Shown: positions 1 to 64,000 of the stretch, one piece after another
Position numbering within the stretch: the first letter of the stretch is position 1
How the letters are laid out: each line of letters starts with the position of its first letter
DNA from: Candidatus Woesearchaeota archaeon
Lineage (GTDB): Archaea; Nanobdellota; Nanobdellia; Woesearchaeales; JACPBV01
Length of the DNA: 64,000 bases
Assembly: GCA_016180135.1 (NCBI GenBank)
Contig: JACPBV010000005.1
Location: forward strand, 802-64,801
Reading direction: 5' to 3'
Position numbers and translations under genes: made by a program
The notes under the pieces: model-generated
Seen by the model: the letters and a program-made list of their open reading frames with translations, nothing else
Databases searched by the model: none
Told to the model about the DNA's origin: nothing

Positions 1-1067
1 ACCTAAACTTTGAAGATGAAAGGTTATTTGATTTTCCTGCCAGTGAGTTTAACCGGCTTTATGAGGGATTGGTAAGCCTGTATGGAAAAAAGAAAACTTT
101 CTTTCTTGACGAGATTCAGAACGTCGCTCATTTTGAGGCTTTTGTAAGAAGATTATATGAAGAAGGGTTTAAATTCATTATAACCGGCTCCAGCGCCACG
201 CTGTTAAGCAAAGAACTGGGCACCAAACTTGCCGGCAGGCATGTGGATATTGTAGTGCGGCCTTTTTCTTTTCCGGAGTTTCTGGAATTAAAAGGGGTTA
301 AGGCAGGCAAAGAGGCAGTTTACAAGACTGAGACAAGGATAGAACTAAGGAAATATTTTGAAGAATATTTAGTAAAGGGGGGCATGCCTGAATATCTGGC
401 ATATGATGATCAAGAGCTGTTGACCCGTGTTTATGAGGATACGGTCATTAAAGATATAGCGGTGAGGTATAAGGTAAATAATGTGGCAGTTCTGAGGCAG
501 CTTTATTCCTACCTCATAACCAGTTTTGCCAATAAGTTCAGCTATAATTCCCTAAAGAAATTTATCGCCATCAGCAGTGTCAATACTTTTAAAAAGTTTA
601 TATCCTACCTTGAAGAGACTTATTTTGCCAAAACCATCAATAAGTTTGACTATTCTTATAAAAAACAGATAAGGAACGATAAAAAACTTTATGTCGTAGA
701 TAATGGATTTATAGGGGTTCTTTCTAAAAAGATGACCCCGGACAAGGGATGGCTCCTGGAAAATTTGGTTTTCAATTGCCTGAATAAAGATAACGAAGTT
801 TTTTATTATTCCGGTGAAAGAGAATGCGATTTTCTCACAGTTAAAAATAAGGCGGTGATTCAGGCGATACAAGTCTGTGATGAACTGCATCAGGAAAACC
901 GCGGCCGGGAGATAGCAGGACTGGCGGAAGCTATGAAAAAATTCAAGCTTAAAGAGGGGTTGATTTTGACCAATGGCCGGGAAGAAGAGAAAATTCGGTT
1001 GGGCAGGAAGAGGATAGTGGTTAAACCGGCCTGGAGATGGATTTTAGAGGGGGGAAGGCAGTTTTAA
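1..1067 (+). CDS. AAA+ ATPase of COG1373 type (AAA domain + DUF4143), N-terminus cut by window edge
   Basis: The reading frame is open from nt 3 (LNFEDERLFDF...). It has the Walker-B-like FFLDEIQ, then FIITGSSATLL and a C-terminal ECDFL block. Family recalled from memory of COG1373 proteins. Confidence 0.7.
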   Translation, partial: LNFEDERLFDFPASEFNRLYEGLVSLYGKKKTFFLDEIQNVAHFEAFVRRLYEEGFKFIITGSSATLLSKELGTKLAGRHVDIVVRPFSFPEFLELKGVKAGKEAVYKTETRIELRKYFEEYLVKGGMPEYLAYDDQELLTRVYEDTVIKDIAVRYKVNNVAVLRQLYSYLITSFANKFSYNSLKKFIAISSVNTFKKFISYLEETYFAKTINKFDYSYKKQIRNDKKLYVVDNGFIGVLSKKMTPDKGWLLENLVFNCLNKDNEVFYYSGERECDFLTVKNKAVIQAIQVCDELHQENRGREIAGLAEAMKKFKLKEGLILTNGREEEKIRLGRKRIVVKPAWRWILEGGRQF

Positions 1068-1089
1068 GCTCGACTGGATTGTTCTTCTG

Positions 1090-1245
1090 AAGTTGCGGAG
1101 AGAGTGTGAGTGGGGGAGAGAGGAAGAAGGGAGTGGTAGAGATATGGACAGCAGGGGAGGGAGTGTGAGAATGTGAATAGGGGAGCATGGGTGGGTGAAA
1201 AGGAGAGAATTAGGGGGGTGAGGGCAGAAAAAGGGAATTATCCAC
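1090..1245 (+). other. G/A-rich, C-poor tract with many G3-G6 runs
   Basis: The tract 'gagtgggggagagagg...caggggagggag...ataggggagcatgggtgggtg...attaggggggtgagggc' lies between convergent genes. Confidence 0.6.
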
Positions 1246-1305
1246 AAAATAGTAAGATATGAAGGGCAGTAAAACCAACAGGAGGTATTGAGCTAAAGGG
1301 ATTCC

Positions 1306-2109
1306 CTATTTCCACCCGATAAACTTCTTCATGCGCTGGACAAAATCTTCAGCTTCTTTGTAATACCGGTCAAATTCTTCCCCCTTGATTTCAGTCAGTT
1401 CACGGTGGGTTATCATCTTGCTCAGCCGGTAGAAGTTTCTCATGATATGCACATATTTCTCCTCGACAAGCTTGGGCTTCACGAGCTTGTCATGCATCAG
1501 GTCAGCGACATGCTCCGGCGAAGGGGGAATCTCGCCGTGCTTCATCAGCGCAGCATGGGCCGCATCGATCACCGCCCAATACAGGTCAACAGTCGCCTGC
1601 AGCAGATGCCATTTTGAATTGTGCAGCGTGTTAGGCGCCCGGACATAATAGGTCCAGATTGCCTCCTCTGTCGGCCTGATCCTCCCTTTTCTCAGCAGCT
1701 CCTGCATCGGCTCAAAGAATCCGGAATCCATCATCGCAAGCCCGTCGCGCAAAATGTTGATAGCCACAGGATCCCCGTTCCTGAGATAGTCCCAGAACGA
1801 GCTGAAGCGCAAGGTGGTGATATGCAGCCGGGGAGAATTTTTGACGATCAATTTCTGCACGATAATCCTGAATGCCTCAGTCAATTCCTCGGTAAGGTTC
1901 AGCGACAGGTCATCAACCACCAGCAGCATATCAAGGTCGCTGTTGGGCCCTTTTGTCCTCCGCGCAGCGCTCCCAAACAGCACAACTGCCTTAAGGAATT
2001 TTCCGAATTCCTTCAGCGCATCGGCAGTAAACCTATAGCAGATATCAATATCAGTCTTCTTGTAGAGCTCCAGGTTAGGATTTATTTTCCTGTCTAAGGT
2101 AAATCTCAT
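1306..2109 (-). CDS. nucleotidyltransferase (pol-beta/MNT superfamily) fused to a HEPN-like helical domain
   Basis: Contains the GS..D.D motif 'VLFGSAARRTKGPNSDLDMLLVVDD' followed by a helical C-terminal half. I moved the start to the ATG at 2109 (MRFTLDRK) because a TATA-like TTTATATAA lies about 29 nt upstream. Paralogous to the gene at 62192. Confidence 0.7.
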   Translation of the reverse strand: MRFTLDRKINPNLELYKKTDIDICYRFTADALKEFGKFLKAVVLFGSAARRTKGPNSDLDMLLVVDDLSLNLTEELTEAFRIIVQKLIVKNSPRLHITTLRFSSFWDYLRNGDPVAINILRDGLAMMDSGFFEPMQELLRKGRIRPTEEAIWTYYVRAPNTLHNSKWHLLQATVDLYWAVIDAAHAALMKHGEIPPSPEHVADLMHDKLVKPKLVEEKYVHIMRNFYRLSKMITHRELTEIKGEEFDRYYKEAEDFVQRMKKFIGWK

Positions 2110-2137
2110 TTTTCCCCAACGGATCGTAACAACATCG

Positions 2138-2146
2138 TTATATAAA
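2138..2146 (-). promoter_or_regulatory. archaeal TATA box candidate for the 1306-2109 gene
   Basis: TTTATATAA on the minus strand lies 29 nt upstream of ATG 2109. Confidence 0.4.
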
Positions 2147-2203
2147 CCTTTGGCACTATTCAAGAATAACAACCATTAAAAATAACGGCTATTGAGCATA
2201 GGC

Positions 2204-3100
2204 ATGCTGCGGGATTTGCAGGCAATGTTTGGGTCATCGATAAAAGCCATGGAGGTGGCCCTTGTGGCGTATGGCATTAAGCCGGCTGCCAGGATCATGG
2301 TTGCCTCAGGCCGGCTCCCCCAGGTTCAGGGCTGCCTCCTGCAGCAGCAGCTATGCGTTGCAGTATCGGACTTCAAAGTAAAAAAAGAGGATATCTCTCA
2401 AGATCCTGCAAAACCATATTCTGATATCGGAGCAACGCTGCCAAAAGAATCTGCGCAGGAAGGCTGCTTTTTCGTTTATATTGCAAGAGATAAAGAGGAT
2501 TCAGAAAGGGCAAAAAGCCTTGAGAATTCTGGCGATCACGCCGGGTTTGGAAAGATTCTCGGCTATCCTGGCTGCTGCATAAAATTTTTTCAGGGCAATG
2601 CAGATCTCCTCGAAAAGATGCATGGCGACCTGACGCTGCTTTCATTGAAAAATTCCCCAGGATTCCGGTTCCCTCTTGAAAACAATATCTGCGCAAGGCA
2701 TATTGACATTTCGCTCTTAAGCCATTTTCCCTGCTCATTCAGCTGCAAACATTCCCGGGAGATTGCCGCAAAAAATCTCGCGCTTATCAAGAAAGATGAT
2801 GCCCAATGCGCTGCAGAGATTGAGGAAAAACTAAAGTCGGCAGTGATCTATACCCAGTCACAGGGAGTTTTTCTCCTCAGGAACCCGGAGCTAAAAGAAA
2901 ACAGGCTTTATTACAAAGGCCTCATAGGCACCAAAGACAACCAGTTCTGCCAGACGCTGAGATGCTCGGATTTCATTGTTGTCCATGACAAAAACAGGAT
3001 AAATATCCAGGGATTAGAGATGAAAGGTGTTGGTGCGATGGTTTTTTCTGATGATGGGGGGGAGGATGATGCCCCAGGCAAAAGCTCAGATAACATCTAA
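2204..3100 (+). CDS. cysteine-motif protein (GYPGCC, C..SC), possibly archaeal DUF483-like
   Basis: Long ORF, with the first ATG at 2204. The 'FGKILGYPGCCIKFF' and 'HFPCSFSCKHS' motifs suggest the family, but the name is from memory only. Confidence 0.5.
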   Translation: MLRDLQAMFGSSIKAMEVALVAYGIKPAARIMVASGRLPQVQGCLLQQQLCVAVSDFKVKKEDISQDPAKPYSDIGATLPKESAQEGCFFVYIARDKEDSERAKSLENSGDHAGFGKILGYPGCCIKFFQGNADLLEKMHGDLTLLSLKNSPGFRFPLENNICARHIDISLLSHFPCSFSCKHSREIAAKNLALIKKDDAQCAAEIEEKLKSAVIYTQSQGVFLLRNPELKENRLYYKGLIGTKDNQFCQTLRCSDFIVVHDKNRINIQGLEMKGVGAMVFSDDGGEDDAPGKSSDNI

Positions 3101-3172
3101 GCAATCAATTAAGATTTCCCTACACAAAATGCAGCCCTCCTGGCAGGAAGCCCAAGCAGCCTAAACAATCAG

Positions 3173-3793
3173 TTAAGATTTCCCATACACCGTAACCTTG
3201 CAGCCATCAACCGAAACTTCCTGCTCCTTCTTCAAAGTTTCCGGATGGAAATGATGCCCGTAGACAAGCAGCTTCCCCTGCAGTTCCTTCAAAAGCTTCT
3301 CCTCAGTCCCCCTGCCCATCGGCTTGTCAGGGTTGATAAACACCGCATCGTATCCTGAAATATCGTGGTCATGAAAATCGCTGTTGAAGAACTCAGCATT
3401 GCTGATCCCTGCCTGCAGGGCAATCTCCTGCGCTTTTTCATGCAGCTCAGGGGAATATTCGACACCGTGCGCAGTATTGCAGAAAAGCGAAGCCAGAAGC
3501 GTAATCCTCCCGTCCCCGCTCCCAAGGTCAATAAAGCTCCTGAACTTCTGGAGCTTCAGCTTCTGGAACATCTCAAATGCAAGGCTGATGCTTGCAGGCC
3601 CCCAGAATCCTATCTTAGTGTCTTTCACCGGCAGCTGTCCTTTTGCGAGCATGCCTTTAATAAGAGCATCATAAGCATGGCTGATGGAAAAAAATTTGCC
3701 ATCTATAGATTTATCCATTTTCTCCTGCGAAAGTTTCCTCCCTCTGGAGCTGATATTCCCGGCTCCTGCCTTATACGCTCTACGACTCTTCAT
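3173..3793 (-). CDS. class I SAM-dependent methyltransferase
   Basis: Motif I 'FIDLGSGDGRITLL' and a downstream 'AVFINPD' block. The size (206 aa) is typical for the class. Confidence 0.7.
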   Translation of the reverse strand: MKSRRAYKAGAGNISSRGRKLSQEKMDKSIDGKFFSISHAYDALIKGMLAKGQLPVKDTKIGFWGPASISLAFEMFQKLKLQKFRSFIDLGSGDGRITLLASLFCNTAHGVEYSPELHEKAQEIALQAGISNAEFFNSDFHDHDISGYDAVFINPDKPMGRGTEEKLLKELQGKLLVYGHHFHPETLKKEQEVSVDGCKVTVYGKS

Positions 3794-4262
3794 GCTGCTC
3801 TTTCCTCATCTTGTAAGCGACGCCGATTGTTGCCACGATTGACCTGATATCTTCATCTGTCTTTGCAAAATATTTCCTTGCCCTATTAAGCTTTTCCCCC
3901 AGTTCATCAAGCACCGCCTTGCTGACCTCTTCGCCCATCTGCATCGCTTCCTTCAGGCCTTCATAGGCTTCCTGGACAAAATATCGGACATTGCGCTCGT
4001 TAATTTCCTCACGAGCTACAGCTTCCAGCCTTGGCCTTTGAGTCTCCTCCCGGGAAAAAAGCTCGGTGATGTCAACTTCCTTCTGTTCAGGGATCCTGAC
4101 CCTTCCGGCCAATTCCTCAGTCTCAATCTCGTGCTCTGCCTGATTGATGAGCTTATCGGCTTCCTCCTGCTCCCTTTTGCTTTTTTCCTGAAACTCTCTT
4201 AGCTTCCGGACGCGCTCAACGGCAGAGAGTTTCTTCAGGTCTTCAAGTGTTGATTCAGGCAT
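3780..4262 (-). CDS. acidic coiled-coil protein, unknown function
   Basis: A 160-aa ORF that is E/K-rich with heptad-like character. A TATA-like box at 4291-4298 lies about 29 nt upstream of the ATG. Confidence 0.5.
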   Translation of the reverse strand: MPESTLEDLKKLSAVERVRKLREFQEKSKREQEEADKLINQAEHEIETEELAGRVRIPEQKEVDITELFSREETQRPRLEAVAREEINERNVRYFVQEAYEGLKEAMQMGEEVSKAVLDELGEKLNRARKYFAKTDEDIRSIVATIGVAYKMRKEQHEES

Positions 4263-4290
4263 GGCAAAGAGAACAAAATGGTTTATGGAT

Positions 4291-4298
4291 ATATAAAT
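4291..4298 (-). promoter_or_regulatory. archaeal TATA box candidate for the 3780-4262 gene
   Basis: ATTTATAT on the minus strand lies about 29 nt upstream of ATG 4262. Confidence 0.4.
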
Positions 4299-4308
4299 CT
4301 ATTCCAGC

Positions 4309-4486
4309 TGAGTATGGATTAAGCTCCGGCAAGAGCGGCTCTGCCATCCTCAGGTCAAAACTCAACTGTCTAACTGAATCACGCTCGTCGTGGGGGGATG
4401 CCCCCTCGGGGACACAGAGCCCTTGCAAAATCAATCAAGAGTTTTGAAGATGGCAGAGCCGCTCCGAGGGGAGCTTAATCCATACT
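4309..4486. mobile_element. MITE-like palindromic element E1, flanked by a direct repeat
   Basis: Arms 'agtatggattaagctcc..gagcggctctgccatc..tcaaaactc' and 'gagttttga..gatggcagagccgctc..ggagcttaatccatact' pair over about 40 bp. 'ctattccagc' occurs at both 4299-4308 and 4485-4494. Confidence 0.55.
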
Positions 4487-6731
4487 ATTCCAGCGGAACC
4501 TGGCTCCACAGGGTCCAGTCATTTGAGGGAGCATATGCGCCGAAGATATACTGCGGCGGCTCGGTCTGCCCGAAATAGCTGTATTGCACGCTTCCCCAGG
4601 TCTGCGGCGACCTTGGCGCCCCAAAGCCTGCGCCGTAGATCGGGCTCCCCAGATATCTCCAGGTTTTCATCAGCCCGTGGAAATCGCTTAAGTCCGTCGA
4701 GGCGTCAGCTCCCGGCTCCGTCGTTATTGCCTTGTCATAGCCATGCTTCTTCAGCAAACTCATGACTTCTTTGATAGGCGCTGTCCCCTGCCCCGGCGCA
4801 AGATGGTCGTCCCAGTAGCCCATGTTATCGACGAGATGGACATTTCCTATCATCTTGTTCTTCAGAAGGTCCTCAAACTGCTGCAGATACCATTTCTTGA
4901 ATTCCTGCTCGTTCTCCTCCGGCTCTTTTCCGGGGATGTCCTGCCAGTATTTCCTCCACATGTTCATATGCGCGGTGTCAAACGTCGCCTTGACGTGGCG
5001 CTCTGCTATCTTGGCAGCTTCCTCCTTGCTGATCCCTTCAACCTTGTAGGGATTTTTCCCGTATTCCGCATCTTTGCCGCTCGCAGGATAGCCTTCCTGC
5101 TCCCCGTAAAGTATTTTATCCTCAGTAAGCATCTCGACCATCTTTTCCCTGACCTTGCCGATGACCCATTTCAATTCCTGCGGATGGCACCCAAATCTGT
5201 CCGGAAAGATATTTTCGATGGTAAGCGAAATAGGATTGTTGGGGTCCTTGCTCCGTTTCATTGCGTGGATGGCGGCCAGCGCATACATCTGGGAGGTCAC
5301 TTTCTCAAAGCGCTTGATTGGGGCGATAAGATGCTCTTTATTTTCGGCAGTATCCCTTGCTCTCTGCTCCTGGGTGCTTCCCGACAGCCTCTCAAATTCC
5401 AGGCTTGAAACAGCATCCCTGATCTGCTTGTCAATAAGCTCGACAGGATCTTTCACATCCGGAGGTATCAGCCCCCCGGAAACCCTTGCCAGCGAAGGGT
5501 CTTCCTTGAGAAGCTTCCACCGGTCTTCCGGCGGTGTTTTTTTAGCCAGCTCAAGATAATATTCCCTCGCCTTCCTCAGTTTGCTGAGCAGCTCAATCTG
5601 CTCATTGATCCTGTTGGTGAATGAAAGCGCATATCCTCTTGCATAGCCCTCTTCCGTCTCGAGAGTTGCCCGCATGAACATCTCTTCGGGGTAAGCCTTT
5701 TTGTAATAGTAATCCCTGCTTTCCTCCCACCGCTGGCCGGGATGCTCTTTCTCAAACCTTGATTTCTGCCACAGGTTGAAATCCTCAGCCTCCTTCTGGA
5801 AATACCTGAAGTCTTTTGATTCCGTCTTAAACCTTCTCTGCCCCTCATCAAAATCGGGAACCCTTCCCATCACAGGATGATAGACATTCTCCTCTTTGAT
5901 CTTTCTCCCTTCAAGATTGATATAGTCCCCGTCAAAAGTCGGGTTTCCCTGCTCGTCATATTTCGGCCCTTTGATCCACACCCTTCCGCCGTCCTGGTCA
6001 AACCCCCACCCGTCTTTCGCCGCCCGCTTCCAGACAGGGTAGTCGATAGTCCGGTTCTTGTTTACCGTCTCAAATATCCTTGAGTCCCGGTCATCCATGA
6101 CCGTAAAGTTGGCATCAACGATCTCGCTCGGCCTTGTCCTGAACATGTTCCTGCCGCTTGTTGGGTCCCATCCTAAGTTAAGCTTCCTTCCCCCGGTCTC
6201 ATCATCGATCACCATGTCCGTCATCGGCCTCTCCCATTCCCCGGTATGCACGACAACGCTTCCCCCGCCGGCGGTATCTGCCGCAAAGTCGATGGCTGAT
6301 TTTATCTCGGTGACATCCTGCATCGCATTTTCTATGGAAAAATTCCCCCGCTCATCCCTGCCCATCAGCCCCATGATATTGTAGGCAGAATGAGTCGTAA
6401 GCTTCACTTCATTGAGCTTTGCGATCTCCTTGATGGCCTGCCTCTGGTCCTCGCCGAACATCCCCGGCGTCATCGCCCCCCGCTGCCCCTGGTATTTGGC
6501 CGGAAACCCAATCTCAATTGCACCCACACCCATCCTTATCTTGCTGTAGACCCCTGCAACATTCTGCGCAGAAATCCCCATCGGCACGCTCATCCCGACA
6601 TCCTTGACGCTGGGAGGCGCAACGGGAGCATGCTCCTTAGGCATACCCTGCTGATACATATCAGGATCCATAGAATTATGATAAACCGCCATGCTGCCGT
6701 TCTGATAAAGCCGGTTGTTTGAAAATTGCAT
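4485..6731 (-). CDS. xylose-isomerase-like (AP endonuclease 2 family) TIM-barrel protein with a long internal insertion
   Basis: N-terminal blocks are 'GAIEIGFP', 'KLTTHSAY' and 'GGGSVVVHTGEW'. C-terminal blocks are 'LTIENIFP', 'FDTAHMNMW', 'VHLVDNMG..DDHLAPGQG' and 'ITTEPG'. About 300 unrelated residues separate the two halves. Confidence 0.55.
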   Translation of the reverse strand: MQFSNNRLYQNGSMAVYHNSMDPDMYQQGMPKEHAPVAPPSVKDVGMSVPMGISAQNVAGVYSKIRMGVGAIEIGFPAKYQGQRGAMTPGMFGEDQRQAIKEIAKLNEVKLTTHSAYNIMGLMGRDERGNFSIENAMQDVTEIKSAIDFAADTAGGGSVVVHTGEWERPMTDMVIDDETGGRKLNLGWDPTSGRNMFRTRPSEIVDANFTVMDDRDSRIFETVNKNRTIDYPVWKRAAKDGWGFDQDGGRVWIKGPKYDEQGNPTFDGDYINLEGRKIKEENVYHPVMGRVPDFDEGQRRFKTESKDFRYFQKEAEDFNLWQKSRFEKEHPGQRWEESRDYYYKKAYPEEMFMRATLETEEGYARGYALSFTNRINEQIELLSKLRKAREYYLELAKKTPPEDRWKLLKEDPSLARVSGGLIPPDVKDPVELIDKQIRDAVSSLEFERLSGSTQEQRARDTAENKEHLIAPIKRFEKVTSQMYALAAIHAMKRSKDPNNPISLTIENIFPDRFGCHPQELKWVIGKVREKMVEMLTEDKILYGEQEGYPASGKDAEYGKNPYKVEGISKEEAAKIAERHVKATFDTAHMNMWRKYWQDIPGKEPEENEQEFKKWYLQQFEDLLKNKMIGNVHLVDNMGYWDDHLAPGQGTAPIKEVMSLLKKHGYDKAITTEPGADASTDLSDFHGLMKTWRYLGSPIYGAGFGAPRSPQTWGSVQYSYFGQTEPPQYIFGAYAPSNDWTLWSQVPLE

Positions 6732-6842
6732 GATGCCTCTTGGTATTTTCTGATAAGCCTCTAAGCGATATCAAATATATAAGGGATAACTTATATTAAC
6801 TTTGTGATTGTTTAAGGTTATTTCCCCCTATTCACCTGGAAC

Positions 6843-7030
6843 CGAAAAAACCAGCCATAGCAAAAGCACGGCAACAACATCGGCGAGGCGAGGGCGGGGG
6901 CCGCCCTCCGTCCGCAGACCGGAACGCTATCTTAACCCCTCGGGGTGCCCGAGCAGGGCAAAATTTCCATAGGGGAAATTTTGACCGTCGAGCCCTGTGT
7001 TGTTGTTGCCATCCTTCGAAAAGGTTTTCC
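6843..7030 (+). repeat. palindromic structured repeat element E2
   Basis: The core at 6870-7010 runs 'ggcaacaacatcggcgaggcgaggg...cccgagcagggc[hairpin]gaccgtcgagccctgtgttgttgttgcc' and is shared with E4a and E5. Confidence 0.55.
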
Positions 7031-7117
7031 ACAATGAATTGTTTAAATTTTTTCGTCAGCCGTAGTTCATGAATAAAATTATCCCATTTCTTAGTTTTTT
7101 GCCTAAAAATTCTTTAT

Positions 7118-8698
7118 TTACCAATTTAGCATCCCGTGCTGCTTCTTGAAATGATGATAGATTCCCCACATCGTGCCCTTGACGCTCTCCCCCGAGGATT
7201 TCTTTATGCTTTCGACGTGCTCAAGGGCATGCTTATCAACCTTCGGCTTTTTCGGCCTTTTGCCTGATGCGCTGTAGATGCCGAGCATCTCGCCGAACGC
7301 GCCTAAAAACGTTTTCGGCCCCATAAGTGAATGCCCATGGCCGTTGTGGCCGCTGCTCCCGTGGCCCCCGTAATCCCCATTTCCGCCATGACCTCCGTTT
7401 CCATGATGCCCCTCATGTCCGTTATGTCCGCCATGATCACCATTTCCGCCATGTCCCCCCGCTGAACTCCCCCCATGACCATATCTTTCCTTCAGCGCAG
7501 GCATATCCTCTCCTGCTTCCTGGAGGTAGCGCATCAGCTCATCGCCTAATGCATCCATCGCCGCCCTTACTGACTCGTCCACAAATCCCATAAGATAGAT
7601 ATCTTCCTGCTTCCGCATCTCCTTATACAGCTCAATCTCTTTGTCCGTCCATGCATAGCATCTCAATGTGATCTCAACTCTACCGACGTGCAATGGGCCT
7701 TTTTGGTAGCCTTCCTGCACGTAGCTCATCTCCGGTCTTGTCCTAAAATAAAAATGGGGCACGATGACCTGCCATACCTGGACTTCCTCCCCATGGAGCG
7801 TAACTTTTTCCTTGGCTGCCTTCCTTGCTAAGATCTCCACTTCAATCATCGAAGTTTCGAACGCAGAGATGAGATCAGGGCTTTCAAGCTTGTCCTGGTC
7901 CATCGACATCCGCAGCACCGTCTTCAGGTATGGCTTCACCCACCCCATATACATCCTGATGATCTCAAAATGCTGCCGGAGGTATTTCAGCGTGAAAACT
8001 CTCCTGTTCTTCAGCTCCTCAAAGGTTGTTTCCTTCCACGCAAGATAGCTCCTCAGCTTTCTCTTGAGCACTTCCCTGACCTTCCTGTTGAAGTCTGACC
8101 TGTCACGGTCAACAGTAATATCAACATCCTCCTGCTTTTTCGGGTGAGTCGCAAAAAACAGGTCTGGAAGCGTGGTGAACTGCACTTCCCTTGCCATGCC
8201 ATAGACGCTTGCTGGATTTTTTGCTCCCTGCTCCACAAGGTCAACCCAGATTCCTTTCAGGGTGATCTCTGCGCTTTCTGCGCTCACTGAATCTGTATAA
8301 GAATCATGGTAATACCCCATGCGCTCGTCAAGGATCCTCATTTCCCTCACCAGCTGGAAGAGCTCCCGCACCATCTTGCCGATGGTTGCGAGATACTGGC
8401 TGATCCTGTCCTGCTGGATCCCGAGCCTCTGCTGGGAAGCGCCGAAGAAAGCGGAATGCTCAGAAGCCGAGAAGATGTCAGTAATCTTGTCGATATGCGT
8501 GAACGAATGGAACCACCTCAGGTAGTTCAGCATCCAGAAATAGGGCTCTTCTATCGAGAGATTGTAGCCTTCAACCTGGATGCGGTATTTCGCAAGAGGC
8601 TTGGGATAGGTAGTCCGAATCTTCCCTCCGTCCCGGGTCTCGTCAAAATCCTCTTCTCCGTCGCCGATCTGCCTGCGGAAAAAGGCCAAATCTTTCAT
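7118..8698 (-). CDS. hypothetical protein with a His/Gly-rich tract
   Basis: Long ORF. The start is set at ATG 8698 (MKDLAFF) because an AATATATAT box at 8722-8730 lies 24 nt upstream. The H/G-rich run is 'GHGGNGDHGGHNGHEGHHGNGGHGGNGDYGGHG'. I recognised no family. Confidence 0.6.
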   Translation of the reverse strand: MKDLAFFRRQIGDGEEDFDETRDGGKIRTTYPKPLAKYRIQVEGYNLSIEEPYFWMLNYLRWFHSFTHIDKITDIFSASEHSAFFGASQQRLGIQQDRISQYLATIGKMVRELFQLVREMRILDERMGYYHDSYTDSVSAESAEITLKGIWVDLVEQGAKNPASVYGMAREVQFTTLPDLFFATHPKKQEDVDITVDRDRSDFNRKVREVLKRKLRSYLAWKETTFEELKNRRVFTLKYLRQHFEIIRMYMGWVKPYLKTVLRMSMDQDKLESPDLISAFETSMIEVEILARKAAKEKVTLHGEEVQVWQVIVPHFYFRTRPEMSYVQEGYQKGPLHVGRVEITLRCYAWTDKEIELYKEMRKQEDIYLMGFVDESVRAAMDALGDELMRYLQEAGEDMPALKERYGHGGSSAGGHGGNGDHGGHNGHEGHHGNGGHGGNGDYGGHGSSGHNGHGHSLMGPKTFLGAFGEMLGIYSASGKRPKKPKVDKHALEHVESIKKSSGESVKGTMWGIYHHFKKQHGMLNW

Positions 8699-8721
8699 GG
8701 GCACCTCTTTTAATCGCTTGG

Positions 8722-8730
8722 AATATATAT
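8722..8730 (-). promoter_or_regulatory. archaeal TATA box candidate for the 7118-8698 gene
   Basis: ATATATATT on the minus strand lies 24 nt upstream of ATG 8698. Confidence 0.4.
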
Positions 8731-8800
8731 TCAAGTGCTTTCTTTATTAATTTTGCTGCAGAACACTCTGCAAAACACCAGGTGGAAGCAAAAAGTATCC

Positions 8801-9103
8801 TCATGCGCCCTGCAAAACTCTCTCCACATGCTCCTGAGACGTGCCTAAAAGGTTATCTTTAGCCAGGAGATCAAAAAATTCAAAATAACGGAGCCCCGCT
8901 TCCTGAGCAGCTTCCCTGATAGTGGCTTTCCCGTCTTTGTAGGTTTGCAGGGCTTTTTCAAGCTTCATCCTTTGGGAAGCGTAGTCCACAAGATTTTTTA
9001 TTGCCTTGGACCTGCTGATATTCCCCTCATTTGCAACCCTGTTGATAAATTCCAATTCCTCTTCATCAAATCTTACATACACTGCTTCTCCCATAACAGC
9101 CAC
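8801..9103 (-). CDS. UPF0175-family antitoxin-like protein
   Basis: The C-terminal 'ATIREAAQEAGLRYFEFFDLLAKDNLL' resembles UPF0175 (COG2886). It sits directly downstream of, and is tightly coupled to, the DUF3368-like gene. Confidence 0.6.
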   Translation of the reverse strand: MAVMGEAVYVRFDEEELEFINRVANEGNISRSKAIKNLVDYASQRMKLEKALQTYKDGKATIREAAQEAGLRYFEFFDLLAKDNLLGTSQEHVERVLQGA

Positions 9104-9104
9104 C

Positions 9105-9590
9105 TCACCTGATGTTGCCCTTTACTAATTGGATTATGGATTTGTTATACCCCATTCTGAGCAGGAGATCCAGCAACAGCAATGCCTGGTCTCCAGCAAA
9201 AACTTTTTTCTTCCAAAGGGAATGGATGAGCAGTGGCGTGTTGGTAACTCCTATCTGCCCTATAAGGCATACTCTTTCAATTTGCCTGTCTTCCGTCGCT
9301 AATGAGCAGCCGGATTCATGGGCAAGGGCAACAACGCTTGCATCCGCAGGATGAAGTGAAAATTCTTTGATTACTTCATTGATGCCTTTTGCTTTCTGGA
9401 TTTCAATTTGCCCCCTATCAAGGTAATCTGCGACAATCCTTGCATCTTTGTATCCAATCTCCTTCCCTTCCCTAACTTCTTGCGCAATCTCCGGAGTTGT
9501 AATGGCCTTAAACCTTTTTAAAAGAGATGGAAAAAGGCCGAGCCTGCTGATAAACAGGGATGAGCTTGTGTTGATAACTATCATTTCCAT
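9105..9590 (-). CDS. DUF3368 / PIN-like nucleic-acid-binding protein (COG2405), toxin partner of UPF0175
   Basis: 'VINTSSSLFISRLGLFPSLL', 'ADASVVALAHESGCSLATEDRQ' and 'GVTNTPLLI' match the pattern of this family. A 1-nt gap separates it from the UPF0175 gene. Confidence 0.6.
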   Translation of the reverse strand: MEMIVINTSSSLFISRLGLFPSLLKRFKAITTPEIAQEVREGKEIGYKDARIVADYLDRGQIEIQKAKGINEVIKEFSLHPADASVVALAHESGCSLATEDRQIERVCLIGQIGVTNTPLLIHSLWKKKVFAGDQALLLLDLLLRMGYNKSIIQLVKGNIR

Positions 9591-9835
9591 TACTCTTCAA
9601 TACAGATGTAATGGTTTGTAATATATAAATCTTTCGGGTTTGAGGAAAGCAATCAAGGTATCGCCAGTAGGTTAATACCTACAAGTTTAAGGTAGAGAAA
9701 AACAGCGCCAAAAGGGAAGGAAAAATAGATTTATATTCTTTATTACATATTTTATGTTAAATATAATGTTTTTCACAATTAATTATAATATATTATGGTA
9801 GTTATATCATACTATCTAGAATGTATTACGTAAAG

Positions 9836-9843
9836 TTTAAATA
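9836..9843 (+). promoter_or_regulatory. archaeal TATA box candidate for the 9869 gene
   Basis: TTTAAATA lies 25 nt upstream of the ATG, suggesting a leaderless transcript. Confidence 0.45.
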
Positions 9844-9868
9844 GTCCATTGCAGCAGAGCATTGAAGT

Positions 9869-10147
9869 ATGCAGGAGGAGCCCCATCTAAAGCACTTCTA
9901 TCTCTTCACCTATTCATTAGCCCCCCTTTCCCAGAAAGCAAAAGTCAAGGCCATAAGGGGCCTGCTCGGCTACAAAAACAAAAAGCAGAAACTCTATGAG
10001 CATGATGGGCTGCTTCAGGAGCACTCAGGAGAGAAGATTGCCCAGAACGTCCTGCTGCTTCCCGCAGAAAAAGCAGTCCCCTTTGTAGACTATTTCCGGG
10101 AAAACAAGATTCCTTATTCCTTCAAAGAGCTCTGGATGAAAGAGTAA
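9869..10147 (+). CDS. small hypothetical protein
   Basis: A 92-aa ORF with TTTAAATA at 9836-9843, 25 nt upstream of the ATG. No family recognised. Confidence 0.4.
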   Translation: MQEEPHLKHFYLFTYSLAPLSQKAKVKAIRGLLGYKNKKQKLYEHDGLLQEHSGEKIAQNVLLLPAEKAVPFVDYFRENKIPYSFKELWMKE

Positions 10148-10287
10148 GGCAGGAAATAAACGATTTGGATGAGAAAAAGGTTGAGAAAGAAAAGAAGTTG
10201 GGATTAAAGAGTGAATTGGAAAAAAGAAAGAAGTTTGGATGAAAGTGTTAAACAAGAAAGATAAATAAGGTTGGATGAAAGAAGAAC

Positions 10288-13200
10288 ATGGCAAAGAATT
10301 CAATCAAAACAGGGGCAGGAAATAAGCGCACAACAGCAATCCCCCAGATTTGGGGGGATGGTAATCTCCAGAGATTAAGCTTTCTAAAAGGAGAAAGATT
10401 AAGCTTTCTGAAGGCAGAGGGATTAAGCCTTCTGAAGGCGCAAAAATTGGCCGCTATTTTCCTCCTTGCGTTGATCATCACATTCCCCATCTCCTCAACC
10501 ATCGCCTACGCAGAGCTTATCAATCCGGCAATAACAGGCTCAAAGAATATCCCGGGTTTCGTAGAAGCAAACGAAACAATCACCCTTCAGGCCAGAGCCC
10601 GGATTGCAGGAGACGATGATATCACTCCATCCCAGGTTCCCCTTTTTGAGCCATCCGGCCCTAACGTATTGTTCATTCAGGGCTGCGCCGAGGAGCCAAA
10701 CAAGGTTTTCAGGTGCACCTCATTCCTCTCCCCATCTGAAGTTTCCCAAAGAACTCTCTCTGAAAAAGTTTTTTCAATTCCGCTGTATCTCCTCCGCAAC
10801 GACGGCACCCAGGAGGATTCTGAAAATGTGCCGGGAGAAGTGGATGAGCTTCCGCCGGTATTCTCCGGAATCAGCATCTCTCCCCTTCAGGCAGGCTTCG
10901 ATGATCTCACGATAAGCTTTGATGTGACCGACTTCGGCAACAGCATCTCCCAAAACTGCGTTGGGCTGAAATCGCTGGTCGTCTCTTCGGGCTCATTTGT
11001 AAAAGAAATAGGCATTCAGAACCCCAGCTGTTCGTTAGCCTCAGGCGTTTCGATTGACTCGGAGGAGATCATTGACGATAAAGAATTTGACGGCAACATC
11101 ACAGTCACCGTAAAAGCAGCGGACAGGTTCGGGCAGGAGTCTTCCGAAAAGAATTTTAATGTCACTCTAGACAGGATGGAGCCGGAGATTAAGGGGGAGC
11201 AAAGCTTCCAGCTTCTTGACGGGGGCTTACACGAAGTTTTTTATTCAGCCGGTTCTCAGATTGTGGCTTCTGCAAGAGTAAATGTCACAGACAGCTTTCT
11301 TAATATTAGCTCGATAAGGGCAGATTTCTCTTCCCTAAATCCGGGGAATGGAATTAAATCTGCGGCTTGCAGCTTTGATGGTGAGAATGCAAGCTGCAGT
11401 TGGGCTGGAATCCTCGTTGACGTTTCCGCTACAGGAGATTTTCCAATAATTATCAATGCGTCGGATACTCTTGGGAATAATGCAACATTTGAAATTATCT
11501 ACCATATTGGACTGGATACAACTAGGCCTGAAGTCGTTTCCTTTTCGGCAGGATACCAAAAAAGTGATAAGGCGACCTCCCCAATAAATTTCTTTGGTCA
11601 ACGAGAAAATAACATAACCATAACCCTCAAGGAGTCCGGCTCCGGCTTCAGCAAAAAGAATATTGCGCTTGACTTGCGAAATATTAACAGCAACCTTGGA
11701 AGATATGACCCCGACTGGTGCAAAAAGACAAGCCCGGAGTTATGGGAATGTACATGGAACAATACTCAAATCCTCTCAAGTAATGAAAGAGTTTCCGATG
11801 GGCAAAAAGAAATTTTAATTCTTCCCGCCGGTTCAGACGATGTTGGCAATGCCCTGATCGGCGACCTTAGCCAAAATATTACTCTGGACTTATCTAAACC
11901 AGTCCTGACGGGAATTAGATACACGCCAAGCGCACCAAAAGCGCCTGAGCCTTTGATCCTAACATTCACCGCATCAGACTCATCACCTGAGCTTTTCGTT
12001 TATGCCAACACTTCACAGATTAGCTCAAGGGAAATTATCGCCGGGGAATGTGATACAAGCAGTAAGTGCAGGATTGAAATAACCGATTTGTTCACCGCCC
12101 ACATCAATGCAACAGTTTCATTGTTTGCCAGGGATATTGCGGGCAACATTGCAGAAGTCAAATATCCTGTAACCCTTTTTGAGCCGGATGCTGAAACCCA
12201 GCCAAACTTTTTCAGGATTGCGAGTGTCGAGCCAGTTCCTCTTTTCGTCGACAGGAAGGTTGCAAGCCAAATCCCATTGAAGCTCTACATTTATACAAGG
12301 CTTGCTAAGGTTGGAGAGCCAACAATTATCCAAAACTCGGTTGACTGCACTGAGTCTGCGAATTATATTAACGGGGCTGCTTACGTTCCCGGAGCTGGCT
12401 CGGGGCAATCTGCTCTTCCTGAGCTGAACAGGGGTTATTACCTGATGAATGAAGGTACCTTAGAGCCCATTATTGCATTGGAGTCATCGCAGGAAATCGC
12501 AAAACTGGAAAAGGATTTTGTTGAATACCGCTGCAAGTTTAACCTTCAGGTGAGGGACAAGACAAAGGTGTACGCAAAGCCTGAGGTTGAAGAGATCAAG
12601 GTGAGATTTACATTACGGGGGAATTCCCTTGGAGACATTCAGGAAAACCTCCAGAAAAAGATGGAGGGAGTCAACAAAGACATCCAGGAAACAGAGAAAG
12701 ATATACAGGATTTGGAAAAGTGGGTGAATATCTTTGGCATCTACTGCAAAATCTCAAGCATGATGGGTGCTTTGAATTCTGCGATACAGGCGATTAAGGC
12801 AGCACTGCAGCCAGTCTTATCAAGCATTTTCATTGCCTGCGCTACCTGTTGTGCAAAATGTGTTGACTTTGGGGCTGCATGCGCATGCGCAACTGCCACA
12901 ATGGCAACCTGGAAAGGCCTTTGCACATCAAGCTCCCTTCTCCACAAGCTCGTTGACGGATTCTTTTGGCCGGTAGGATTGCCGTTCAGGACATTCACAT
13001 CCCCCTGGACTATTGCCGGCTGGTTCCTCAAAGTAGGCTGCATGATCCTGTATTACTGCGCATTGTCCGACTGGGACCAGATGGTCTCATTGGGGGGTGA
13101 GGTAATAAGGGGAGCGCTGCCAAAGAGTGGGTTGGGGAAAATAGAAGAAAGATATAAAGAGTATAAGGATGATACTACAGTGGAACTTGTCAATGGAGAT

Positions 13201-14202
13201 TATGTCCAGTATAACTCTCAAAAGGATAGGATGGTTGTAATGTCGGGACCAAGTTATGAATTAGAAAGACCTGTCACATACAGTCTTGAATCTACTGCAC
13301 TAATGGATGTTAAACTCGTTGGTCAACCCTATATACCAGTCTCAGATGTTTTGTCGGTAAATGATATACCCGGTGGAGTCTCCTCAAGCTCAAATGCAAA
13401 AGATAGGTTCTTAACGAGATTAGCTAATGGAAATCAGCATAAAGAAGATTCATCTCAAACCATTAACCCCTCAGGTAACCCATCCACATCAAATTCCCAA
13501 CAATCTCCGAAAGCACCAGGCCCAGTCAAAAAAGCCCTTGGGATGGGCGGCAGCAAGTCATTCCTGGGATTGAAGAAGCCATCAACTAAAGACACCTTCC
13601 CGATTCAGTCAACCGATCTTGCAAACTCGTGGAACAAAGACTCAACTTCAAGCGATATCCCTTTCCTGTCAGACAAAAATCTTGCTTTTGACCCATATAA
13701 AAGCATCCATTACGCAGAAGACTCAAGGTGTTATCCTGCAATCATCTACAACAAGAAAAAAGAAAAACAGATCAAATGCCTCTACCGCAACTGCATCCAG
13801 AACCATCTGTCTGCAGGCCAGCCGACAACCATATGCGACTTTGCGTATAAGGAGCGGGAATGCCTCTATGTCCAAAGCGCCCAATACCTGAAGAATGGTT
13901 ACAAGGGATTTTTTGACAACCTCTTCAAAGCCTTGCTGAAATATGCAGTTTTCCTCATCATCGGGCATTGGCTTGCGGAAGGAAAGTGCAAGGTGTATTT
14001 CACGCCGGGAACAGATGCGATCTGCGCAGATCCTCCCCCGAGCGCTGGGGCAACCTACTCTGTCCTCTGCGGCACCATAGGCGCTCTTTTTGCCTACATG
14101 GAGATATCCTCAATCATGCAGTCAAAATTTGGTTTTTCCGATGACAAAACCGAGCTGCAAGGGCCGGACTTTTGCTCCGGAAGCGAGGATGGATTAGGAT
14201 AA
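10288..14202 (+). CDS. giant secreted surface protein A (Ig-like repeats, Cys-rich hydrophobic C-terminal region)
   Basis: A 1304-aa ORF with signal peptide 'KLAAIFLLALIITFPISSTIAYA'. It is homologous from the signal peptide onward to the 26665 protein. The true start is uncertain because the first ~55 codons contain a 3x24-nt repeat. Confidence 0.8.
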   Translation: MAKNSIKTGAGNKRTTAIPQIWGDGNLQRLSFLKGERLSFLKAEGLSLLKAQKLAAIFLLALIITFPISSTIAYAELINPAITGSKNIPGFVEANETITLQARARIAGDDDITPSQVPLFEPSGPNVLFIQGCAEEPNKVFRCTSFLSPSEVSQRTLSEKVFSIPLYLLRNDGTQEDSENVPGEVDELPPVFSGISISPLQAGFDDLTISFDVTDFGNSISQNCVGLKSLVVSSGSFVKEIGIQNPSCSLASGVSIDSEEIIDDKEFDGNITVTVKAADRFGQESSEKNFNVTLDRMEPEIKGEQSFQLLDGGLHEVFYSAGSQIVASARVNVTDSFLNISSIRADFSSLNPGNGIKSAACSFDGENASCSWAGILVDVSATGDFPIIINASDTLGNNATFEIIYHIGLDTTRPEVVSFSAGYQKSDKATSPINFFGQRENNITITLKESGSGFSKKNIALDLRNINSNLGRYDPDWCKKTSPELWECTWNNTQILSSNERVSDGQKEILILPAGSDDVGNALIGDLSQNITLDLSKPVLTGIRYTPSAPKAPEPLILTFTASDSSPELFVYANTSQISSREIIAGECDTSSKCRIEITDLFTAHINATVSLFARDIAGNIAEVKYPVTLFEPDAETQPNFFRIASVEPVPLFVDRKVASQIPLKLYIYTRLAKVGEPTIIQNSVDCTESANYINGAAYVPGAGSGQSALPELNRGYYLMNEGTLEPIIALESSQEIAKLEKDFVEYRCKFNLQVRDKTKVYAKPEVEEIKVRFTLRGNSLGDIQENLQKKMEGVNKDIQETEKDIQDLEKWVNIFGIYCKISSMMGALNSAIQAIKAALQPVLSSIFIACATCCAKCVDFGAACACATATMATWKGLCTSSSLLHKLVDGFFWPVGLPFRTFTSPWTIAGWFLKVGCMILYYCALSDWDQMVSLGGEVIRGALPKSGLGKIEERYKEYKDDTTVELVNGDYVQYNSQKDRMVVMSGPSYELERPVTYSLESTALMDVKLVGQPYIPVSDVLSVNDIPGGVSSSSNAKDRFLTRLANGNQHKEDSSQTINPSGNPSTSNSQQSPKAPGPVKKALGMGGSKSFLGLKKPSTKDTFPIQSTDLANSWNKDSTSSDIPFLSDKNLAFDPYKSIHYAEDSRCYPAIIYNKKKEKQIKCLYRNCIQNHLSAGQPTTICDFAYKERECLYVQSAQYLKNGYKGFFDNLFKALLKYAVFLIIGHWLAEGKCKVYFTPGTDAICADPPPSAGATYSVLCGTIGALFAYMEISSIMQSKFGFSDDKTELQGPDFCSGSEDGLG
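10373..10444 (+). repeat. tandem repeat, 3 x 24 nt, in the annotated 5' end of giant gene A
   Basis: 'gattaagctttctaaaaggagaaa', 'gattaagctttctgaaggcagagg' and 'gattaagccttctgaaggcgcaaa' encode RLSFLKGE/RLSFLKAE/GLSLLKAQ. Confidence 0.8.
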
Positions 14203-14302
14203 AAAATAAAATTCCACCCCCAGCAAAGCTGCGGGGTATGAACCAATTTTGAGTAATCAAAAATCGGCAGTACATTCGTTTCAATTGAGATTTGGTAAAG
14301 GG

Positions 14303-15652
14303 ATGCAAAGAAAGGTCAAGATGATTAAAGGAATAAAACCAAAAAGGTTGTCTCCATCTTTAGTGCTCTTGCTCATCATAGCCACAGCTTTTGCAAGGCA
14401 GGACCTTTCGGGGTTTAATCCGGCTGTCGGAGGCTGGTATCAGGTTTCTCCCCAAGAGATTGATTTCTGCAAAAGGTATGGCGGCTCAGAAGATGCTGGG
14501 ATAAATCAGGATTCCCGATCATCAATCCCCATTGCATTATCCCAGATTACGCTCACACTTCAGGCCAAAAGAACCTCAACCTTGGCTAACGGGCAAAGAA
14601 ACGACCTCTATGAGGTAAGCTACTACATTGAGCCGGTGAGCGGTGAAGTGGACTTTGAGGTTCAGCTTCTTGGAGAGTTTACCCCCCCTTTAGATATACC
14701 TAATGGAAGAGGGAGGGCAAAAAGCACAGAGCCGGGGATGGGATTTTATGCTAACTACCATACGGAAGTTTACTCCTCAGCAAAAATTAAATTTGGCAAT
14801 GACTTCATTGAGGTGCCCGTTATCTCTTCAGGAAGGTCTTCTGTTGAACAGGCTCTTGCAGACCAAAAGCTTGCCGCTTCTGTCAGCTCTCAGGAAGGCA
14901 CCTCTCCAAAAGGAATTTCGGTGTCAGGCTTCGACCAATGCATCGAGGATTTCTCATGTGAGTATTATTTCCTGTTCTTGCCGGTAGGGGCGGAATGGCG
15001 TAATCAGGATGTTTTTAATGCACTCGCATACCAGCGGATGCTGTTCTTTAAAGACATATCAAAGTTTAAAAGCAGGAAAGCAGGGGCTGTTTTTGCGCCA
15101 ATTTCGTTCGCATCTGAAAACTGTAACCTTATTAACATCGAGGAAAATTTCCAAAAGCGTGAAATGCACGACAGGATACAGGCGTGCGCTGATAAATATG
15201 CAAGAAGCCTTGGGATAGGATATGAGCGTGCTGTGGGCTTATCTGGCTCTGAAAGTGTTGAAGGAGCCTTTAATGGATATGCCTATTTCACATCGAAAGC
15301 CGCATTTGCCAGGAGGGGCGGTCCCCCCCATGGAGACATAACTTCAGTTGTAGCCCATGAATGGGGGCACACGTATCAGCTATGTGATGAATATAAATAT
15401 CAAACATACTCCAGCCAAGAAAACGAGATAACATGCAAGAACGATTGGCCGACCGAATGCCCGAAGGCTGATTCCTGCTCTGGCCCCCATTGTTATAAAG
15501 AGCTGTGCCGTGGCAATTTCCCGGTCTTTAGGGATTATTCAGGCCCCCCTCTCCCATCAGTCTGCAGGATGGAGGCCAAATATTCAGTAATGGGGGTCGG
15601 AGATGGCGTATGCGGCTTTGATAAAACAGGAGGCTATGAAGCGTTAGGGTGA
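14303..15652 (+). CDS. secreted zinc metalloprotease-like protein (HEXXH)
   Basis: Contains 'VVAHEWGHTYQLCDEY', an N-terminal signal anchor 'LSPSLVLLLIIATAFA' and a Cys-rich C-terminus. The first ATG in frame is at 14303. Confidence 0.7.
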   Translation: MQRKVKMIKGIKPKRLSPSLVLLLIIATAFARQDLSGFNPAVGGWYQVSPQEIDFCKRYGGSEDAGINQDSRSSIPIALSQITLTLQAKRTSTLANGQRNDLYEVSYYIEPVSGEVDFEVQLLGEFTPPLDIPNGRGRAKSTEPGMGFYANYHTEVYSSAKIKFGNDFIEVPVISSGRSSVEQALADQKLAASVSSQEGTSPKGISVSGFDQCIEDFSCEYYFLFLPVGAEWRNQDVFNALAYQRMLFFKDISKFKSRKAGAVFAPISFASENCNLINIEENFQKREMHDRIQACADKYARSLGIGYERAVGLSGSESVEGAFNGYAYFTSKAAFARRGGPPHGDITSVVAHEWGHTYQLCDEYKYQTYSSQENEITCKNDWPTECPKADSCSGPHCYKELCRGNFPVFRDYSGPPLPSVCRMEAKYSVMGVGDGVCGFDKTGGYEALG

Positions 15653-16659
15653 AAATAAAGATGAAATTAAAAATGTTTTTTGGTGTTGGCGCCTTTTTAT
15701 TATTTTTCATTTCTCAAGCGTCAGCTTTGACCATCTGCGAATATGGCCTTGAGATTTCCAAAACGAACGATGTGAATCTGCTTAATATCAACACTTTTCC
15801 CGGAATTGAAGAACCGGATCTTTCGCCCTCCTCAAAATACCAGTTTATCATAAAAAACTCGGAAGATGAGGCAGTTTACCTGAGAGGGATACCCGTATTC
15901 TTCGGTATCCTTGACGCTGATGAGGAGGTGGATGCTATCCCTGTATCAGTGAGGGTCCCTTGCAGCGAAGATGCTGAAAGGCTTGATATAACCTTGGGCG
16001 GAAAGCCAATCTTTTCTTCCGATATTGCCAATCTCCTCTGCAATAAAGACACCGTATGCAATGGGTTTGAAACCTCATTACGATGCTCAGACTGCCCGCA
16101 GTCCTCTTCAGATGGGTGGTGCGACAGGATCAAAGATAACAGATGTGACCCTGATTGCCGGGGAGTTGATATTGACTGCGGCATTGTGGATTCATTTGTT
16201 GCATTAGAAACTTCAGGACCTCTTGCGCTTCAGGGCGAAACCGCTGACAAGCAGAAAAGGCCTGAAGAGCCTTCTGTCGACGGAAGCCTAGGAGAAAAGT
16301 TACCCATCCAATCGCTTCAAAAAACGAGGAGTGAGAAAAACCAGCAGGAATTATTGTTGGATGAGGCACTCATAGGTGAATTATGCAATAAAAATGGCAT
16401 TTGCGATGAAAACGAGGACAGCCAAACTTGCCCTATTGAATGCCCCCCGTCCGATGGGCAGATTGAGCAGCATGATAAAACGGGTGCAGAGGAAATAATA
16501 ACAGGGGTTGCGCCCCAGGCTGAATCTGGAGATAATGCTTCATTTTTCAGGAATCGGAAACCATTGCTGGCGGGACTCATCTTATTGGTAACTGCAATCC
16601 TTGTTATTGGGATTGCCATTCGTTTCATCCGCAGGAGGAGAAGCTATGAGTTTCCATAA
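15649..16659 (+). CDS. Cys-rich secreted protein with a C-terminal membrane anchor
   Basis: It has a signal peptide and two 'C.K.(G/T).C(D/N)...(S/T)..C..(D/E)C' modules reminiscent of Myxococcus-type cysteine-rich repeats. The C-terminal TM is 'LLAGLILLVTAILVIGIAI' followed by RRRR. Confidence 0.6.
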   Translation: MKIKMKLKMFFGVGAFLLFFISQASALTICEYGLEISKTNDVNLLNINTFPGIEEPDLSPSSKYQFIIKNSEDEAVYLRGIPVFFGILDADEEVDAIPVSVRVPCSEDAERLDITLGGKPIFSSDIANLLCNKDTVCNGFETSLRCSDCPQSSSDGWCDRIKDNRCDPDCRGVDIDCGIVDSFVALETSGPLALQGETADKQKRPEEPSVDGSLGEKLPIQSLQKTRSEKNQQELLLDEALIGELCNKNGICDENEDSQTCPIECPPSDGQIEQHDKTGAEEIITGVAPQAESGDNASFFRNRKPLLAGLILLVTAILVIGIAIRFIRRRRSYEFP

Positions 16660-17464
16660 CTTTGGATTGTGGCTTAAGGGCCTTTCTATAGTGAAGAGCT
16701 TTTCAGCTATAGGCAGGGAAAGCCTTCTCTTGATGCTTTTTGAGATAATAAAAGTCTTTGCGGCAGTTGCCATTTTCCTTCTCCTCAGCATGAGCCTCCG
16801 TTCCGGTTTCCATAGCATCGGAATTTCAGATGATCTTATGGAAGATGCTCTCAATAATTTAGGAGTGCCATCCTATCAGGAAAAATTCATTCAGGAAAAA
16901 GTTCCCGAGCCATCCACATTTAAAAACAGGTTTTATTTCCTTATTTTTAATACCGGATTAAAGATAGTTGGCTCGCTTCTCACCCTTATGGCGATAAGCT
17001 CGGCGCTCAACGCATGGGGATGGTGCATTATCCAGAAAAAGAGATGCTCATGGAAATTTATTCTCAGGTATATGGGGCTGATGGCACTTTGGGTATTTTC
17101 CTGGCTGGCTGGTTTTCTTGCGATAACGCTCAACCTGAAGCCAAATCTCATCCCCTGGGCCGCTCCGATAATGCTTTTCCTCTTTATTTTCTTTTCTTTT
17201 ATCCTATTCCCTACATTTGCTATACGGGGAAATATTTTCGCATCCCTGAAACAGGCCTTTGCTCTTGGAATTAGAAAATTCCATATTTTTTTTGGAAATA
17301 TTCTTTGGGCATATATTGTTTATCAGATAGGATTAATCCTGGTAATCTCCCAATCATCCTTCCAGCGCATAATCCTGTATCTTGTTCCATTAATGATTAT
17401 CCTGGGATTTGTTTGGGTAAAATATTTCAGCCTCGAGGTTTTAAAAAATGCGGCAAACAGGTAA
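16646..17464 (+). CDS. polytopic membrane protein, paralog of 38394 and 58865
   Basis: Multiple hydrophobic helices. It shares the block 'IRGNIFASLKQAFALGIRKFH' with 'LRAIREGLAEGIRLHH' in the 38394 protein. It overlaps both neighbours. Confidence 0.6.
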   Translation: MSFHNFGLWLKGLSIVKSFSAIGRESLLLMLFEIIKVFAAVAIFLLLSMSLRSGFHSIGISDDLMEDALNNLGVPSYQEKFIQEKVPEPSTFKNRFYFLIFNTGLKIVGSLLTLMAISSALNAWGWCIIQKKRCSWKFILRYMGLMALWVFSWLAGFLAITLNLKPNLIPWAAPIMLFLFIFFSFILFPTFAIRGNIFASLKQAFALGIRKFHIFFGNILWAYIVYQIGLILVISQSSFQRIILYLVPLMIILGFVWVKYFSLEVLKNAANR

Positions 17465-20453
17465 GAAGGGGCAGGTTTCCCTCTTTATTATTGTAGGATT
17501 GGTCCTCTTGATAGGAGTTTCTATGATCATCCTCTACCAAAATATCAATGAGAAAAAGATTACGCCGGAGGTTGGCAAGGCATCATCATCAGAAGTCCCC
17601 CAATGGGCTGTGCCAGTCAAAGACCTTATGGAAAGCTGCATTGCCTCAATTGCCATTGACGGGCTCAGGAAGATAGGGCAGCATGGGGGATACATCAACC
17701 CAAGAGATTCATTCCTCTCAGGCAGGGCATTTACCTTTGATGATAACCCGACAGAATCGGATTTCTTCCAGCCTTCTGCATTATCCTCCAGCCAGATTGC
17801 TTACTGGTGGTATCTCAAGAGCCCAAATGCATGCATTGACTGCGACCTTTCAACAAATAAGCCAACTCTTGACGAAATAGCGGTCCAGATAAGCAAATAC
17901 GTCAACCAGCGGCTGCACAATTGCACAAAATATATGGAAGATTTTGAGAAACAGGGTTTTGAAGTGGATATTGGAGCCCTGACAACTGCAACATCAATCC
18001 CGGAAAAGGGTGTCGATATTAAGGTGGAAAATCCAATCACTCTAAAAAAAGAAGGAACAACTGCAACAATACCGGAGTTTTCTGTCCACCTTGATCTCAA
18101 TCTTAAAGACATATTTGAGCTCGCCCTGAAGATTATCTTGTTTCAGGCCGATGAGATGGCATTGGAACAGGTGGTGACAACGTTGATCAGCCTTAAAGCT
18201 GGAACTCCAGATTCCTCCCGAATCCCTCCGATGTTTGCCTCTGACAGCAAATCAACCCAGGTGACATGGATCCCGTCAAAGGTTGAAAAGAACTTGAAAG
18301 AAGACATGCTTGCCAGCTATATCCCCTTGATTCAGGTTGACAAGACAAGGGGGGCGAAAAAAATTGCAGTCGCAAACACTCTGGAACAGGGGTTGTATGA
18401 CCTTATCTTTTGGGATGTCCCTATTTTGGGGAATGATGACATCAAAATCAACATGGAGTATAATCCCAAACAAGAAATCTATTTTGATATTACGCCCCAA
18501 AGAGCCGGAATTCTGAAGCCGGAATCTGCCACAAGGGATTCTCCACTGGGAATCACACCTTCAAGAACATTAAACATTTACAATTTCTACTATGACCTCT
18601 CCTTTCCCGTTGTCCTCACCCTTTGGGACAATAATTCTTTGAAGCAGAGCGGAATCCCTGGCTACATTTTCCAGGTTGCGATGGAAGGGAACATCCGGGA
18701 TAACAAAGATCTGCTTCAGTGGCATGAAGGCTCCGGCTCAGTCCAAATTGACAGCAGCAATCTCCAGTTCACCGGAAATATCGGCTCTGCCACTGCCGGA
18801 ACATGTGTCCCTGCTGGAAGCAAATTTCAATGCACCCTTGATGGAAGAGAATATCCAAGAGAGGACCTCTGCACCATCGGATGCAAAATTGACTCTTCAG
18901 TCCAGGGAGATTTTCCCAGCCTGCCATCGCTGGAATGCGATCCGGGCCAGAAAATTTCAGGAGAGCATACGATAAATTTGAAAGATAAAAAGACCAAAGA
19001 GCCAATCGAGGGCGCTTCTATCAGCTATACTTGCGGAAATTCCAGAATTTGTCGCCTTGGCACAACCGACGCTGCTGGCACATTCAAAGGTAAATCTCAA
19101 ATCTGTATAGGTGATGGGATTATTACTGCCGAAAAACCGGATTATATGGCTGCCACCATGGCGGGAATGACAGTAATGCCTGGACAAAGCGTTTCCATCA
19201 ATCTCCAATCGAGAACTTTTGCTGAAAAAGAAGTTGAGGTGGTGTTTATAAACATTTCAAATATGTTTAGGGTAAAAAGGCTGTTAAGCTCTCTCCTCAC
19301 TACAGCGGCATTTTCTATCTACGATGAGGCTGCCTTGAGAGAAAATAACGCCAACAAATTCAACAACGACATCCTTCCTTACATAATGAGAAGCCAGGGG
19401 ATTCTGCCAGCTCTTTTCTTTGAAGCCAATGGCCAGATTGCCAATAAAGTTTGCTATTGTCAGGACATTGCAGGAAAAAAAGATTACAACTGCTTCCAAT
19501 GCCTCCCCGACAATATAAACCCAGCCTTGCTTTCCCAGAAAGACATCCAAAATATTAGGGATTATTTTAAGCTCCCCAATAGTGCAGTATATATTAAGCC
19601 AAGAAGATTTCCAACAGAGCCTATTGTAGAGTATTCTTATTTTCCAGTCCTCTATGGTGCACATTTGAAAATCCTTAGGTTCTTCCATTACAGTGATATG
19701 GATCCGAGGAAAGTCGCCGAATCACTTGGGGAGGTTTATAGTGCATTGCACGAGGTAAACAGCTATATTAAGCAAGTTATGGCAGATCCGAATCTAATTG
19801 GGGAAATCATTGAAAAAAAGTCAAATGGACAAAAAAGGGGATTTACAGGAGATATTCTCCCATCCCAGGAGATTATTGGCCAGATTTCAGCATTAGACCG
19901 GAAAATTCAGCATGAGTTCAGCAATCTTCAGGCAAGATCAAATACAGAAAAAAACCAGGCCTCCAATATTCAGGATTACAGGGCAGCTGCAAAACCTTTT
20001 TCGGGGCCGTTTGAAGGAGTGATCCAGCTCAACAGAATTAAAGAAAGTCCCTCCGAAGGAAATCTTCCACTTCCCTCAGCAATTGTGGGCGATAGTGAAA
20101 ACACCAGGCTTTCCCTTATGCCAGGAAAATATGAAGCCACTATCAATGTTCAGCGGAAAAACCCGGCAGTAATCAGCAGGAATAATCTCCTTGATACGAT
20201 TCGGCTTCCCAGCGGAAGCAATTTCATCGCGGGCCAGGATGTTGAGTATAATCTCCTCGGTGGTGCGCAAATTAGCCAAAGCAATGGGTACTGGAACATT
20301 GGAGAAGATGAACTTGATGGAAGCAGTAAAATAAGATTTTATGCATTTATCACTGACATCCCCGAAAATGCTGAAGATTTCTCGGAAATGGGCAATATTG
20401 GAGATTACTCAAAAAGATATAGATTATATATTGAGCCGGAATTTCTACCATAA
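17448..20453 (+). CDS. large protein with a class III (prepilin-like) signal peptide, module A
   Basis: The N-terminus is 'MRQTGKKGQVSLFIIVGLVLLIGV'. It aligns with the 24539 and 39398 proteins at 'YWWYLKS' and 'FYYDLSFPVVLTLWD'. Confidence 0.8.
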   Translation: MRQTGKKGQVSLFIIVGLVLLIGVSMIILYQNINEKKITPEVGKASSSEVPQWAVPVKDLMESCIASIAIDGLRKIGQHGGYINPRDSFLSGRAFTFDDNPTESDFFQPSALSSSQIAYWWYLKSPNACIDCDLSTNKPTLDEIAVQISKYVNQRLHNCTKYMEDFEKQGFEVDIGALTTATSIPEKGVDIKVENPITLKKEGTTATIPEFSVHLDLNLKDIFELALKIILFQADEMALEQVVTTLISLKAGTPDSSRIPPMFASDSKSTQVTWIPSKVEKNLKEDMLASYIPLIQVDKTRGAKKIAVANTLEQGLYDLIFWDVPILGNDDIKINMEYNPKQEIYFDITPQRAGILKPESATRDSPLGITPSRTLNIYNFYYDLSFPVVLTLWDNNSLKQSGIPGYIFQVAMEGNIRDNKDLLQWHEGSGSVQIDSSNLQFTGNIGSATAGTCVPAGSKFQCTLDGREYPREDLCTIGCKIDSSVQGDFPSLPSLECDPGQKISGEHTINLKDKKTKEPIEGASISYTCGNSRICRLGTTDAAGTFKGKSQICIGDGIITAEKPDYMAATMAGMTVMPGQSVSINLQSRTFAEKEVEVVFINISNMFRVKRLLSSLLTTAAFSIYDEAALRENNANKFNNDILPYIMRSQGILPALFFEANGQIANKVCYCQDIAGKKDYNCFQCLPDNINPALLSQKDIQNIRDYFKLPNSAVYIKPRRFPTEPIVEYSYFPVLYGAHLKILRFFHYSDMDPRKVAESLGEVYSALHEVNSYIKQVMADPNLIGEIIEKKSNGQKRGFTGDILPSQEIIGQISALDRKIQHEFSNLQARSNTEKNQASNIQDYRAAAKPFSGPFEGVIQLNRIKESPSEGNLPLPSAIVGDSENTRLSLMPGKYEATINVQRKNPAVISRNNLLDTIRLPSGSNFIAGQDVEYNLLGGAQISQSNGYWNIGEDELDGSSKIRFYAFITDIPENAEDFSEMGNIGDYSKRYRLYIEPEFLP

Positions 20454-20459
20454 TATGCT

Positions 20460-20525
20460 CCGGTATGTCCTAAGGTTATGCCCGGTATGTCCTAAGGTTA
20501 TGCCCGGTATGTCCTAAGGTTATGA
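20460..20525 (+). repeat. tandem repeat, 3 x 22 nt
   Basis: 'ccggtatgtcctaaggttatgc' repeats perfectly with a 22-nt period, starting 7 nt after the stop of the 17448 gene. Confidence 0.85.
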
Positions 20526-20562
20526 TCCCATATACTCCAATATAATCCAATATAAGTGGCGT

Positions 20563-21861
20563 TTAAGATTCAACTGATGATCCAAAATCCATATTTTTAA
20601 TGTATTCCCTAAACTCCTCCTCTGTCTCAAAGCCCAGCGCAGTCACATTGAACTGCGAAGCATTGATATTTCCGGGATCAAACGTGGAAAGCTGCGAAAG
20701 GGAATCGCAGGACTGCTTCAGGTATCTGTTGGCAAGCTTCCCGCACACGGTGTAATCCCCCTTCGTCACAAACTCCATATAGCACTGGTCCCTTCTGGTT
20801 TCTTTCACGACCTTCTCGCAGATTTTCGCATCCAGCCTGCCGATGGCAAAATCAAAAAAGCAGTCATCCTTGCTCCGCTCGTCAACAACAGGATCGCAGC
20901 CTTCAAGCTTTCCTGACTGGACTGCAGCCTTCGTGAAGCAGGTGTTCTGATACGTCAGTATCTCAATGTCCCTGCACATCCTGGCTGCTTTCTCATAATC
21001 CCTTTTGGCGATATCGCCGATGATATCTATTTTTTCGAAGATTGATTTTTCCCCAAAGGCATCCTCTTCAGCATCGGGGGGAGCATTGGAGGGAGCATCG
21101 CAGTCAGACAGGCAGGTTTCATAATTCTCTGCGGAACTGCAGATCCCGTCCCCGCAGCACGGGTCAATGACCTCATGCCTGCAGCTGAATCCAGTTTCCC
21201 TGCCGCAAGTATCCCTGGTGCATTTGTTCTGGTCATCGCATGTTGCCGGGCACTGCTCCTCAGCGATATTCCTGATCTGCTCCTGCACGCTCTCGATATT
21301 GAAGTTTGCGGTGCTGGTGGACTTTCCGTCAGGATGGAGCGCAGAGACTTTCACATAATAGCTCCCGGGCAAAGCATCCCCGGATAAGGGCAATGTTTTT
21401 TCCCCGGAAAATTTGTCCTTGAGCGCAACTTTCTCCGACCCTGAGCCGATAAGCTCATCCCGAAGGCTGAACAGCTCAAATTTGACCTCGGTGTCTATCA
21501 AAACCCCTTTTTCAGGATTATCGAGGGAATAAAGCACTTTGACAGCATCGCCCGGCTCGAAGCTTGTTCTTGAAAGCGACGCCTTGATGCCTAAGACAAT
21601 CGGCCCTGCCCCCGGAGTTGCAATGAGATAAACCGTAAACCCGCTGCCAAGGAGCAGAACAAAAACAATGGCGATGGCAACAGCCGCCTTTTCTCTGTTA
21701 ACCGGCTTTACCTGCGCAGCAGGCCTGCTGAGCTCCTGATAAGCCCCATCAACAGCCTGGGCAGGATAATGGTATCTGAGCAGATAGTCCCGGATCTGCT
21801 GCCAGCTGTAGCCGGCCCGCAGTTCTTCCCTGATATAGCTGATGAGCGAAGGCGGCGCCAT
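20563..21861 (-). CDS. single-pass membrane protein with an Ig-like and Cys-rich ectodomain
   Basis: It has a cytoplasmic N-terminal helical domain and the TM 'AVAIAIVFVLLLGSGFTVYLIA'. The ectodomain carries a 'CCGDGICSSAENYETCLSDC' module. Confidence 0.65.
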   Translation of the reverse strand: MAPPSLISYIREELRAGYSWQQIRDYLLRYHYPAQAVDGAYQELSRPAAQVKPVNREKAAVAIAIVFVLLLGSGFTVYLIATPGAGPIVLGIKASLSRTSFEPGDAVKVLYSLDNPEKGVLIDTEVKFELFSLRDELIGSGSEKVALKDKFSGEKTLPLSGDALPGSYYVKVSALHPDGKSTSTANFNIESVQEQIRNIAEEQCPATCDDQNKCTRDTCGRETGFSCRHEVIDPCCGDGICSSAENYETCLSDCDAPSNAPPDAEEDAFGEKSIFEKIDIIGDIAKRDYEKAARMCRDIEILTYQNTCFTKAAVQSGKLEGCDPVVDERSKDDCFFDFAIGRLDAKICEKVVKETRRDQCYMEFVTKGDYTVCGKLANRYLKQSCDSLSQLSTFDPGNINASQFNVTALGFETEEEFREYIKNMDFGSSVES

Positions 21862-21862
21862 G

Positions 21863-22033
21863 CTATTTCACCCCTCCCTTCCCACTGCCCATACCAAGCT
21901 CTTTCCTGATGTAGCTTTCCATCTTTGCAGACATATTGATGCAATGCTCTTTGCAATAGTTCCTGAATTCTCCGAACAGTTCTGCATCTATCGTGAAGTT
22001 GAAGCGTTCTTTGGTGATTTTATTTTTTTGCAT
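21863..22033 (-). CDS. ribbon-helix-helix (CopG-like) protein
   Basis: 'ITKERFNFTIDAELFGEFRNYCKEHCINMSAKMESYI' fits a beta-strand plus two-helix pattern. The ORF could extend to 22138, but that extension is made of a 15-nt tandem repeat. Confidence 0.55.
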   Translation of the reverse strand: MQKNKITKERFNFTIDAELFGEFRNYCKEHCINMSAKMESYIRKELGMGSGKGGVK

Positions 22034-22078
22034 TTTAGCCTTGGACAGTTTAGCCTTGGGCAGTTTAGCCTTGGGGTG
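22034..22078. repeat. tandem repeat, 3 x 15 nt
   Basis: 'tttagccttgg(a/g)ca(g)' repeats with a 15-nt period, immediately upstream (minus strand) of the RHH gene ATG at 22033. Confidence 0.75.
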
Positions 22079-22187
22079 TGCAGCCAAAAGCAGGAATACA
22101 CACTTGTAAGTATAAATTAGTATAAATGTATATTCCATTATTTAAAGGTTTTGTATTCTGGCATCAGAGAAAAAGTAGGTATTCAGC

Positions 22188-22222
22188 ATGGCAGAGCCGC
22201 TCCGAGGGGAGCTTAATTCATA
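22188..22222 (+). repeat. solo copy of the right arm of element E1
   Basis: 'atggcagagccgctccgaggggagcttaattcata' matches 4450-4484 at 34 of 35 positions. I saw no matching left arm nearby. Confidence 0.6.
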
Positions 22223-22238
22223 CGAGAAAAAGAAAAGC

Positions 22239-22246
22239 TTTTATAG
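22239..22246 (+). promoter_or_regulatory. archaeal TATA box candidate for the 22276 gene
   Basis: TTTTATAG lies 30 nt upstream of the ATG. Confidence 0.35.
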
Positions 22247-22275
22247 CACCCTGGGCAGAACCCCATTGAAGCATT

Positions 22276-23298
22276 ATGGGAGAACTGTCAAAAAGACTGA
22301 AAAATATATATCGGAATCTTGCTGCATTCTCAGAAATCACCCAAAGGAAATTGATTTTGAAACTTTCCCTCGACAGGCTGTCCAAAAAAAGCTCAACCGG
22401 CTTCCATCAGCAGATTCTCCGCCCTGTTTCCCTTCTTCAGGAAACTCTGGAAAGGAACAGCCAGGCTTACAAAGATTTGGAGGAAGCCCTGACATTTATG
22501 AATAAAAACGGCAGAAAAGTCCAAAATCTTTTTTTCCGTGCGGAATCTCTTGCAAAAACCAGAGGCTCAAAAGGGCTTTACGCCGATGCAATCTCACTGT
22601 GGGAAGCGCTTGGCAAAGTTGAGCCTTTGCTGAGAAACGACGGCTTTTTCGGGAGAAATAAGATATATCGGATTAACCGGAATCTTCTGGAAGCCCTGAA
22701 AGCAAAAAACCTTGAAGGCATCAAGTCTTCCCTTGCAGAAGAAATAAGCCTGCTCCAAAACCTTGATCCCATCCTCCTGAAGATTCTCCCCAAAGCTGTC
22801 CATCTGGAGGATTATTCTCCGCATATCCCGGCAAAAGTCAGGGGAAAAATTCGTCAATTTTTTGGCAGAGCTTCTCCCGCGCTTCTCAGGCTTGTCGGAT
22901 GCATCATGATTTCGCTGTTGGTCATGCAGGCGCAGCCAATTCATGCGGAAGATGCAGCCGTTGCATCAGGCGCAGCCGCAGCATCTGCCGGAACACCTCT
23001 GCCGCCAGGCTCAGCATTTGAGAACGCAAAAAAGATTCTTCTCGAGGCCTTTAAGAAAAATGATCTCCCGCTTGGGCAAAAGAATGCAAGAAAAATCTTT
23101 GAATTCTCATTTAAGGGGCAAAAGCACTACCTCATCTTTACGACCGCCCCAAATCCGACAATGGCGCTTCGTGGGGCAAAAGCGTGGGTAGAGCAAAGGA
23201 TAGAAAAAGACGGCACATCGATGAAAGTGTCGCCAGTTTTTACCGCAACTGCACCTGACGGAACCGAGTTAAACTTTGGCGTTGTATCTCCTTATTAG
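22276..23298 (+). CDS. hypothetical protein with an internal hydrophobic segment
   Basis: A 340-aa ORF. A TATA-like TTTTATAG at 22239-22246 lies 30 nt upstream. No family recognised. Confidence 0.5.
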   Translation: MGELSKRLKNIYRNLAAFSEITQRKLILKLSLDRLSKKSSTGFHQQILRPVSLLQETLERNSQAYKDLEEALTFMNKNGRKVQNLFFRAESLAKTRGSKGLYADAISLWEALGKVEPLLRNDGFFGRNKIYRINRNLLEALKAKNLEGIKSSLAEEISLLQNLDPILLKILPKAVHLEDYSPHIPAKVRGKIRQFFGRASPALLRLVGCIMISLLVMQAQPIHAEDAAVASGAAAASAGTPLPPGSAFENAKKILLEAFKKNDLPLGQKNARKIFEFSFKGQKHYLIFTTAPNPTMALRGAKAWVEQRIEKDGTSMKVSPVFTATAPDGTELNFGVVSPY

Positions 23299-23399
23299 CC
23301 GGATATATTAACCTTCGAAGTTGTATCTTCTGATTAGCCAGAGTTTAGAAGTATTTAGACTGCCTTTTTACAGCAAGGTAAAAACTATTTGGTATCTGT

Positions 23400-24041
23400 T
23401 CAATACGCCACCGAGTGCAGCGTTTTCTGCGCAGCATTCCGGTAATTCTCAAGCAGCTCTCCCCTTAATCCTGAAGGCGCTTTGTTCTTAAGAAGCCTCG
23501 GTGTTCCTATAGTCCATGCATGAACTTCATCCAGAACAACTTTTTGGTTGTATCCCTTTGAAATCATCTCGCTCTTCAGGCTGCCGATGTCATACCTCTT
23601 CAGGATCCTAAGGACTTTTTTCCTATAGCCCGGAACAGTATAGAACAGCGCATGGGCCAATTCGTGCCTCAGCGTGTCCCTGCTGACCCTCCGTGATGCT
23701 GCAACGATATAAAAATCCTTCCTGCTCCTCGGAAAAGCATGCTCCTGGAAAAGATTCAGTACTTTCTTCTCCGCCCTGCTCAGTGGATTGAATTTTCCCT
23801 TGAAGAATGGCAGCAGGATCCTTCCCGGAAAGTTGAAGGCATCCCAGTCATGGTAATAGGAAAAAGAGCCGTGCTGCTCAGCATACCATTTCCTGAACTG
23901 CGGAAGTGAAAAAGTCTTGCCCCTGAACTTGGGGGATTCATAATATTCTTCAAAGCGGAGCATTGTCTTAGAAGCCTCTTTGCTCGACTTGAATTTTAGC
24001 AGGTAGATGCAGTGGTTTATCTTAGTTTTCGTGATATCCAT
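23400..24041 (-). CDS. putative zincin-like metallopeptidase (HEXXH)
   Basis: Contains 'LRHELAHALFY' with a downstream 'EVHAW'. It is a 213-aa cytoplasmic-looking protein. Confidence 0.55.
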   Translation of the reverse strand: MDITKTKINHCIYLLKFKSSKEASKTMLRFEEYYESPKFRGKTFSLPQFRKWYAEQHGSFSYYHDWDAFNFPGRILLPFFKGKFNPLSRAEKKVLNLFQEHAFPRSRKDFYIVAASRRVSRDTLRHELAHALFYTVPGYRKKVLRILKRYDIGSLKSEMISKGYNQKVVLDEVHAWTIGTPRLLKNKAPSGLRGELLENYRNAAQKTLHSVAY

Positions 24042-24300
24042 ACCGACCCCCTAATGCGCTTTGGTTGAAAATCTTTATTTAAATTCTTTTCGTTTTTACA
24101 CCAGAAAAGCCATTATTATGGCTAAATCAAGTATAATCATTGATTTTTACTCATAGATTTGAGTCAAACAACCAAAGCTTATACTTTAAATATCCTTTAA
24201 TTATCCATTATTAAGCATAAATTTCCTCATTTTTATCCAAAAGCTTTATATACAAAGACTTTAAAAGTACTTAATTTAGTATAAACCAGGTCTTAAAAAC

Positions 24301-24465
24301 ATGAGCAAACAAATCAGGATCACTATATCCAATGAGATAGATGACCTGCTTTCTAAGATTGCCAAAAAGCTCGGCAAGAAGAAATCCATGCTTGCAAGGG
24401 AGCTGATGGAGCAGAAGATGTATGACCTCAATGTGATGCAGAAAGAGCTGGAGAATCTGAAATGA
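24301..24465 (+). CDS. ribbon-helix-helix (CopG-like) small protein, not in the supplied ORF track
   Basis: My own translation gives MSKQIRITISNEIDDLLSKIAKKLGKKKSMLARELMEQKMYDLNVMQKELENLK (54 aa). The RHH pattern is clear, and it lies just upstream of module B. Confidence 0.5.
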   Translation: MSKQIRITISNEIDDLLSKIAKKLGKKKSMLARELMEQKMYDLNVMQKELENLK

Positions 24466-24538
24466 TAAGGGAACAGAAGTATTTGGGGGTAAGAGAGAAA
24501 AAAGCATTGCCGCAGCATAGAAGTACGGAGAATCTGAA

Positions 24539-26668
24539 ATGAACAGCCACATTTTGTTTAATGGAAAAAGGGGCCAGCTTACTTTATTCATCGTCATCGG
24601 AGCTGTTCTTCTTATTGGCGGGGCGATTTATTTTTCAGCCCGTGAGCAGGCTGCAAGGCAGGAACTGCAGCCATTTACCCAGTCGCTCATCCAGGAAGTC
24701 CCGTCAGAATTCGCCCCCGTCCAGGCTTTTGTGGACAGATGCCTCGGCCAGACTGCAAGGGAAGGCCTTCAGATCCTGGGCGAGCATGCAGGATTCATCA
24801 GCCTTTTGGAGAACAACATCAACGCACGGGATGATGCGACAAATGCAGACGCAGTCCCTCTGGCCAGAGGCTCTGAATATGCGATACCTTATTGGTGGTA
24901 TCTTAAGTCCGGCAATGGCTGCGCAGCGAATTGCGAGTTTTCTATGGTTCCGGGAAATAAGCTGTTCCTGAGGAAAACGCCGGGAAAAGCCTCTATTGAA
25001 GGCCAGCTGGAAGAATATATCAACGCAAACATCAATGACTGCCTTGCGGATTTCCGGGAGATAAAAGCCCAGGGCTTCAATGTCTCGCCAAAAAGATCAC
25101 CAAGGTCAGCTGTCACTATTTATCTTGGGCAGATGGGCATCAGGCTGGACTTCCCGCTTGAGGTAACCAAAGAGGCAGCAAGAGAGCTCTCAGATTTCTT
25201 GATATCCTTGCCTCTGGATTTCGCAAAAGTATACAACACCGCCTCAAGGCTTGCTGCGATGCAGGCAGATATGAAATTCCTCGAAAAGCACACATTGAAC
25301 CTGATCACTGCTTTTTCCGGGCTTGACAGGAACAAATTGCCGCCATTTGCTGACGTAAGGCCTTCCTTCGGGCCAAAAGTCACCTGGTCAGAATCCCAGT
25401 CCATGGAGCGCTTTAAGAATAATGTTCTTCCCCCCAACATCCAGCTGCTGAAAGTCTTTGGCGCTAAAAATTACGAGCCCTACCCTTTTTTCACAGACCC
25501 TCTGCTGGATTCGCTCTACAACCGGGGCATGCTTATCCCCGGAACAGCAAACTACAGCAGCCTTGAGATAACGTTTGAATACAACCCTTTCTGGAACATC
25601 TACTTTGATATTGACTGCAACGGAGACAGCTGCGAGCCGGAAACATTCCAGGAGAACTTCATCACAGGGATTATCCTCCAGCAGTATAACTTTGTCTATG
25701 ACATCTCTTTTCCCGTCAAGGTCACCATCAGGGATACCGAAGCATTCAACGGCGAAGGGTATCTTTTTACATTCTTCCTCGAAGCAAACATACGGCAGAA
25801 CGATCCGATGCCGTCCGCCTATTCAAGGATTGAGGCGCTGCAGCCGTCGGGAAATTCGCAGTTCTGCGATTCAGACAAAAAAACCTCAGGAGAGATAACG
25901 ATTGAAGCAAAGGATTCTGTCAGCGAACAGCCGATACCTGAAGTTCAGGTCATAATCTCAACAGGGACAGAAAACTGCCTGATAGGAACGACAGATGAAG
26001 AAGGAAAGCTTGTATCCCAATTCCCTGTCGCTTTCGGCCCCGTCGTGAGCTTCACAAAACCGGGCTTTATCGGCTACTCCCAGAGAATTGAGCCGAGAGT
26101 TGACAAAAAGCAGTTTCTCAGCATTGCGCTCAACCCCAAGGTCGCCAAAAGCTTTGAGATCCAGAAACGCCTGAGGACAAGGCAGCCCGGGCAGAAAGAC
26201 TGGGAGATCGGCAGCATCGCAAACCTGTCCAGATACGAAGAGGCAACAATCATTTTGACAAGACTAAGCGGCTTGCAGGAGCAGGATTACACAACCGGAA
26301 GCGCGTATGTTGTGAACCTGACCGAACTTCCAACGATAGATATTGCTCCCGGGAAGTATGAAGTCCGCATCATGCTCCTTGACAGCAGGAACCTCTCAAT
26401 TCCCCAGAAAAAGATCAAAGTCAAAGATGAAAGCTTCACCCTGCCGGAGATCGGCCTTGGCGAGGGCTTCAAGACAGGCGGCGCATTGTATAATTTCACC
26501 TTCACCAAATATAATCTGCAGAAGGATAAGCTTGTCTTTTACGTATTGAATCCGGACATCCTGGCTATCCCTGAGCCGCAGAGGACTTTAGATGACCTTG
26601 ATGAGCTGACAAATGTTGACCAGGCTTCAGCAAGATACTGGGAAAAGCTGACCCAGGGGATACGATGA
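24539..26668 (+). CDS. large protein with a class III (prepilin-like) signal peptide, module B
   Basis: The N-terminus contains 'GKRGQLTLFIVIGAVLLIGG'. It shares 'YWWYLKS' and 'FVYDISFPVKVTIRD' with its paralogs. An ATGA overlap links it to the next gene. Confidence 0.8.
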   Translation: MNSHILFNGKRGQLTLFIVIGAVLLIGGAIYFSAREQAARQELQPFTQSLIQEVPSEFAPVQAFVDRCLGQTAREGLQILGEHAGFISLLENNINARDDATNADAVPLARGSEYAIPYWWYLKSGNGCAANCEFSMVPGNKLFLRKTPGKASIEGQLEEYINANINDCLADFREIKAQGFNVSPKRSPRSAVTIYLGQMGIRLDFPLEVTKEAARELSDFLISLPLDFAKVYNTASRLAAMQADMKFLEKHTLNLITAFSGLDRNKLPPFADVRPSFGPKVTWSESQSMERFKNNVLPPNIQLLKVFGAKNYEPYPFFTDPLLDSLYNRGMLIPGTANYSSLEITFEYNPFWNIYFDIDCNGDSCEPETFQENFITGIILQQYNFVYDISFPVKVTIRDTEAFNGEGYLFTFFLEANIRQNDPMPSAYSRIEALQPSGNSQFCDSDKKTSGEITIEAKDSVSEQPIPEVQVIISTGTENCLIGTTDEEGKLVSQFPVAFGPVVSFTKPGFIGYSQRIEPRVDKKQFLSIALNPKVAKSFEIQKRLRTRQPGQKDWEIGSIANLSRYEEATIILTRLSGLQEQDYTTGSAYVVNLTELPTIDIAPGKYEVRIMLLDSRNLSIPQKKIKVKDESFTLPEIGLGEGFKTGGALYNFTFTKYNLQKDKLVFYVLNPDILAIPEPQRTLDDLDELTNVDQASARYWEKLTQGIR

Positions 26669-29600
26669 CAGCAAAAAACAAAACAGCACAGGCGCTCTTC
26701 CTCATCACCTTAGTATTGACCCTGCCGTTCTACTCATCCCTGGCGTATGCCTCCCTGAGCAGCCCTTCCGTCAAAGGGGCAGACGGCTTTCCCGGATTTG
26801 TCCGGGGAAATGAGCAGTTTCAGATAAATGTGACAGCCTTCATTGCGCCCAATGAGGTGATAACCCCCAACCAGCTGTCAACAGTTGACGTAAACGGCCC
26901 GCCATTTGACAGCTGCCTCGACATCGGCTCCGGGAATTTCCAGTGCATCAAAGCTTTTGATGCTTCAACCCTGTCGCAAAACCCTTTCACTTTAAACATA
27001 AAGCTCTTCAGAGACGGCGGGTCGCAGGAATCAAACTTATTGGTAAACGGCATTATTGACCAGCTTCCTCCGATAATAAATACATTTGCGATAACCCCCC
27101 AAAAAACATCGTCAGGAAATATCTCGCTGCAGTGGTCTGTCACCGACGTTTCCCACTCCCCAGCTGCCCTCACCCAATGCACCGGCATCAAGAAGGTCGA
27201 ATTTTCATCATCTGAACGGGGAGTGTTCCGCTCAATACCGCTCAACAGCTTCCCGGTCTGCGGGCGGAGCAGGACAGAGAGCATTCCTGTTAGCCTCATC
27301 ACCGGAAGTGATGGGAACATCTCAGTTACCCTGAGGGTTTTTGACGGGGTAAATCTGCAGTCAGCCCAGGAGAGCACCTTCGTGTTTGACACAACTCCCC
27401 CATCCATCGTCGTTGATTCGCTGAAGATTGTTGACAATGCAGGAAATGACCTCAGCTTCCTGACAAACATTTCAGCCCTCTCCTCGATAAAGTTCAAGAT
27501 AAACGCCAATGACCTCAATGTGAGTTCCGTCTCTGCAGACATCTCTTCCCTCAGCACCGATCCCCCTGCTGATTTCAGGAAAAAGCCGGTTGGCTGCATC
27601 AGGTCTGCCTTCGATGAATTTAACTGCTCGATTGCAGGCATACCGGTGAGCATCAGCCAGTCCCTTAATGCCCAGATAATTGTCAACGCATCTGATGCTT
27701 TAGGGAATAAGCAGACAGCGCAGTTGGCAAAGCAGCTGAATTTTGACAATCTTGGCCCGGTTGTTGCCTCCATAACGACAGATTTCCGGAATGCGGCAGA
27801 TGGAAGGAGCTTCGCAGGAAAAAAGACAAATTTCTTTGTCACCCTGGCTGAAGGGGGCGTGGGCGTTGATAAAAATGATGTCAGGCTCGATTTAAGCTCT
27901 GTCAACAGCGCGCTTGCATCTGCATCGCCCGATGAATGTGTTTCTTCCGGAAATGAGATAACCTGCGTCTTTGCAAATATCACCCCAACAGCTTCTGACG
28001 GCGTCAGGCCGATCAGGGTTCTTTCCTCTTCCCGGGACAGGCTTGGGAATCCTGTATCTGGAGCTTTGGAAGAGAATATAACCATAGACACCACCCTGCC
28101 AAAGATTGAGAAGTTTTCCGCCAAAGCGCTGGCAACAGGAACCTCAACGACCTTCCCGCCGTTCCTGAAGACAGGAGATGCGTTTGCCTTTGAGGTGAAT
28201 GTGACGGAGAAAAATGATTTTACGATAAAAGCTGATTTTTCAAACATTGTGACGACAATGCAGGAGCCCGTTGCAGGACAGTGCTCAGTGGCCGCTGTGA
28301 TTTCAGGCCTTGCAGGGCTTGGTGGAAATGTTTCCGTCTGCGCATGGAACACAAACCCTATAGATGTTCAGGGCCCGATAAATTCAAACATCCTCATCAA
28401 TGTGACTGACGCTGCCGGAAACAGCAAGATTGGCTTTGCCAACTTTACCGTCCTCCAGTTTGATGATGCCGAGGTTGTCAACCACTGGACGTCAAGAGTG
28501 GAATGCTCTCCGTCGTTGGTGGACAGGCAGATAACGCCGCTGATCAACGCCAAAGTCTACTGCCAGGTAAGGCTGCAGCCCCTAAGCAATGACCAGGAAG
28601 TGCTGGACATAAAGCTGAATCCCTCCCAGTGCGAGAGCGTTGCCAAAGATTCTTTAGATTTTGTAGATCCAGAAGGGTTTGAGCTGACGAACGGCAACAG
28701 GGGAGCGACTGAGCCTTTCGTCTCTTTCCGGCTTGCAAAAGGCGAGATGGAGATTGACCGATTGGAGTTCAGATGCCCGCTGGAGATCATAACAAGAGCA
28801 GGCCAAACAATCAACAAGAACCCCGAAGTAGAGGAAGTAACGCTGCAGGCAGGGTTCTACAACAATCCTTTAGGCCAATTTGGCGATGAAGTGAAGAAAG
28901 AGATAAAGGATGCCAAGGATATTGCGAATAATATCGGGTTTAAGATTGTGGGGTATTTGAAAGAAATCGTAAAATATGCCACGATGATTTGTAATTTGAT
29001 AGCTACAGTAGAAAAATTATGGTGGGCAATCCATAGTTTTACCAAAGGGATGACCACTGCTCACCTTGCCGCTGTTGGTCCTGCAGAAGTTGCCTTGGGC
29101 CAATATGCTTACCAAGGATGTGTTCAAGATCAATTTATTCAGAAATATAATGAAAATCTCTATACGGGATTTAGTTCATTCTGCAAATATGTAAACTGCC
29201 AATACAGCCCGGCTTCCCCTCAGGATCCTTCCAAAGGGGGCCAGATTACCAGTGAAAAGACAAAAATGGGCAAGATTCATGACTTTTTCAATTCCTGGCA
29301 GACCAAAGGAAATAACTTCTTTGGCAAAATAAGCCCTGCGACAGAAACAACGACAACCATCTCCCTTTTAGGCACTAATCTTATAGGCAGAAAAGGCACC
29401 GATAGTAAATTCCGTGACTGCAAAACAATTGAGGAATGCTCAGGTAAGCAGCCAAGCCAGTATATGAATGCGAGAGACAATCTTGGAGTTGCCCTTATGA
29501 CAGGCTGCATCCCGGGAATTATTAACGGGTTGGATAATATTCGCCAATTGTTCTGCCTCAAAGCTGACTGCCTCCAGGATAATGCAAGAAACAATGTTCC

Positions 29601-29949
29601 AATAAAGGAGTGCAATGACCAGTTCTGGTATGCAACATGCAAATATATCATTGGCGAGGTATTTTCATTTTTCCCGCCGTTCGCGTTTTTTTTCAGATAT
29701 GTAGGATACATCACAGAGGCATTGAGCGACCCCATAACGGCAGTATTCACCTTGTTAAACATCTTTTTCCAGCCATGCCAGGTTGAGTGCAAGCCAGATA
29801 AAGGTGGTTCTGTTGGATGGGTGCAATGGAGTTGGTTTTGCGGGAGCCTTCAGGTAGCAACCTACATCGGTGAGATTATCAACGACGTCCAGGGAATTAT
29901 TGATACTTTCAAAGATGAAAAGATAGATTACTGCGAGAGGATTGATTGA
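26665..29949 (+). CDS. giant secreted surface protein B (Ig-like repeats, Cys-rich C-terminal region)
   Basis: A 1094-aa ORF with signal peptide 'ALFLITLVLTLPFYSSLAYA'. It aligns with the 10288 protein. Confidence 0.8.
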   Translation: MTAKNKTAQALFLITLVLTLPFYSSLAYASLSSPSVKGADGFPGFVRGNEQFQINVTAFIAPNEVITPNQLSTVDVNGPPFDSCLDIGSGNFQCIKAFDASTLSQNPFTLNIKLFRDGGSQESNLLVNGIIDQLPPIINTFAITPQKTSSGNISLQWSVTDVSHSPAALTQCTGIKKVEFSSSERGVFRSIPLNSFPVCGRSRTESIPVSLITGSDGNISVTLRVFDGVNLQSAQESTFVFDTTPPSIVVDSLKIVDNAGNDLSFLTNISALSSIKFKINANDLNVSSVSADISSLSTDPPADFRKKPVGCIRSAFDEFNCSIAGIPVSISQSLNAQIIVNASDALGNKQTAQLAKQLNFDNLGPVVASITTDFRNAADGRSFAGKKTNFFVTLAEGGVGVDKNDVRLDLSSVNSALASASPDECVSSGNEITCVFANITPTASDGVRPIRVLSSSRDRLGNPVSGALEENITIDTTLPKIEKFSAKALATGTSTTFPPFLKTGDAFAFEVNVTEKNDFTIKADFSNIVTTMQEPVAGQCSVAAVISGLAGLGGNVSVCAWNTNPIDVQGPINSNILINVTDAAGNSKIGFANFTVLQFDDAEVVNHWTSRVECSPSLVDRQITPLINAKVYCQVRLQPLSNDQEVLDIKLNPSQCESVAKDSLDFVDPEGFELTNGNRGATEPFVSFRLAKGEMEIDRLEFRCPLEIITRAGQTINKNPEVEEVTLQAGFYNNPLGQFGDEVKKEIKDAKDIANNIGFKIVGYLKEIVKYATMICNLIATVEKLWWAIHSFTKGMTTAHLAAVGPAEVALGQYAYQGCVQDQFIQKYNENLYTGFSSFCKYVNCQYSPASPQDPSKGGQITSEKTKMGKIHDFFNSWQTKGNNFFGKISPATETTTTISLLGTNLIGRKGTDSKFRDCKTIEECSGKQPSQYMNARDNLGVALMTGCIPGIINGLDNIRQLFCLKADCLQDNARNNVPIKECNDQFWYATCKYIIGEVFSFFPPFAFFFRYVGYITEALSDPITAVFTLLNIFFQPCQVECKPDKGGSVGWVQWSWFCGSLQVATYIGEIINDVQGIIDTFKDEKIDYCERID

Positions 29950-30988
29950 AATGGTTAAATCAGCCAAATCAGTAAAGCTCCCAGGAATCGCAGCAGTGTC
30001 AGCAGGGATTCTCAACGAAATAAAAGGAATTATCTCGAATGCCCGCCATCGGGCGTTCAATGCATTGAACCGGGAAATGCTTACTGCTTATTTCGAAGTT
30101 GGCAGGAAGATATTTGAAGAAGAGCAGAAAGGGGAGAAAAGAGCAGGGTATGGTGAAAAGCTTATTGAAAACTTGTCTGTGGAATTGATTAAAGAGTTTG
30201 GAAAAGGATTTAGTATAACTGCTTTGAAGAATATGAGGATGTTCTTTACTGTTTATAAAGATAAGATTGGTCAGCCAGTGACTGACGAATTCTTCAGGCT
30301 GTCATGGACCCATTATTGTGAACTAATCAAGATTAAAGATGAGATAAAGAGGGGATATTTTGAAAAATACGCCATATCTGAAAACTTAAGCGTAAGGGCC
30401 TTAAAAAGGCAGATGTATTCTCTCCATTATGAAAGGCTGTTGATGAGTAAAGATAAAAAAGCTTTGATAAAGTATGAAAAAAGAGGGAATATCCCTGCAA
30501 CAACAGAGGAGCTTATCAAAGACCCTTATGTCCTTGAATTTCTTGATCTAGGCGAGAAAAAAGCTTATACTGAAAAAGATATTGAGGCCAGGATATTGGA
30601 TGACTTGCAAAAGTTTTTGCTGGAACTGGGGCAGGGATTCAGTTTTGTTGCGAGGCAAAAGAGGTTTACCATTGACAACGATCATTTTTACATTGATTTG
30701 CTTTTTTATAATATTTATTTAAAATGCTATGTGGTGATTGAGTTAAAAGTCGGCAAATTTAGGCATGAGGATGCAGGGCAGATGAACTTTTACCTAAATT
30801 ATGTCAAAGAAGAGTTGAATAAAGAAAAGGATAATGATCCTGTCGGCATAATACTATGCACTGAAAAAGACAAAGTGCAGGTAGAATTTGCATTATCCGG
30901 CATCTCCAATAAGCTCTACGTTTCAAAATATAAATTATACCTTCCGAGCAGGGAAGAATTAGAGAAGGAAATAAAGAGGCTGCTTTAA
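29942..30988 (+). CDS. DUF1016 / YhcG-family PDDEXK nuclease domain protein, copy 1
   Basis: Contains 'IDLLFYNIYLKCYVVIELKVGKFRHEDAGQMNFYLNYV', the typical YhcG core. It overlaps the stop of the upstream giant gene by 8 nt. Confidence 0.8.
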   Translation: MIEMVKSAKSVKLPGIAAVSAGILNEIKGIISNARHRAFNALNREMLTAYFEVGRKIFEEEQKGEKRAGYGEKLIENLSVELIKEFGKGFSITALKNMRMFFTVYKDKIGQPVTDEFFRLSWTHYCELIKIKDEIKRGYFEKYAISENLSVRALKRQMYSLHYERLLMSKDKKALIKYEKRGNIPATTEELIKDPYVLEFLDLGEKKAYTEKDIEARILDDLQKFLLELGQGFSFVARQKRFTIDNDHFYIDLLFYNIYLKCYVVIELKVGKFRHEDAGQMNFYLNYVKEELNKEKDNDPVGIILCTEKDKVQVEFALSGISNKLYVSKYKLYLPSREELEKEIKRLL

Positions 30989-31037
30989 CATGCCCCGCCG
31001 CACAAAAGGCCACAGGCATACCCCAGGCATGCAGAAC

Positions 31038-31220
31038 ATGAAAACAAACAAATCAGCCAGGATTTCAGGAATCGTAATATTGTTTGCAGTTATAAGCCTG
31101 TTTGTGTTTGCCTTCTTCACAGCCCAGCTCCCGGAAGGCATGAAGCCGCTGGTTGAGGTCAGCATGAACGGTCCTGAGTCGGTGACGGGAGCGGCGGTTG
31201 GGGTGACGGGGATAAAATGA
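31038..31220 (+). pseudogene. 5' fragment copy of the 32536 surface gene (signal-anchor segment only), or a small expressed membrane peptide
   Basis: 'MKTNKSARISGIVILFAVISLFVFAFFTAQLPEGMKPLVEVSMNGPESVTGAAVGVTG' parallels residues 1-69 of the 32536 protein. It ends in an ATGA overlap with the next gene. Confidence 0.5.
31050..31212 (+). repeat. direct repeat copy 1 of the 5' coding segment of gene D
   Basis: Aligns with 32557-32719 without gaps, at about 88 percent identity by eye. Confidence 0.8.
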
Positions 31221-32539
31221 ATAAAAAGACATTCAAAGAAACAGAACTCCTGGAATTAAAAAAATCAACCTCTGAGTTAAAGGAAGCTATAATCTCCATG
31301 GCCTCTATCTTAAACAAGCATCAGAAAGGAGAAATCTACTTTGGCATAAAGAATAACGGCGAAATTGCAGGCCAGGATATCTCAGGAAAAACAATAAGAG
31401 AAGTGTCTAAATCTGTTTCGGATAATATTGAGCCTAAAATTTATCCTAAAATCAAAGATGTCTTAATTGATGGCAGGAAATGCGTGCATGTTGAATTTAA
31501 TGGCAATGATATCCCTTACTATGCATTCGGGAGGGCCTACATGAGAGTGGGTGATGAGGACAAGAAAGTAAGCGCCAAAGAATTGGAGAAAATGATTGTA
31601 GAAAAAAATAAAGATGAGTTAGCATGGGACAAAGCAGTATGCAAAGGCGCAAAAACAAGTGATATAAGCCTGCAAAAACTGAAAGTATTCCTCAAACAGG
31701 CAGCCTTGAAATTTGATTCCGCAGAAAATTCGCTTAAGAAGCTTAACCTGATAAAGGGCAGCAGCCTTATCAATTCGGCGCTGATACTATTCGCAAAAAA
31801 TCCTGAGAAATTTTTCCCAAATGCAAAATTGCGATGTGCCGTTTTTGGCACAGACGATGCCTCTTTTATCATTGATATGCAGGAATTTGAAGGTGATTTG
31901 TTCTATCTGATTGAAAAGGCGCAGGAGTACATACTTAAAAATATACACATAGGTATGAGGATTGATGGATTGTACAGGGTTGATGTTCCGGAGATAGACA
32001 AAGAAGCATTTAGGGAGGCAATAGTTAACGCTTTTTGCCATAGGGATTACCACAACTATGACTCCGTAAATATTGCAATATTCAGGGGCAGGATGGAGAT
32101 AAGGAGCCCGGGGTTATTGTATGGGGGGCTTACCATAGAAAAGATCATATCAGGAGCCGTTTCTGAGAGGCGGAATGAAATAATCGCAGAAATGTTTCAT
32201 AAAGTCCATTTTGTCGAAAAGTGGGGAAGGGGGATTAATTTGATTCTTTCCAAGGAGCCGGATGCTGATTTTAAGGAATCAGGCAGGCATTTCGTTGTAG
32301 TTTTCAAGAGGAAAGAAAAAAGCTACGAAGTGAAAAGTTCGGAGAAGAGTTCGGAGAAAAGTTCGGTGAAGATTTTAGAGTTGATAAGGGAAAATCAGAG
32401 TATAACCGTCCGGGAAATTGCAAAAGAATTGAACATAACTGCAAGGGCAGTGGAAAAGAGCATCTCAAAATTAAAGCTAAAAGGCTTGCTTAAAAGAATC
32501 GGCCCGGACAAAGGGGGGCGCTGGGAGATCATCAAATGA
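31217..32539 (+). CDS. COG2865-type protein (AlbA_2/Schlafen-like DNA-binding domain + HATPase_c_4-like domain + winged HTH)
   Basis: Contains 'ETELLELKKS', 'GEIYFGIKNNGEIAG', 'NAFCHRDY', 'EIRSPGLL' and 'VEKWGRGINLI'. The C-terminal HTH is 'SITVREIAKELNITARAVEKSISKLK'. Confidence 0.8.
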   Translation: MNKKTFKETELLELKKSTSELKEAIISMASILNKHQKGEIYFGIKNNGEIAGQDISGKTIREVSKSVSDNIEPKIYPKIKDVLIDGRKCVHVEFNGNDIPYYAFGRAYMRVGDEDKKVSAKELEKMIVEKNKDELAWDKAVCKGAKTSDISLQKLKVFLKQAALKFDSAENSLKKLNLIKGSSLINSALILFAKNPEKFFPNAKLRCAVFGTDDASFIIDMQEFEGDLFYLIEKAQEYILKNIHIGMRIDGLYRVDVPEIDKEAFREAIVNAFCHRDYHNYDSVNIAIFRGRMEIRSPGLLYGGLTIEKIISGAVSERRNEIIAEMFHKVHFVEKWGRGINLILSKEPDADFKESGRHFVVVFKRKEKSYEVKSSEKSSEKSSVKILELIRENQSITVREIAKELNITARAVEKSISKLKLKGLLKRIGPDKGGRWEIIK

Positions 32540-35500
32540 AAAAGCTCAACAATTTCAAATCAGCAAAGATGTCAGGAATCGCAATAGTGTTTGCAGTGAT
32601 AAGCCTGTTTGTGTTTGCCTTCTTTACCGCACAGCTCCCGGAAGGGATGAAGCCGCTGGTTAAGGTTAGCATGAACGGGCCTGAGTCAGTGACTGGGGCA
32701 GTGGTTGGAGTCACGGGGATGGCAGTAGAAACTTATACTCTTCCTACAAAAGAGGGGGTGGGTAAAAGTAAAGATATTGCACCTGGCAAGTATTACATTG
32801 AAAGCAAAGGCAGTATAGGTGAAACCAAACCTGCTCAGGTTCTCTTTGATTATACAGGCACCTTAACCCCCGGCACCTACACAGTTGTGCAGCGAAGCTC
32901 GGATGGAAGGGAATTTACAGCAAAAGATATTAAAGTTGAAGATGGAAATAAAATCACCGTTATTAGGACAGGTAGAGGAGATTGGGTAGAGGGGGGAGAT
33001 GGGTCATCAACATACAAATCGAGCACTATAATGCTCGATAAGAAGGGTAAAGTAACAACAGATCCGGTTTTAATGGTTAGCCTTCTCCAAATCCCGGAAA
33101 GTATAGGGCCAAAAACAAACAAAGAGATAACAGAAAATAATCCCCAAATATTAACCTCAAAAGAAGATTTTTCCAGCCGCAATGCGGTTTATTTTAAAGA
33201 TGATGGCAATAAAATAGATGCCCCCACTAATAGTGGGACAAGTAAGGGTACTTATTACGGAACCAGCATATTCAAGTTTGATGGGCAAGATTACTATGTG
33301 ACAACAAAATATGAGGATGGTGAGGATAACAACAAAGCAGTGAGATATATTAGCGAAAACCCCCCTTCTCCAGCAACTGGATGGGGAACAGAGATAAAAG
33401 GATATGATGCCAAGACAGGCATCGGTAGATTAGATTCCAATGTTGGCAGTTTGAAAAAAGGGAAAGTTGATGTTTCTTGGCGGGGCTTTGACAACGGTGT
33501 GCCAACTAAATTTTCAAATATAAATTCCAACACAATGCAGTCTAACAATAATGGATTATACCTTAGTAGTAAGGAAGGCAGCCTATGGAGCGCAAATCAG
33601 CCATCAAATCCAGAATCGGGGGATATTTCTTACGGAACTTCCATTTATACTAAAGATGGACAAGAGTATTATGTTACTCAGAAGTATAAGTATGTAGTTA
33701 GTGGAAAAAGTGAAAGTTGGGAAGCCGTCAAAGATGAGGTTTACCTTGCAAAAACACCTCCAAACAATAAGGATGAAATAGAAAAAGGCGCGAGAGGAAC
33801 AATCGAAGGCAACAATATCAAGATTACCGCCGCAGGTGAAGGATTAAAGGTTGGTGATGACTTTGATGTAAGGCCTCAAAATTCTAAATATGGTGCAACA
33901 GAAAAAGAGGAAGATGCTCTTAGGCGTGAGTTTAAAGGTACTAATGAGGAATTTGCAGCGATGCTATCTTCCCTCGAAAGTTCGACTGCAATAGGCGCAA
34001 CATCAACTTCTTCCGCCGCATCAAGTTCTGCAGGGACCAAAGAAGTAAGAAGACCAATCTTCTTCAGGGGAAAATGGTTTGTTTTTGACTTTTCAGGTAA
34101 AAAGCCCATAGAGTTTCCTGATGACGAGGAAGCCAAAAATTATGCCGCAAAGATTAACAAAGCTATAGAACGAGGACTTAAACCCTCAGAATTCACCTCC
34201 GATAAAGAGGGAAAAAATGATTTATTTGCAAGTTCTTCAGGAACGCTTCTTTCTTACGACGACTCGAAAAAAGATTTCTCTAATCCCCCCGCTGGTACGG
34301 AATTTTGGAAAAAGGAAACACTTGGGGCAAACCTCGAGGTAAACGTAAGGCACGCCAATGTTGGCGGCGCACCATCTGGCGAAATTTATGGCGCCATTGG
34401 TAAGTTTAATATTGATATTCCAGCGCTCCAAAGCATCAAAAAGAACGTTAAACCGGGAACTACCGTTACCTTTGATAAAAATACAAAAACTTTTTCATTC
34501 ATTAATCCAAAAGAACAATCTGTGCAGGAAATATTTTCTGCCAGTTATAATGTTGAACCTGATACTGCCCACCCCAATACGCCGCCAAAAGTTACAGGAA
34601 CTAGGACTCAAACAACCACAGTAGATTATTACTTTGACCAATATGGGAGCCAAATAACCCGTGCAGCACATATCAAATTGGCCTATGAAGGTAATCCTGG
34701 CCAGGAAATTAAAGTGCCCGAATCAAACATTTTTTCGAGGAACGAAATATTCAAGGGAATTACGGTTTTAAACAATCTAGATATTAAACAGCAACGGACT
34801 GAGTTTGTTTTTACTCCCGAAAGTGATGGAACGCAAACCATCTCTGGATTCAAAACAACGTCATTTGCGTATGACTCCAATAAGGGAACTTTAGCAGGAA
34901 TAGTGCTTTCTACAGGGGAATTAAATAATCAAGTTCAGGAAACGGTGGTTTATGATATGGAAAAAGGAACTGTTACGAAAACAAAGGAACGGGGTATTGA
35001 ATCTGTCTATCTTGTGCCTACGCCTACCGAGGATATTAATAGTCTTAATGGTCTCGAAGAAGAAGCTGCACGGGTCGGCAACCGTGAGCACAACCGTAAA
35101 GCTTTTGCAGATTGGGAACTTAAGCTCACCCAATACCGGGGCTTATCTGGGTTTTCTCAGCTTTTCTTCGATGATGAAACTCTTGCAAAATGGCGTGAAA
35201 ATGTAGATAAATACTTTGCCAAATATTTAGGCCAAGACTATTTTGAATCTTATATCTGCTCACTCGCAATAGACAAAGAATCCGGACCTGGCACACTCTC
35301 GATGGAAACCCCAAATGGATTATATGACATCATCGCCCACATCGAAGGCACAAGGTCAGAGCCAATAAATCGCCCAGACGGCACAACAGAATTCGTCTAC
35401 AAATTCACCTACAATATCAGGAATCCAGAAGGCTCGCCCCATAAGAACTTATTATTCAACATTGCGCTCTACAGCGCTCAGGGAAAGAGATACCTTTACC

Positions 35501-35799
35501 CAAGATCCCTCGCTGTAAAAGAAGGGAAGCATTTCATCAGGGGCTTAGTCCTTAATGAAGCCAATGCAGACAAAGACTTTGAAAGAGGCCCTGTCGTCAA
35601 AGTCTCCCAAAACTTATACGGAAAGCTCTGCATCGAATTCGGCCAAACAATAACCAACGCTGAAGGGGACGAAGAATCGCAGGTCTGCAACACTATTACT
35701 GCATTTACCGGAACAGGAACTGAGTTTGAGGAGCGCACATCGGAAGAAGCCAAGCAAACACCTCAGGGCCCGAAGGACTTCAGCGAGGGGGAGATATGA
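32536..35799 (+). CDS. large membrane-anchored surface protein D
   Basis: A 1087-aa ORF with an N-terminal signal anchor. It has repeated 'YGTSI(F/Y)..DGQ(D/E)YYVT' segments. Its C-terminal region, with 'YFESYICSL', is related to the other giant proteins. Confidence 0.8.
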   Translation: MKKLNNFKSAKMSGIAIVFAVISLFVFAFFTAQLPEGMKPLVKVSMNGPESVTGAVVGVTGMAVETYTLPTKEGVGKSKDIAPGKYYIESKGSIGETKPAQVLFDYTGTLTPGTYTVVQRSSDGREFTAKDIKVEDGNKITVIRTGRGDWVEGGDGSSTYKSSTIMLDKKGKVTTDPVLMVSLLQIPESIGPKTNKEITENNPQILTSKEDFSSRNAVYFKDDGNKIDAPTNSGTSKGTYYGTSIFKFDGQDYYVTTKYEDGEDNNKAVRYISENPPSPATGWGTEIKGYDAKTGIGRLDSNVGSLKKGKVDVSWRGFDNGVPTKFSNINSNTMQSNNNGLYLSSKEGSLWSANQPSNPESGDISYGTSIYTKDGQEYYVTQKYKYVVSGKSESWEAVKDEVYLAKTPPNNKDEIEKGARGTIEGNNIKITAAGEGLKVGDDFDVRPQNSKYGATEKEEDALRREFKGTNEEFAAMLSSLESSTAIGATSTSSAASSSAGTKEVRRPIFFRGKWFVFDFSGKKPIEFPDDEEAKNYAAKINKAIERGLKPSEFTSDKEGKNDLFASSSGTLLSYDDSKKDFSNPPAGTEFWKKETLGANLEVNVRHANVGGAPSGEIYGAIGKFNIDIPALQSIKKNVKPGTTVTFDKNTKTFSFINPKEQSVQEIFSASYNVEPDTAHPNTPPKVTGTRTQTTTVDYYFDQYGSQITRAAHIKLAYEGNPGQEIKVPESNIFSRNEIFKGITVLNNLDIKQQRTEFVFTPESDGTQTISGFKTTSFAYDSNKGTLAGIVLSTGELNNQVQETVVYDMEKGTVTKTKERGIESVYLVPTPTEDINSLNGLEEEAARVGNREHNRKAFADWELKLTQYRGLSGFSQLFFDDETLAKWRENVDKYFAKYLGQDYFESYICSLAIDKESGPGTLSMETPNGLYDIIAHIEGTRSEPINRPDGTTEFVYKFTYNIRNPEGSPHKNLLFNIALYSAQGKRYLYPRSLAVKEGKHFIRGLVLNEANADKDFERGPVVKVSQNLYGKLCIEFGQTITNAEGDEESQVCNTITAFTGTGTEFEERTSEEAKQTPQGPKDFSEGEI
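32557..32719 (+). repeat. direct repeat copy 2 (inside intact gene D)
   Basis: Aligns with 31050-31212. Confidence 0.8.
35329..35799 (+). repeat. direct repeat copy 1 of the 3' coding segment of gene D
   Basis: Aligns with 36906-37469, except for the 93-nt insertion in copy 2. Confidence 0.85.
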
Positions 35800-36794
35800 A
35801 AAAAGAGATTGAAAGCCAACGAAGTGAATTAATTAATAAAATCTCAGAAATTGTCAAGAGAGCCAAAGATGAATTAGCTAAAACGATAAATACAAAGATG
35901 GTCGCTGCTTATTGGGCCATCGGCAGATATATTGTTGAGCATGAGCAAACGGGCAAAGAAAGAGCTGAATATGGCTCTGAACTTATGAGTGCCTTATCGA
36001 AAGAGCTTTCCTTAAGGTTTGGAAGAGGATTTTCCCGTTCAAATCTTCAGAATATGCGGCTTTTGTATTTGGCATATCCAAAAAGCCAGACACTGTCTGG
36101 CAAATTGAGCTGGAGCCATTATTGCCTGTTGATTTCTCTTGAAGAAAGGGCAAAAAGAGATTTTTATGAAAAAGAAACCCTGCAAAACAATTACTCATTC
36201 AGGGAGCTCAAAAGGCAGATAAGCTCAGCATTATATGAGCGGCTGGCATTGAGCAGGGATAAACATGGGGTTTTGCAGCTGTCCAAAAAAGGCAATGTTA
36301 TCACGAGTGCTGAAGATATGATAAAAGATCCATACGTGCTTGAATTTCTAGGGCTGCCGGAGTCTGAGAAGCTTTCTGAAAAGGGGTTAGAGGGATCTAT
36401 AATAAAGCACTTAAGGGATTTTCTCCTTGAGCTTGGCAGAGGATTTGGCTTTTTTGGCAGGCAGTATCGGATCACCATGAACAATGAGCACCATTATGTC
36501 GACCTCGTGTTCTACCATGTTGAATTAAAGTGCTTCGTATTAATTGACTTGAAAGTGAGAGAATTCAGGCATGAAGACGCCGGGCAGATGAATTTCTACC
36601 TCAATTATTTTAGGAATGAGGTAAACAGCAGGGATGATAACCAGCCAATCGGAATCATTTTATGCCTTGAAAAGAATAAAGTTTATGTTGATTATGTATT
36701 GGGCGGATTAAGCAATAAAATATTCGCATCCAAATACCAGCTGAAGCTGCCGACACCAAAAGAGCTTGCAGAAGAGGTCAAAAAGGAAATGTAG
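35796..36794 (+). CDS. DUF1016 / YhcG-family PDDEXK nuclease domain protein, copy 2
   Basis: Contains 'VDLVFYHVELKCFVLIDLKVREFRHEDAGQMNFYLNYF'. By eye it is roughly 45 percent identical to copy 1. An ATGA overlap links it to the stop of gene D. Confidence 0.8.
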   Translation: MKKEIESQRSELINKISEIVKRAKDELAKTINTKMVAAYWAIGRYIVEHEQTGKERAEYGSELMSALSKELSLRFGRGFSRSNLQNMRLLYLAYPKSQTLSGKLSWSHYCLLISLEERAKRDFYEKETLQNNYSFRELKRQISSALYERLALSRDKHGVLQLSKKGNVITSAEDMIKDPYVLEFLGLPESEKLSEKGLEGSIIKHLRDFLLELGRGFGFFGRQYRITMNNEHHYVDLVFYHVELKCFVLIDLKVREFRHEDAGQMNFYLNYFRNEVNSRDDNQPIGIILCLEKNKVYVDYVLGGLSNKIFASKYQLKLPTPKELAEEVKKEM

Positions 36795-36905
36795 TATACC
36801 CGATAACCAAGAAAAATCAATTAATAGATTAATGGAAAAAAAATGCGCCATAAAACACTGAAGTCGGGACAAAAAACCATGGCAACCCACAACACTCCCT
36901 TCCCC

Positions 36906-37469
36906 ATCATCGCCCACATCGAAGGCACGCGCTCAGAGCCAATAAGACGCCCCGACGGAACCACCGAATTCGTTTACAAATTCACCTACAATATCAGGAA
37001 TCCGGAAGGCTCGCCTCATAAGGACTTATTATTCAACATTGCGCTCTACAGCGCTCAGGGAAAGAGATATAGCAAAAGACGCAAATATTCAGATAATAAT
37101 GCCCGTCTTTTGCTTATTAATAACGGACAACTATGGTTAAATAATTATTGTCCGTTATTATACCTCTACCCAAGATCCCTCGGTGTAAAAGAAGGGAAGC
37201 ATTTCATCAGGGGATTAGTCCTTAATGAAGCCAATGCAGACAAAGACTTTGAAAGAGGCCCTGTCGTCAAAGTTTCCCAAAACTTATACAGCAAGCTCTG
37301 CATCGAATTCGGCCAAACAATAACCAACGCTGAGGGAGACGAAGAATCGCAGGTCTGCAACACTATTACTGCATTTACCGGAACAGGAACCGAGTTTGAA
37401 GAGCGCACATCGGAAGAAGCCAAGCAAACACCCCAGGGCCCGAAGGACTTAAACGAGGGGGAGATTTAG
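36906..37469 (+). repeat. direct repeat copy 2 (orphan)
   Basis: Aligns with 35329-35799. Confidence 0.85.
37070..37162 (+). other. 93-nt in-frame insertion made of two hairpins
   Basis: Absent from copy 1. It contains 'gcaaaagacg...cgtcttttgc' and 'taataacggacaa...ttgtccgttatta', and 'ata' occurs at both junctions. Confidence 0.55.
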
Positions 37470-37470
37470 G

Positions 37471-37959
37471 ATGGAAGTCAAAAAGGCCGGAGAGAAATCC
37501 AAGAGAAAAATCCTTATTGACTTGGACGTGATAACCGTCGCCTTGTGGAACAAGAAAAAAGAGATTGTTTCATTTATTGAAAGGGTAAAAGAAGGTGAAT
37601 TTGAGGTTTACACCCCCTATAGCCTCATGGATTTGGTTGAGCAATGGAGAGATGCAAGATTAAGAAACAATATCAAAGAGTTCTATGCCCTTTACTCAAC
37701 GGAGATTGTTTCGCTCCAGCGCTTGAAGAATCTCATTGAAGAGAGAGCTATCAATGAAACCGCTTTAATTGAGGTTTTAAAAACAAAGGAGATTAAGGAA
37801 GAAGATATTCTTTTGGTTGTCGTTACCGCCCTGATGAATCTCGATTTCTTAGTAACCCTTAACAGGAAGCACTTAAAAAACAAGGAGGAGGTCATAAATG
37901 CCATACTATCCAATCATGGGCTTAAAAAAGTTAAGATTATCTCGCCAGAAGAGGTTTAG
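37471..37959 (+). CDS. PIN-like domain protein (weak)
   Basis: 'ILIDLDVITVAL' near the N-terminus and 'LDFLVTLNRKHL' near the C-terminus resemble PIN acidic blocks. The start lies 1 nt after the upstream stop. Confidence 0.45.
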   Translation: MEVKKAGEKSKRKILIDLDVITVALWNKKKEIVSFIERVKEGEFEVYTPYSLMDLVEQWRDARLRNNIKEFYALYSTEIVSLQRLKNLIEERAINETALIEVLKTKEIKEEDILLVVVTALMNLDFLVTLNRKHLKNKEEVINAILSNHGLKKVKIISPEEV

Positions 37960-38393
37960 TTTTCCTCAGTTTAGCGAGGTCGGAAAGGAACTTATCAGTA
38001 AGCCCTTTTTTTATTTCATCAGCCAGAGCAATAGGGTCAACATCCGCAGGAATAATGGGTTTCAGCTTCATAAAAAGAAAGGAGAGAAGGGATTATTTAA
38101 ATCTTCCGCTAAAACAATGCGCCTTAGTAATGACGCCAGCTCAGAGCCCATCCAAAGGCCGGACGGAATGGACACGCTCAAAAGAGATCATGCCGCATCA
38201 TGGCAAAAGCAGGGCAGGATGACCGCATGCAAAAGCACCCCCACTGCCTCCAAAGAGCAGGATGGGATGGCCGCATACAAAAGTATCACCGGCAGCCGTC
38301 AAAGGCCGGACAGAATGGATGCATCCAATTTCCACCCCGCCGCCAGTCAGGATGAGGAGAAAATGTTTGCATTGAATGGGGCTATAGCATAGC

Positions 38394-39212
38394 ATGAAAC
38401 CGATCAAAACAATAAAAAGAAAAAGCTCCTGGGGTGAAGCTCTCGGAGAATATTTCCGGGATCACGGAAAAGCCGCTTTCAAAGCAGCAAAAGCCTCGAT
38501 GAACACCCGCACCCTGATGGCGGCAGGATACGCCGCAATATTATTCTCAGCCACGCTCCTTGCATTCTTTTTTGCGAAGCTTGCCCTGGTTCCAAAACTG
38601 GAAGCGCTTGACTCGATCAGCCTTGACCGCATCCAGGAAAAGGCAGAGGGTGAATTGGCGGAGATTGCCGGAATAGCGAAAGGATTCATCGCAGCCCTTA
38701 TAGCAGTCGTTATAGCAGCATCAGCGCTCTGGGCTCTGCTCTTTGGCCTAATCGAGGGAAGCCTCATCAGAGGATTTACCGGCTCGGATGTTCCCCTGAA
38801 AAGATATGCCCTCCTTGGGCTTGTTTGGGCCCCCGCCTGGCTGGCCATATTCTTCCTCCTCATTTTTGGGGGCAGGTCGGAAACACTCCTCACAGGATTG
38901 ATCATGCTGGCGCTGGCCTTCATCCACTTCAGCACGACAGTCTTTTGCCGCTTTTCGGCAACGAACAGGTTAAGGGCAATAAGGGAAGGCCTTGCCGAAG
39001 GAATAAGGCTTCACCATTATCTCCTGCCCTACATTTCCCTATACTTTATATACCGCCTCGGCAAATATCTCTTTGATTGGGCATTAATCCTGAGCAAAGC
39101 TCAGCCAGGGATTGTCCTGCTTGGGACCGGAATGGTTTTGATGCTGCTGTTCATCGGATTTGCGCAGGCATTCCAGATCAACACTCTCCTGCAGGCCAAA
39201 CAAGCCAGATAG
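38394..39212 (+). CDS. polytopic membrane protein, paralog of 16646 and 58865
   Basis: It has five or more hydrophobic helices and the shared 'LRAIREGLAEGIRLHHYL' block. It lies directly upstream of the prepilin-like gene of module C. Confidence 0.6.
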   Translation: MKPIKTIKRKSSWGEALGEYFRDHGKAAFKAAKASMNTRTLMAAGYAAILFSATLLAFFFAKLALVPKLEALDSISLDRIQEKAEGELAEIAGIAKGFIAALIAVVIAASALWALLFGLIEGSLIRGFTGSDVPLKRYALLGLVWAPAWLAIFFLLIFGGRSETLLTGLIMLALAFIHFSTTVFCRFSATNRLRAIREGLAEGIRLHHYLLPYISLYFIYRLGKYLFDWALILSKAQPGIVLLGTGMVLMLLFIGFAQAFQINTLLQAKQAR

Positions 39213-39345
39213 TCAGGCAAAGAAGCAGAATAGGGAAAGTTGGGACCAATCAAGCCCCTCAGGCCAAACAAGGTTGGCAAACAGGCAAACAAGCGGAATA
39301 GGGAAAGTTGGGACCAATCAAGCCCCTCAGGCCAAACAAGCCTGA
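39192..39345 (+). repeat. tandem repeat with a 68-nt period (about 2.3 units), including two perfect 45-nt copies
   Basis: 'gaatagggaaagttgggaccaatcaagcccctcaggccaaacaag' occurs at 39228-39272 and 39296-39340. 'caggccaaacaag' also occurs at 39192, inside the end of the upstream gene. Confidence 0.8.
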
Positions 39346-39397
39346 CAAGCAGGACAGATAGGTTATTGGCAGGAAACATTGCCCGGAAACATCTACC

Positions 39398-41500
39398 ATG
39401 AAAAAAAGAGGGCAGATAACGGTTTTTATAGTGATAGGCTTATTGATACTCTTCACCTTCTACCTCCTCTCACGTGAAAAAAGAGAATCTATCGAAGATA
39501 CAGAGATTATTCAGCCGGAACTGATCCCTGTCCAGCAGTTCGTGGAAAGCTGCTCGAAAGAGCTCGCAAAGGAAGCCCTGTTCCTCATCGGCGCAAACGG
39601 CGGCTATATCTATTTCCCCGAATGGATCGACCGGGTTCCGGGAAGATCGCTCCAGAACTCTCCCAACAGGGATATCAGGAATCCGCTGTGGTGGTTCGAC
39701 GGAACGCTTGCAATTCCGCCGCTGGCCCAGATCGAGCAGGACATGGCAAGGTTCATCCAGGACAGGATGCCACGCTGCCTGAACAACTTCTCGGCATTCA
39801 ACAGGACTTATGCAATCGAGGAGCTCGGAGACTTAAAAACTGCAGTCATCCTCGGAGATGACCAGCGGCTGAAAGATGATGTCACTGTCAGAACCCAATA
39901 TCCTATAAAAGTCAAAGACAGGTTCAACACCACGCTCGCAGAGCTCCAGAAATTTGTTATTACACTTCCTATACGGTTCCAGCGCACCTACAATCTTGCA
40001 AAGCTTATCATGGAGAGGGAAAAGAAAGACTTTTTCATCGAGGAAAAGGCCATTGACCTCATCAACATGGACCCAAAGACCCCGACAACAGGGTTTGAGT
40101 TCACCTGCAAGAAAAAAATCTGGCAGACAGCTCAGGTAGAAGACCGGATAAAGAAGCTCCTTGAAGTGAACCTAAACCATCTCAAGGTCAAAGGCACAAA
40201 GTTCGACCCTGATGCTATCCTGCCCTACCTCGGCGATACTGTCCCTGATTTCCGTGGGAAGCTCACCGCCCAGCAGATCAAAGAAGCCTCTCAGGCCGGC
40301 AGCCCTTCAGCCACACGGGACAATGAAAAAGATTTCTCCTACCTGAACAAAGCGCTTTCTGACACGTATAAGGATTCATATTATTACGCCCATTATGTCT
40401 GGGACCTCGCAAGGGATCCCGAGCCATACCGGAACTTCAGGACAAATTTCCAGTTCGACAGGTCATGGCCGTTTTTGCTGAAAGCCAGCCCGTCGAAAGG
40501 CCCCATCATGGAGACTAATGCGATGAAGGGCTCCAAATTCCTCTCGGCATTCTGCCTCCACACATGGCATTTCACCTACAGCATGGAATTCCCGGTAAAA
40601 GTGACGCTCGTCGATGAAAAGGCAGAAAAGAACGATGGATACACCTTCAGTTTTGCATTCCAGGCAAAACTCACCAAGAACTACCCCGACCCTACTGCGC
40701 AGGATTTCACAACCATGCTCAGGCGTGATATCTACACTTCAGATGAATACTGCGCTGACATCACTGCAGAAAACCCGGTGATGGTGCTTATCGCCAGAGA
40801 CCTCATCACCGATGAGGATATCAGCAAAGTGAATATGACCTTCACCTGCGGCAGATACGCCTGCGATATCGGCCAGACAAAGCCGGACTTCACCAATAGA
40901 GGAGCGCCTTCATTGAAGAAGCAGCTTCCTCAGTGCACCAACGGAATCCTCAGAGGCTCAAAGGCAAACTATGAAGATGCCCAGCGATTCATCAACACCG
41001 AGATAGAGCGCATCTACACTCTGCCGATGCAGCCGGTAAAATATTTCAATATTTCAGTCAGAAAGCACATGCTCAAAGATATAGGGGACAGCGGCTCCGG
41101 GATTGACTTTGCCGGAGAGCGCCTGCTCGGGAACGGCGAGGAAGCGTTAGTCATGGTGAGATATCCCCCGAAAAAGTTTGAGTCCTTTGCAATATACGAT
41201 AGGTTTCCCGTCAGCCTTGATGACCCGATACAATCCTCATTGAAGCTCCTCGCCAAAGAAGACATAGAATATGAAGTAGAGGTTTACCTTTCCAGCAACA
41301 AGACCATCACCGGCGGCTATATTGCCAACTGGACAGCGTCAAAAGACCAGATAAAGCTCGGTGAAAACATCACCTTCCACATCGCAGAGCAGCCCCATAA
41401 GGTCGGCGAGGAGTTCAAAGAAAGCGACGACATCGCAATTTTGTTTTTCGGGGCATTGCCTGCAATATCAGAGAAGCTCCCGCCGCCTGAGATAAAGTAG
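39398..41500 (+). CDS. large protein with a class III (prepilin-like) signal peptide, module C
   Basis: The N-terminus is 'MKKRGQITVFIVIGLLILFTF'. Conserved blocks are 'IPVQQFVESC', 'GGYIYFP' and 'FTYSMEFPVKVTLVD'. Confidence 0.8.
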   Translation: MKKRGQITVFIVIGLLILFTFYLLSREKRESIEDTEIIQPELIPVQQFVESCSKELAKEALFLIGANGGYIYFPEWIDRVPGRSLQNSPNRDIRNPLWWFDGTLAIPPLAQIEQDMARFIQDRMPRCLNNFSAFNRTYAIEELGDLKTAVILGDDQRLKDDVTVRTQYPIKVKDRFNTTLAELQKFVITLPIRFQRTYNLAKLIMEREKKDFFIEEKAIDLINMDPKTPTTGFEFTCKKKIWQTAQVEDRIKKLLEVNLNHLKVKGTKFDPDAILPYLGDTVPDFRGKLTAQQIKEASQAGSPSATRDNEKDFSYLNKALSDTYKDSYYYAHYVWDLARDPEPYRNFRTNFQFDRSWPFLLKASPSKGPIMETNAMKGSKFLSAFCLHTWHFTYSMEFPVKVTLVDEKAEKNDGYTFSFAFQAKLTKNYPDPTAQDFTTMLRRDIYTSDEYCADITAENPVMVLIARDLITDEDISKVNMTFTCGRYACDIGQTKPDFTNRGAPSLKKQLPQCTNGILRGSKANYEDAQRFINTEIERIYTLPMQPVKYFNISVRKHMLKDIGDSGSGIDFAGERLLGNGEEALVMVRYPPKKFESFAIYDRFPVSLDDPIQSSLKLLAKEDIEYEVEVYLSSNKTITGGYIANWTASKDQIKLGENITFHIAEQPHKVGEEFKESDDIAILFFGALPAISEKLPPPEIK

Positions 41501-41680
41501 GCCTGGAGATGCAATAAGTCAGAAGATAGGATAGGAGATATGGGAAGTTAGGAGATAAAAAGTATAGGAAAAAAAATAAAGCAGTATTGAAACGGCTAAT
41601 AGAGGTTATGCGCAAAGTAATCAGTTGCAGGAGTTAGGAAAAACCAATCAAGAAAGAGCAGCTGAAATAATCTGCAAAAG

Positions 41681-41796
41681 AAAATCCCAACAACAAAGGG
41701 CTCGACGGTCAAAATTCCTTTCAGGAATTTTGCCCTGCTCGGGGGTTTCCGAAGGAACAACCCTCCCCCTCGCCTCGCCGATGTTGTTGGGATTTT
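41681..41796 (-). repeat. palindromic structured repeat element E4a (inverted relative to E2/E5)
   Basis: Closing stem is 'aaaatcccaacaaca'/'tgttgttgggatttt'. The interior is near-identical to E5 apart from compensatory stem changes. Confidence 0.6.
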
Positions 41797-41816
41797 CGAG
41801 GGAGAGGATGTTCATC

Positions 41817-41931
41817 GAAAAAATCCAGCCATGGCGGAGACGGGACGGGGGTCGCCCCCTCGGGGTGTCTCGTAGGGCATTTTGCCAAAAGCAAAATGAC
41901 CGTCTCCCGCCTTGGCTGGCTGGATTTTTTC
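41817..41931 (+). repeat. palindromic structured repeat element E4b (divergent member)
   Basis: The 15-bp closing stem is 'gaaaaaatccagcca'/'tggctggattttttc', with a second stem 'ggcggagacgg'/'ccgtctcccgcc'. It shares 'gccccctcggggtg' and 'gggc[hairpin]tgaccgtc' with the other copies. Confidence 0.55.
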
Positions 41932-41972
41932 ATGCTGGACGGAGCATACAACAAACTTCAAGAAACCCCATC

Positions 41973-41980
41973 TTTAAATA
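41973..41980 (+). promoter_or_regulatory. archaeal TATA box candidate for giant gene C, implying a ~85-105 nt repeat-containing leader
   Basis: TTTAAATA lies just after element E4b. The next long ORF starts at 42093/42111. Confidence 0.4.
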
Positions 41981-41989
41981 TCCCAATAA

Positions 41990-42102
41990 GGCAAATAGGC
42001 AAATAGGCAAATAAGCAGGACAGCTGGATAAAATAAAAATGCAGGAGTGAAGATAAAAAAGGTGCAGGAGTGAAGATAAGAAAGATGCAGGAATGATGAT
42101 AA
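41990..42102 (+). repeat. two short tandem arrays in the leader of giant gene C (3 x 8 nt 'ggcaaata', 3 x 23 nt 'tgcaggagtgaagataa...')
   Basis: The 8-nt units are at 41990, 41998 and 42006. The 23-nt units are at 42040, 42063 and 42086, and the last overlaps the ATG at 42093. Confidence 0.7.
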
Positions 42103-45100
42103 TAACCAAAATGGCCAAAATCACCGCAGTCCAGAGCATTGCCATATTCCTCATAGAGATTATGCTCTTCATGCCTTTTGCTTTTGTTGACGCCCTTACC
42201 ATCTCAGAAGTCAAGGTCGAGAACATCAGGACAACCGGCGCTTCGATAACCTGGAAGACTGACGAGCTTGCTGATTCGACGGTAGAATTCGGGAAGACAA
42301 ATTCATTGGGCCAGCAGGAGCGCTCCGACAGGCTGGTAAAAGCCCACATCGCCAACCTCAATGGGCTTGATCCTAACGCTTCTTACTTTTTCAAAGTCTC
42401 CTCAGCAGGTGTTTCAGTCTCAACTGAGGTCCAGCCCCCGACTGCTGCTGACGACAATGCAGGAAAGCTTTACCAGTTCAACACCCTCCGCCAGCAGCCG
42501 ATGTTCATCAATGCGACGGTGCCTGCGAAGCTGAATTCGGGCCATACCCTCTCAATCCCCGGAAAGACGCTTGTGTTTGCGCTGGTGCAGTTATTCATCA
42601 ACAGCACGCTCCGTGAGGAAAGGGTAGCTGACAAGGATGGAAACTTTGTGTTTCCAGGTATTACGCTCGGAGAAAACACCCATAAGATTCGGATAACATC
42701 AAGGCGTGAAAGCGAATTTGCGGAAAAGCAATTCTCAATAGTTGTCGATACCAAAGCTCCTGAGCTTGAGCTGAAGGATTTCCCCGAATCGACAAGCAGC
42801 TCAGAATTTTTCATCGCAGGAACTGTATCCGAAAATGTAACCTTAAAATTTCAGGTAAGCCTCGCAAGGCCCGACAAAAACCCGCCATCAAAGATCAGGA
42901 ACCTCAATGCCTCAATCACAGGCCAGAATGCAGTGAAGATTTCCTGGGCGCAGTCAAAGCTTGCGAACGGGACTTTGACTCCTGACTTTGCAAGGTATAT
43001 TGTCCTGAGGGATGAGATCCCTATCTTCTCGACCGACGATATCTCAGGAAATGAAACCACAGATGCCAGGGCAAATGCCAACCGCTCCTACACCTATCAG
43101 GTGATTGCGATGGACATTTTCGGCAATATCGGCGAAGGCGAGGAAAAGGCCCTAAGCATCGGGCCTGAAGGAAGGCAGGACATCCCCAATATTGAGGCTA
43201 TTGATGTCTTTGAGAATCTCAAAAGCTTCCAGAAAAGTGTGACGGCAAAAGGAAAGTTCAACGAGAGTATCATGCTGGATGAGCAGGACCAGTTCTACAA
43301 TATCCAGGTGCTTGCCATTGACGGCGCTGACAACCAGGTTTCTGTCACCAAAGAGATTCTTCTTGACCAGACTCCCCCCACAATCCAGGTCCTGTCCCCT
43401 GTCCCTGGGCAGTCAATTTTCGAGAACTTTGCCGACGAGGTGGTCATACGGGGTGCGACTGAGCCTGGCGCAAGAGTTTATTTGTTTGTCAACAGGCATC
43501 CTTTTGCAGAATTCTCTCAGAAAGGCGATATAGCAGGAATCCCCAATGAGATAGAAAACCTTCCTGAAGCTGACCTTCAGGCGGACTGTGAATTCAAAGT
43601 ATTGGGATTGGACAGGTGCAGGAAGCATGCTGACTACCAGGCAATTGCAGACGAAGAGGGATTTTTTGAGATTGAGGATGTTGACCTGACGAGCGTCTTT
43701 GCCGGAGCTATCAGGATACGGCAGAAGAACTTTACTACATTCTTTCCTGATGAGCTTGCAACCCTTGAAGGCATAAAAGATTCCAGCCAGGCAAGAGTCT
43801 TTATCATTGCGCAGGACATCGCAGGCAAAAGAGCGCATCAGGCGTTTGGATATAAAGTTGAGACCTGCTTTTCAGGAAATTTTACCTTCTCAGCAAGGCC
43901 TTTGGTGCAATACCAGTCCCCAACATTCCTGAGCGTTGAAAGGCTCAGAGAAGGCTCTGAGCAGATCTTCTTTTATTTCAATTTCTCCTACAACGGCCAG
44001 GCGCAGAGGGCTTTCATCCAGAGCCTTGACATCCAGAAAGCATGCGGAGAGTTTTTAGGCGATCCGGAGCAGAGCGCCCGCTACAATATTTCCTGCGAAG
44101 TATTGGGTCCATGCCTTGCAAGAATGAATCCGGACAGGACAACTGCCTATGTCACATGCCAGCTCGACAGGCTTGAAGTGCTTGACAATGCCAATATCAC
44201 TGACCTTGAGAAATTCCTGAAGGGAGTGGCAAAGGAAGTTGCTTTTCCCCTGAAGCTGACATTGAATTATGAGGAAGAGTTCCCTCCAGCGCCCGTATCA
44301 AATATCCCTCCTGCAGCGATACCTCAGCCGGGAGTGGTTATTGAGCCGGCTGCAGCGGTGCCGCAGGCGCCAAACACGCTGCCAAACAGAAACACCGGCC
44401 TCCAGCAGACTTTCTGCGAAGAAGTGACCTATGTTTTAGACGCCTCTTTCATCAACCCAAAAGACGTGCTCCCTGACTGGCTGCTGTATGATTTCGTTGA
44501 CATCCTCAACAAAACCCTGACAACCCTGAATGAATGGCTTGAGAAGATCCGTGAGATCCTCGAATGGCTTGCCATCTCCTGCGTCGTTGCATTCCTGCTG
44601 AAATTTGTCATCCAGATCTACAGGAGGATAACTTGCCATTATGACAGGTTCTACAAAAAGATTTCAGGCAGCATCGGTGAAACCTCAAAATCGGGGAAGG
44701 ACGACTGCCAGAAATGCATTGAGCAGGAAAAAACTGAAAGAGAGTCTCTTGCCTCCAGCATGACTGCATCAGGAAAGAAACTTTATACCGCTGATGACAA
44801 ATATTACCAGGCTTCTGTTGAGAACCTGATTGCGGGAAAACAGGACATCCAGGACAGGTTGAGCAATAAATGCCTTAAGGCCTGTTACCCGACCTGCTCC
44901 GGCGCTTGGAAGGCAGAAGAGATGCTTTACAATGCCTACAGGTTTGCCTGTGACCGTGTTTTTGGCCACGCATCCCCTTCGGGCTGGACTAAAGACAAAA
45001 GTGATGAAGATCTGAAAAAGAAGCTCAATCTGGGAGTCGGCTGCACCCAGGACCAAAGCGTCAGGGGCAGGCCGGTAAGGGCTCAGAAATGCAGGGAATT

Positions 45101-48100
45101 AGAGCTGAAGTATTCCCTGATCGGAAAATCCTTTACTGAAGATGACACCTGCGTGGAAATTGAAGAGCCAAAGGGAACATCAGCAAGCTTTGGAGGGACA
45201 CTCTATAAGATTGGAAACCCCTATGATTCCAACAGGGGGGTCTATGAGATGACTGCTGTAACAAACCCCTCAAAGGTAGAAGGGGAGTATATTGTCAAGC
45301 AGAACGAAAAGAATTATCTTTACAAGAGGAAAGAAACCTGTGAGGAAGTCTGCGGCGCAAAGGGAAGGGAGCCTCCGGCAAAAATAGTAGGAAAGCCAAA
45401 AGATCCCCCACCGGCACCATCAGGAAAAGCCGGAGAGATTGACGCAGGGAAAAAATCCCAGAGCTTCTGCATGCTTGCCAGCGACTGCTATAATCTTCAG
45501 AAAGAGGGGCAGGATAAGAAAAGCGCCGGTTCAATAATTAAGACTATTGATGATCCAAAGAAAGGGGGGCCTGTCCCGGTTACTGTGGACGAAGCAAGGC
45601 TTGAAGGCTACACGAGCGACTGCTGGGAGGGCTATGCGCCATTCTACATTTCTGGAAAGCCTGAAGAACGAGTGGAATGCTGCTGCATTAATCCTGCAGT
45701 AGGCCAGATGTCTGATTATTACGTTCAAAGTGATGTGGAAAGCAAGTCAGATGAAGACGCCAAAGCCTCGGATATTGGAGACATGAAATGGTCCTACCGC
45801 TACTGGAAGACAAACTGGAGGGCACCTTCAGGGGCAACTGCTTACAACCCAAACAGATACATTGCCGGAAGGGATTTTACTGCATGCTTCGGCCAGAACC
45901 ATATCATCTATGACGGCTTAAGCGGAAGAGGGAATCTCCTTATCATTGATCCCATCAAGCAGCATATTGCCGCATTCCAGTGCCTTGCTGTCTCACAGAT
46001 TTACAACAGGCTAACGCTGCTCAAGAACATCCTGACTTCATTGCAGACATGCTTATTGCAGATACGCACGACGGGAAAAGCCGATGCGGGAGTCTGCAAG
46101 GAACTGTTCTCTCAGTTCATCTGCTCGTTCCTCTGGAAAATCATAACGTGGGTCACCGACGGATGTTTGCCGTTCGGAGCCGGATTTGACCTCTCAAAGT
46201 CCGATAATGCATTTGCAGAGGCATTGGGCGTCGGGCTTAAGGGAGTCACTGATTCAATAGCAGACTCCCAGACGGAGATTGCGCAGGAATATGGGAATGC
46301 GAAGATCAACAATCTTCTGGGAGCTGGCCAGGAAGCTGTCTTCCGGAAAGTATGCCTGCTGGCATTCGGCTATGACTGGGAAATAGGATTAGATGATATC
46401 ATTGATGCTGCCTATGATGTTCCTTTTGCGACTCTGGTTCAGGCAGTTTTGCCGGCAAGGGAATACCTCAACTTTGATCCGATCGCAAGGCAGTCGGTGT
46501 ATGAATACCGGTCTTCATGGCTCATCAATCCCGGCTGCGATCTGGCCGGCTACCGAGTTGACTTATCCTGCGTCACGAGGGATGACATGCTCCAGTTCCC
46601 CGACGTCAAAGGCACTCCAGGAGGCATCAACTGCGGCAAGCAGGGAGATCCTTTCGGCAGCAACTGCGACTGTCTCAATGCGCAGGTCCCTCCGACAGCT
46701 CCTGCCGGCGGCCAGACTCCCTACTCAGGCGGCGGCCCGGCAGATTTCTTTTACGAGGACAGGTCCACCCTCAGCCAGAATCAATACATCGAAGTTGACT
46801 CATCGCAGATTGACAGAAAGATCAGGACATCCCCATTTAGGTATGACCATCTCAAATTTACCCTCTTTCCGGACCAGAACTATATCAGGAACGGGGGAAA
46901 TGTGAAAAACTGCTTCCCCGAAGGGCATGAGAACGGCGTGTTTTATTTCCCGATCGTCGACTATACTGCAAGGGACATCACCGGCTGTGTGGTAACGACA
47001 GACGGAAGGTTCACCTGCGATTCATCCACCGCATTTTTCTTTGACCAGGGCAATGCAAACATCCAGCAGATAACCCTGAAAAATCAGGCATTTACCATAG
47101 CCCAGAACCTCCAGCCCCAGACAGCAACATACTATGCCGGAAGCAGCGAGAACATCGAAGGCGAAGTCACCTATTTCTCCGACGGAAAATCCCCGCAATG
47201 CCTGGTCGTGAGGCTGCTGGACCCCGCAGGAAATATCCTTGAAACCAACCAGCTCAACGTCCAGACCTTAAGCCCCGACCTTTCAGCATCCAATGCCCCC
47301 TACGGAACAGCAAGCACGCCGGGAGTAAAAACAGCGCCGTTCAGGGTGAACAGGCAGATAACTTCAGAGGATATCGGCGGCCAGGGCGGCTTTTTCAAGA
47401 TTTTCTATATCCAGAACGCATTAGAACAATCTGCTGCCGGGTTTACTGTAGTTGATAAAACAAACGCCCAGGAGGGGACAGGCTCTTTGGCTTTTACTGA
47501 CAGTAACGCAAATAATGTTGTTCCGGATCCTGGAGACCAGTATGTTATTGGAACAGGAGGAGCTGTGACGCTGGCTGCCAGCGACTGCGAAAGCACCGGA
47601 TGCACAATAAGGCTTCCGGTAGGAGTCACCCTTAAAGCAAGCGGGCTGCAAAAAACTCCGAAAGGCGATTATGCTTACACATTCGATTCAAAGAGAGTTG
47701 CTCCCACAACAGTAGCCGGCGGCGCAACAAAATTCTTCCTGCACCTTGACTTAAGGCACCCGAACAAGGCAAACAACGACTGCCAGACCGTAGCTGGAAA
47801 ATCCTACGACAATACTAACATCATCGTTTCCGGTGGATTGTCGCAATCGATAAACATTCCTATCGAAGTCCTGCCGGGTGCAAGAACCGAAAACAATAAG
47901 AAATGCGAACCCAGATTTGAGGCAGACATTATCGAGTTTGAAGCTCTCGGCGTAAAAAAGCAGTTAAGCGCAGCTCCCGGTAATGATATGACAAACATCT
48001 GCGCCTGCAGCAGTGCAGTTCAGCCCAACTGCCCCCAAAAGTCAGCTGCCGGAGAATATTACAAATATTGTTATGGAACGTGCAGGGAATATCCGAAGTG

Positions 48101-48650
48101 CAATACGGGAATTGATCTGACCAATAGTCAATGCGTCTGTAATCCGCAAACTGCTCCAGGGAATTATGATTGCGGAACTTTGCCTTCTGGTGATGCAATA
48201 ACAGCTGGACTACCAGTAGCAGAAAGGAAGTTTTGCAATGAAAATGGTGGGGCGAGAAGTTGCGGAGCGACACAAACTAATATTCCACAACAACCAACTC
48301 CCCAACCCCCTACCAAGGGGTCTTTAAGCATAAGTTTAGGTGGTAAATCAATACCTGATAATGCAAGGACAGAAATAGAAAAGCAAAGGTTGGTTAACGG
48401 CATTATTGTAGTTCCACAAAATTTCCCCAACCTAAAAGGAATTTCAGTTGATACTCTATTTGGCAACATTAATACCGCAATACTCTCAAATTTAGGATCA
48501 CGATGGGAGCTAACCCCCATTACATTGTCCGAAAAAGCAAATAATGCAATTCTTCCTATTGATGAAACAATAGTCATAAAGATAGATTCAGGATCAAACA
48601 TAATTGAAGAAAGGAGGGATATTAAGATTATCCAACCAACCACAACTTAA
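42093..48650 (+). CDS. giant secreted surface protein C (FN3-like and Ig-like domains, Cys-rich regions)
   Basis: A 2185-aa ORF with signal peptide 'IAIFLIEIMLFMPFAFVDA'. FN3-like segments are 'ISEVKVENIRTTGASITWKTD...YFFKVSS' and 'IRNLNASITGQNAVKISW...YTYQVIAMD'. The TM-like 'WLAISCVVAFLLKFVIQIY' sits mid-protein. Confidence 0.85.
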   Translation: MMIITKMAKITAVQSIAIFLIEIMLFMPFAFVDALTISEVKVENIRTTGASITWKTDELADSTVEFGKTNSLGQQERSDRLVKAHIANLNGLDPNASYFFKVSSAGVSVSTEVQPPTAADDNAGKLYQFNTLRQQPMFINATVPAKLNSGHTLSIPGKTLVFALVQLFINSTLREERVADKDGNFVFPGITLGENTHKIRITSRRESEFAEKQFSIVVDTKAPELELKDFPESTSSSEFFIAGTVSENVTLKFQVSLARPDKNPPSKIRNLNASITGQNAVKISWAQSKLANGTLTPDFARYIVLRDEIPIFSTDDISGNETTDARANANRSYTYQVIAMDIFGNIGEGEEKALSIGPEGRQDIPNIEAIDVFENLKSFQKSVTAKGKFNESIMLDEQDQFYNIQVLAIDGADNQVSVTKEILLDQTPPTIQVLSPVPGQSIFENFADEVVIRGATEPGARVYLFVNRHPFAEFSQKGDIAGIPNEIENLPEADLQADCEFKVLGLDRCRKHADYQAIADEEGFFEIEDVDLTSVFAGAIRIRQKNFTTFFPDELATLEGIKDSSQARVFIIAQDIAGKRAHQAFGYKVETCFSGNFTFSARPLVQYQSPTFLSVERLREGSEQIFFYFNFSYNGQAQRAFIQSLDIQKACGEFLGDPEQSARYNISCEVLGPCLARMNPDRTTAYVTCQLDRLEVLDNANITDLEKFLKGVAKEVAFPLKLTLNYEEEFPPAPVSNIPPAAIPQPGVVIEPAAAVPQAPNTLPNRNTGLQQTFCEEVTYVLDASFINPKDVLPDWLLYDFVDILNKTLTTLNEWLEKIREILEWLAISCVVAFLLKFVIQIYRRITCHYDRFYKKISGSIGETSKSGKDDCQKCIEQEKTERESLASSMTASGKKLYTADDKYYQASVENLIAGKQDIQDRLSNKCLKACYPTCSGAWKAEEMLYNAYRFACDRVFGHASPSGWTKDKSDEDLKKKLNLGVGCTQDQSVRGRPVRAQKCRELELKYSLIGKSFTEDDTCVEIEEPKGTSASFGGTLYKIGNPYDSNRGVYEMTAVTNPSKVEGEYIVKQNEKNYLYKRKETCEEVCGAKGREPPAKIVGKPKDPPPAPSGKAGEIDAGKKSQSFCMLASDCYNLQKEGQDKKSAGSIIKTIDDPKKGGPVPVTVDEARLEGYTSDCWEGYAPFYISGKPEERVECCCINPAVGQMSDYYVQSDVESKSDEDAKASDIGDMKWSYRYWKTNWRAPSGATAYNPNRYIAGRDFTACFGQNHIIYDGLSGRGNLLIIDPIKQHIAAFQCLAVSQIYNRLTLLKNILTSLQTCLLQIRTTGKADAGVCKELFSQFICSFLWKIITWVTDGCLPFGAGFDLSKSDNAFAEALGVGLKGVTDSIADSQTEIAQEYGNAKINNLLGAGQEAVFRKVCLLAFGYDWEIGLDDIIDAAYDVPFATLVQAVLPAREYLNFDPIARQSVYEYRSSWLINPGCDLAGYRVDLSCVTRDDMLQFPDVKGTPGGINCGKQGDPFGSNCDCLNAQVPPTAPAGGQTPYSGGGPADFFYEDRSTLSQNQYIEVDSSQIDRKIRTSPFRYDHLKFTLFPDQNYIRNGGNVKNCFPEGHENGVFYFPIVDYTARDITGCVVTTDGRFTCDSSTAFFFDQGNANIQQITLKNQAFTIAQNLQPQTATYYAGSSENIEGEVTYFSDGKSPQCLVVRLLDPAGNILETNQLNVQTLSPDLSASNAPYGTASTPGVKTAPFRVNRQITSEDIGGQGGFFKIFYIQNALEQSAAGFTVVDKTNAQEGTGSLAFTDSNANNVVPDPGDQYVIGTGGAVTLAASDCESTGCTIRLPVGVTLKASGLQKTPKGDYAYTFDSKRVAPTTVAGGATKFFLHLDLRHPNKANNDCQTVAGKSYDNTNIIVSGGLSQSINIPIEVLPGARTENNKKCEPRFEADIIEFEALGVKKQLSAAPGNDMTNICACSSAVQPNCPQKSAAGEYYKYCYGTCREYPKCNTGIDLTNSQCVCNPQTAPGNYDCGTLPSGDAITAGLPVAERKFCNENGGARSCGATQTNIPQQPTPQPPTKGSLSISLGGKSIPDNARTEIEKQRLVNGIIVVPQNFPNLKGISVDTLFGNINTAILSNLGSRWELTPITLSEKANNAILPIDETIVIKIDSGSNIIEERRDIKIIQPTTT

Positions 48651-49447
48651 TCAAGTCCATTTTCAAAATTATTTTTTTCGAGAATAACTCCTGCCCTTTC
48701 CGAGCCGAGCTCTCTTGCCTTTTCAAAAGCAAATCTTGAAGATTTCTTATAACCTTCGATAAAACAATTTTCCCCAACTCTGAACCAAAGGTCTGCGATC
48801 ATTTCTTTCTTTTCAACAAGAGGGATGGCTTTCTTAAAATAAGAAATCGCCTCTAGCCTTCTGTATTGTTTTTCTGCAACATCCCCAGCCATCTCATACA
48901 TCCTACCACTCTTCTCATGCTTTGTCAAGCCTTGTTCAAGAATTTCCGCAGCAAGATCAAGCTTGCCCGCATCCTGCAGAGCACGTGCCTTTCCCAGATA
49001 ATAGCCCTCCGTTTGGTTTTCAACATCTTTTTCAGTTATGCCATAAGTTGATAAGTTTAAGGCCACCGATGCCAGCACAGCATCAGGAGAATTATTTGCA
49101 GCAAACTGACCGCCAGGAGGGCCAATAAGCATAATCAATTGTCCCCCTGCGCTTTCAACCGATATTCCGGCATCCTGGCGCAGGACACTAGTGGATACTC
49201 TCCTGTTGCCCGGCAGGATGAGTGACCCATCAGGCATCCGAGTGTAAGTTCCACCGTCTCTTCCCCTGAACGTAACCGGCCCGCTTTCTGCATAGCCGGA
49301 ACCAAAAGAAAATAAAGTTACAAGAGCCGTTAAAGGCAGTAAAGCAGCAAGAGGAAAATACCCATGACCTTTCTGAGGTAAAGAAGGTTCAGCCTGCAGA
49401 TTAAAGGGGTTAGAGTTTAACGCCTCGTCCAGACTTTCCACCGCCAT
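48647..49447 (-). CDS. membrane-anchored TPR-like repeat protein
   Basis: It has the N-terminal TM 'FPLAALLPLTALVTLFSF'. The C-terminal helical repeats include 'YYLGKARALQDAGKLDLAAEILEQGL...AISYFKKAIPL'. Confidence 0.5.
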   Translation of the reverse strand: MAVESLDEALNSNPFNLQAEPSLPQKGHGYFPLAALLPLTALVTLFSFGSGYAESGPVTFRGRDGGTYTRMPDGSLILPGNRRVSTSVLRQDAGISVESAGGQLIMLIGPPGGQFAANNSPDAVLASVALNLSTYGITEKDVENQTEGYYLGKARALQDAGKLDLAAEILEQGLTKHEKSGRMYEMAGDVAEKQYRRLEAISYFKKAIPLVEKKEMIADLWFRVGENCFIEGYKKSSRFAFEKARELGSERAGVILEKNNFENGLD

Positions 49448-49545
49448 TTCACCACCTATTAATGCTAACTTCTATAAAAATCTTGCGGTGGAAATCAGCA
49501 AAAAAAAGATGCACTATGGATGCTTCAGAATAAGCAAGGCAGAGT

Positions 49546-49920
49546 TTAAGCCGCTTCCCGGGTTATAGTCTTTACTTTATCAAAATCTTTATCAAAAGAG
49601 ATGATTGTGGAGATATCATGCCTTTTCATCACCTCAATATGCAGCTTATCATTGATTGATAGGGGAGCATTGCTTTTTATGGCGTTGAAGAAATCACCTA
49701 TAGAAACATCATATACAGTTATGTTGGCAAGCAATTCCCTGAAAAGTTCAAAAAGGTTCTCAATACCTTTTTTTTGCAATTTGTGATAGGCTTCGGCCAA
49801 AGCAAGGACTGAGGTCGCATACTCTTCCTTATTGAACTCACTTACCAGCTTTTTTACAGCCGGATCAGACCAGCTGTCGATAATGATGTTAGCATCCACA
49901 AACTTAGTCATAGAGGTCAT
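49546..49920 (-). CDS. vapC: PIN-domain toxin VapC
   Basis: Contains 'FVDANIIID', 'LALAEAY' and 'ISFDKDFDKV', the conserved acidic PIN positions. It overlaps the upstream AbrB-type gene. Confidence 0.75.
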   Translation of the reverse strand: MTSMTKFVDANIIIDSWSDPAVKKLVSEFNKEEYATSVLALAEAYHKLQKKGIENLFELFRELLANITVYDVSIGDFFNAIKSNAPLSINDKLHIEVMKRHDISTIISFDKDFDKVKTITREAA

Positions 49921-50143
49921 CCCTGACAGCTTCTTCCCTCGTAAAGTGGATCTTTTTCCTTTTCATTTCGGCATCAACAGCCGTCCAGGCCTCCATAAGG
50001 GGCTTCACTTTCAGAGGCTCAATTACTATCCTGCCGTTTTTCATTTCCATAACTACGCTGTTGCCTGGAGTGATCCCAAGCTCCTCCCTCCAGTTTTTTG
50101 GAAGAGAGATATTTCCTGTCACAGTTACATGGGCAATTGACAT
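49904..50143 (-). CDS. vapB: AbrB/SpoVT-type antitoxin VapB
   Basis: 'ISLPKNWREELGITPGNSVVMEMKNGRIVIEP' is a typical swapped-hairpin AbrB motif. Confidence 0.75.
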   Translation of the reverse strand: MSIAHVTVTGNISLPKNWREELGITPGNSVVMEMKNGRIVIEPLKVKPLMEAWTAVDAEMKRKKIHFTREEAVRDDLYD

Positions 50144-50238
50144 TTTAGATATCAGATATGAGATAAGCTATATAAACTTTTCGGATTCCTGTATGCAGTT
50201 AATAAAAACAAAAGGTTTATATATCAGTTATAAATATT

Positions 50239-51048
50239 ATGACTCCTATAACAGATATAACTTACTTACAAGCAGAATTAAACAAACCTGACAAAATGGG
50301 TAAAAGGCCAAGTGTCATTAAACCGGACTCAAGGGAGAATAAAACCACCATCCAGGTAACTAAAGATATAAAAGATACTTTGGCCGGGATAGGATCAAAA
50401 GGAGAGAGCTACAATCAAATAATTGAAAAGCTGATCACAAATTTCGAAAAGCATGCCAGCCAATCTAAAGGCCCCGTTGGACCGATTGAAGCAATGCCTT
50501 CTTCTGGGCAGATAAAGATCGGTAAAAATGTGATGCTGTCAAAATATGAGAGGATAACGATATCCATAAAAGATGCATCCAACGCAGAAGATCCATCTTG
50601 GCATGGTGGCCCGCCAATAACCCTTGAAGCCGCATATAACAAGCCATTCAAAAAAGAGGAGGATCTCTATCAGATCGATTTAAAGATAAATAAGGTGATT
50701 TTTGACAATGAGATATACAGCCCCAAGGAATTTTTTGGGGTTTTGCAAAAAGATATGGTGTATTGCAAAGAATTTGTATATTACTACCTGAGGTCTATTG
50801 TAGAGGTCCTAAAGATAGAATTTAAGAAATCAAATTATTTTTTTGGCAGTTATGGGGACTACTTTGATTTGTCCAGATGGAGGACTCTTTTCCTGAATTC
50901 CAGGCTTAGCCCGGAAATCCTTTCCGCCGATGTTGAGAGTGTGCTGTCAGACCTGAACAATGAAAGAACAAATAGCAGATTATTGGAAGATGTCAGGGGC
51001 TCATATTACAGAAAAATAAAGGGAAACGGGAGCATCGAGGCAGTATGA
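50239..51048 (+). CDS. hypothetical protein with an RHH-like N-terminal segment
   Basis: 'TTIQVTKDIKDTLAGIGSKGESYNQIIEKLI' is RHH-like. A TATA-like GTTTATATAT lies about 20 nt upstream. An ATGA overlap links it to the next gene. Confidence 0.5.
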   Translation: MTPITDITYLQAELNKPDKMGKRPSVIKPDSRENKTTIQVTKDIKDTLAGIGSKGESYNQIIEKLITNFEKHASQSKGPVGPIEAMPSSGQIKIGKNVMLSKYERITISIKDASNAEDPSWHGGPPITLEAAYNKPFKKEEDLYQIDLKINKVIFDNEIYSPKEFFGVLQKDMVYCKEFVYYYLRSIVEVLKIEFKKSNYFFGSYGDYFDLSRWRTLFLNSRLSPEILSADVESVLSDLNNERTNSRLLEDVRGSYYRKIKGNGSIEAV

Positions 51049-51617
51049 CTGGCGGGCTGAAATTTTTGCATGAGTTTTTCACAAAAAAGAAATATGATGC
51101 CGGCGGAATGACGATAACGCTTGATGAGAGGCCTGCTTTTGACATCAGTTCTGAAGATTACCGGTTCAGGGTTGTTATTGCAGAAGTAGTGGATGAAGTT
51201 GATATTTATTATAGGGATATGGCTATCGAAGACCATCACCAGCAGGCTAAGCATCAGAGGCCCCATCTGCAGTTTAAACTGCACGCAGATGGAGTGGGGC
51301 ATATCCATATTTTTTTGCCGATCAGCGATGCTAAAGACTACAGAAAATATATCTTAAGCTTTTTAGATATCATCGGTTCAGTCCTGGTTGCGATGGACAA
51401 TGAGAAAAAAGAATTGCAGCATAAATTTATGATATCGGGCAGCTTTGATAAGATAAAAGGCATGGGCGATAATATTAAACGGGTTGTTTATGACAGCTAT
51501 AAAAAAGGGGAATTGACGCTGGTAACGCTTGACAAAGAGATAAAAGTGATTGAGGGCGATTACTTAAAAAAGATCAAGGATATACCTCAAATAGCCCCTT
51601 TTTTTGAGAGAGTATAG
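51045..51617 (+). CDS. hypothetical protein
   Basis: A 190-aa ORF translationally coupled to 50239-51048. No family recognised. Confidence 0.5.
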   Translation: MTGGLKFLHEFFTKKKYDAGGMTITLDERPAFDISSEDYRFRVVIAEVVDEVDIYYRDMAIEDHHQQAKHQRPHLQFKLHADGVGHIHIFLPISDAKDYRKYILSFLDIIGSVLVAMDNEKKELQHKFMISGSFDKIKGMGDNIKRVVYDSYKKGELTLVTLDKEIKVIEGDYLKKIKDIPQIAPFFERV

Positions 51618-51690
51618 GCTTTTTTTCTGCAGGTAAAAAATATTTATGTAAAGCAGGGTGAATATCCGAGAGATACCACCTACCGCCTCT

Positions 51691-51786
51691 CTTTATGAAT
51701 GGGGCAAAAGATTTGTCTTGTTGAATATGCTGCCTCTGTCGGATGGAGAGGAGACTTTATGAATGGGGCAAAAGATTTGTCTTGTT
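51691..51786 (+). repeat. direct repeat, 2 x 32 nt with a 64-nt period
   Basis: 'ctttatgaatggggcaaaagatttgtcttgtt' occurs at 51691-51722 and 51755-51786, between convergent genes. Confidence 0.8.
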
Positions 51787-51826
51787 TAAAATATCTAAAG
51801 GGACATTGTTTGCCAAAAACTGCCCC

Positions 51827-53824
51827 TTACGGCAGAGAAAACTCACTTCCGTCAAACTTCCAGTTCACATCCTGGTTCACATGCATCCAATACCCTATGC
51901 CTGGCTCGAAGAATTTCAGAGAATTCGCAGTCTCATTCCTCCTTTTGTCAAAGCTTATCCATGCACCATTCTGGTAGGATGCTGCCGAATCAAAAGAGCT
52001 GTTCACCCCCTGCAAAGCATGGGAAGCATTTGCTCTTAGTGCCGACGGATAGCTGATGAGGTTCCATCCCTTCAGGAGGGAAAAGCCTATCGGGTAAGTG
52101 AAGCTCAGGCCGTCGAGAGAAAGGTTTCCGGGAGTGTTGAGCTTTATCCAGAATCCCTGCAGCGGATCCAGAGTGCTGAAGGTGAAATTAGTCCGGTTCT
52201 TGAAGAAGAGATATCTTTTATCCGAGCTGTTGTAAGAAAAGACTGAAGACACGTTCAATCCCGAAGTGATAGCCGCAAAGGAATAGTTGGTGAGGTTCAC
52301 CGGCAATGATATCAGGCTCCATGCAGAGGGCAATACTGCCGCAAAAGTGATAGAGCCGTTGGTGACATTGAGCAGGAAGATGTTGTTGGTCTCGTTCGCC
52401 TCATCGACAAGGTTGTCAAAATCAGCGATGATGAAGAAGCTCGAATCCTGCGAAGAATTTGCCTTCAGGCTGATGCTTTTGGATTCTCCCGGCGCAAGGA
52501 TATCGATGATATGCTCGTCCAGCTGGGTCAGGTTGCTTGAAAATGCTGCCACGGAAAAGGAAAATGCATTTGCATCCCCGCCGTTGGAAGCCTCAAAGGT
52601 GATATGCGTCGCATTGGTCCTCGGGTTATTGACTGCGATGTCAGCAAAAGGCGGCTGCTCAAAATCCGCAAACGTATAAGGCTTAGTGGTATAAGCTTCC
52701 CCGGCAGCATCCAACGTGATATTGCCCTGCTCCAAAAGAAGCGACTTTATTTTGTAAGGCCCGTTCAGCTTGCTCAGGAATACCATCGTCCCGTTGACAG
52801 GGAATGCAGCCTTTTGCAGCCCTGAAGCCAGGCTGAAGCTTTTCTTCTCTGAAAGGACAAATCCATTGAACGGGTCAACAAGGTCAAATGAAATGTTATA
52901 ATTCCCAGCCCCTTCAACAAGGAGAGATATGTTGAATTCCAAAAGGTCAGTCTGGTTATTGCCGTTGAGATCAGCAGTTCCCTCCTCAAAGCTGTCAGCA
53001 AAAAGCGTCTGCCCTGCTTCCAGTTCATCCAGCCCGTATGAGGTGTTCAATCCGAGCTCGAAAAGATAATTCACCCCGTCCCTGATGATCAGCTGGTAGA
53101 CTGTGCCGTTTTCCAGCCGTAACTTCTTCAGCTGGGAGCCGTTGATGCTGACGGAAAAAGAGTTCTGCCCCGCAGCGAGGGAAACAAGCTTTTTTGTTCC
53201 CAGCGAGCTGTTTCCGCCCTTGATCTGCATGCTTAGGTTAAAATCCCCGGTTAAGGTAGTGTTGATAGTCCCGTTGACCTGCAGGAATTCCGCCCTGCCG
53301 TTGGCATTAGTGTCCAAAAGCCCAAAAGAATCCGCAGAGGCAGAGAAAGCCGGCTGGACAAAATCAGCGCTGTCGTAATCAAAGGAATGCGCATTCTGGC
53401 GCTGGTAGACTGTAAGAAAATCCTTTTGCACCGTAAGCGAGAGATTATATGCCCCGTCAGTAAGCAGCGTAGCCTCATAAGCCAGCGTAACATTATTGCT
53501 CCCTGACTGAATGCTGTAAAACTCGGTAACAGTAGTGATCCATCTGCCGTCCTTGTAAAGGTCGCCGGTAAAAGAATAGTTGCCGGCCTGATTGTTGGTA
53601 AGAATATGGATTAACAGCTGCTCATAGCTGGCGTTTCCCTCGGTGTCGTTTGCCCCCACCGTGAAATTGGTTATATTCATCTCAGGACCGGTGTAAGAGA
53701 AGTCGTAAGATGAGAGAAGGTCGGGGAGGGAGAGGGAGTAAACTGAGGGGATAAAATATGTGAGAAGGAGCAGAGATGTAAATACTATTATGTTAGGGTA
53801 GTTATTTTTTTGATTATTTATCAT
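51827..53824 (-). CDS. secreted, sequon-rich surface (S-layer-like) glycoprotein candidate
   Basis: Its signal anchor is 'NIIVFTSLLLLTYFIPSVYS'. By eye it carries roughly thirty N-x-S/T sequons spread across 665 aa. Confidence 0.7.
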   Translation of the reverse strand: MINNQKNNYPNIIVFTSLLLLTYFIPSVYSLSLPDLLSSYDFSYTGPEMNITNFTVGANDTEGNASYEQLLIHILTNNQAGNYSFTGDLYKDGRWITTVTEFYSIQSGSNNVTLAYEATLLTDGAYNLSLTVQKDFLTVYQRQNAHSFDYDSADFVQPAFSASADSFGLLDTNANGRAEFLQVNGTINTTLTGDFNLSMQIKGGNSSLGTKKLVSLAAGQNSFSVSINGSQLKKLRLENGTVYQLIIRDGVNYLFELGLNTSYGLDELEAGQTLFADSFEEGTADLNGNNQTDLLEFNISLLVEGAGNYNISFDLVDPFNGFVLSEKKSFSLASGLQKAAFPVNGTMVFLSKLNGPYKIKSLLLEQGNITLDAAGEAYTTKPYTFADFEQPPFADIAVNNPRTNATHITFEASNGGDANAFSFSVAAFSSNLTQLDEHIIDILAPGESKSISLKANSSQDSSFFIIADFDNLVDEANETNNIFLLNVTNGSITFAAVLPSAWSLISLPVNLTNYSFAAITSGLNVSSVFSYNSSDKRYLFFKNRTNFTFSTLDPLQGFWIKLNTPGNLSLDGLSFTYPIGFSLLKGWNLISYPSALRANASHALQGVNSSFDSAASYQNGAWISFDKRRNETANSLKFFEPGIGYWMHVNQDVNWKFDGSEFSLP

Positions 53825-53844
53825 ATATTCCGCCTCAAATTTAA

Positions 53845-54162
53845 CTATAATCCTTTAATTGGTTTTGCAGACCAAATTATTAAAGTGATAAAAACTATTG
53901 ATAAAATTATGAAAATGGAGAGTAGTATAATCATTAAGGTTTTTGCAACTGTTATGTTTCTTCTATAAAAAAAAGAGGTGATTAATCCAAATAATCCATA
54001 AAACAGTCCCAAGGTTAAACCTCCTGAAAACAAAAAAACTCCCAGGGGGTTTCCGCTTTTATTTGAGATAATTAAAAAGATACTCCATTGAAAAAAACCA
54101 ACAAGTAATGGATAAACAAATGATTTTGTTTTGTTATTCATAAGGTTTTCAAGCATATGCAT
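53845..54162 (-). CDS. small membrane protein
   Basis: A 105-aa ORF with three hydrophobic helices. It sits between two co-directional secreted-protein genes. Confidence 0.45.
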   Translation of the reverse strand: MHMLENLMNNKTKSFVYPLLVGFFQWSIFLIISNKSGNPLGVFLFSGGLTLGLFYGLFGLITSFFYRRNITVAKTLMIILLSIFIILSIVFITLIIWSAKPIKGL

Positions 54163-54166
54163 AATC

Positions 54167-57100
54167 TCATCCCCCGATTATTTTTGAACTGTTAACCAAG
54201 TTCAAGTTTCTTTCAAGAAACCCAAACTCTTGTTTGTTAAGAAGTTTTATTATTAAATCTTTTGAACTATCTTTATCTTCAATACCCTTGTGTGTTGCAA
54301 AAACTTTTAACAAGGTTTTATTTGCATTAACTTGGTCATAAATTTGGATTGCATCTATCTTTGTAACAATTCCATCACTTCCTTCCAAACCTGACCCAAA
54401 CAATATTGCAAAATTGTCTAATTCAAGATTTTTTCCAGGTTGACCATCTTCCTTGTTTTGGATAAAAGCGAAATAATTACTTAAAAGATTAAAAGAGATA
54501 AAGTTTCCTTCTCCTGTTAAAATTCTTCCGAGTTGACAAGAAATGTCAAAACCACAATCTTGGATAATAGTATCTCTCACTTTTTCAAGAGTTACATGGC
54601 GGACACTTTTATTGTTTAAGTTGGCTAAAGTGTTACTCCCATGATTATCGACTAATTCGGAAAATATCGAGCTCCCATTAAACGCCCCAGGACACCCCAC
54701 CCCCACAAACGTCTCCACTTTGTTGGCATCAAACTCTCCCTTTTCAAGCGACGATAAAACACTCCTGCACCCATTGCTGAACCCAACATACTGCAGCTTT
54801 GATTTATTCGTCGAAGAGATGACTTTGTTCAGCAGGGCAGGAACATACTCATCCGTCAGCGTTGAAAAGTTATAATTCGGGCAGTCATCCGTCTCTTTTC
54901 CTGCGCAGTCCGTATCAGGACCGCCGGTTATCTCGATCAGCCAGGTATCTTTGCCTTCTTCACTTGCCAATTCAACCCCGAAGTCTTTCCACGAATCTAA
55001 ATTGGACCAAAGGCCGTGCCCCAGCACAACCGGCAGCCCCGCCTCATCCCTAAACGCAGTAAAATTCTCAGAATATGCCGGCTTCAAATGCAGCAATCGT
55101 AAATTAACCCCATTCACCGTCGCATTTACCTGATCCTCATCCTGCATGTCGTCCTCAAGCGCCCTCTTCACAAGACTTGCAAAAGCAGTTGAATTCTGCT
55201 TGTAAAACGCCTTATTAAAAGAATTATGAAGAAAATCAAAGACGCCGATAGCAGGCACATACTCCTCGCCGAGAAACATGGCAGCTTCCCTGCTGATGAA
55301 CTTTTCCTTGTTGGCAGCAAACTCCTTTGCGCCGGCGATAAACCCTTCGATGTCATTTGCCTCGATCGCAACCTTCTGCTTCCCGTTCACATTTTTGCTT
55401 CCGACAACTGCGCAATAGGGCTTATTGCAGAACTTGTCCTGGAACCTCAGCCCGCCGCCCTGGAACCCCCATCCATTCTCTTCAAGCGCGCTAAAATGCC
55501 AGACGATCAGAGGATTGTGCCGTGCGACAAGGATCTCCACATCTGCATCGTCAGAAGCAGTTACAAATTCCGCGCCGGGGATGTTCCCCTTCAAAAATTT
55601 AGCAATCTCGATGTCAGCGACATCAGGGGGCACATCGGAGCGTAAATAATACTTAGTCAGGCCGAAAAAAAGCTTTGAGGCAATGTTGTCTATCCTGCCA
55701 ACTTCATTAAGATTATTATCTGGGTCTAGGATAACTGTAATTTCGTGCCCCCTCTCAACATCCCAGCTTGTGGAGAGCTCTCTTGAGCTGTTTGCATAAA
55801 TCCTAAAGCCAAATGTTTCAGTCTTTTCTTTGATGAGCTGGCCGCTGAATTTGTCAATAAATTTAGCTTTCAGGCCGTTCACATCAGACGCTCCATTATT
55901 GGCTGCCTTAAACACTATTGTCAGGTTTCCCCCGGAATTAAAGGTGAGATTGGAGATTGAGATATCATTCAGACATCCAATTTGGCAGGATCCCCCGCAG
56001 TCAATGCTTTCCTCGTTTCCATTCTTCACATTATCAGAACAGCTGCCTTCCCTTTGTAATTTGATAAGGTAAACATTATAGTTTCCCCCCCCGAAAGGGC
56101 CGGAGCTAATATACCCGGCAACAATAAACCCACCGTCGTCGGTTTGATGGGCAGAAGTTCCAACAGAAAAACTGTTGTTGATGCTCCGAAAAGTCTTGTT
56201 CCACTGCAAACTTCCATTGAGAGTCACCTTTACAAGGTAAACATCTTCATTGGTGTTTCCAGCAACGATATACCCTCCATCGCTGGCCTGCAAAACTGAC
56301 CGCCCAGCATCATCAAAATTAACCCCAAACGACTTGTTCCACTGAGTCTTCCCACTAGCATTGACTTTCAGGAGATAAACCTGTTGGCCCGCTGCTTGAC
56401 CCAGTGCGCTGATAGGATAAATCTCCCCCGCAACGATATATCCGCCATCGCTGGTCTGCTTGACAGAGTACCCATAGTCCTCTCTCTCCCCCCCAATCGT
56501 TTTACTCCACTGCAGTTTCCCCGCAGAATCTGTTTTTATTAGGTAAACATCCTTATCTTCACCGGGAATGTATCCAGCAATGATATACCCCCCATCATTG
56601 GTTTGTTGGACTGAGTACCCGGAATCATGGTTTCCTGGGTCTCCAAATGTTCTGTTCCACTGAATCGTACCATCAGAATTAGTCTTTATGAGGTAAGCAT
56701 CTCCACTATACGGGCTAAGGGTGTTATTAACACTCCCCGTGATGATATACCCCCCGTCATTTGTCTGCTGGACAGAGTATCCATAATCATAATTTGATCC
56801 CCCAAAGGTTTTGTTCCACTGCGCTTTTCCGTCAGGATCGGTTTTCAGGAGGTAAACATCAGAGTTTCCTGCGCCGAAAGACGAAGTTCCTCCCGCAACG
56901 ATATATCCGCCATCATTGGTTTGCTGGACAGAGTATCCATAATCATAATTTGATCCCCCGAAGGTTTTGTTCCACTGCATCTTTCCGTCAGGATCGGTTT
57001 TCAGGAGGTAGACATCAAAGTTTCCTGCGCCGAAAGACGAAGTTTCTCCGGCAACGATATACCCTCCATCGCTGGCCTGCTGGACAGAGTACCCATAATC

Positions 57101-57232
57101 ATTTCCTGAGCCTCCGAAGGTTTTGTTCCATTCAGCATCTGGTGATTGCACCTGGATGGAGGCAGAACTCACAACTGCATAGACACCGGAGTTTATCATT
57201 ATCAGAGAAAGAACAAAGATTACCCAGGACAA
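54167..57232 (-). CDS. secreted beta-propeller-repeat protein with a C-terminal alpha/beta-hydrolase (lipase-like) domain
   Basis: It has about seven 52-aa repeats of 'WNKTFGGS..D.GYSVQQT.DGGYI.AG...' after a signal peptide. The hydrolase blocks are 'PVVLGHGLWS' and the nucleophile elbow 'YVGFSNGC'. Confidence 0.8.
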   Translation of the reverse strand: MSWVIFVLSLIMINSGVYAVVSSASIQVQSPDAEWNKTFGGSGNDYGYSVQQASDGGYIVAGETSSFGAGNFDVYLLKTDPDGKMQWNKTFGGSNYDYGYSVQQTNDGGYIVAGGTSSFGAGNSDVYLLKTDPDGKAQWNKTFGGSNYDYGYSVQQTNDGGYIITGSVNNTLSPYSGDAYLIKTNSDGTIQWNRTFGDPGNHDSGYSVQQTNDGGYIIAGYIPGEDKDVYLIKTDSAGKLQWSKTIGGEREDYGYSVKQTSDGGYIVAGEIYPISALGQAAGQQVYLLKVNASGKTQWNKSFGVNFDDAGRSVLQASDGGYIVAGNTNEDVYLVKVTLNGSLQWNKTFRSINNSFSVGTSAHQTDDGGFIVAGYISSGPFGGGNYNVYLIKLQREGSCSDNVKNGNEESIDCGGSCQIGCLNDISISNLTFNSGGNLTIVFKAANNGASDVNGLKAKFIDKFSGQLIKEKTETFGFRIYANSSRELSTSWDVERGHEITVILDPDNNLNEVGRIDNIASKLFFGLTKYYLRSDVPPDVADIEIAKFLKGNIPGAEFVTASDDADVEILVARHNPLIVWHFSALEENGWGFQGGGLRFQDKFCNKPYCAVVGSKNVNGKQKVAIEANDIEGFIAGAKEFAANKEKFISREAAMFLGEEYVPAIGVFDFLHNSFNKAFYKQNSTAFASLVKRALEDDMQDEDQVNATVNGVNLRLLHLKPAYSENFTAFRDEAGLPVVLGHGLWSNLDSWKDFGVELASEEGKDTWLIEITGGPDTDCAGKETDDCPNYNFSTLTDEYVPALLNKVISSTNKSKLQYVGFSNGCRSVLSSLEKGEFDANKVETFVGVGCPGAFNGSSIFSELVDNHGSNTLANLNNKSVRHVTLEKVRDTIIQDCGFDISCQLGRILTGEGNFISFNLLSNYFAFIQNKEDGQPGKNLELDNFAILFGSGLEGSDGIVTKIDAIQIYDQVNANKTLLKVFATHKGIEDKDSSKDLIIKLLNKQEFGFLERNLNLVNSSKIIGG
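56060..57130 (-). repeat. coding tandem repeats with a 156-nt (52-aa) period in the beta-propeller region
   Basis: 'gctggacagagta(t/c)ccataatc' recurs at 56767, 56923 and 57079. The two units following 56767 and 56923 are about 93 percent identical at DNA level by eye. Confidence 0.8.
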
Positions 57233-57309
57233 TGCCTTAACCCCAATAGTATAAAGTGCTTTGATATTACATCACAGGCATATAAATTCAAAGGTGTTTA
57301 TAAACATTA

Positions 57310-58494
57310 TTAGGGAAATCCGCCCACGTTGCCCCTAAGCGATCTAGTGTTGGGAATTTGTTGTTGAGCAGCTGCAAGGGTTATATTCTCCATAAAAAAG
57401 GGAATGCCCTTAATTTTTTCCTGGCACGATTCACTTAACCCATTATTTAGGCGGTAAACCACTTTTCGCTCCTTGGTACCGAGAATTGGAAAGCCCCACA
57501 TAAGGAGAGGGTCGTTTTCAAACCTGAAGTCATAAGAGTCCTGGCCTTGCCCCCTGTTGGTTTCCAGCCTTGTCAATTCACCTTCCATGGCGCCTTCATC
57601 GTCCTGGTCATTTTCCCTCCTGAGCTTTTCAACACACTCTTTAGGCAGAAACTCTATATAGACAAACTCTTCAATCTCCCCCTCATTTGTCCTGAATTTA
57701 AGCTCAACAACAGTTTTGTCATGCACCGAAATGACCCTTTTAACCCCCACATTATCTTTCACCCGCTTTAATTTTCGGTCCTTACACCTTCCTTTGATAT
57801 ATTCAGTTATGCCGCTCTTGTCGCCTTCAGCCCCTGAGACGCCAGGACCGGCGAAATCTTCCTCAGTAGTACAATCATCAAGAGGAACTGCTTCAGTAAC
57901 CATCGTATCAACATCCGCCGGCGTTGGCTGAACCGCAGCCTCCCTCGCCCCGCAGTCAAACCTCTTGTCCTTATGCCTCAGCTTAACCCGGGTTGCGTTC
58001 TCTTCAAGGAACATCTCCATCCTGCCGTTAACAACCTTAAAGCACTGGAAGTATGGGAATTCAATGCTGATATTCCCCCCGAAGGCTGCCTTCTGGATGA
58101 TGCCCTTGACAGAAAAGAACATATTTTTCCCAGTCCTGGGGCTGTTCATATCCAGCGGATTTATGGGCTGAAGCGAATCCCAGAGCAGAGGCATATCCAC
58201 AAAGACGCTTCTCACAAATTCATCGGAAGTATCCGCATTGTCTGTATCAACAAAATACACCCTGTCAACTCCGCAGGGGATCTGGAATGATTTTTCAAAC
58301 ACGCTCCCTTCGCTCCCGACAGCCTTCTCGACAGCCGCCTTGAAGTCCTGCTCAAACACCAGAGACTGCGCAAGGCAGTTCTGCGCATTGACTTTTGTGA
58401 AAGAAGAATATCCAAAGATGAGAATCGCAGACGCAACGATCAGCGCAGTCATATAAAGCAGCCAGTGCGTGCTCATCTCCCCCCTTTTGCCCAT
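57310..58494 (-). CDS. secreted/anchored protein with a possible prepilin-like N-terminus
   Basis: The N-terminus is 'MGKRGEMSTHWLLYMTALIVASAILIFGY'. It is divergently paired with a membrane-protein paralog at 58865. Confidence 0.6.
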   Translation of the reverse strand: MGKRGEMSTHWLLYMTALIVASAILIFGYSSFTKVNAQNCLAQSLVFEQDFKAAVEKAVGSEGSVFEKSFQIPCGVDRVYFVDTDNADTSDEFVRSVFVDMPLLWDSLQPINPLDMNSPRTGKNMFFSVKGIIQKAAFGGNISIEFPYFQCFKVVNGRMEMFLEENATRVKLRHKDKRFDCGAREAAVQPTPADVDTMVTEAVPLDDCTTEEDFAGPGVSGAEGDKSGITEYIKGRCKDRKLKRVKDNVGVKRVISVHDKTVVELKFRTNEGEIEEFVYIEFLPKECVEKLRRENDQDDEGAMEGELTRLETNRGQGQDSYDFRFENDPLLMWGFPILGTKERKVVYRLNNGLSESCQEKIKGIPFFMENITLAAAQQQIPNTRSLRGNVGGFP

Positions 58495-58610
58495 ACCGCC
58501 TCCTGAAGCGGCGGATTATATTAATATTGCGGTATTCCGGCTCGATTCAAAAGAACGCAATATCTTAACCCTTTGAAGCCTATCAGAGAATCTTAAGAGG
58601 TTATATCTGT

Positions 58611-58732
58611 TTGAAAATTTCAACAACGTCGGCGAGGCGAGGGGGAGGGATGGCTCCTACGGAGTCCCCGAGCAGGGCAAAATTTTCACAGAGAAAATTT
58701 TGACCGTCGAGCCCTGTGTTGTTGAAATTTTC
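58611..58732 (+). repeat. palindromic structured repeat element E5
   Basis: A perfect 16-bp closing stem 'tgaaaatttcaacaac'/'gttgttgaaattttca' encloses the conserved core. Confidence 0.6.
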
Positions 58733-58797
58733 AGATGCACTGCCCCAATTAATAAAACTCAGATTTTTCAGATGCGCTTCACCAATTAATAAAACTC
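58727..58797 (+). repeat. tandem duplication, 2 x ~35 nt
   Basis: 'ttttcagatgcactgccccaattaataaaactca' is followed by 'tttttcagatgcgcttcaccaattaataaaactca'. The first unit starts inside the right arm of E5. Confidence 0.75.
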
Positions 58798-58830
58798 ATA
58801 TTCATCCAAAATGCCCCGGTTTGAAACAAC

Positions 58831-58838
58831 ATTTAAAT
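58831..58838 (+). promoter_or_regulatory. archaeal TATA box candidate for the 58865 gene
   Basis: TTTAAATA lies 26 nt upstream of the ATG. Confidence 0.45.
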
Positions 58839-58864
58839 AGTCCCTCCCCAAAAAAAGAAAGAGT

Positions 58865-59665
58865 ATGTTCCTAGTAAAAATCATCAGGCAGTCTTTCCGG
58901 ATCATGCTCGGAAGCAAAAAGAAAACATTTGCCATTCTGGGGCTTCAGCTTCTCTACGGAATCCTCCTTTCAGCCATCATCTTCACCACCCTCATTCCTG
59001 CGACGGAGGAAGCAAGGAAGGCTCTTGACGTCTTTGACAACGCTCAGGAGAATCTTCCCGGCGCCCCGGAAGAAAACGCCCTCCCTTCAGAGCAGGCGTT
59101 GGCCATCTATCAAAGCGCAGCAAGGATGGCATCCTACCTGAAGGATGCCGGAGTTTATTCAGCGGCAGTATTTATGGTGTTTAGCTCCCTGCTCTGGGGA
59201 TTTTCCCTTTCTCTCGCCAACAGGCTCCCGGTGAAAAGGCTGATACAGCCGGCATTCACTATTTTCATCCTTTCGGGAATTGTGATATTCCTGGCAGAAA
59301 CCGTCATTGCAGGATACATGAGATCTGCGTTTAAGCTGATTGACCAGGGCTCATTCACCCCCGTTTTTGCTCTCGCAGGAACTCTCCTCCTGTTTGGCTA
59401 TTTCGGCGCAGTCGCATTCTCCCTTGCCTGCAAAAGGCCAAAAGATTTTTTTCCGGCGTTTATTTCAGCTGCTTTTGGAAAAGCCCACCGCCTCATTCCG
59501 GTCTTCCTGACAAGCTTTCTCTTCATCTCCGCTGCGGCAGCGCTGATAATTTTGACAGCAGAAGCCAACCTTATCATTGCGCTAATCCCTTTTCTGATAT
59601 TGATTGCAGTTCAGGCTGCCGCAAGATTGTTTATGGTCGTTGCAGTGAAAGAAGCAGCAAAATAA
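58865..59665 (+). CDS. polytopic membrane protein, paralog of 16646 and 38394
   Basis: TTTAAATA at 58831-58838 lies 26 nt upstream of the ATG. The topology is similar to the paralogs, and it carries the 'FISAAFGKAHRLIPVF' block. Confidence 0.6.
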   Translation: MFLVKIIRQSFRIMLGSKKKTFAILGLQLLYGILLSAIIFTTLIPATEEARKALDVFDNAQENLPGAPEENALPSEQALAIYQSAARMASYLKDAGVYSAAVFMVFSSLLWGFSLSLANRLPVKRLIQPAFTIFILSGIVIFLAETVIAGYMRSAFKLIDQGSFTPVFALAGTLLLFGYFGAVAFSLACKRPKDFFPAFISAAFGKAHRLIPVFLTSFLFISAAAALIILTAEANLIIALIPFLILIAVQAAARLFMVVAVKEAAK

Positions 59666-59713
59666 GCCGAAAGAATTCATAAATTGGGGTTTGATAGGGC
59701 AACCTCAAGGGGA

Positions 59714-60943
59714 TTACTCGCCGCCACCATCTCCGCCTGAAGAGCCGTCTCCCCCTGATGCGCTGCCCCTGCCTGAAGATTCTCCGCCGGAATATCTTTC
59801 TCCGCCAGAATCGCCTTCACTTCCAGAAAAGCCCCCATCATCAACTCCGCCTTCACCGCCTGAAGAGTCTCCCTCACCCAACTCACTTTCCATATAATTC
59901 CCTTTAAGTTCATACTCCCCTTTATCTTGAAAAAGAGCATACTCGCCATCTGCAGAGCTTTCAGATCTATCGGAATGCCTTTCAGCATAAAAATCATCAA
60001 AATCATCAAAAGAGCGATCTTCATCAAGGATGTCGTCAAGGCTTTCGGTATTCATTACCGGCTTCCTTGTTTTATAGACTTTATAATACCTTTTGACGGT
60101 AGCCACATCATCCCTTTTTGCCGCTAAGACCTTTTGGTAGCGCATTTTCTCTGACGGCACCCGGGAATCCTCAGCCAATTTCTCAAGTGCATCAACAACA
60201 TGGTTTTTAGTAGCTCTCTCTTCCTCAACCCTTTTCGAAAGCCTGTTCACTACCGGCCTTTTGTCAAACGACTTCCTGTAGATGTGCGAGAATTCTTCAG
60301 CAAGCGATTCAAAGACCATATCCATATTGTCTGCGCTATAATGCTTCCCGATGCTCTCAAGCATCTGGTAAAAATCATAATTTGCGACGATGACAATCTT
60401 CCCTTCATATTGCTTTGCTTCGGGGCCAAACTTCTCGCTTAGGCCTGAAGGCATCCTTCCGACGCCCATGATCCCCGAATCGGGAGCCTTGCTGACCATC
60501 ACATAGTCTATATTCTCAAAGTCGCAGCCTTTTTCCGCAAAAATACGGGAGATTTCCCCGCCGAGATCAGATTTCATAAATGCCCGCATGAACAGCTTAT
60601 AACTGCCTTCCTTTGAAGAAAACTTCCCGATGTCCCTCATATTCATCTGCCCAAAGGCATAAGCCATCGTAGTCCCTGAATTTCCCGCCCCCCTCTGGTC
60701 AAACTTGCCGTTGACAGGGATCATCAGCGAGACAGAATCTGCAGGCTCAACATACTCAATATTGATGCCTTTGGGCGCCAGCCATTCCCCGAATTCTTTG
60801 CCGTTGTCCTCCCTGAGCCAATTTCGCCCGTATCGGGATTCATACTCCCTGTCTTCTGCAGCATCAATAGGATTGATCCGCTCCGGTATGCTGAGCCCCT
60901 TCCATAAAGGCCCACCCTGAGAATCCCCTGCAAAGTCAACCAT
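59714..60943 (-). CDS. hypothetical protein with an acidic Gly/Ser-rich C-terminal tail
   Basis: A 409-aa ORF. The tail is 'GEGDSSGGEGGVDDGGFSGSEGDSGGERYSGGESSG...'. No family recognised. Confidence 0.55.
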   Translation of the reverse strand: MVDFAGDSQGGPLWKGLSIPERINPIDAAEDREYESRYGRNWLREDNGKEFGEWLAPKGINIEYVEPADSVSLMIPVNGKFDQRGAGNSGTTMAYAFGQMNMRDIGKFSSKEGSYKLFMRAFMKSDLGGEISRIFAEKGCDFENIDYVMVSKAPDSGIMGVGRMPSGLSEKFGPEAKQYEGKIVIVANYDFYQMLESIGKHYSADNMDMVFESLAEEFSHIYRKSFDKRPVVNRLSKRVEEERATKNHVVDALEKLAEDSRVPSEKMRYQKVLAAKRDDVATVKRYYKVYKTRKPVMNTESLDDILDEDRSFDDFDDFYAERHSDRSESSADGEYALFQDKGEYELKGNYMESELGEGDSSGGEGGVDDGGFSGSEGDSGGERYSGGESSGRGSASGGDGSSGGDGGGE

Positions 60944-61228
60944 ATACTACTAGTTAGTGATTAATCTATATAAAGGTTTCGGAATTTTGGGGTGGAAAAG
61001 CATGGTTTTAGCAGCAGAAATTGACCGGGATATATTTTCCCATGAACTTAGAATACAGGAATGGAAACTACTTATAGCAAAGACAGCAACAAAGAACAAA
61101 CATCCAAATCGAATTTATGCAATCTTGCTCAAAATCAGAAAAAATAATAGAAGATTTCTATTAATACACTCGCCAAGATATTGCAAGGATGGATACTTAG
61201 GAATTTAAAGTTAAAGGGTTTAAAAAAA

Positions 61229-61915
61229 CTATGCTACTTTCCTGTCCTCATCGTGGTAAACGGGCTTTCTCAGCCTGTCGCTATGTTGAGCCCTTTGGTC
61301 GACCAGAGTCTGGTTCTGATATAAGCCCTGCATGTGTTCCAGCACTTTTGAAGGGTCCGCAAGGTTATTGATTTCAGCGGCGGCATTTTCAGCAAACCTC
61401 TTTCCCCCGCTAGTTTCATAAAGTTTTGTAATAACTTTTTGGGCACCCCTAAGGTCTTCATAAGCTAAATTGGCTAACGTTGCCGGGTGGTGGCCTACCA
61501 TCTCCCCATGCACCCTGGCTGATAATTGCCGGGATAACCTAAGAAGGATATCTGGTTGAATGGAACCCCCTTCATAGTTGGAAAGGATGTCTTTGATGAC
61601 ATGCTTGGGAAGGCTATACCTGTTTAGAAGCTCTTCCTCAGAAATATTTGCCCCCCTTGCCCCAATGGCATCCCGAATCATACTTGCGACTTCGTCAGAA
61701 TGAAGAAATTTAACGATAGTATCAATTGTTTTTTTATTAACCTTCTTACCAACAAGCTTTTTTTCATTAAGAATCTTTGCAGAAAGCTCGGCAGAATACT
61801 TCTCCGATATTTCATAGGCTTCCTCAAATTCTTTGACTATATCTGGCCCTCCACCATGCCCTTTCTCCTCACCATGCTTTCTAAATGGGACAACGTTTGA
61901 ATGATTTCCAGACAT
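61229..61915 (-). CDS. hypothetical protein
   Basis: A 228-aa ORF with no overlapping alternative. No family recognised. Confidence 0.5.
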   Translation of the reverse strand: MSGNHSNVVPFRKHGEEKGHGGGPDIVKEFEEAYEISEKYSAELSAKILNEKKLVGKKVNKKTIDTIVKFLHSDEVASMIRDAIGARGANISEEELLNRYSLPKHVIKDILSNYEGGSIQPDILLRLSRQLSARVHGEMVGHHPATLANLAYEDLRGAQKVITKLYETSGGKRFAENAAAEINNLADPSKVLEHMQGLYQNQTLVDQRAQHSDRLRKPVYHDEDRKVA

Positions 61916-62154
61916 TTTTCTTCACCTTAGTATTAATTTTTCTAAAAACACTTTAGATACTGCCCCCATATAAATCTTTCGCTTTTTTTCCCCTTTCCCC
62001 GGCCGGCAAAAACAAATGCAAAAAGCAGGAGATTTACCGACGGAAAGAAACAGCCGCCCAAAAGGCTCGAAAGATAAAAAACGCAAACATCGTATTATTT
62101 TCACCACCCATCAATAATTACTCTTTATCAAAAAAGCAAACTTTATAAACTCAC

Positions 62155-62162
62155 TTTAAAAT
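62155..62162 (+). promoter_or_regulatory. archaeal TATA box candidate for the 62192 gene
   Basis: TTTAAAAT lies 30 nt upstream of the ATG. Confidence 0.35.
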
Positions 62163-62191
62163 ACGCCCAGTAAAAGCTTTTATTTCCCATC

Positions 62192-64000
62192 ATGGCAAAG
62201 AAACAGGATAAAAAGAATGGAAATGACAAGGCTCCTTCTCAAAGCTATAAATCCTATAAGGCTCATGCAGGAGATGCAAAAGTTCATGCGGGAGATGTAA
62301 AAGCTCAAACGGAAGATGCAAAGCCCCAAGGCGTAGACACCAAGCTTCCTGCAGGCCCGATGCAGCCTCTTCAGCAGGCCCAGCCTTCCCCTCTTCAGGC
62401 TCCTCCCTCTCCCGGATCCCCGCAGGGCATGCCCCAGCTTCCGCCATTGACAAAAGAGCAGGAAGAAAAGCTGAAAGAGATCAAGGCAAAGCTTGAAAAG
62501 TTCCAGAAGAAGATTGTTGAGAAGTTCGACAAATATATCATGGGTGTCGCTCTTCTCCCGCCTCCGAGGCCGAAAGAAGGCGAAAAGCCGGATACCGAAA
62601 AGATTTCAGTCCTTGTTCTTGTTGATGACACTGACTCAAAGAAGATGTCCAAGCAGGAGCTGAAGCAGAAGCTTCTTTCTATCGTTGACAAGCTTGCCCA
62701 GGAGATTGACCCAAGGATCATCCCTGAAGTTGTTATCTTAAGCGAGCTCTGGCAGAACTGCTATGACGCAAAGTATGATATGCTCCAGCTGATATCGATG
62801 TCCGCTCCGGTTTTTGACAACGGGATGCTTGGCGCAATAAAGATTGCAGAGATCCATAAAACGATGGTCCTGAGAAAATTCGAGAAGTACATCGTCTCCT
62901 ATGTTATGGCAGGCTCCCTAATCCAGGGCAGGGCGACAAAATCTTCTGACATTGATGTCTGGATCGTCATTGATGACACCGACGTCAAGAGGATGACCCG
63001 TGCAGAACTGAAAGACAAGCTCCGCGCGATTATCATCGGCATGGGGATAGAGGCAGGAGAGCTCACTGGGATCAAGAACAAGCTCAATATCCAGGTCTAT
63101 ATCCTCACTGACTTCTGGGATTCCCTGAAGGAAGCAAACCCCATCATCTTCACCTTGCTGAGAGACGGCGTCCCCTTCTACGACCGCGGCATTTTCATGC
63201 CCTGGAAGCAGCTGCTGAGGATGGGCAAGATCAAGCCCTCAGCTGAAGCGATTGATATGTTCATGGCGTCCGGCGAGCAGATGCTGACAAGAGTCAAGAA
63301 TGAGCTGAAAAATATCGGGATGGAAGATATTTATTATGCCATCCTTACCCCGTCGCAGGCTGCATTGATGCTGTATGGCATCCCGCCGCCGGCTCCAAAA
63401 GAGACTGCTGAGCTGATGCGCGAGGTTTTTGTCAAAAAGGAAAAGCTTCTTGAGGAGAAATTCATAGAAACCCTCGACAGGGTTGTCACCATCAGGAAAG
63501 AGATTGAGCATGGAGTGAAGAAAGACCTTTCCGGCAAGGAGGTTGATGAGCTCCTGGAAAACGCGGATAAGTACCTCAAGAGGATCAAGCGCCTGTTCAC
63601 CCAGATCGAGAAGATCCGCGAGGGGAAGGACATGCTCGAAGTTTATGATTCTATCATCACCATCATCCGGGATGTCCTCAGGCTTGAAGGCGTTGAACGC
63701 GTGCATGACGAGGAGGTCATCAAGTTTTTCGAGCATGAATTGGTCAGCGAAGGGAAGATTCCGGCAAAATTCCTCAGGATGCTGAATGAGATCATGAAAG
63801 CAAAGAAAGACTATGAAGATGGAAAGCTCACACAGCCGGAAGTGGACAAGCTGAAAAGAGATTCATCCCAGTTGGTCAAGTTCCTGGTTGAATATATGCA
63901 GAGAAAGCGGGGAAGGGAGCTCGAGCGCGCAAAGATACGTGTCAAGCACGGCGAGCGGTACGGCGAGATTCTCCTCCTGGACGACACTGCGTTCATCATC
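62192..64000 (+). CDS. tandem nucleotidyltransferase-domain protein with HEPN-like helical regions, 3' end cut by window edge (not in the ORF track)
   Basis: My own translation starts at ATG 62192 and stays open to nt 64000 (603 codons). Contains 'ISVLVLVDDTD' and 'MAGSLIQGRATKSSDIDVWIVIDDTD'. The C-terminal helices parallel the 1306-2109 protein. Confidence 0.75.
   Translation, partial: MAKKQDKKNGNDKAPSQSYKSYKAHAGDAKVHAGDVKAQTEDAKPQGVDTKLPAGPMQPLQQAQPSPLQAPPSPGSPQGMPQLPPLTKEQEEKLKEIKAKLEKFQKKIVEKFDKYIMGVALLPPPRPKEGEKPDTEKISVLVLVDDTDSKKMSKQELKQKLLSIVDKLAQEIDPRIIPEVVILSELWQNCYDAKYDMLQLISMSAPVFDNGMLGAIKIAEIHKTMVLRKFEKYIVSYVMAGSLIQGRATKSSDIDVWIVIDDTDVKRMTRAELKDKLRAIIIGMGIEAGELTGIKNKLNIQVYILTDFWDSLKEANPIIFTLLRDGVPFYDRGIFMPWKQLLRMGKIKPSAEAIDMFMASGEQMLTRVKNELKNIGMEDIYYAILTPSQAALMLYGIPPPAPKETAELMREVFVKKEKLLEEKFIETLDRVVTIRKEIEHGVKKDLSGKEVDELLENADKYLKRIKRLFTQIEKIREGKDMLEVYDSIITIIRDVLRLEGVERVHDEEVIKFFEHELVSEGKIPAKFLRMLNEIMKAKKDYEDGKLTQPEVDKLKRDSSQLVKFLVEYMQRKRGRELERAKIRVKHGERYGEILLLDDTAFII

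Follow-up and report, generated by a model that had tools for sequence, protein, structure and literature searches.

Defence-type genes and duplicated gene ends at both borders of a surface-protein gene in a Woesearchaeota archaeon: a probable record of successive recombination events

Organization of the locus

The window, that is, the whole 64,000-nucleotide stretch of DNA that was analyzed, derives from Candidatus Woesearchaeota archaeon, a tiny groundwater archaeon. It carries a gene, designated D, within an operon whose order A-B-D-E-A2-B2 is conserved between this locus and related DPANN archaea. The features from B to E are as follows.

26665-29949, plus strand: gene B (ORF), conserved upstream neighbour of D
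29951-30009, plus strand: D0, apparently the oldest 5' stump of D, ATG and about 19 codons, fused in frame to Y1
29942/29951-30988, plus strand: Y1, first DUF1016/YhcG gene (Pfam YhcG_C 1.5e-60, DUF1016_N 1.4e-39; PADLOC PDC-S02)
30990/31030-31220, plus strand: ORF of D1, second 5' stump of D; D-homologous part 31049-31213
31217-32539, plus strand: COG2865-type gene, Schlafen/AlbA_2, HATPase_c_4 and winged HTH, GC 0.395
32536-35799, plus strand: intact D (ORF), N-terminal membrane anchor, variable middle, conserved C-terminal Ig-like domain
35796-36794, plus strand: Y2, second DUF1016/YhcG gene (Pfam); its ATG overlaps the stop codon of D
36795-36905, plus strand: Y2-associated spacer, 111 nt; its right end is a non-homologous joint to an apparently old D allele
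36906-37469 (ORF 36843-37469), plus strand: 3' stump of D, equivalent to D 35329-35799, codon 932 to stop
37070-37162, plus strand: in-frame insertion in the 3' stump, 93 nt, two perfect hairpins
37471-37959, plus strand: PIN-like gene, starting 1 nt past the stop codon of the stump
37937-38071, minus strand: convergent ORF, 44 aa, conserved beside the PIN-like gene
38072-38393, no strand: DNA between the PIN-like module and E, assigned to no gene
38394-39212, plus strand: gene E, conserved downstream neighbour of D

ORF coordinates confirmed the gene order of the original prediction (B, Y1, D 5' fragment, COG2865 gene, D, Y2, D 3' fragment, PIN-like gene), and Pfam matches bore out its identification of the YhcG-type and COG2865 genes. 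The ATGA overlaps that it described were all present, at 31217-31220, 32536-32539, and 35796-35799; the COG2865 gene has ATGA at both ends and Y2 at its left end, and the 1-nt gap between genes at 37469/37471 was likewise found. The predicted 8-nt overlap at 29942-29949 holds with a TTG start for Y1, but two gene callers take the ATG at 29951, where D0 begins, 1 nt past the stop codon of B.

D is a hypervariable surface-protein gene. Its C-terminal Ig-like domain (approximately aa 840-1087) is common to 274 proteins, and the AF2 model of this domain is a beta-sandwich. An HMM of the domain matched intact D over its full length and also matched the 3' stump; it gave no signal on 38072-38393, near the left edge of which, at 38069, a Logan contig from another sample begins. 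The GC content of the flanking genes A, B, E, A2, and B2 was 0.48-0.51, and that of the genes lodged beside D (the cargo) was lower, 0.37-0.40. No integrase or transposase Pfam match was found among the window ORFs of at least 150 aa.

Nucleases and other cargo genes

Y1 and Y2 matched YhcG_C at approximately 1e-59 to 1e-60 and DUF1016_N at approximately 1e-40 to 1e-44, with scores of 204 and 136 bits for Y1 and 198 and 150 bits for Y2 (cut-offs about 33 bits), and both matched the PADLOC candidate PDC-S02. These profile matches indicate that both are members of the YhcG/DUF1016 family. The predicted catalytic D...(D/E)XK core, assigned by its resemblance to the usual motif of PD-(D/E)XK enzymes, is intact in Y1 (...YIDLLFY...VVIELKVG) and in Y2 (...YVDLVFY...VLIDLKVR). 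Y1 and Y2 are not copies of each other, since they share only 47% identity, and would represent two nucleases of independent origin.

The native portion of Y1 begins at approximately 30008. Compared with homologues of 80% identity, whose N-termini are unrelated, Y1 has lost its first 14-15 own codons and carries 19 D-derived codons instead. Such a fusion appears to be the signature of illegitimate recombination within two ORFs. The 80%-identity homologues of Y1 lie in Type I R-M loci, and homologues of Y2 with 70-75% identity are spread across DPANN and CPR.

The COG2865 gene retains all three of its domains, namely the AlbA_2 N-domain (PF04326, 1e-14), HATPase_c_4 (PF13749, 3e-18), and the C-terminal winged HTH (PF13412, 2.6e-8). 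The label "PIN-like" of the original prediction stands as a motif-level resemblance (ILIDLDV...; EDxxLVxxA...LVTxNRKHL) but gained no support from sequence databases: the protein had no match in Pfam, NCBIfam, or PADLOC, and a PDB profile search was empty. Its AF2 single-sequence model had a pLDDT of 41, too low for use. In another locus, L027, an inserted ORF at the 5' end of a D-family gene shares 42% identity with the protein, and the adjoining 44-aa ORF, where Logan also calls a gene, is about 50% identical to the L027 equivalent. The two probably constitute a two-gene module. A Pfam search revealed no methyltransferase among the cargo.

Remnants of D and their divergence

Both duplicated ends of D noted in the original prediction were recovered. 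D1 (31049-31213) is 88% identical to D 32556-32720, a repeat of 165 nt; its homology stops after D codon 61, and the TGA of its ORF overlaps the ATG of the COG2865 gene. The Logan gene call treats D1 as a 76-aa gene. The 3' stump (36906-37469) is 92-96% identical to D 35329-35799, a repeat of 471 nt that covers the last 157 codons, and its protein differs from D at 6 of 157 residues. Upstream of 36906, identity to D is at background or nearly so, and the 111-nt spacer that occupies this position came in together with Y2. A third 5' copy, D0, had been overlooked; it matches D 32556-32600 at 36 of 45 bases in the same frame, the runner-up among 128,000 positions having 27. The three 5' copies of D are 69-88% identical to one another, and their end points differ (codon 19-20 in D0, codon 61 in D1).

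The differences between the repeats are mainly synonymous: 14 synonymous versus 6 non-synonymous in the 5' repeat (D1 vs D; dN/dS 0.11, dS 0.46) and 18.5 versus 8.5 in the 3' repeat (stump vs D; dN/dS 0.11, dS 0.21). Full neutrality of this divergence was rejected (P = 6e-12), as was neutral in-place decay of one repeat copy (omega 0.55). The dN/dS of 0.11 suggests that the stumps are remnants of older, formerly functional D alleles, and the unequal dS values point to different donors or times.

Comparison with other loci

Related genomes were compared for empty and occupied sites, as the original prediction had proposed. L016 has the order A-B-D-E-A2-B2 at 36-41% aa identity and is free of cargo and fragments; L028 and L032 are also empty. 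These empty syntenic loci share about 40% protein identity with the window, too diverged for base-by-base DNA alignment. D directly adjoins E in L016, L024, L028/29, and L032, and B homologues lie immediately 5' of D in L016, L028, L031, L032, and L034. Since D abuts B and E in several of these relatives, the genes that separate them in the window (Y1, Y2, the COG2865 gene, and the PIN-like module) are insertions.

The D-E junction is a recurrent site of cargo, with VapBC, MazEF, HicBA, or other genes in 6 of 10 loci; none was seen at A-B junctions of the loci compared. Serial D-end copies around cargo were found in two other genomes. L007 has three D 3'-end copies (repeats of 164 nt at 98.8% and 49 nt at 92%) around DUF5678 with Asp-protease and DUF433 cargo, followed by VapBC. 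A third DUF1016 gene lies in L007 directly upstream of a D-family gene and shares 73% identity with Y2. L027 has three D 5'-end copies around two PIN-like modules. In L010, one DUF1016 gene is nested in a second one, within the 5' end of the latter, and is accompanied by a duplication of 46 nt (97.8%); the same contig holds a paralogous single-copy site, the only same-contig paralogous empty site.

At 70-81% identity, homologues of the cargo turn up elsewhere in DPANN/CPR and in different gene surroundings. No donor locus with a Y1-D, COG2865-D, or D-Y2 adjacency was found, and the closest relatives of Y1 sit in R-M operons.

Proposed origin of the locus

We consider it probable that the locus is a record of successive recombination events at both ends of D. 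The sequences fit at least three or four separate imports from diverged strains, with differing cargo and break points. In each event, the foreign DNA would have comprised a selfish gene of defence or addiction type (Y1; the COG2865 gene; Y2; the PIN-like gene with its 44-aa partner) and, next to it, one end of a diverged D allele. One side may have recombined through D homology and the other joined illegitimately inside resident D; this would be homology-facilitated illegitimate recombination, to which Campbell-type integration of a circle bearing a D end is equivalent. The incoming end would restore an intact D and push the resident end outward as a stump. The 5' side would have yielded first D0, the 19 codons now fused to Y1, and later D1, with 61 codons; the 3' side would have yielded the last 157 codons. 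On the assumption that selection favoured survivors with a co-oriented, translationally coupled operon (ATGA or 1-nt gaps) and an intact D, the tight junctions would follow. The cargo would be expressed from the operon and kept because it is addictive or protective.

The original prediction had offered, as separate readings, disruption of a resident D allele by a cassette with its own copy of D and insertion of selfish genes with long target duplication; both come near to the origin favoured here. Insertion is upheld by the empty syntenic loci, and the stumps appear to have once been functional, but a single cassette does not account for three or four events or more.

Microhomology at the illegitimate joints is 2-3 nt and ambiguous. 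Random illegitimate joints would seldom hug start and stop codons as the cargo borders do, an observation that speaks against recombination of this kind.

Alternative explanations

An unlikely alternative is in-place insertion with long target duplication, in which the cargo alone entered D and 45-470 nt of the resident end were doubled by a process linked to staggered breaks or to replication, so that both repeat copies stem from one resident allele. Direct repeats of >30 bp around cargo without a mobility gene, the definition used for R-M systems (PMC2853133), are seen here, and the cargo is "ORF-only" with minimal flanks. The near-identical repeats of L007 (164 nt) and L010 (46 nt) fit this process as well as they fit recombination. 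However, the mainly synonymous differences reject in-place decay in the window (P = 8e-7), the 5' copies differ in identity and end point, and the 5' repeat has a two-fold higher dS than the 3' repeat. Moreover, since Y1 lost its own N-terminus, the cargo is not a defined unit.

It is conceivable, but a long shot, that the locus is a cassette array that works without an integrase and uses the D-end repeats as homologous "attachment sites". If so, ordinary homologous recombination could excise the cargo bounded by these repeats, pass it between DPANN strains, and stack it, and the cargo nucleases (DUF1016/YhcG) might stimulate such exchange. The ends of a surface gene would then be an integron-like exchange point for defence genes in archaea without known mobile-element machinery.

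Spread driven by the nucleases themselves is very unlikely. DUF1016/YhcG, and perhaps the PIN-like protein, would putatively cut cargo-free D alleles in the manner of free-standing homing endonucleases, and break repair would copy the nuclease gene and flanking D into the cut allele. The two unrelated DUF1016 genes exactly at the D borders, with their predicted D...(E/D)LK motifs intact, the third such gene in L007, and the nested pair in L010 are in line with this, as is the enrichment of DUF1016 beside recombining specificity genes (PMC9881135). Against it, most D-flank cargo elsewhere belongs to families other than DUF1016 (VapBC, MazEF, HicBA, and further genes), the close homologues of Y1 and Y2 lie mostly in R-M or toxin-antitoxin islands away from D, and clean homing would leave neither truncated stumps nor an N-terminally fused nuclease.

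We give even less credence to the idea that D-end fragments persist because they serve a function, either as a reserve from which gene conversion alters D (antigenic variation) or as "att" sites of such an array. Serial arrays with a nearly constant break point in L027 and L007 favour it, as do the contig ends that fall on cargo borders, at 30003 and 38069. The orphan-cassette store of the original prediction nevertheless found no support, as the fragments are conserved D ends with little diversity (6 of 157 residues in the 3' copy), and the two 5' stumps of the window break at different codons, 19-20 and 61. In other samples, Logan contigs have D-type patches within the 3' stump, but every switch falls at a k=31 bubble boundary, and these mosaics can be explained by assembler bubble popping. 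Polymorphic-toxin orphan modules (Rhs/CDI) were rejected as an identification: the 3' fragment has 96% protein identity to D's own Ig-like C-terminal domain, and nuclease and PIN-like genes follow.

An assembly artefact joining strain variants, also raised in the original prediction, is hardly credible. In its favour, the sequence comes from a MAG built from short reads, the 3' repeats share exact runs of up to 59 nt, and 35476-35733 is spanned by no Logan contig. Against it, every novel junction (B-D0-Y1, Y1-D1, D1-COG2865, COG2865-D, D-Y2, spacer-stump) lies within independent k=31 Logan contigs, among them L018 (13,281 nt) and L017 (1,321 nt), that match the window at 100% identity; the longest exact run common to the 5' repeats is 26 nt, shorter than k; and a mis-join could not make a truncated D with a unique spacer.

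Relation to known systems

The proposed successive recombination at the ends of D would belong to a process that is already known, and this locus documents it unusually clearly. Its nearest known counterparts are insertion with long target duplication and terminal displacement in Rhs and T6SS loci. The former was reportedly described for restriction-modification gene complexes by Nobusato and colleagues in 2000. The likeness lies in selfish nuclease-type genes without an integrase or transposase, direct repeats that copy the target (tens to hundreds of bp), and repeats that could permit amplification or excision. In contrast, the cargo here consists of solitary YhcG nucleases, COG2865, and toxin-antitoxin-like genes, not R and M pairs, the host is a DPANN archaeon, and the repeats are ends of one coding gene that diverge allelically under purifying selection. 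Furuta, Abe & Kobayashi (2010; PMC2853133) screened for inserts of <20 kb with direct repeats of >30 bp, no linked mobility gene, a repeat present once at the empty site, R and M genes, and repeats that duplicate one target; no archaeal case passed. The locus falls within the limits on size, repeats (165 nt and 471 nt), and mobility genes (no integrase/transposase match), but its YhcG, COG2865, and PIN-like cargo lacks the R and M genes, and the divergence between copies (dN/dS 0.11, dS 0.21-0.46) departs from duplication of one target.

Kirchberger et al. (2017; PMC5361080) described T6SS effector-immunity modules displaced sequentially by homology-facilitated illegitimate recombination, and C-terminal displacement in Rhs/CDI loci is attributed there to Jackson et al. 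(2009). As in these systems, homology would be anchored in the conserved portion of a large gene for a surface or secreted protein, the other end would be joined illegitimately, old gene-end remnants would be pushed outward, and repeats of the event would build arrays. The locus has the mark of displacement, a truncated resident remnant beside an apparently incoming module that restores an intact gene, and the lower GC of the cargo and its homologues in other DPANN/CPR lineages point to foreign origin. It differs in that the displaced ends are conserved and near-identical to the active copy rather than variable toxin tips, immunity genes are absent, displacement occurred at the 5' and 3' ends alike, and the cargo consists of defence/addiction genes unrelated to D's own function.

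The cargo also resembles accessory genes of Type I R-M operons, in which the DUF1016 (PDC-S02) and COG2865 families, among others, ride between the hsd genes, co-oriented and tightly packed, and, as in defence hotspots between conserved core genes, the same families lie inside a host operon. Unlike R-M accessories, they occupy a cell-surface protein operon rather than a defence operon, and insertion scars, the target-end stumps, are kept.

The 93-nt in-frame insertion in the 3' stump is single-copy within the window and had no Rfam match; its two hairpins give a DNA fold of -22.1 kcal/mol (z = -8.2).

Genes surrounding D

The order, coordinates and junctions of the genes described in the original prediction, including three ATGA overlaps, were all present in the sequence around D, the variable surface-protein gene of the conserved DPANN operon A-B-D-E-A2-B2.

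Genes at the D locus (window positions)
26665-29949, B, ORF
29951-30988, DUF1016/YhcG nuclease gene #1 (Y1), ORF; Pfam YhcG_C and DUF1016_N
ending at 31220, D 5' fragment ORF
31217-32539, COG2865-type gene; Pfam AlbA_2, HATPase_c_4 and wHTH
32536-35799, intact D (NCBI HYU14_00865, Candidatus Woesearchaeota MAG)
35796-36794, DUF1016/YhcG nuclease gene #2 (Y2); Pfam YhcG_C and DUF1016_N
36843-37469, D 3' fragment ORF
37471-37959, PIN-like ORF

The predicted 8-nt overlap at 29942 holds only with a TTG start; gene callers take the ATG at 29951, 1 nt past the B stop. The native A/B pair is likewise joined by an ATGA overlap. Pfam agreed with the DUF1016 nuclease and COG2865 labels. Y1 and Y2 were also matched by the PADLOC candidate defence family PDC-S02, and share only 47% identity. 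The PIN-like label found no support in Pfam, PADLOC or PDB profile searches, and the quality of the AF2 model was too poor for use. The 3' end of this gene is overlapped by a convergent ORF of ~44 aa (37937-38071, minus strand; both genes together, 37471-38071), which is conserved with ~50% identity in the unrelated metagenome contig L027 (942-1530). The two genes resemble a toxin-antitoxin-like module of a kind not yet described. Window ORFs of at least 150 aa yielded neither integrase nor transposase domains, and an Rfam scan of 29000-39500 gave no match.

Insertion of cargo genes into a conserved operon

An exhaustive HMMER search revealed that only the C-terminal ~240 residues of D are conserved; D had no close relatives among 5.8 billion proteins. 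The C-terminal domain ends 274 proteins of widely differing length, and its AlphaFold model is an Ig-like beta-sandwich, for which a fold search returned only generic Ig-like PDB matches (E > 1e-3). Related loci were fetched via this domain, and a scan of genome contigs with a four-sequence alignment yielded one locus.

The comparison with related loci uncovered empty sites. L016, a locus in a GTDB genome of Ca. Nanoarchaeia, carries A-B-D-E-A2-B2 with 36-41% protein identity to the window; there B adjoins D and D adjoins E, with neither DUF1016, COG2865 and PIN-like genes nor fragments of D. The D-E junction was likewise empty in the metagenomic loci L024, L028/29 and L032. Because these junctions are empty, the conserved cell-surface operon must have acquired Y1, the COG2865 gene, Y2 and the PIN-like module by insertion. 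The GC content of these cargo genes was 0.37-0.40, compared with 0.48-0.51 for A, B, E, A2 and B2.

A 130-aa ORF past B in another locus, L007, was considered as a D 5' fragment and proved to be a separate conserved gene, here called C. In one operon subfamily, B and D are separated by gene C, which encodes a membrane-anchored protein of ~130 aa (L007, 659-1051; L031, 7819-8220; L032, 6106-6576; L034, 6193-6585). An N-terminal motif is common to C and D, and C may be an ancient D 5' duplicate turned gene.

Comparison with independent assemblies

The original prediction had left room for an assembly artefact from strain variants. We compared the window with independent Logan assemblies (k=31) of public runs. 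One contig of 13,281 nt was 100% identical to 22196-35476 and carried B, the fused Y1 gene, the 5' stump D1, the COG2865 gene and D together; another of 1,321 nt was 100% identical to 35733-37053, running across the D stop, through Y2 and the spacer, and into the 3' stump. The longest exact run common to the copies was at most 26 bases for the 5' repeats and at most 59 for the 3' repeats. Together these results dispose of the artefact, and mis-joined strain variants cannot produce a truncated D with a unique spacer joint. Across 35476-35733, the pairing of the 3' copies with Y2 and with the PIN-like gene is known from the original assembly alone.

Among Logan contigs from other samples (L043 and L044), ends fell at 30003, within 6 nt of the joint between Y1 and its D-derived start, and at 38069, where a contig begins exactly on the edge of the PIN-like module. 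These ends hint at haplotypes with differing cargo content, or at mere coverage loss. Three contigs (L019, L020 and L022) with D-type patches in the 3' stump were rejected as proof of gene conversion or of polymorphism of a 93-nt insert; all switches between D-type and stump-type sequence sit at k=31 bubble boundaries, so the patches are explicable by bubble popping.

Origin of the D copies

The 5' repeat (31049-31213 and 32556-32720) showed 88% identity and the 3' repeat (36906-37469 and 35329-35799) 92-96%. The D 5' end occurs a third time, in an older copy, D0, that makes up the first 19 codons of Y1 (29951-30009): 36 of 45 bases match D in frame, and the runner-up among 128,000 positions matches 27. 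In close homologues of Y1 (80% identity), 14-15 N-terminal residues are unrelated to those of Y1, which has D-derived codons at that position. D0 and Y1 were fused in frame by an illegitimate joint, from a break inside both ORFs.

Differences between the repeat copies fell mostly at synonymous sites: 14 synonymous and 6 non-synonymous in the 5' repeat (dS 0.46, dN/dS 0.11), and 18.5 and 8.5 in the 3' repeat (dS 0.21, dN/dS 0.11). Duplication of the target in place, followed by decay of the stumps, predicts a pooled ratio of ~0.55. This model fits near-identical repeats of two other loci, L007 and L010, equally well, but it was rejected for the window repeats (P = 8e-7), as was neutrality (P = 6e-12). 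The stumps therefore diverged mostly as pieces of working D genes in other lineages. The unequal dS at the 5' and 3' repeats points to different donors or times. An origin of the stumps from tandem paralogues was discarded, as tandem D genes occurred in no surveyed locus. A candidate third, degenerate D 3' remnant past the PIN-like gene (a 30-nt match at 38139-38168) was also discarded, the D C-terminal HMM being negative in 37960-38393.

The 3' stump contains a 93-nt in-frame insertion (37070-37162) consisting of two perfect hairpins with stems of 11 and 12 bp (DNA fold z = -8.2). The insertion occurs once in the window, has no Rfam match and may be a tiny MITE-like element. In L010, two paralogous DUF1016 genes are each split within the DUF1016_N coding sequence (TYW|IGKQI) by a ~52-nt double-hairpin insert of similar architecture (7073-7125 and 12147-12199).

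Recurrence in other loci

A homologue of Y2 with 73% identity led to the syntenic locus L007, where a DUF1016 gene lies directly upstream of a D-family gene; downstream, three D 3'-end copies (repeats of 164 nt at 98.8% and 49 nt at 92%) bracket DUF5678 plus Asp-protease and DUF433 cargo, followed by VapBC. In L027, two PIN-like modules are bracketed by three D 5'-end copies; one of the PIN-like genes is 42% identical to that of the window and has the same convergent ~44-aa partner. L010 carries a DUF1016 gene within the 5' end of another, with a 46-nt duplication comprising the RBS and 11 codons, a repeat present once at a paralogous site elsewhere on this contig.

The D-E junction holds cargo in 6 of 10 distinct loci (Y2 with the PIN-like module, the L007 array, VapBC twice, MazEF and HicBA), and no such cargo was seen at the A-B junctions in those loci. 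Around VapBC, MazEF and HicBA in L025, L026, L031 and L034, no D-end repeats rose above shuffled background. In related genomes, toxin-antitoxin and nuclease genes land repeatedly at the D flanks.

L025 (2654-3310) and L032 (10700-10720) form a closely related occupied/empty pair with 80% identical E proteins. A 635-nt VapBC unit lies precisely between the D stop and E start of L025, with flanks of ~13 nt; an 11-nt duplication of the E start is doubtful.

Proposed mechanism and relation to known systems

The locus is most likely explained by successive imports, in each of which a cargo gene arrived attached to the neighbouring end of a diverged D allele. A crossover in D homology, combined with an illegitimate joint inside the resident D, would yield a complete D that is foreign in part and push the resident end outwards as a stump; repeated rounds would give D0, D1 and the 3' stump. 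The pathway would be homology-facilitated illegitimate recombination; Campbell-type integration of a repeat-excised circle would amount to the same. Microhomology at the joints was minimal, and no donor arrangement was found. The cargo borders fall on start and stop codons with greater precision than would be expected of random joints; the ATGA overlaps and 1-nt gaps may be survivors of selection in an operon that is compact and translationally coupled.

"Insertion with long target duplication" has been described for R-M gene complexes (PMC2853133), with R+M cargo required, repeats taken as target duplicates and archaeal cases not reported. The overall pattern is alike, but the window cargo is not R+M and its repeats are not target duplicates. 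Mechanistically nearest are the sequential displacement of T6SS effector-immunity modules and Rhs C-terminal displacement, both attributed to homology-facilitated illegitimate recombination (PMC5361080). The window departs from those systems in that its displaced ends are conserved, displacement affects the 5' as well as the 3' end of the gene, and defence or addiction genes take the place of immunity genes as cargo. The feature is genuine and recurs in other loci; integrase-free recombination of a known class most likely accounts for it. New here are the archaeal host, the solitary YhcG, COG2865 and toxin-antitoxin cargo, insertion at either end of a single surface gene, and repeats that are allelic in origin.

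Few mobile elements can be recognised in the tiny genomes of DPANN archaea, so how these archaea gain defence genes is poorly known. This locus keeps the scars of several integrase-free acquisitions at a single gene. It extends long target duplication and terminal displacement, described for R-M and toxin loci of bacteria, to archaea and to YhcG and COG2865 genes that stand alone. DUF1016 genes are known to ride along in R-M operons and on mobile elements, and relatives of Y1 are located in Type I R-M operons; we found no description of how DUF1016 moves. Judging from the junctions, in-frame fusion and ATGA coupling may allow promoter-less cargo to borrow the host gene's expression signals.

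Other features of the contig

Further genes of defence or toxin-antitoxin flavour lie within 69-2172 and 9105-9590 (an AAA_14/DUF4143 ATPase, an NTP_transf_2 nucleotidyltransferase and a Pfam-supported PIN gene). Three paralogous clusters (10288-20453, 24539-29949 and 39398-48650) encode large proteins without Pfam domains, with pilin-like N-termini in the A-type and cysteine-rich C-termini in the B-type; the A-B-D-E-A2-B2 order is kept across DPANN metagenomes. The A2-B2 gap of 593 nt (41501-42092) contains no convincing gene; in L016, L024 and L028 the two genes either overlap or are separated by 18-34 nt. Between E and A2, 68-nt tandem repeats (39192-39362, copies 87% identical) occupy the position of a conserved ~51-aa gene in other genomes, and three Logan contigs stop within them.

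Follow-up and report, generated by a model that had tools for sequence, protein, structure and literature searches.

Stranded 3' end of a surface-protein gene beside a DUF1016 nuclease gene in a Woesearchaeota operon: probable displacement of an earlier allele

We analysed a 64,000-nt stretch of Candidatus Woesearchaeota DNA (the window) and found that the 3' end of the gene for a surface protein, gene D, is present twice, once within the intact gene and once as an orphan fragment beyond a DUF1016 gene that begins at the D stop codon. We consider it probable, with odds of roughly two in three, that the orphan was once the 3' end of an earlier D allele and became stranded when this defence-type nuclease gene was inserted at the D stop codon. 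The segments lie in layers, in the order p1094, n'' with DUF1016-1, n', the AlbA_2 gene, D, DUF1016-2, c', the 162-aa gene, the c'' trace and mem272. Their window positions are as follows, with all features on the (+) strand.

26665..29949 (+): p1094, the operon gene directly 5' of D in uninvaded relatives
29951..30010 (+): n'', the oldest D-start remnant, fused in frame with the N-terminus of DUF1016-1
29942..30988 (+): DUF1016-1, a YhcG PD-(D/E)XK nuclease gene; PADLOC candidate defence gene PDC-S02
31038..31220 (+): n', an orphan 5' fragment of D with start codon and signal anchor, ~60 codons
31217..32539 (+): AlbA_2 / HATPase_c_4 / wHTH gene, COG2865-like, inserted
32536..35799 (+): gene D, intact, encoding a 1087-aa surface protein
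35328..35799 (+): c, the duplicated 3' segment within intact D, codons 932-1087
35796..36794 (+): DUF1016-2, inserted at the D stop codon with an ATGA overlap
36795..36904 (+): spacer of 110 nt, AT-rich (GC 0.38), without homology to D
36905..37469 (+): c', the orphan 3' fragment of D, inside ORF 36843-37469
37070..37162 (+): MITE-like insert of 93 nt with two hairpins, in frame and stop-free
37471..37959 (+): 162-aa gene, an older inserted cassette of a family without assignment by Pfam or PADLOC
38136..38168 (+): c'', trace of a still older 3' remnant of D (SEPIQRPDG)
38394..39212 (+): mem272, the operon gene directly 3' of D in uninvaded relatives

Segments c and c' repeat each other in direct orientation and differ at 29 of 471 aligned nucleotides (93.8% identity with the MITE-like insert removed), which bears out the proposal of the initial annotation that a ~470-nt repeat of the D C-terminal domain flanks DUF1016-2. 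Both copies are open, as also proposed, since each reaches its stop codon and neither a stop nor a frameshift occurs inside the orphan. A repeat search and MAFFT alignment resolved two collinear blocks (35328-35492 with 36905-37069, 92%; 35490-35789 with 37160-37459, 96%). Thus, the copies match in two homologous blocks but are not collinear throughout, and c' spans 564 nt compared with 471 nt for c because the in-frame insert splits it. Third codon positions account for 21 of the 29 mismatches, and the encoded proteins differ at 6/156 residues (96% identical up to the stop). Identity is unevenly distributed, rising from 87% over the initial 78 nt to 96% beyond them. The homology begins at D codon 931/932 (IIAHIEG...) and ends exactly at the stop codon, where D reads ...QGPKDFSEGEI and the orphan ...QGPKDLNEGEI. 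The annotated ATG of the orphan ORF (208 aa) at 36843 was recovered; the spacer supplies this codon and 21 unrelated ones. A single nucleotide separates the orphan stop codon (37467-37469) from the start of the next gene (ATG at 37471), in agreement with the annotation. For that 162-aa gene, previously described as PIN-like, no Pfam or PADLOC match was obtained.

The D protein comprises an N-terminal signal anchor, a variable middle and a conserved C-terminal domain, and neither D nor the orphan had a Pfam or PADLOC match. The domain family has 342 representatives with a conservation of 30-47%, and the domain is C-terminal in nearly all long members. Its AF2 model (pLDDT 80) consists of helices and an Ig-like sandwich, for which a fold search returned no PDB match at E <= 0.001 and generic Ig-like matches only at E > 0.004. 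The orphan lacks 931 residues (85% of the D protein), including the signal anchor, and its own domain is missing roughly a third, namely the first ~75-90 conserved residues. The missing parts of the domain are the helical portion and the first strand, with the invariant residues W60, R61, D65 and C82 (alignment A4). Truncated relative to all full-length family members, the orphan is probably a gene remnant. No second copy of the domain was found in 34 other Woesearchaeota loci.

The 93-nt insert in c' belongs to a family with the properties of a MITE, being short, non-coding, multi-copy, dispersed and folded into two hairpins (DNA fold –22.1 kcal/mol, z = –8.2). The family has 38 nhmmer matches in the genome, 14 of them full length and each of these bordered by TA/ATA on both sides, and it is also present in three related genomes (G001, G004 and G006). 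Only 2/14 full-length copies lie deep inside long ORFs. The insert is stop-free in one of six frames, the one used in the orphan. A D homologue at locus L055, in which 38 aa are naturally inserted at this same loop, was considered as a second domain copy or MITE carrier and rejected, because the locus holds only one gene and its loop insertion is not a MITE.

We further estimated the selective constraint on the two copies. The dN/dS ratio between c and c' was 0.09–0.12 (dS 0.21), a pairwise value that is not assignable to either branch, and it is far below 1 rather than near-neutral (binomial test, P = 1e-7 against omega = 1). The initial annotation had read the open frame as a sign of selection, recent duplication or gene conversion rather than decay. 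The copy is indeed young and without visible decay, but the low omega is no proof of selection on the orphan, because the 5' orphan n' gives an equal value against D (dN/dS 0.11, dS 0.45). The sole outgroup, a Hainich groundwater contig (L033, 80% nucleotide identity), polarises 2/4 changes, one per branch. Divergence dominated by synonymous changes is expected from two functional alleles before truncation, or from later allelic exchange in the intact copy. A ratio of ~0.1 would therefore be explained without selection on the orphan if the orphan and the intact gene represent two alleles that diverged under purifying selection. By contrast, a pure in-place duplication with a neutral orphan, for which omega ~0.55 is expected, is ruled out by the binomial test (P = 1e-4). 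Because the layering of gene ends around inserted genes recurs in related tiny archaea, the open frame does not argue for a new functional protein, and we take the orphan product to be probably without a function of its own.

The duplication of c is not isolated, as the window contains three 5' copies and three 3' copies of D ends, each bracketing an inserted gene. The core of n' (31049-31213) matches 32556-32720 at 88%, and its stop codon overlaps the ATG of the next gene. Segment n'' matches the D start region (32555-32600) at 35/45 nt, a score reached by 0/2000 shuffles. The c'' trace, weak within the window alone (23/30 nt match to c'), is credible only because of synteny with a genome of the same genus (G001), in which a collinear 89-codon c'' remnant follows the homologue of the 162-aa gene. 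Between these ends lie genes of lower GC content (0.37–0.40) than the core genes and D ends (0.48–0.51). DUF1016-1 and DUF1016-2 both belong to the DUF1016/YhcG family, with PF17761 and PF06250 above the gathering score (DUF1016-1: PF06250 1.5e-60, PF17761 1.4e-39, PADLOC PDC-S02 5e-132; DUF1016-2: PF06250 8e-59, PF17761 7e-44, PDC-S02 8e-138), and share 47% amino acid identity. The best relatives of DUF1016-2 (72–75%) come from other Woesearchaeota and from a Patescibacteria bacterium (72%), whereas D has no close relative. The AlbA_2 gene (PF04326, PF13749, PF13412) is 61% identical at the amino acid level to the gene at the equivalent position in another genome, G009. The similar sizes of p1094 and D, each followed by a DUF1016 gene, had suggested paralogy, which was rejected as the two have no similarity. 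No Rfam match was found in 29-40 kb and no inverted repeats in 30-42 kb (repeat search); no integrase domain occurred among the scanned ORFs, and none was identified beside the inserts.

The ancestral arrangement is preserved in two related Woesearchaeota (G010 and G012), in which p709-p1094-D-mem272-p700-p2185 are contiguous; the gene before D is there 36% identical to p1094 over its full length, and its stop overlaps the D start. Layered ends recur in other genomes and independent assemblies, with different breakpoints. In G001, an ATPase gene and a D tail (DFTEGEI followed by two stop codons) precede MNT-HEPN, a 162-aa pseudogene, c'' and mem272. The pseudogene is broken by the same MITE family, and c'' (43% to D 940-1028) contains one internal stop and lies 370 nt from mem272. 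L033 carries an orphan of 115 aa whose homology to D starts near residue 982; its ATG is overlapped by the stop of an MNT-like gene. In L071/L072 (ENA/JGI), a D homologue is followed by a DUF5678 and Asp-protease-like pair, an orphan, DUF433 and VapB-PIN, the 164-nt orphan of L071 being 99% identical to its parent (162/164). The duplicated segments of both the window and L071 always end 0–3 nt from the D stop. At the 5' end, G009 has five N-end copies in the order p1094, n1, DUF1016, n2, DUF1016, n3, AlbA_2, n4, 164-aa gene and n5, of which at least three end at one nucleotide position after a GTNACNGGGATGG motif. All four N-orphans of this genome are open up to the cassette ATG with in-frame indels (omega 0.4–0.9), and G013 and G002 retain 7- and 3-codon D-start remnants before MNT-HEPN cassettes. 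Nearly all junctions in the window, G009 and L033 have stop-to-start distances of 0–4 nt or ATGA overlaps.

These observations suggest a displacement process. Since the ancestral operon has essentially no intergenic DNA, a new gene can be accommodated beside D only if neither D nor its neighbours are damaged. Every such event would involve incoming DNA with a defence-type gene adjoining a D end; one side would join by homology inside D and the other illegitimately inside the resident D, by homology-facilitated illegitimate recombination or an equivalent circle integration. The outcome would be an intact D, whose end would be the donor-derived copy, then the new gene from the D stop, and then the last codons of the resident D as an orphan. 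Repeated events would push older orphans outward and produce the nested n''/n' and c'/c'' pairs. We favour displacement because of the contiguous ancestral operon, the nested end copies, the equal omega of ~0.11 at both ends, the recurrences with different breakpoints, the incomplete orphan domain, the MITE that it carries, the lower GC content of the inserted genes and the contrast between DUF1016-2, with its relatives in other organisms, and D, and also because older orphans decay (a stop interrupts the G001 c'', little remains of the window c'', and omega is 0.4–0.9 for the G009 N-copies). A full-length search for close D alleles returned D alone, a search with the isolated C-terminal domain returned the orphan and one 633-nt contig only, and a JGI metagenome scan returned none. 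Because these searches yielded no intact allele that corresponds to n' and c', we infer displacement rather than observe it.

Copying of the last 472 nt of D in place when DUF1016-2 was inserted, with the 6% difference arising later and mainly by homologous exchange between the intact D end and alleles of other strains, appears quite improbable. It would account for the near-identity of the L071 orphan (a near-identical donor would do so equally well), for segments that end so close to the D stop and for the uneven identity along c and c'. However, no mechanism is known for target duplications of 160–470 nt at gene ends, the expected omega is rejected unless allelic exchange is invoked, and replacement better explains why young (n', c') and old (n'', c'') ends are nested in pairs. 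An assembly duplicate is also unlikely judging from the sequences, given that the copies differ by 6%, their flanks are unique and the architecture recurs in independent assemblies. We give very little weight to an assembly chimera that fused the D loci of two strain haplotypes. The MAG comprises 44 contigs and the 94%-identical segments are only 1.6 kb apart, but no shared sequence exists at the junctions to mislead an assembler, and equivalent architectures come from other samples.

The orphan might instead be kept open as a translated relay ORF rather than as a protein domain, allowing re-initiation at the 162-aa gene 1 nt further on, with selection on frame and stop position but not on amino acids; re-initiation would have occurred likewise when the 162-aa gene lay directly behind D. 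The ATG of the orphan, its frame kept through the MITE and its end at the next gene fit such a retained translated-leader role, as do the tight junctions, the open N-orphans of G009 despite their omega and the L033 overlap. We nevertheless regard this explanation as unlikely, as the G001 c'' has its internal stop and long distance to mem272, the window c'' has nearly vanished, a one-in-six chance of a stop-free frame is not significant, and allelic divergence of the fast-evolving signal-anchor region could equally explain the G009 pattern. A point against displacement is that the shared N-copy ends in G009, with the window n' ending <=6 nt from the same position, are not predicted by random illegitimate joins. 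A speculative proposal, to which we attach a low probability, is that D ends are dedicated landing pads for cassette capture in Woesearchaeota lacking an integrase. Defence and toxin-antitoxin genes may then insert at two fixed points, one immediately behind the GTNACNGGGATGG motif where the signal anchor ends and the other at the stop codon; the recurrent DUF1016 PD-(D/E)XK nucleases might make the break, and the open orphaned ends may pass ribosomes along a promoter-poor operon.

If displacement is correct, very small and promoter-poor archaeal genomes would acquire defence genes within a surface operon that looks essential while leaving it unbroken, and the stacked leftovers of gene ends would form a readable record of the order of acquisition. 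When a partial gene copy has a low dN/dS and an uninterrupted frame, both can date from the time when it belonged to a working allele, and they need not imply a present function. Should the fixed 5' junction reflect a targeting mechanism, it would represent cassette capture without a recognised recombinase.

Several features resemble known systems. Rickettsia palindromic elements are in-frame palindromic repeats in coding genes, and the MITE-like insert is likewise a ~90-nt hairpin-forming dispersed repeat, in frame and stop-free, although here few full-length copies lie deep in long ORFs and the host ORF is probably already a remnant. Genomic islands integrate into the 3' end of tRNA or protein genes and carry a replacement copy of that end. 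As in such islands, the target gene remains whole, with part of its 3' end directly repeated on the far side of the insert; the inserts here, however, are single genes of ~1 kb, and the repeats (164–472 nt) are diverged and have variable breakpoints.

The layout resembles that of the C-terminal displacement arrays known from orphan modules of the cdiA-CT/cdiI and rhs-CT/rhsI types (Poole et al. 2011, PMC3150448, citing Jackson et al. 2009), in which a large surface or secreted protein gene and a small gene are followed by 3' fragments each with a small gene. Those fragments have upstream homology of varying length and mostly no initiation signals of their own, and mobile elements interrupt some of them (PMC3150448). 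Similarly, a 3' fragment homologous to the D 3' region lies downstream of D. In contrast to those arrays, the C-terminal tip of D shows no polymorphism (96% protein identity between c and c' up to the stop), no VENN or PxxxxDPxGL demarcation is present, and no toxin, immunity or delivery domains were recognised in D or the orphan by Pfam or PADLOC. Moreover, the genes in between encode nucleases, DNA-binding proteins and toxin-antitoxin components, the layering also affects the D 5' end, and the host is a DPANN archaeon. The proposed route is shared with the T6SS effector-immunity modules of Vibrio cholerae, which undergo sequential displacement by homology-facilitated illegitimate recombination (Kirchberger et al. 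2017, PMC5361080), with a one-sided homology anchor, older genes pushed outward and ordered arrays formed without an integrase. What those arrays retain are immunity genes of plausible benefit. At the D locus, by contrast, it is the target gene itself that survives as truncated ends, and the cargo has no relation to the function of D.

The 3′ end of the surface-protein gene D was found to be repeated beyond an inserted nuclease gene. The initial annotation had described a direct repeat of about 93% identity with roughly 30 mismatches, and an orphan with its own ATG at 36843 and the next gene 1 nt after its stop codon; the ORF map, a repeat search and pairwise alignment bore out both descriptions. 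Positions 36905–37069 repeat 35328–35492 (92%) and 37160–37459 repeat 35490–35789 (96%), and the start-to-start spacing shifts from 1577 to 1670 nt because a 93-nt insert (37070–37162) sits in the second copy. With this insert removed, the D end (c) and its orphan copy (c′) differ at 29 of 471 nt (93.8% identity), and 21 of the 29 mismatches fall at third codon positions. The homology begins at D codon 931/932 and ends exactly at the stop codon of either copy; the ATG and first 21 codons of the orphan ORF come from a 110-nt AT-rich spacer 3′ of DUF1016-2 that is unrelated to D.

Features of the D region
29951–30010, N-terminal extension of DUF1016-1, apparently the original D start codon plus about 20 D-derived codons (MVKSAKSVKLPGIAAVSAGI...)
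31049–31213, n′, duplicate of the first ~60 D codons (88% identity), ahead of the inserted AlbA_2/HATPase_c_4/HTH gene
32536–35799 (+), gene D, intact, 1087 aa
35796–36794, DUF1016-2, YhcG-type nuclease gene
36843–37469, orphan ORF, 208 aa (ORF map), which includes c′
38136–38168, c″, trace SEPIQRPDG, downstream of the 162-aa gene and upstream of mem272

The window is contig C10 within a 1.51-Mb, 44-contig MAG. In two relatives (G010 and G012), the uninvaded operon genes p709, p1094, D, mem272, p700 and p2185 are contiguous and overlapping, and the same genes flank the invaded, lower-GC D region of the window (GC 0.37–0.40 for inserted genes versus 0.48–0.51 for core genes and D ends). The order here is p1094, DUF1016-1, n′, AlbA_2 gene, D, DUF1016-2, c′, 162-aa gene and mem272. 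The DUF1016-1 ORF opens with ~20 codons that are themselves a third and older D-start copy (n″; 35/45 nt; 0/2000 shuffles), and the c″ trace lines up with a D 3′ remnant of 89 codons that G001, a genome of the same genus, carries at the equivalent position. Given n″, c″ and this gene order, D is enclosed by two nested layers: the older comprises n″ with DUF1016-1 and the 162-aa gene with c″, and the younger comprises n′ with AlbA_2 and DUF1016-2 with c′. We also observed that p709 (24539–26668) and p700 (39398–41500) are paralogues (23–25% identity across relatives), that two related modules are present in the operon, and that a 68-nt unit occurs twice in tandem (87% identical) at 39192–39327, between mem272 and the 700-aa gene. 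The DUF1016-2 protein is 72% identical to a Patescibacteria (CPR) protein and 55–58% to Bacteroidota proteins, unlike D, which has no relative above 47%; these similarities point to a nuclease gene that may be mobile across domains.

Similar arrangements recur at the 5′ end of D in other genomes. At G009:C47 (974–6207), five D N-terminal copies are interleaved with inserted genes, in the order p1094, n1, DUF1016, n2, DUF1016, n3, AlbA_2, n4, a 164-aa gene and n5; the AlbA_2 protein is 61% identical to that of the window. Every N-copy ORF ends at, or runs into, the ATG of the gene that follows, and the copies share sequence in a mosaic fashion (n1/n3, 94% over 96 nt; n2/n4, 84–88%). At least three share an end position ~8 nt past GTNACNGGGATGG, and n′ ends at most 6 nt from that point with the same AlbA_2-type gene next. 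Random joins do not predict this shared end point. D-start remnants also follow p1094 ahead of MNT-HEPN cassettes (seven codons in G013, three in G002). In G013, a DUF1016 gene (G013:C88, 11988–12959) sits at the p700–p2185 junction and overlaps its neighbours at start and stop codons; therefore, DUF1016 genes enter several junctions of the D operon. The G013 insertion block also carries three near-identical 59-nt direct repeats (4995–5161) between a 200-aa gene and an MNT gene.

At the 3′ end, G001:C58 has the order AAA_14/DUF4143 ATPase, a 19-codon D tail ending in DFTEGEI and two stops, MNT, HEPN, a homologue of the 162-aa gene broken by the MITE family described below, c″ (43% to D 940–1028, one stop) and mem272. 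On a 633-nt Hainich groundwater contig, the stop of an MNT-like gene overlaps the ATG of a 115-aa orphan that matches the D DNA at 80% identity, from roughly residue 982 through the stop. At a more distant locus (L071/L072), whose D homologue is 37% identical in the C-domain, D is followed by a DUF5678 and Asp-protease-like pair, a 164-nt orphan, DUF433 and VapB-PIN. The 3′ breakpoints vary, at ~19, 54, 106, 148 and 156 codons from the stop.

The C-terminal domain family comprises 342 representatives, and the domain is C-terminal in nearly all long members (up to 3010 aa) and single-copy in 34/34 other Woesearchaeota loci examined. The AlphaFold model of D 827–1087 (pLDDT 80) predicts a helical part and, after it, a beta sandwich of Ig-like type, with no PDB fold match at E ≤ 0.001. 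The orphan begins in the second strand of the modelled domain, so the signal anchor, the helical part and several invariant residues, including one Cys, are missing from it.

The insert in c′, which interrupts Tyr986 at a strand end, is a MITE-like element; nhmmer matches it 38 times in this genome, and G001, G004 and G006 carry it too. It folds into two hairpins (z = –8.2), with TA/ATA at either border, and is stop-free in one of six frames, the one used in c′. Because a homologue (L055) naturally carries 38 additional residues in this loop region, the fold may survive the insert. Full-length copies mostly lie outside long ORFs (12/14); one short copy (C22:70590–70677) is in frame deep within a 328-aa ORF. 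On contigs C22, C30, C9, C13, C19, C3 and C4, the family occurs in a short version of ~88–91 nt, which has two hairpins, and in a longer one of ~128 nt, where a further hairpin lies in the centre (…CCCAGAGGGATACAAAAAACG…CGTTTTTTCGTAT…). In G001:C58 (3248–3625), a copy of the same family, here with stops, interrupts the homologue of the 162-aa gene, which is a pseudogene.

The initial annotation took the open frame to point away from decay and towards selection, recent duplication or gene conversion. The dN/dS between c and c′ is indeed far below 1 (0.09–0.12 by NG86, YN00 and ML; dS ~0.2), and the counts (Nd 8.5, Sd 18.5) exclude omega = 1 (P = 1e-7); a newly selected protein does not follow, since n′ gives a similar value against D (omega 0.11, dS 0.45). 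In-place duplication with one copy drifting neutrally would give omega = 0.55, which is incompatible with the c/c′ counts (P = 1e-4). Because two truncated pieces share one purifying-selection signature, n′ and c′ are most simply explained as leftovers of an allele that separated from today's D at a time when both still functioned. Decay is seen in older orphans: omega is 0.4–0.9 in the G009 N-copies, which also have indels, c″ of G001 carries its stop, and c″ of the window is nearly erased. The L071 orphan, identical to its own D 3′ end at 162 of 164 nt (99%), is as compatible with duplication in place as with a donor of nearly the same sequence. The orphans may serve translational coupling as relay ORFs, because every orphan ORF next to a cassette stays open as far as the start codon of that cassette.

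We interpret c′ most readily as a young leftover from the displacement of the D end by an inserted cassette, rather than as a small protein newly under selection. No spare DNA flanks D, so that only insertions sparing p1094, D and mem272 can survive. A fragment from a related strain, bearing a cassette next to an end of D, may undergo homologous recombination in D on one side, with an illegitimate join inside the resident D on the other; D would stay intact, the stop (or start) codon would receive the cassette, and the resident gene end would be orphaned, an outcome that matches the window exactly. The same route has been proposed for effector-immunity arrays in Vibrio (PMC5361080), and Rhs/CdiA orphan arrays show a parallel architecture (PMC3150448). 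However, the D locus belongs to neither the Rhs/CdiA nor the effector-immunity families: its tip lacks polymorphism, and Pfam and PADLOC searches identified no domains for toxin, immunity or delivery functions. The nesting of orphaned gene ends around defence and toxin-antitoxin genes, here in a surface operon of DPANN archaea, represents a new form of a known array type.

Follow-up and report, generated by a model that had tools for sequence, protein, structure and literature searches.

The intergenic stretch at positions 58613-58732 raised the question of whether a palindromic repeat can be kept for its fold rather than for its letters, and whether such a repeat moves. An earlier note on the 64,000-nt piece of a Woesearchaeota contig analysed here (the window) had described it as one of a family of intergenic palindromes in which two internal hairpins change in sequence and stay paired. 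In the best reading of the data, these elements, here called family 1, are a short non-coding repeat of a Woesearchaeota lineage that resembles a MITE or a REPIN and in which the fold is kept, not the sequence; the evidence for this reading rests on few sequences.

Copies and common fold of family 1

A covariance model (R1), built from five copies (three from the window and two external ones), was run across the whole 64-kb window with filters off and recovered four copies, at 58.5 to 127.7 bits. The flagged copy at 58613-58732(+), which is of the CAACAAC type and forms a complete three-way junction, scored 127.7 bits (E = 1.6e-39, positions 58614-58732), and the minimum free energy computed for it as RNA was -49.4 kcal/mol (z = -4.3). 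An inverted copy at 41680-41797(-), whose fold was also computed, scored 124.4 bits (41680-41796), and the copy at 6846-7030(+), with its core at 6866-7012, scored 111.8 bits (6865-7013). The fourth copy, at 41817-41931(+), is divergent; it was placed by hand alignment and obtained 58.5 bits (E = 1e-16, 41819-41926; z = -6.2). Beyond these four members, R1 gave no score below E = 0.002 in the window. The copies that the earlier note had listed at 6843, 41681, 41817 and 58611 were thus recovered, while its more distant copy at 4309-4486 was not (E about 1) and is described below as a member of a second family.

All family 1 copies are intergenic and lie between long ORFs. They are 115-190 nt in length, occur in both orientations, are 56-85% identical to one another and have a G+C content of 50-62%, as compared with 46% for the window. 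The 41817 copy shares 56-65% identity with the others and has the same architecture. It lies head to head with the 41680-41797(-) copy, 19 nt apart, and the two belong to different subtypes. As had been claimed, no conserved ORF spans the elements, the shared frame being open in only two of six copies. The flagged copy is located between divergent genes, upstream of both TATA-like boxes. Starting within its last bases, a unit of about 37 nt (TTTTCAGATGC.C...CCAATTAATAAAACTCA, 58729-58805) is present twice in tandem; the TATA-like box of gene 58865-59665 follows just downstream.

One structural plan, laid on six distinct copies and verified segment by segment against their sequences, fits all of them. 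It is a three-way junction closed by a long stem (P1) and carrying an arm (P2) and a perfect hairpin (P3). P1 joins the two ends of the element, which pair over 15-20 bp, and consists of a variable extension, then CAACAAC.../...GTTGTTG, and last GGC[GA]G / C[GA]GCC. In the flagged copy its 5' strand (58613-58636) carries the extension GAAAATTT, CAACAACGTC and GGC[GA]G, with a tandem G.A beside the junction. It pairs with the 3' strand at 58708-58732 (C[GA]GCC, CTGTGTTGTTG, AAATTTTC), as delimited by segmentation and hand alignment. The extension reads GAAAATTT/AAATTTTC in the flagged copy, GAAAATCC/GGATTTTC in the 41680 copy, GAAACC/GGTTTC in another and differently again in others, so the outer stems do differ between copies with their complementarity kept, as previously proposed. 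In the 41817 copy, CAGCCA/TGGCTG stands in place of CAACAAC/GTTGTTG, and both tandem G.A motifs are replaced by Watson-Crick pairs, with junction and plan unchanged. The core sequence quoted in the earlier note describes three copies correctly; the 41817 copy keeps the architecture with a different sequence. The tandem G.A motifs were also considered as a K-turn, which was rejected since they have no 3-nt bulge and are plain tandem G.A within continuous helices. The BHB motif of archaeal splicing is absent from P1.

The P2 arm has the general form GC[GA]GGNN ... NNCC[GA]GC and encloses a G-rich 5' bulge and a C-run/loop/G-run hairpin (hairpin A), so that its tip reads G-run/C-run/G-run. In the flagged copy (58637-58673, helices 3-4) it is composed of GC[GA]GGGG, the bulge GAGGGATGG, hairpin A as CTCC-TAC-GGAG, a spacer T and CCCC[GA]GC. 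In every copy the C-run has two possible partners of similar energy, the upstream and the downstream G-run (the upstream one being GGAG in the flagged copy), and in the two copies in which CCCC has become CUCC or UUCC a matching A is present in both G-runs. Because the C-run pairs equally well with the upstream G-run, hairpin A is one of two alternative pairings; its reported variants (ttcc/ggaa, ctcc/ggag, cccc/gggg) were found as quoted. The junction strand J23, 'AG' (58674-58675, alignment columns 67-68), is invariant in six of six copies and leads into the P3 arm (58676-58705, helix 5), which is formed by GGC, hairpin B (AAAATTTTC / ACAGA / GAAAATTTT) and G(A)CC with an invariant bulged A. 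The equally invariant J31, 'GT' (58706-58707, columns 105-106; GU in RNA), closes back to P1. In the 41680-41797(-) copy, the extension GAAAATCC/GGATTTTC is accompanied by hairpin B as AAAATTCC/GGAATTTT and hairpin A as TTCC/GGAA. Three or four copies have a P1 extension similar to their own hairpin B arm. Folding z-scores ranged from -4.3 to -6.8 against dinucleotide shuffles, on both strands and with both RNA and DNA parameters.

Covariation and strand asymmetry

In an unbiased MAFFT alignment of five copies, RNAalifold detected a compensatory change in 14 of 40 pairs. A hand alignment of six copies contained both-side changes in 22 of 50 pairs (38 cells) and three one-sided changes, and 88.9% of its cells formed standard pairs vs 74.4 +/- 1.6% in shuffles. 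None of 500 shuffles reached the observed pairing or covariation values, with the limits that this alignment was fitted to the structure, that it has six of only 6-7 distinct sequences, four of them from one genome, a depth too low for R-scape to have power, and that related sequences can beat shuffles. When the partners were slid by 1-3 columns, pairing was 37-51% and the covarying pairs numbered at most nine. Within this small sample, the structure-preserving variation that had been proposed was therefore observed in both alignments. It was seen in the P1 extension and inner P1 (helices 1-2 of the hand alignment), in two of the four pairs of hairpin A and in hairpin B, whose 12 pairs were 100% paired and in seven cases changed on both sides. 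The six copies, at 56-85% identity, vary in 44 of the 79 paired columns that are fully occupied; the invariant unpaired bases are the junction AG and GT (GU), the bulged A and four G of the bulge.

The pairs are not symmetrical with respect to strand. The well-supported helices hold five G-U and no A-C, the only two A-C cells being in doubtful outer stems of the L142 (an external copy, see below) and 6843 copies. The tandem G.A motifs become pyrimidine-pyrimidine mismatches if read on the other strand, and the G-rich strand is the more stable one in five of six copies. Taken together, wobble bias, tandem G.A and stability point to one specific strand. This asymmetry fits RNA and single-stranded DNA alike.

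These features would be expected if the copies were genes of a small structured non-coding RNA family with a cellular or defence role, whose paralogs are selected at each locus and whose variable helices are neutral or specificity-determining. Functional RNAs are classically recognised by covarying stems around unpaired junction bases that do not vary, the G-U pairs and tandem G.A are confined to one strand, the G+C content exceeds that of the window, and the two tip hairpins of similar energy found in every copy recall RNA switches. However, the Rfam search that the earlier note had suggested matched no family: nothing reached gathering thresholds over the 64 kb, and at E up to 10 the element attracted only unrelated snoRNA/miRNA noise. 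5S rRNA, Y RNA, ribozymes and IS605-associated motifs were rejected as well, with no Rfam score near the gathering threshold. The Rfam scan of the L160 region, which holds an external copy, gave no match, and the tRNA search of the window gave none either. No promoter-like motif was consistent at a fixed distance upstream, similarities among flanks being at chance level and not exceeding shuffles. Moreover, orientation is unrelated to the neighbours. The G-rich strand is antisense to them in four of the five copies between co-directional genes, and read-through would therefore not yield this RNA. P1 sequences differ inside one genome, about 30 extra nt are tolerated in one copy (6896-6935), the flagged copy has the TATA-like box of a divergent gene on either side, and absence from relatives at 67-89% protein identity would be odd for a housekeeping RNA. 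We regard RNA genes as an unlikely explanation.

Hairpin B deserves separate mention. Its variants were as quoted in the earlier note, and it is perfect in every copy, with 45 bp, no mismatch and no G-U. Such perfection fits DNA-level palindrome homogenisation as well as selection, and would also be found in an ordinary decaying MITE family in which compensation is only apparent, produced by intrastrand template switching in quasi-palindromes or by gene conversion, whether from copy to copy or from arm to arm, in the absence of selection on the fold. That both strands fold almost equally well agrees with such decay. Template switching accounts for simple hairpins, but not for invariant unpaired junction bases, and it leaves unexplained both the one-strand bias of wobble pairs and the replacement of tandem G.A by Watson-Crick pairs in the 41817 copy with the architecture kept. 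We consider a decaying MITE family a poor candidate, and return to it below.

Occurrence, candidate insertion sites and a sister family

Outside the window, pattern scans of genomes, metagenomes and viral contigs gave two family 1 loci only. One (L044/L150) is in another Woesearchaeota MAG (GCA_016188175.1) and scored 112.8 bits with R1; the other is L142 with its orthologous locus L160 in a second assembly (119.3 and 115.2 bits, respectively). The loose two-block pattern used over genome contigs returned mostly chance matches in high-GC genomes, L044 being the only true one, and the strict three-block pattern used over metagenomes returned L142 only. Viral-contig pattern scans contained no true family 1 match, and plasmid and phage BLAST searches contained no match at all to the family. 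The strict family 1 core is rare in public data, and this rarity counts against the reading as a mobile repeat. L142 and L160 are identical over 281 nt but for an 11-13-nt patch in the bulge and the tip of hairpin A (L142:672-684 vs L160:3340-3355), and the Logan contig L161 ends exactly at this patch. The patch could be due to conversion between copies, to population polymorphism or to an assembly chimera; patchy conversion would suit the decaying-MITE explanation.

The element is missing at three orthologous intergenic sites. At the first, between a 538-aa and a 748-aa gene, the window has 386 nt with the element, while the orthologs have 4 nt (L145), 116 nt (L146) and 31 nt (L167) without family 1, and L165 has a family 2 element in its place. 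At the site of the L044 copy, L150 has 451 nt vs 90-118 nt in relatives, the neighbouring protein being 89% identical. The third is the site of the L142 copy, with 244-248 nt in L142/L160 vs 113 nt in L163. The relatives compared have 67-89% protein identity, and the flanks have diverged too far for an empty site to be defined to the base; absence in relatives could also be ordinary turnover of intergenic DNA. One 'empty' intergenic region has a variation of its own, a 28-nt tandem repeat (GCAGGATAGGGAATATGTGCCATACTAT) present in three vs two copies between assemblies (L151:2703-2820 vs L152:981-1070).

The usual footprints of transposition were looked for at the ends of family 1. No direct repeat of at least 6 nt adjoins the ends in any of six copies, no target duplication of 2-10 bp is consistent over the copies, and the flanks have no common motif, the left ones ending in ..GTTT, ..CCTC, ..CATC, ..AACC and ..TCGG. 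Apparent shared flank motifs (TATATTAA, GGTTA.., CAGAT..) and two direct repeats, of 9 nt and 8 nt, around the 6843 and L142 copies did not exceed what shuffled flanks gave, and a TATA-like box at L142 proved to be the promoter of the neighbouring gene. A Pfam search of 40 window ORFs found no transposase, HUH, TnpB or reverse-transcriptase gene, and neither did the precomputed annotation of the external loci; no RAYT/Y1 gene was found in the 64-kb window or those loci. Inverted termini are present, but only GAAAA../..TTTTC is common to the subfamilies.

These termini give either strand a T-run behind a strong stem. Archaea use oligo-T as termination signal, and four of six family 1 copies lie between co-directional genes, as might be expected of a cis-acting host element such as a protein-binding site, a transcription terminator or insulator, or a recombination site of the integron attC type. 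In attC sites one strand is recognised by its structure, the sequence varies and the pairing is kept, and CAACAAC/GTTGTTG loosely recalls the R''/R' boxes. However, a terminator would have no purpose at the flagged copy, whose neighbours are divergent genes, the relatives do without the element at the same sites, and an invariant three-way junction would be superfluous for a terminator. The attC core RYYYAAC/GTTRRRY is unmatched, three positions being violated in each box; unlike attC sites, family 1 has a highly conserved internal sequence and a branched fold, and its copies are scattered in both orientations, with no cassette array and with no integrase found among the window ORFs scanned. 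A host site of any of these kinds appears very improbable.

The 6846-7030 copy has a composite appearance. About 30 extra nt are present in its P2 bulge (6896-6935), and its outer stem is of the 41817 type (GAAAAAACCAGCCATAGC ... GGTTTTCC). Its 5' flank CGAAAAAACCAGCCATAGC and the start of the 41817 copy (5' end) agree at 19 of 20 bases; this is the sole flank similarity above every shuffle and bears out the wider bounds (6843-7030) given in the earlier note. One family 1 copy is thus chimeric or nested. The extra bulge stretch CTCCGTCCGCAGACCGGAACGCT (6902-6928) is found at 26 of 27 positions in L160:5374-5400, on a contig of another organism, and also matches window 27247-27269 at 87% in inverse orientation, inside a 1094-aa ORF. 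A structure signal was looked for in the 27-nt match between this insertion and L160, and none was found. The conserved 538-aa neighbour gene (7118-8734, -) has a weak PADLOC match to Cas6 (E = 4e-4, 18.9 bits), which is probably not meaningful; its orthologs are present in relatives that have no element. For the large unannotated neighbours, PADLOC yielded nothing useful.

The mobility proposed earlier is in agreement with the occurrence of both orientations, the absence at three orthologous sites, the one chimeric or nested copy and the head-to-head pair, and these go together with no target duplication and no transposase. From them we infer that the copies spread by transposition.

The element at 4309-4484, with terminal inverted repeats of about 42 nt, belongs to a different family (family 2). 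It is flanked by a 10-bp direct repeat, CTATTCCAGC (4299-4308 and 4485-4494). When the element is removed together with one repeat, the alignment of the restored site with L145 runs across the stop codon of the 748-aa gene and continues for another 34 nt. This stop codon (gene 4485-6731, -) is the precise point of insertion, and the element end rebuilds TAG. The 748-aa gene hence adjoins two elements. Because the empty site is restored and a 10-bp target duplication is present, 4309-4484 is a classical MITE insertion. With family 1 it shares only a GGGGGG-N3-CCCCC-TC-GGGG module. A relative at L165:1620-1752, the site orthologous to that of the window 6843 copy, has the same interior (CATCCTCAGGTC.AAAC ... 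GGGGGG.CCCC..GGGG ... GAAGATG) with different outer inverted repeats, is flanked by A6 runs and also shares the 9-mer CCGTCGAGC with family 1. A solo right-end fragment at 22188-22223(+) is 97% identical over 36 nt to 4450-4485, and no left arm was found upstream of it. Families 1 and 2 may be distantly related or may exchange modules. That the sister family is demonstrably an insertion favours the reading of family 1 as a mobile repeat, and that it is a classical MITE also suits the decaying-MITE explanation, but family 1 is without the target duplications.

Four family 1 elements, one of family 2 and one fragment in 64 kb correspond to about 90 elements/Mb, the same order as the approximately 105 MITEs per Mb of a Woesearchaeal genome in a published census, in which some DPANN archaea have MITE densities that rank with the highest in archaea and the structure of the elements is not described (PMC11602168). 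Further palindromic intergenic elements, unrelated to these families, were noticed in the same Woesearchaeota lineages (L044:4450-4525; L160:1821-1869 and 5180-5228; L165:1860-1960). One of them is a 76-nt element, AAAACACCCCGCCC...GGGCGTGTTTT, and another family is made of hairpins of about 49 nt (TATAGGCA.GGA...) that are repeated within and between contigs.

Relation to known systems and possible mode of spread

By analogy, REPINs and the bcr1 repeat of the Bacillus cereus group appear to be the closest functional counterparts of family 1. REPINs are likewise short non-coding intergenic repeats found in both orientations, with no target duplication and with common compensatory changes in their hairpin, and the form recognised is believed to be a folded single strand (PMC3116915). 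They consist of two REP units of 20-40 nt that form a simple long hairpin, occur in bacteria, and are mobilised by a RAYT transposase whose gene lies nearby (Bertels & Rainey 2011, PMC3116915). In contrast, family 1 is a three-way junction of 115-190 nt with invariant junction bases in a DPANN archaeal host. Membership among REPINs or REPs was rejected: the unit is the branched junction itself, and the sole inverted pair (41680-41931) is made of two different subtypes. The bcr1 repeat (about 155 bp) is MITE-like, differs in distribution between strains and has a branched, 'cruciform-like' structure kept by compensatory base changes; unlike family 1, which has no direct repeats, it shows 5-bp direct repeats, and it is known to be transcribed (PMC3184786). 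There is no sequence similarity between the two.

Classical MITEs, such as Correia, ERIC, RPE and the Sulfolobus MITEs, resemble family 1 in size, non-coding nature, terminal inverted repeats, intergenic dispersal and high density in a Woesearchaeal genome (PMC11602168). Family 1 is short, non-coding, multi-copy and intergenic as MITEs are, but it has no target-site duplication, and its terminal repeats differ between subfamilies yet remain complementary. A sequence-specific transposase would not tolerate such variation of the termini.

Other mobile or structured elements were also compared. PATEs and the IS200-IS605 group are moved by single-strand HUH transposition, bear one subterminal hairpin per end and integrate 3' of a fixed target of 4-5 nt. 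PATEs share with family 1 the lack of target duplication, a strand-specific folded DNA substrate and a common occurrence in archaea. Membership was rejected, as the ends of family 1 pair with each other over 15-20 bp and its left flanks have no common motif. A retron ncRNA was rejected since the element is multi-copy and the neighbouring ORFs contain no reverse-transcriptase domain, and bridge and omega RNAs were rejected on the features used in these membership tests. Family 1 is a demonstrated member of none of these groups, as it lacks the target duplication of MITEs, the architecture of REPINs, the target rule of IS200/IS605 and the boxes of attC.

We give slightly more than even credence to the reading that family 1 is a non-autonomous mobile repeat, conserved in its strand-specific three-way-junction fold because this fold is what is recognised. 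In such a process, a trans-acting enzyme encoded elsewhere in the genome would recognise the invariant junction and the geometry of the helices, the recognised parts being AG, GU, the bulged A, the GGC/GACC base of P3 and the G-run. Its substrate would be the G-rich strand only, in the form of single-stranded DNA or of a transcript. Copies would be propagated only if they keep the fold, and the stems would thus drift by paired changes. The agent of spread would then presumably be a structure-specific enzyme.

A more far-reaching proposal is that DPANN archaea possess an undescribed mobilisation system guided by structure, with the three-way junction of the G-rich strand as its substrate or cofactor, or that this junction is a new archaeal structured RNA riding on a mobile repeat. 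This we hold to be improbable. Such a system could work by single-strand DNA transposition that dispenses with HUH-type end hairpins, or by an RNA-mediated route. The variable helices would be carriers of specificity, the P1 extension resembling the hairpin B arm, and the G-run/C-run/G-run tip would be a two-state switch.

Structured intergenic mobile repeats are already known, and as far as the literature searched extends, this is their first description for a DPANN archaeon. DPANN archaea have tiny genomes, and family 1 provides a concrete example from them that combines a branched fold, an invariant junction and freely covarying stems with none of the usual transposase footprints. If the fold is mobilised, a structure-specific enzyme is still to be found in these organisms; if it is RNA, it would represent a new archaeal RNA class. 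In groundwater communities, the R1 model can be used to follow such elements and the dynamics of genomes at strain level, although the practical gain will be modest until more copies or expression data are at hand.

Several other features of the window were recorded. The region 29900-37500 is a segmental duplication with direct repeats of 88-96% identity. It carries two YhcG/DUF1016 PDDEXK nuclease genes (29942-30988 and 35796-36794) and a Schlafen AlbA_2 / HATPase_c_4 / HTH gene (31217-32539), and may be a defence or variable island. The ORFs of 700-1300 aa that surround it have no Pfam or PADLOC match. Moreover, a perfect 22-nt tandem repeat in three copies (20460-20525) lies downstream of a 1001-aa ORF, and a 68-nt tandem repeat in two to three copies (39192-39353) covers the end of ORF 38394-39212. 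Finally, the gene at 54167-57232(-) encodes a 1021-aa protein that has internal repeats with a period of about 156 nt and matches the DUF5122 beta-propeller.
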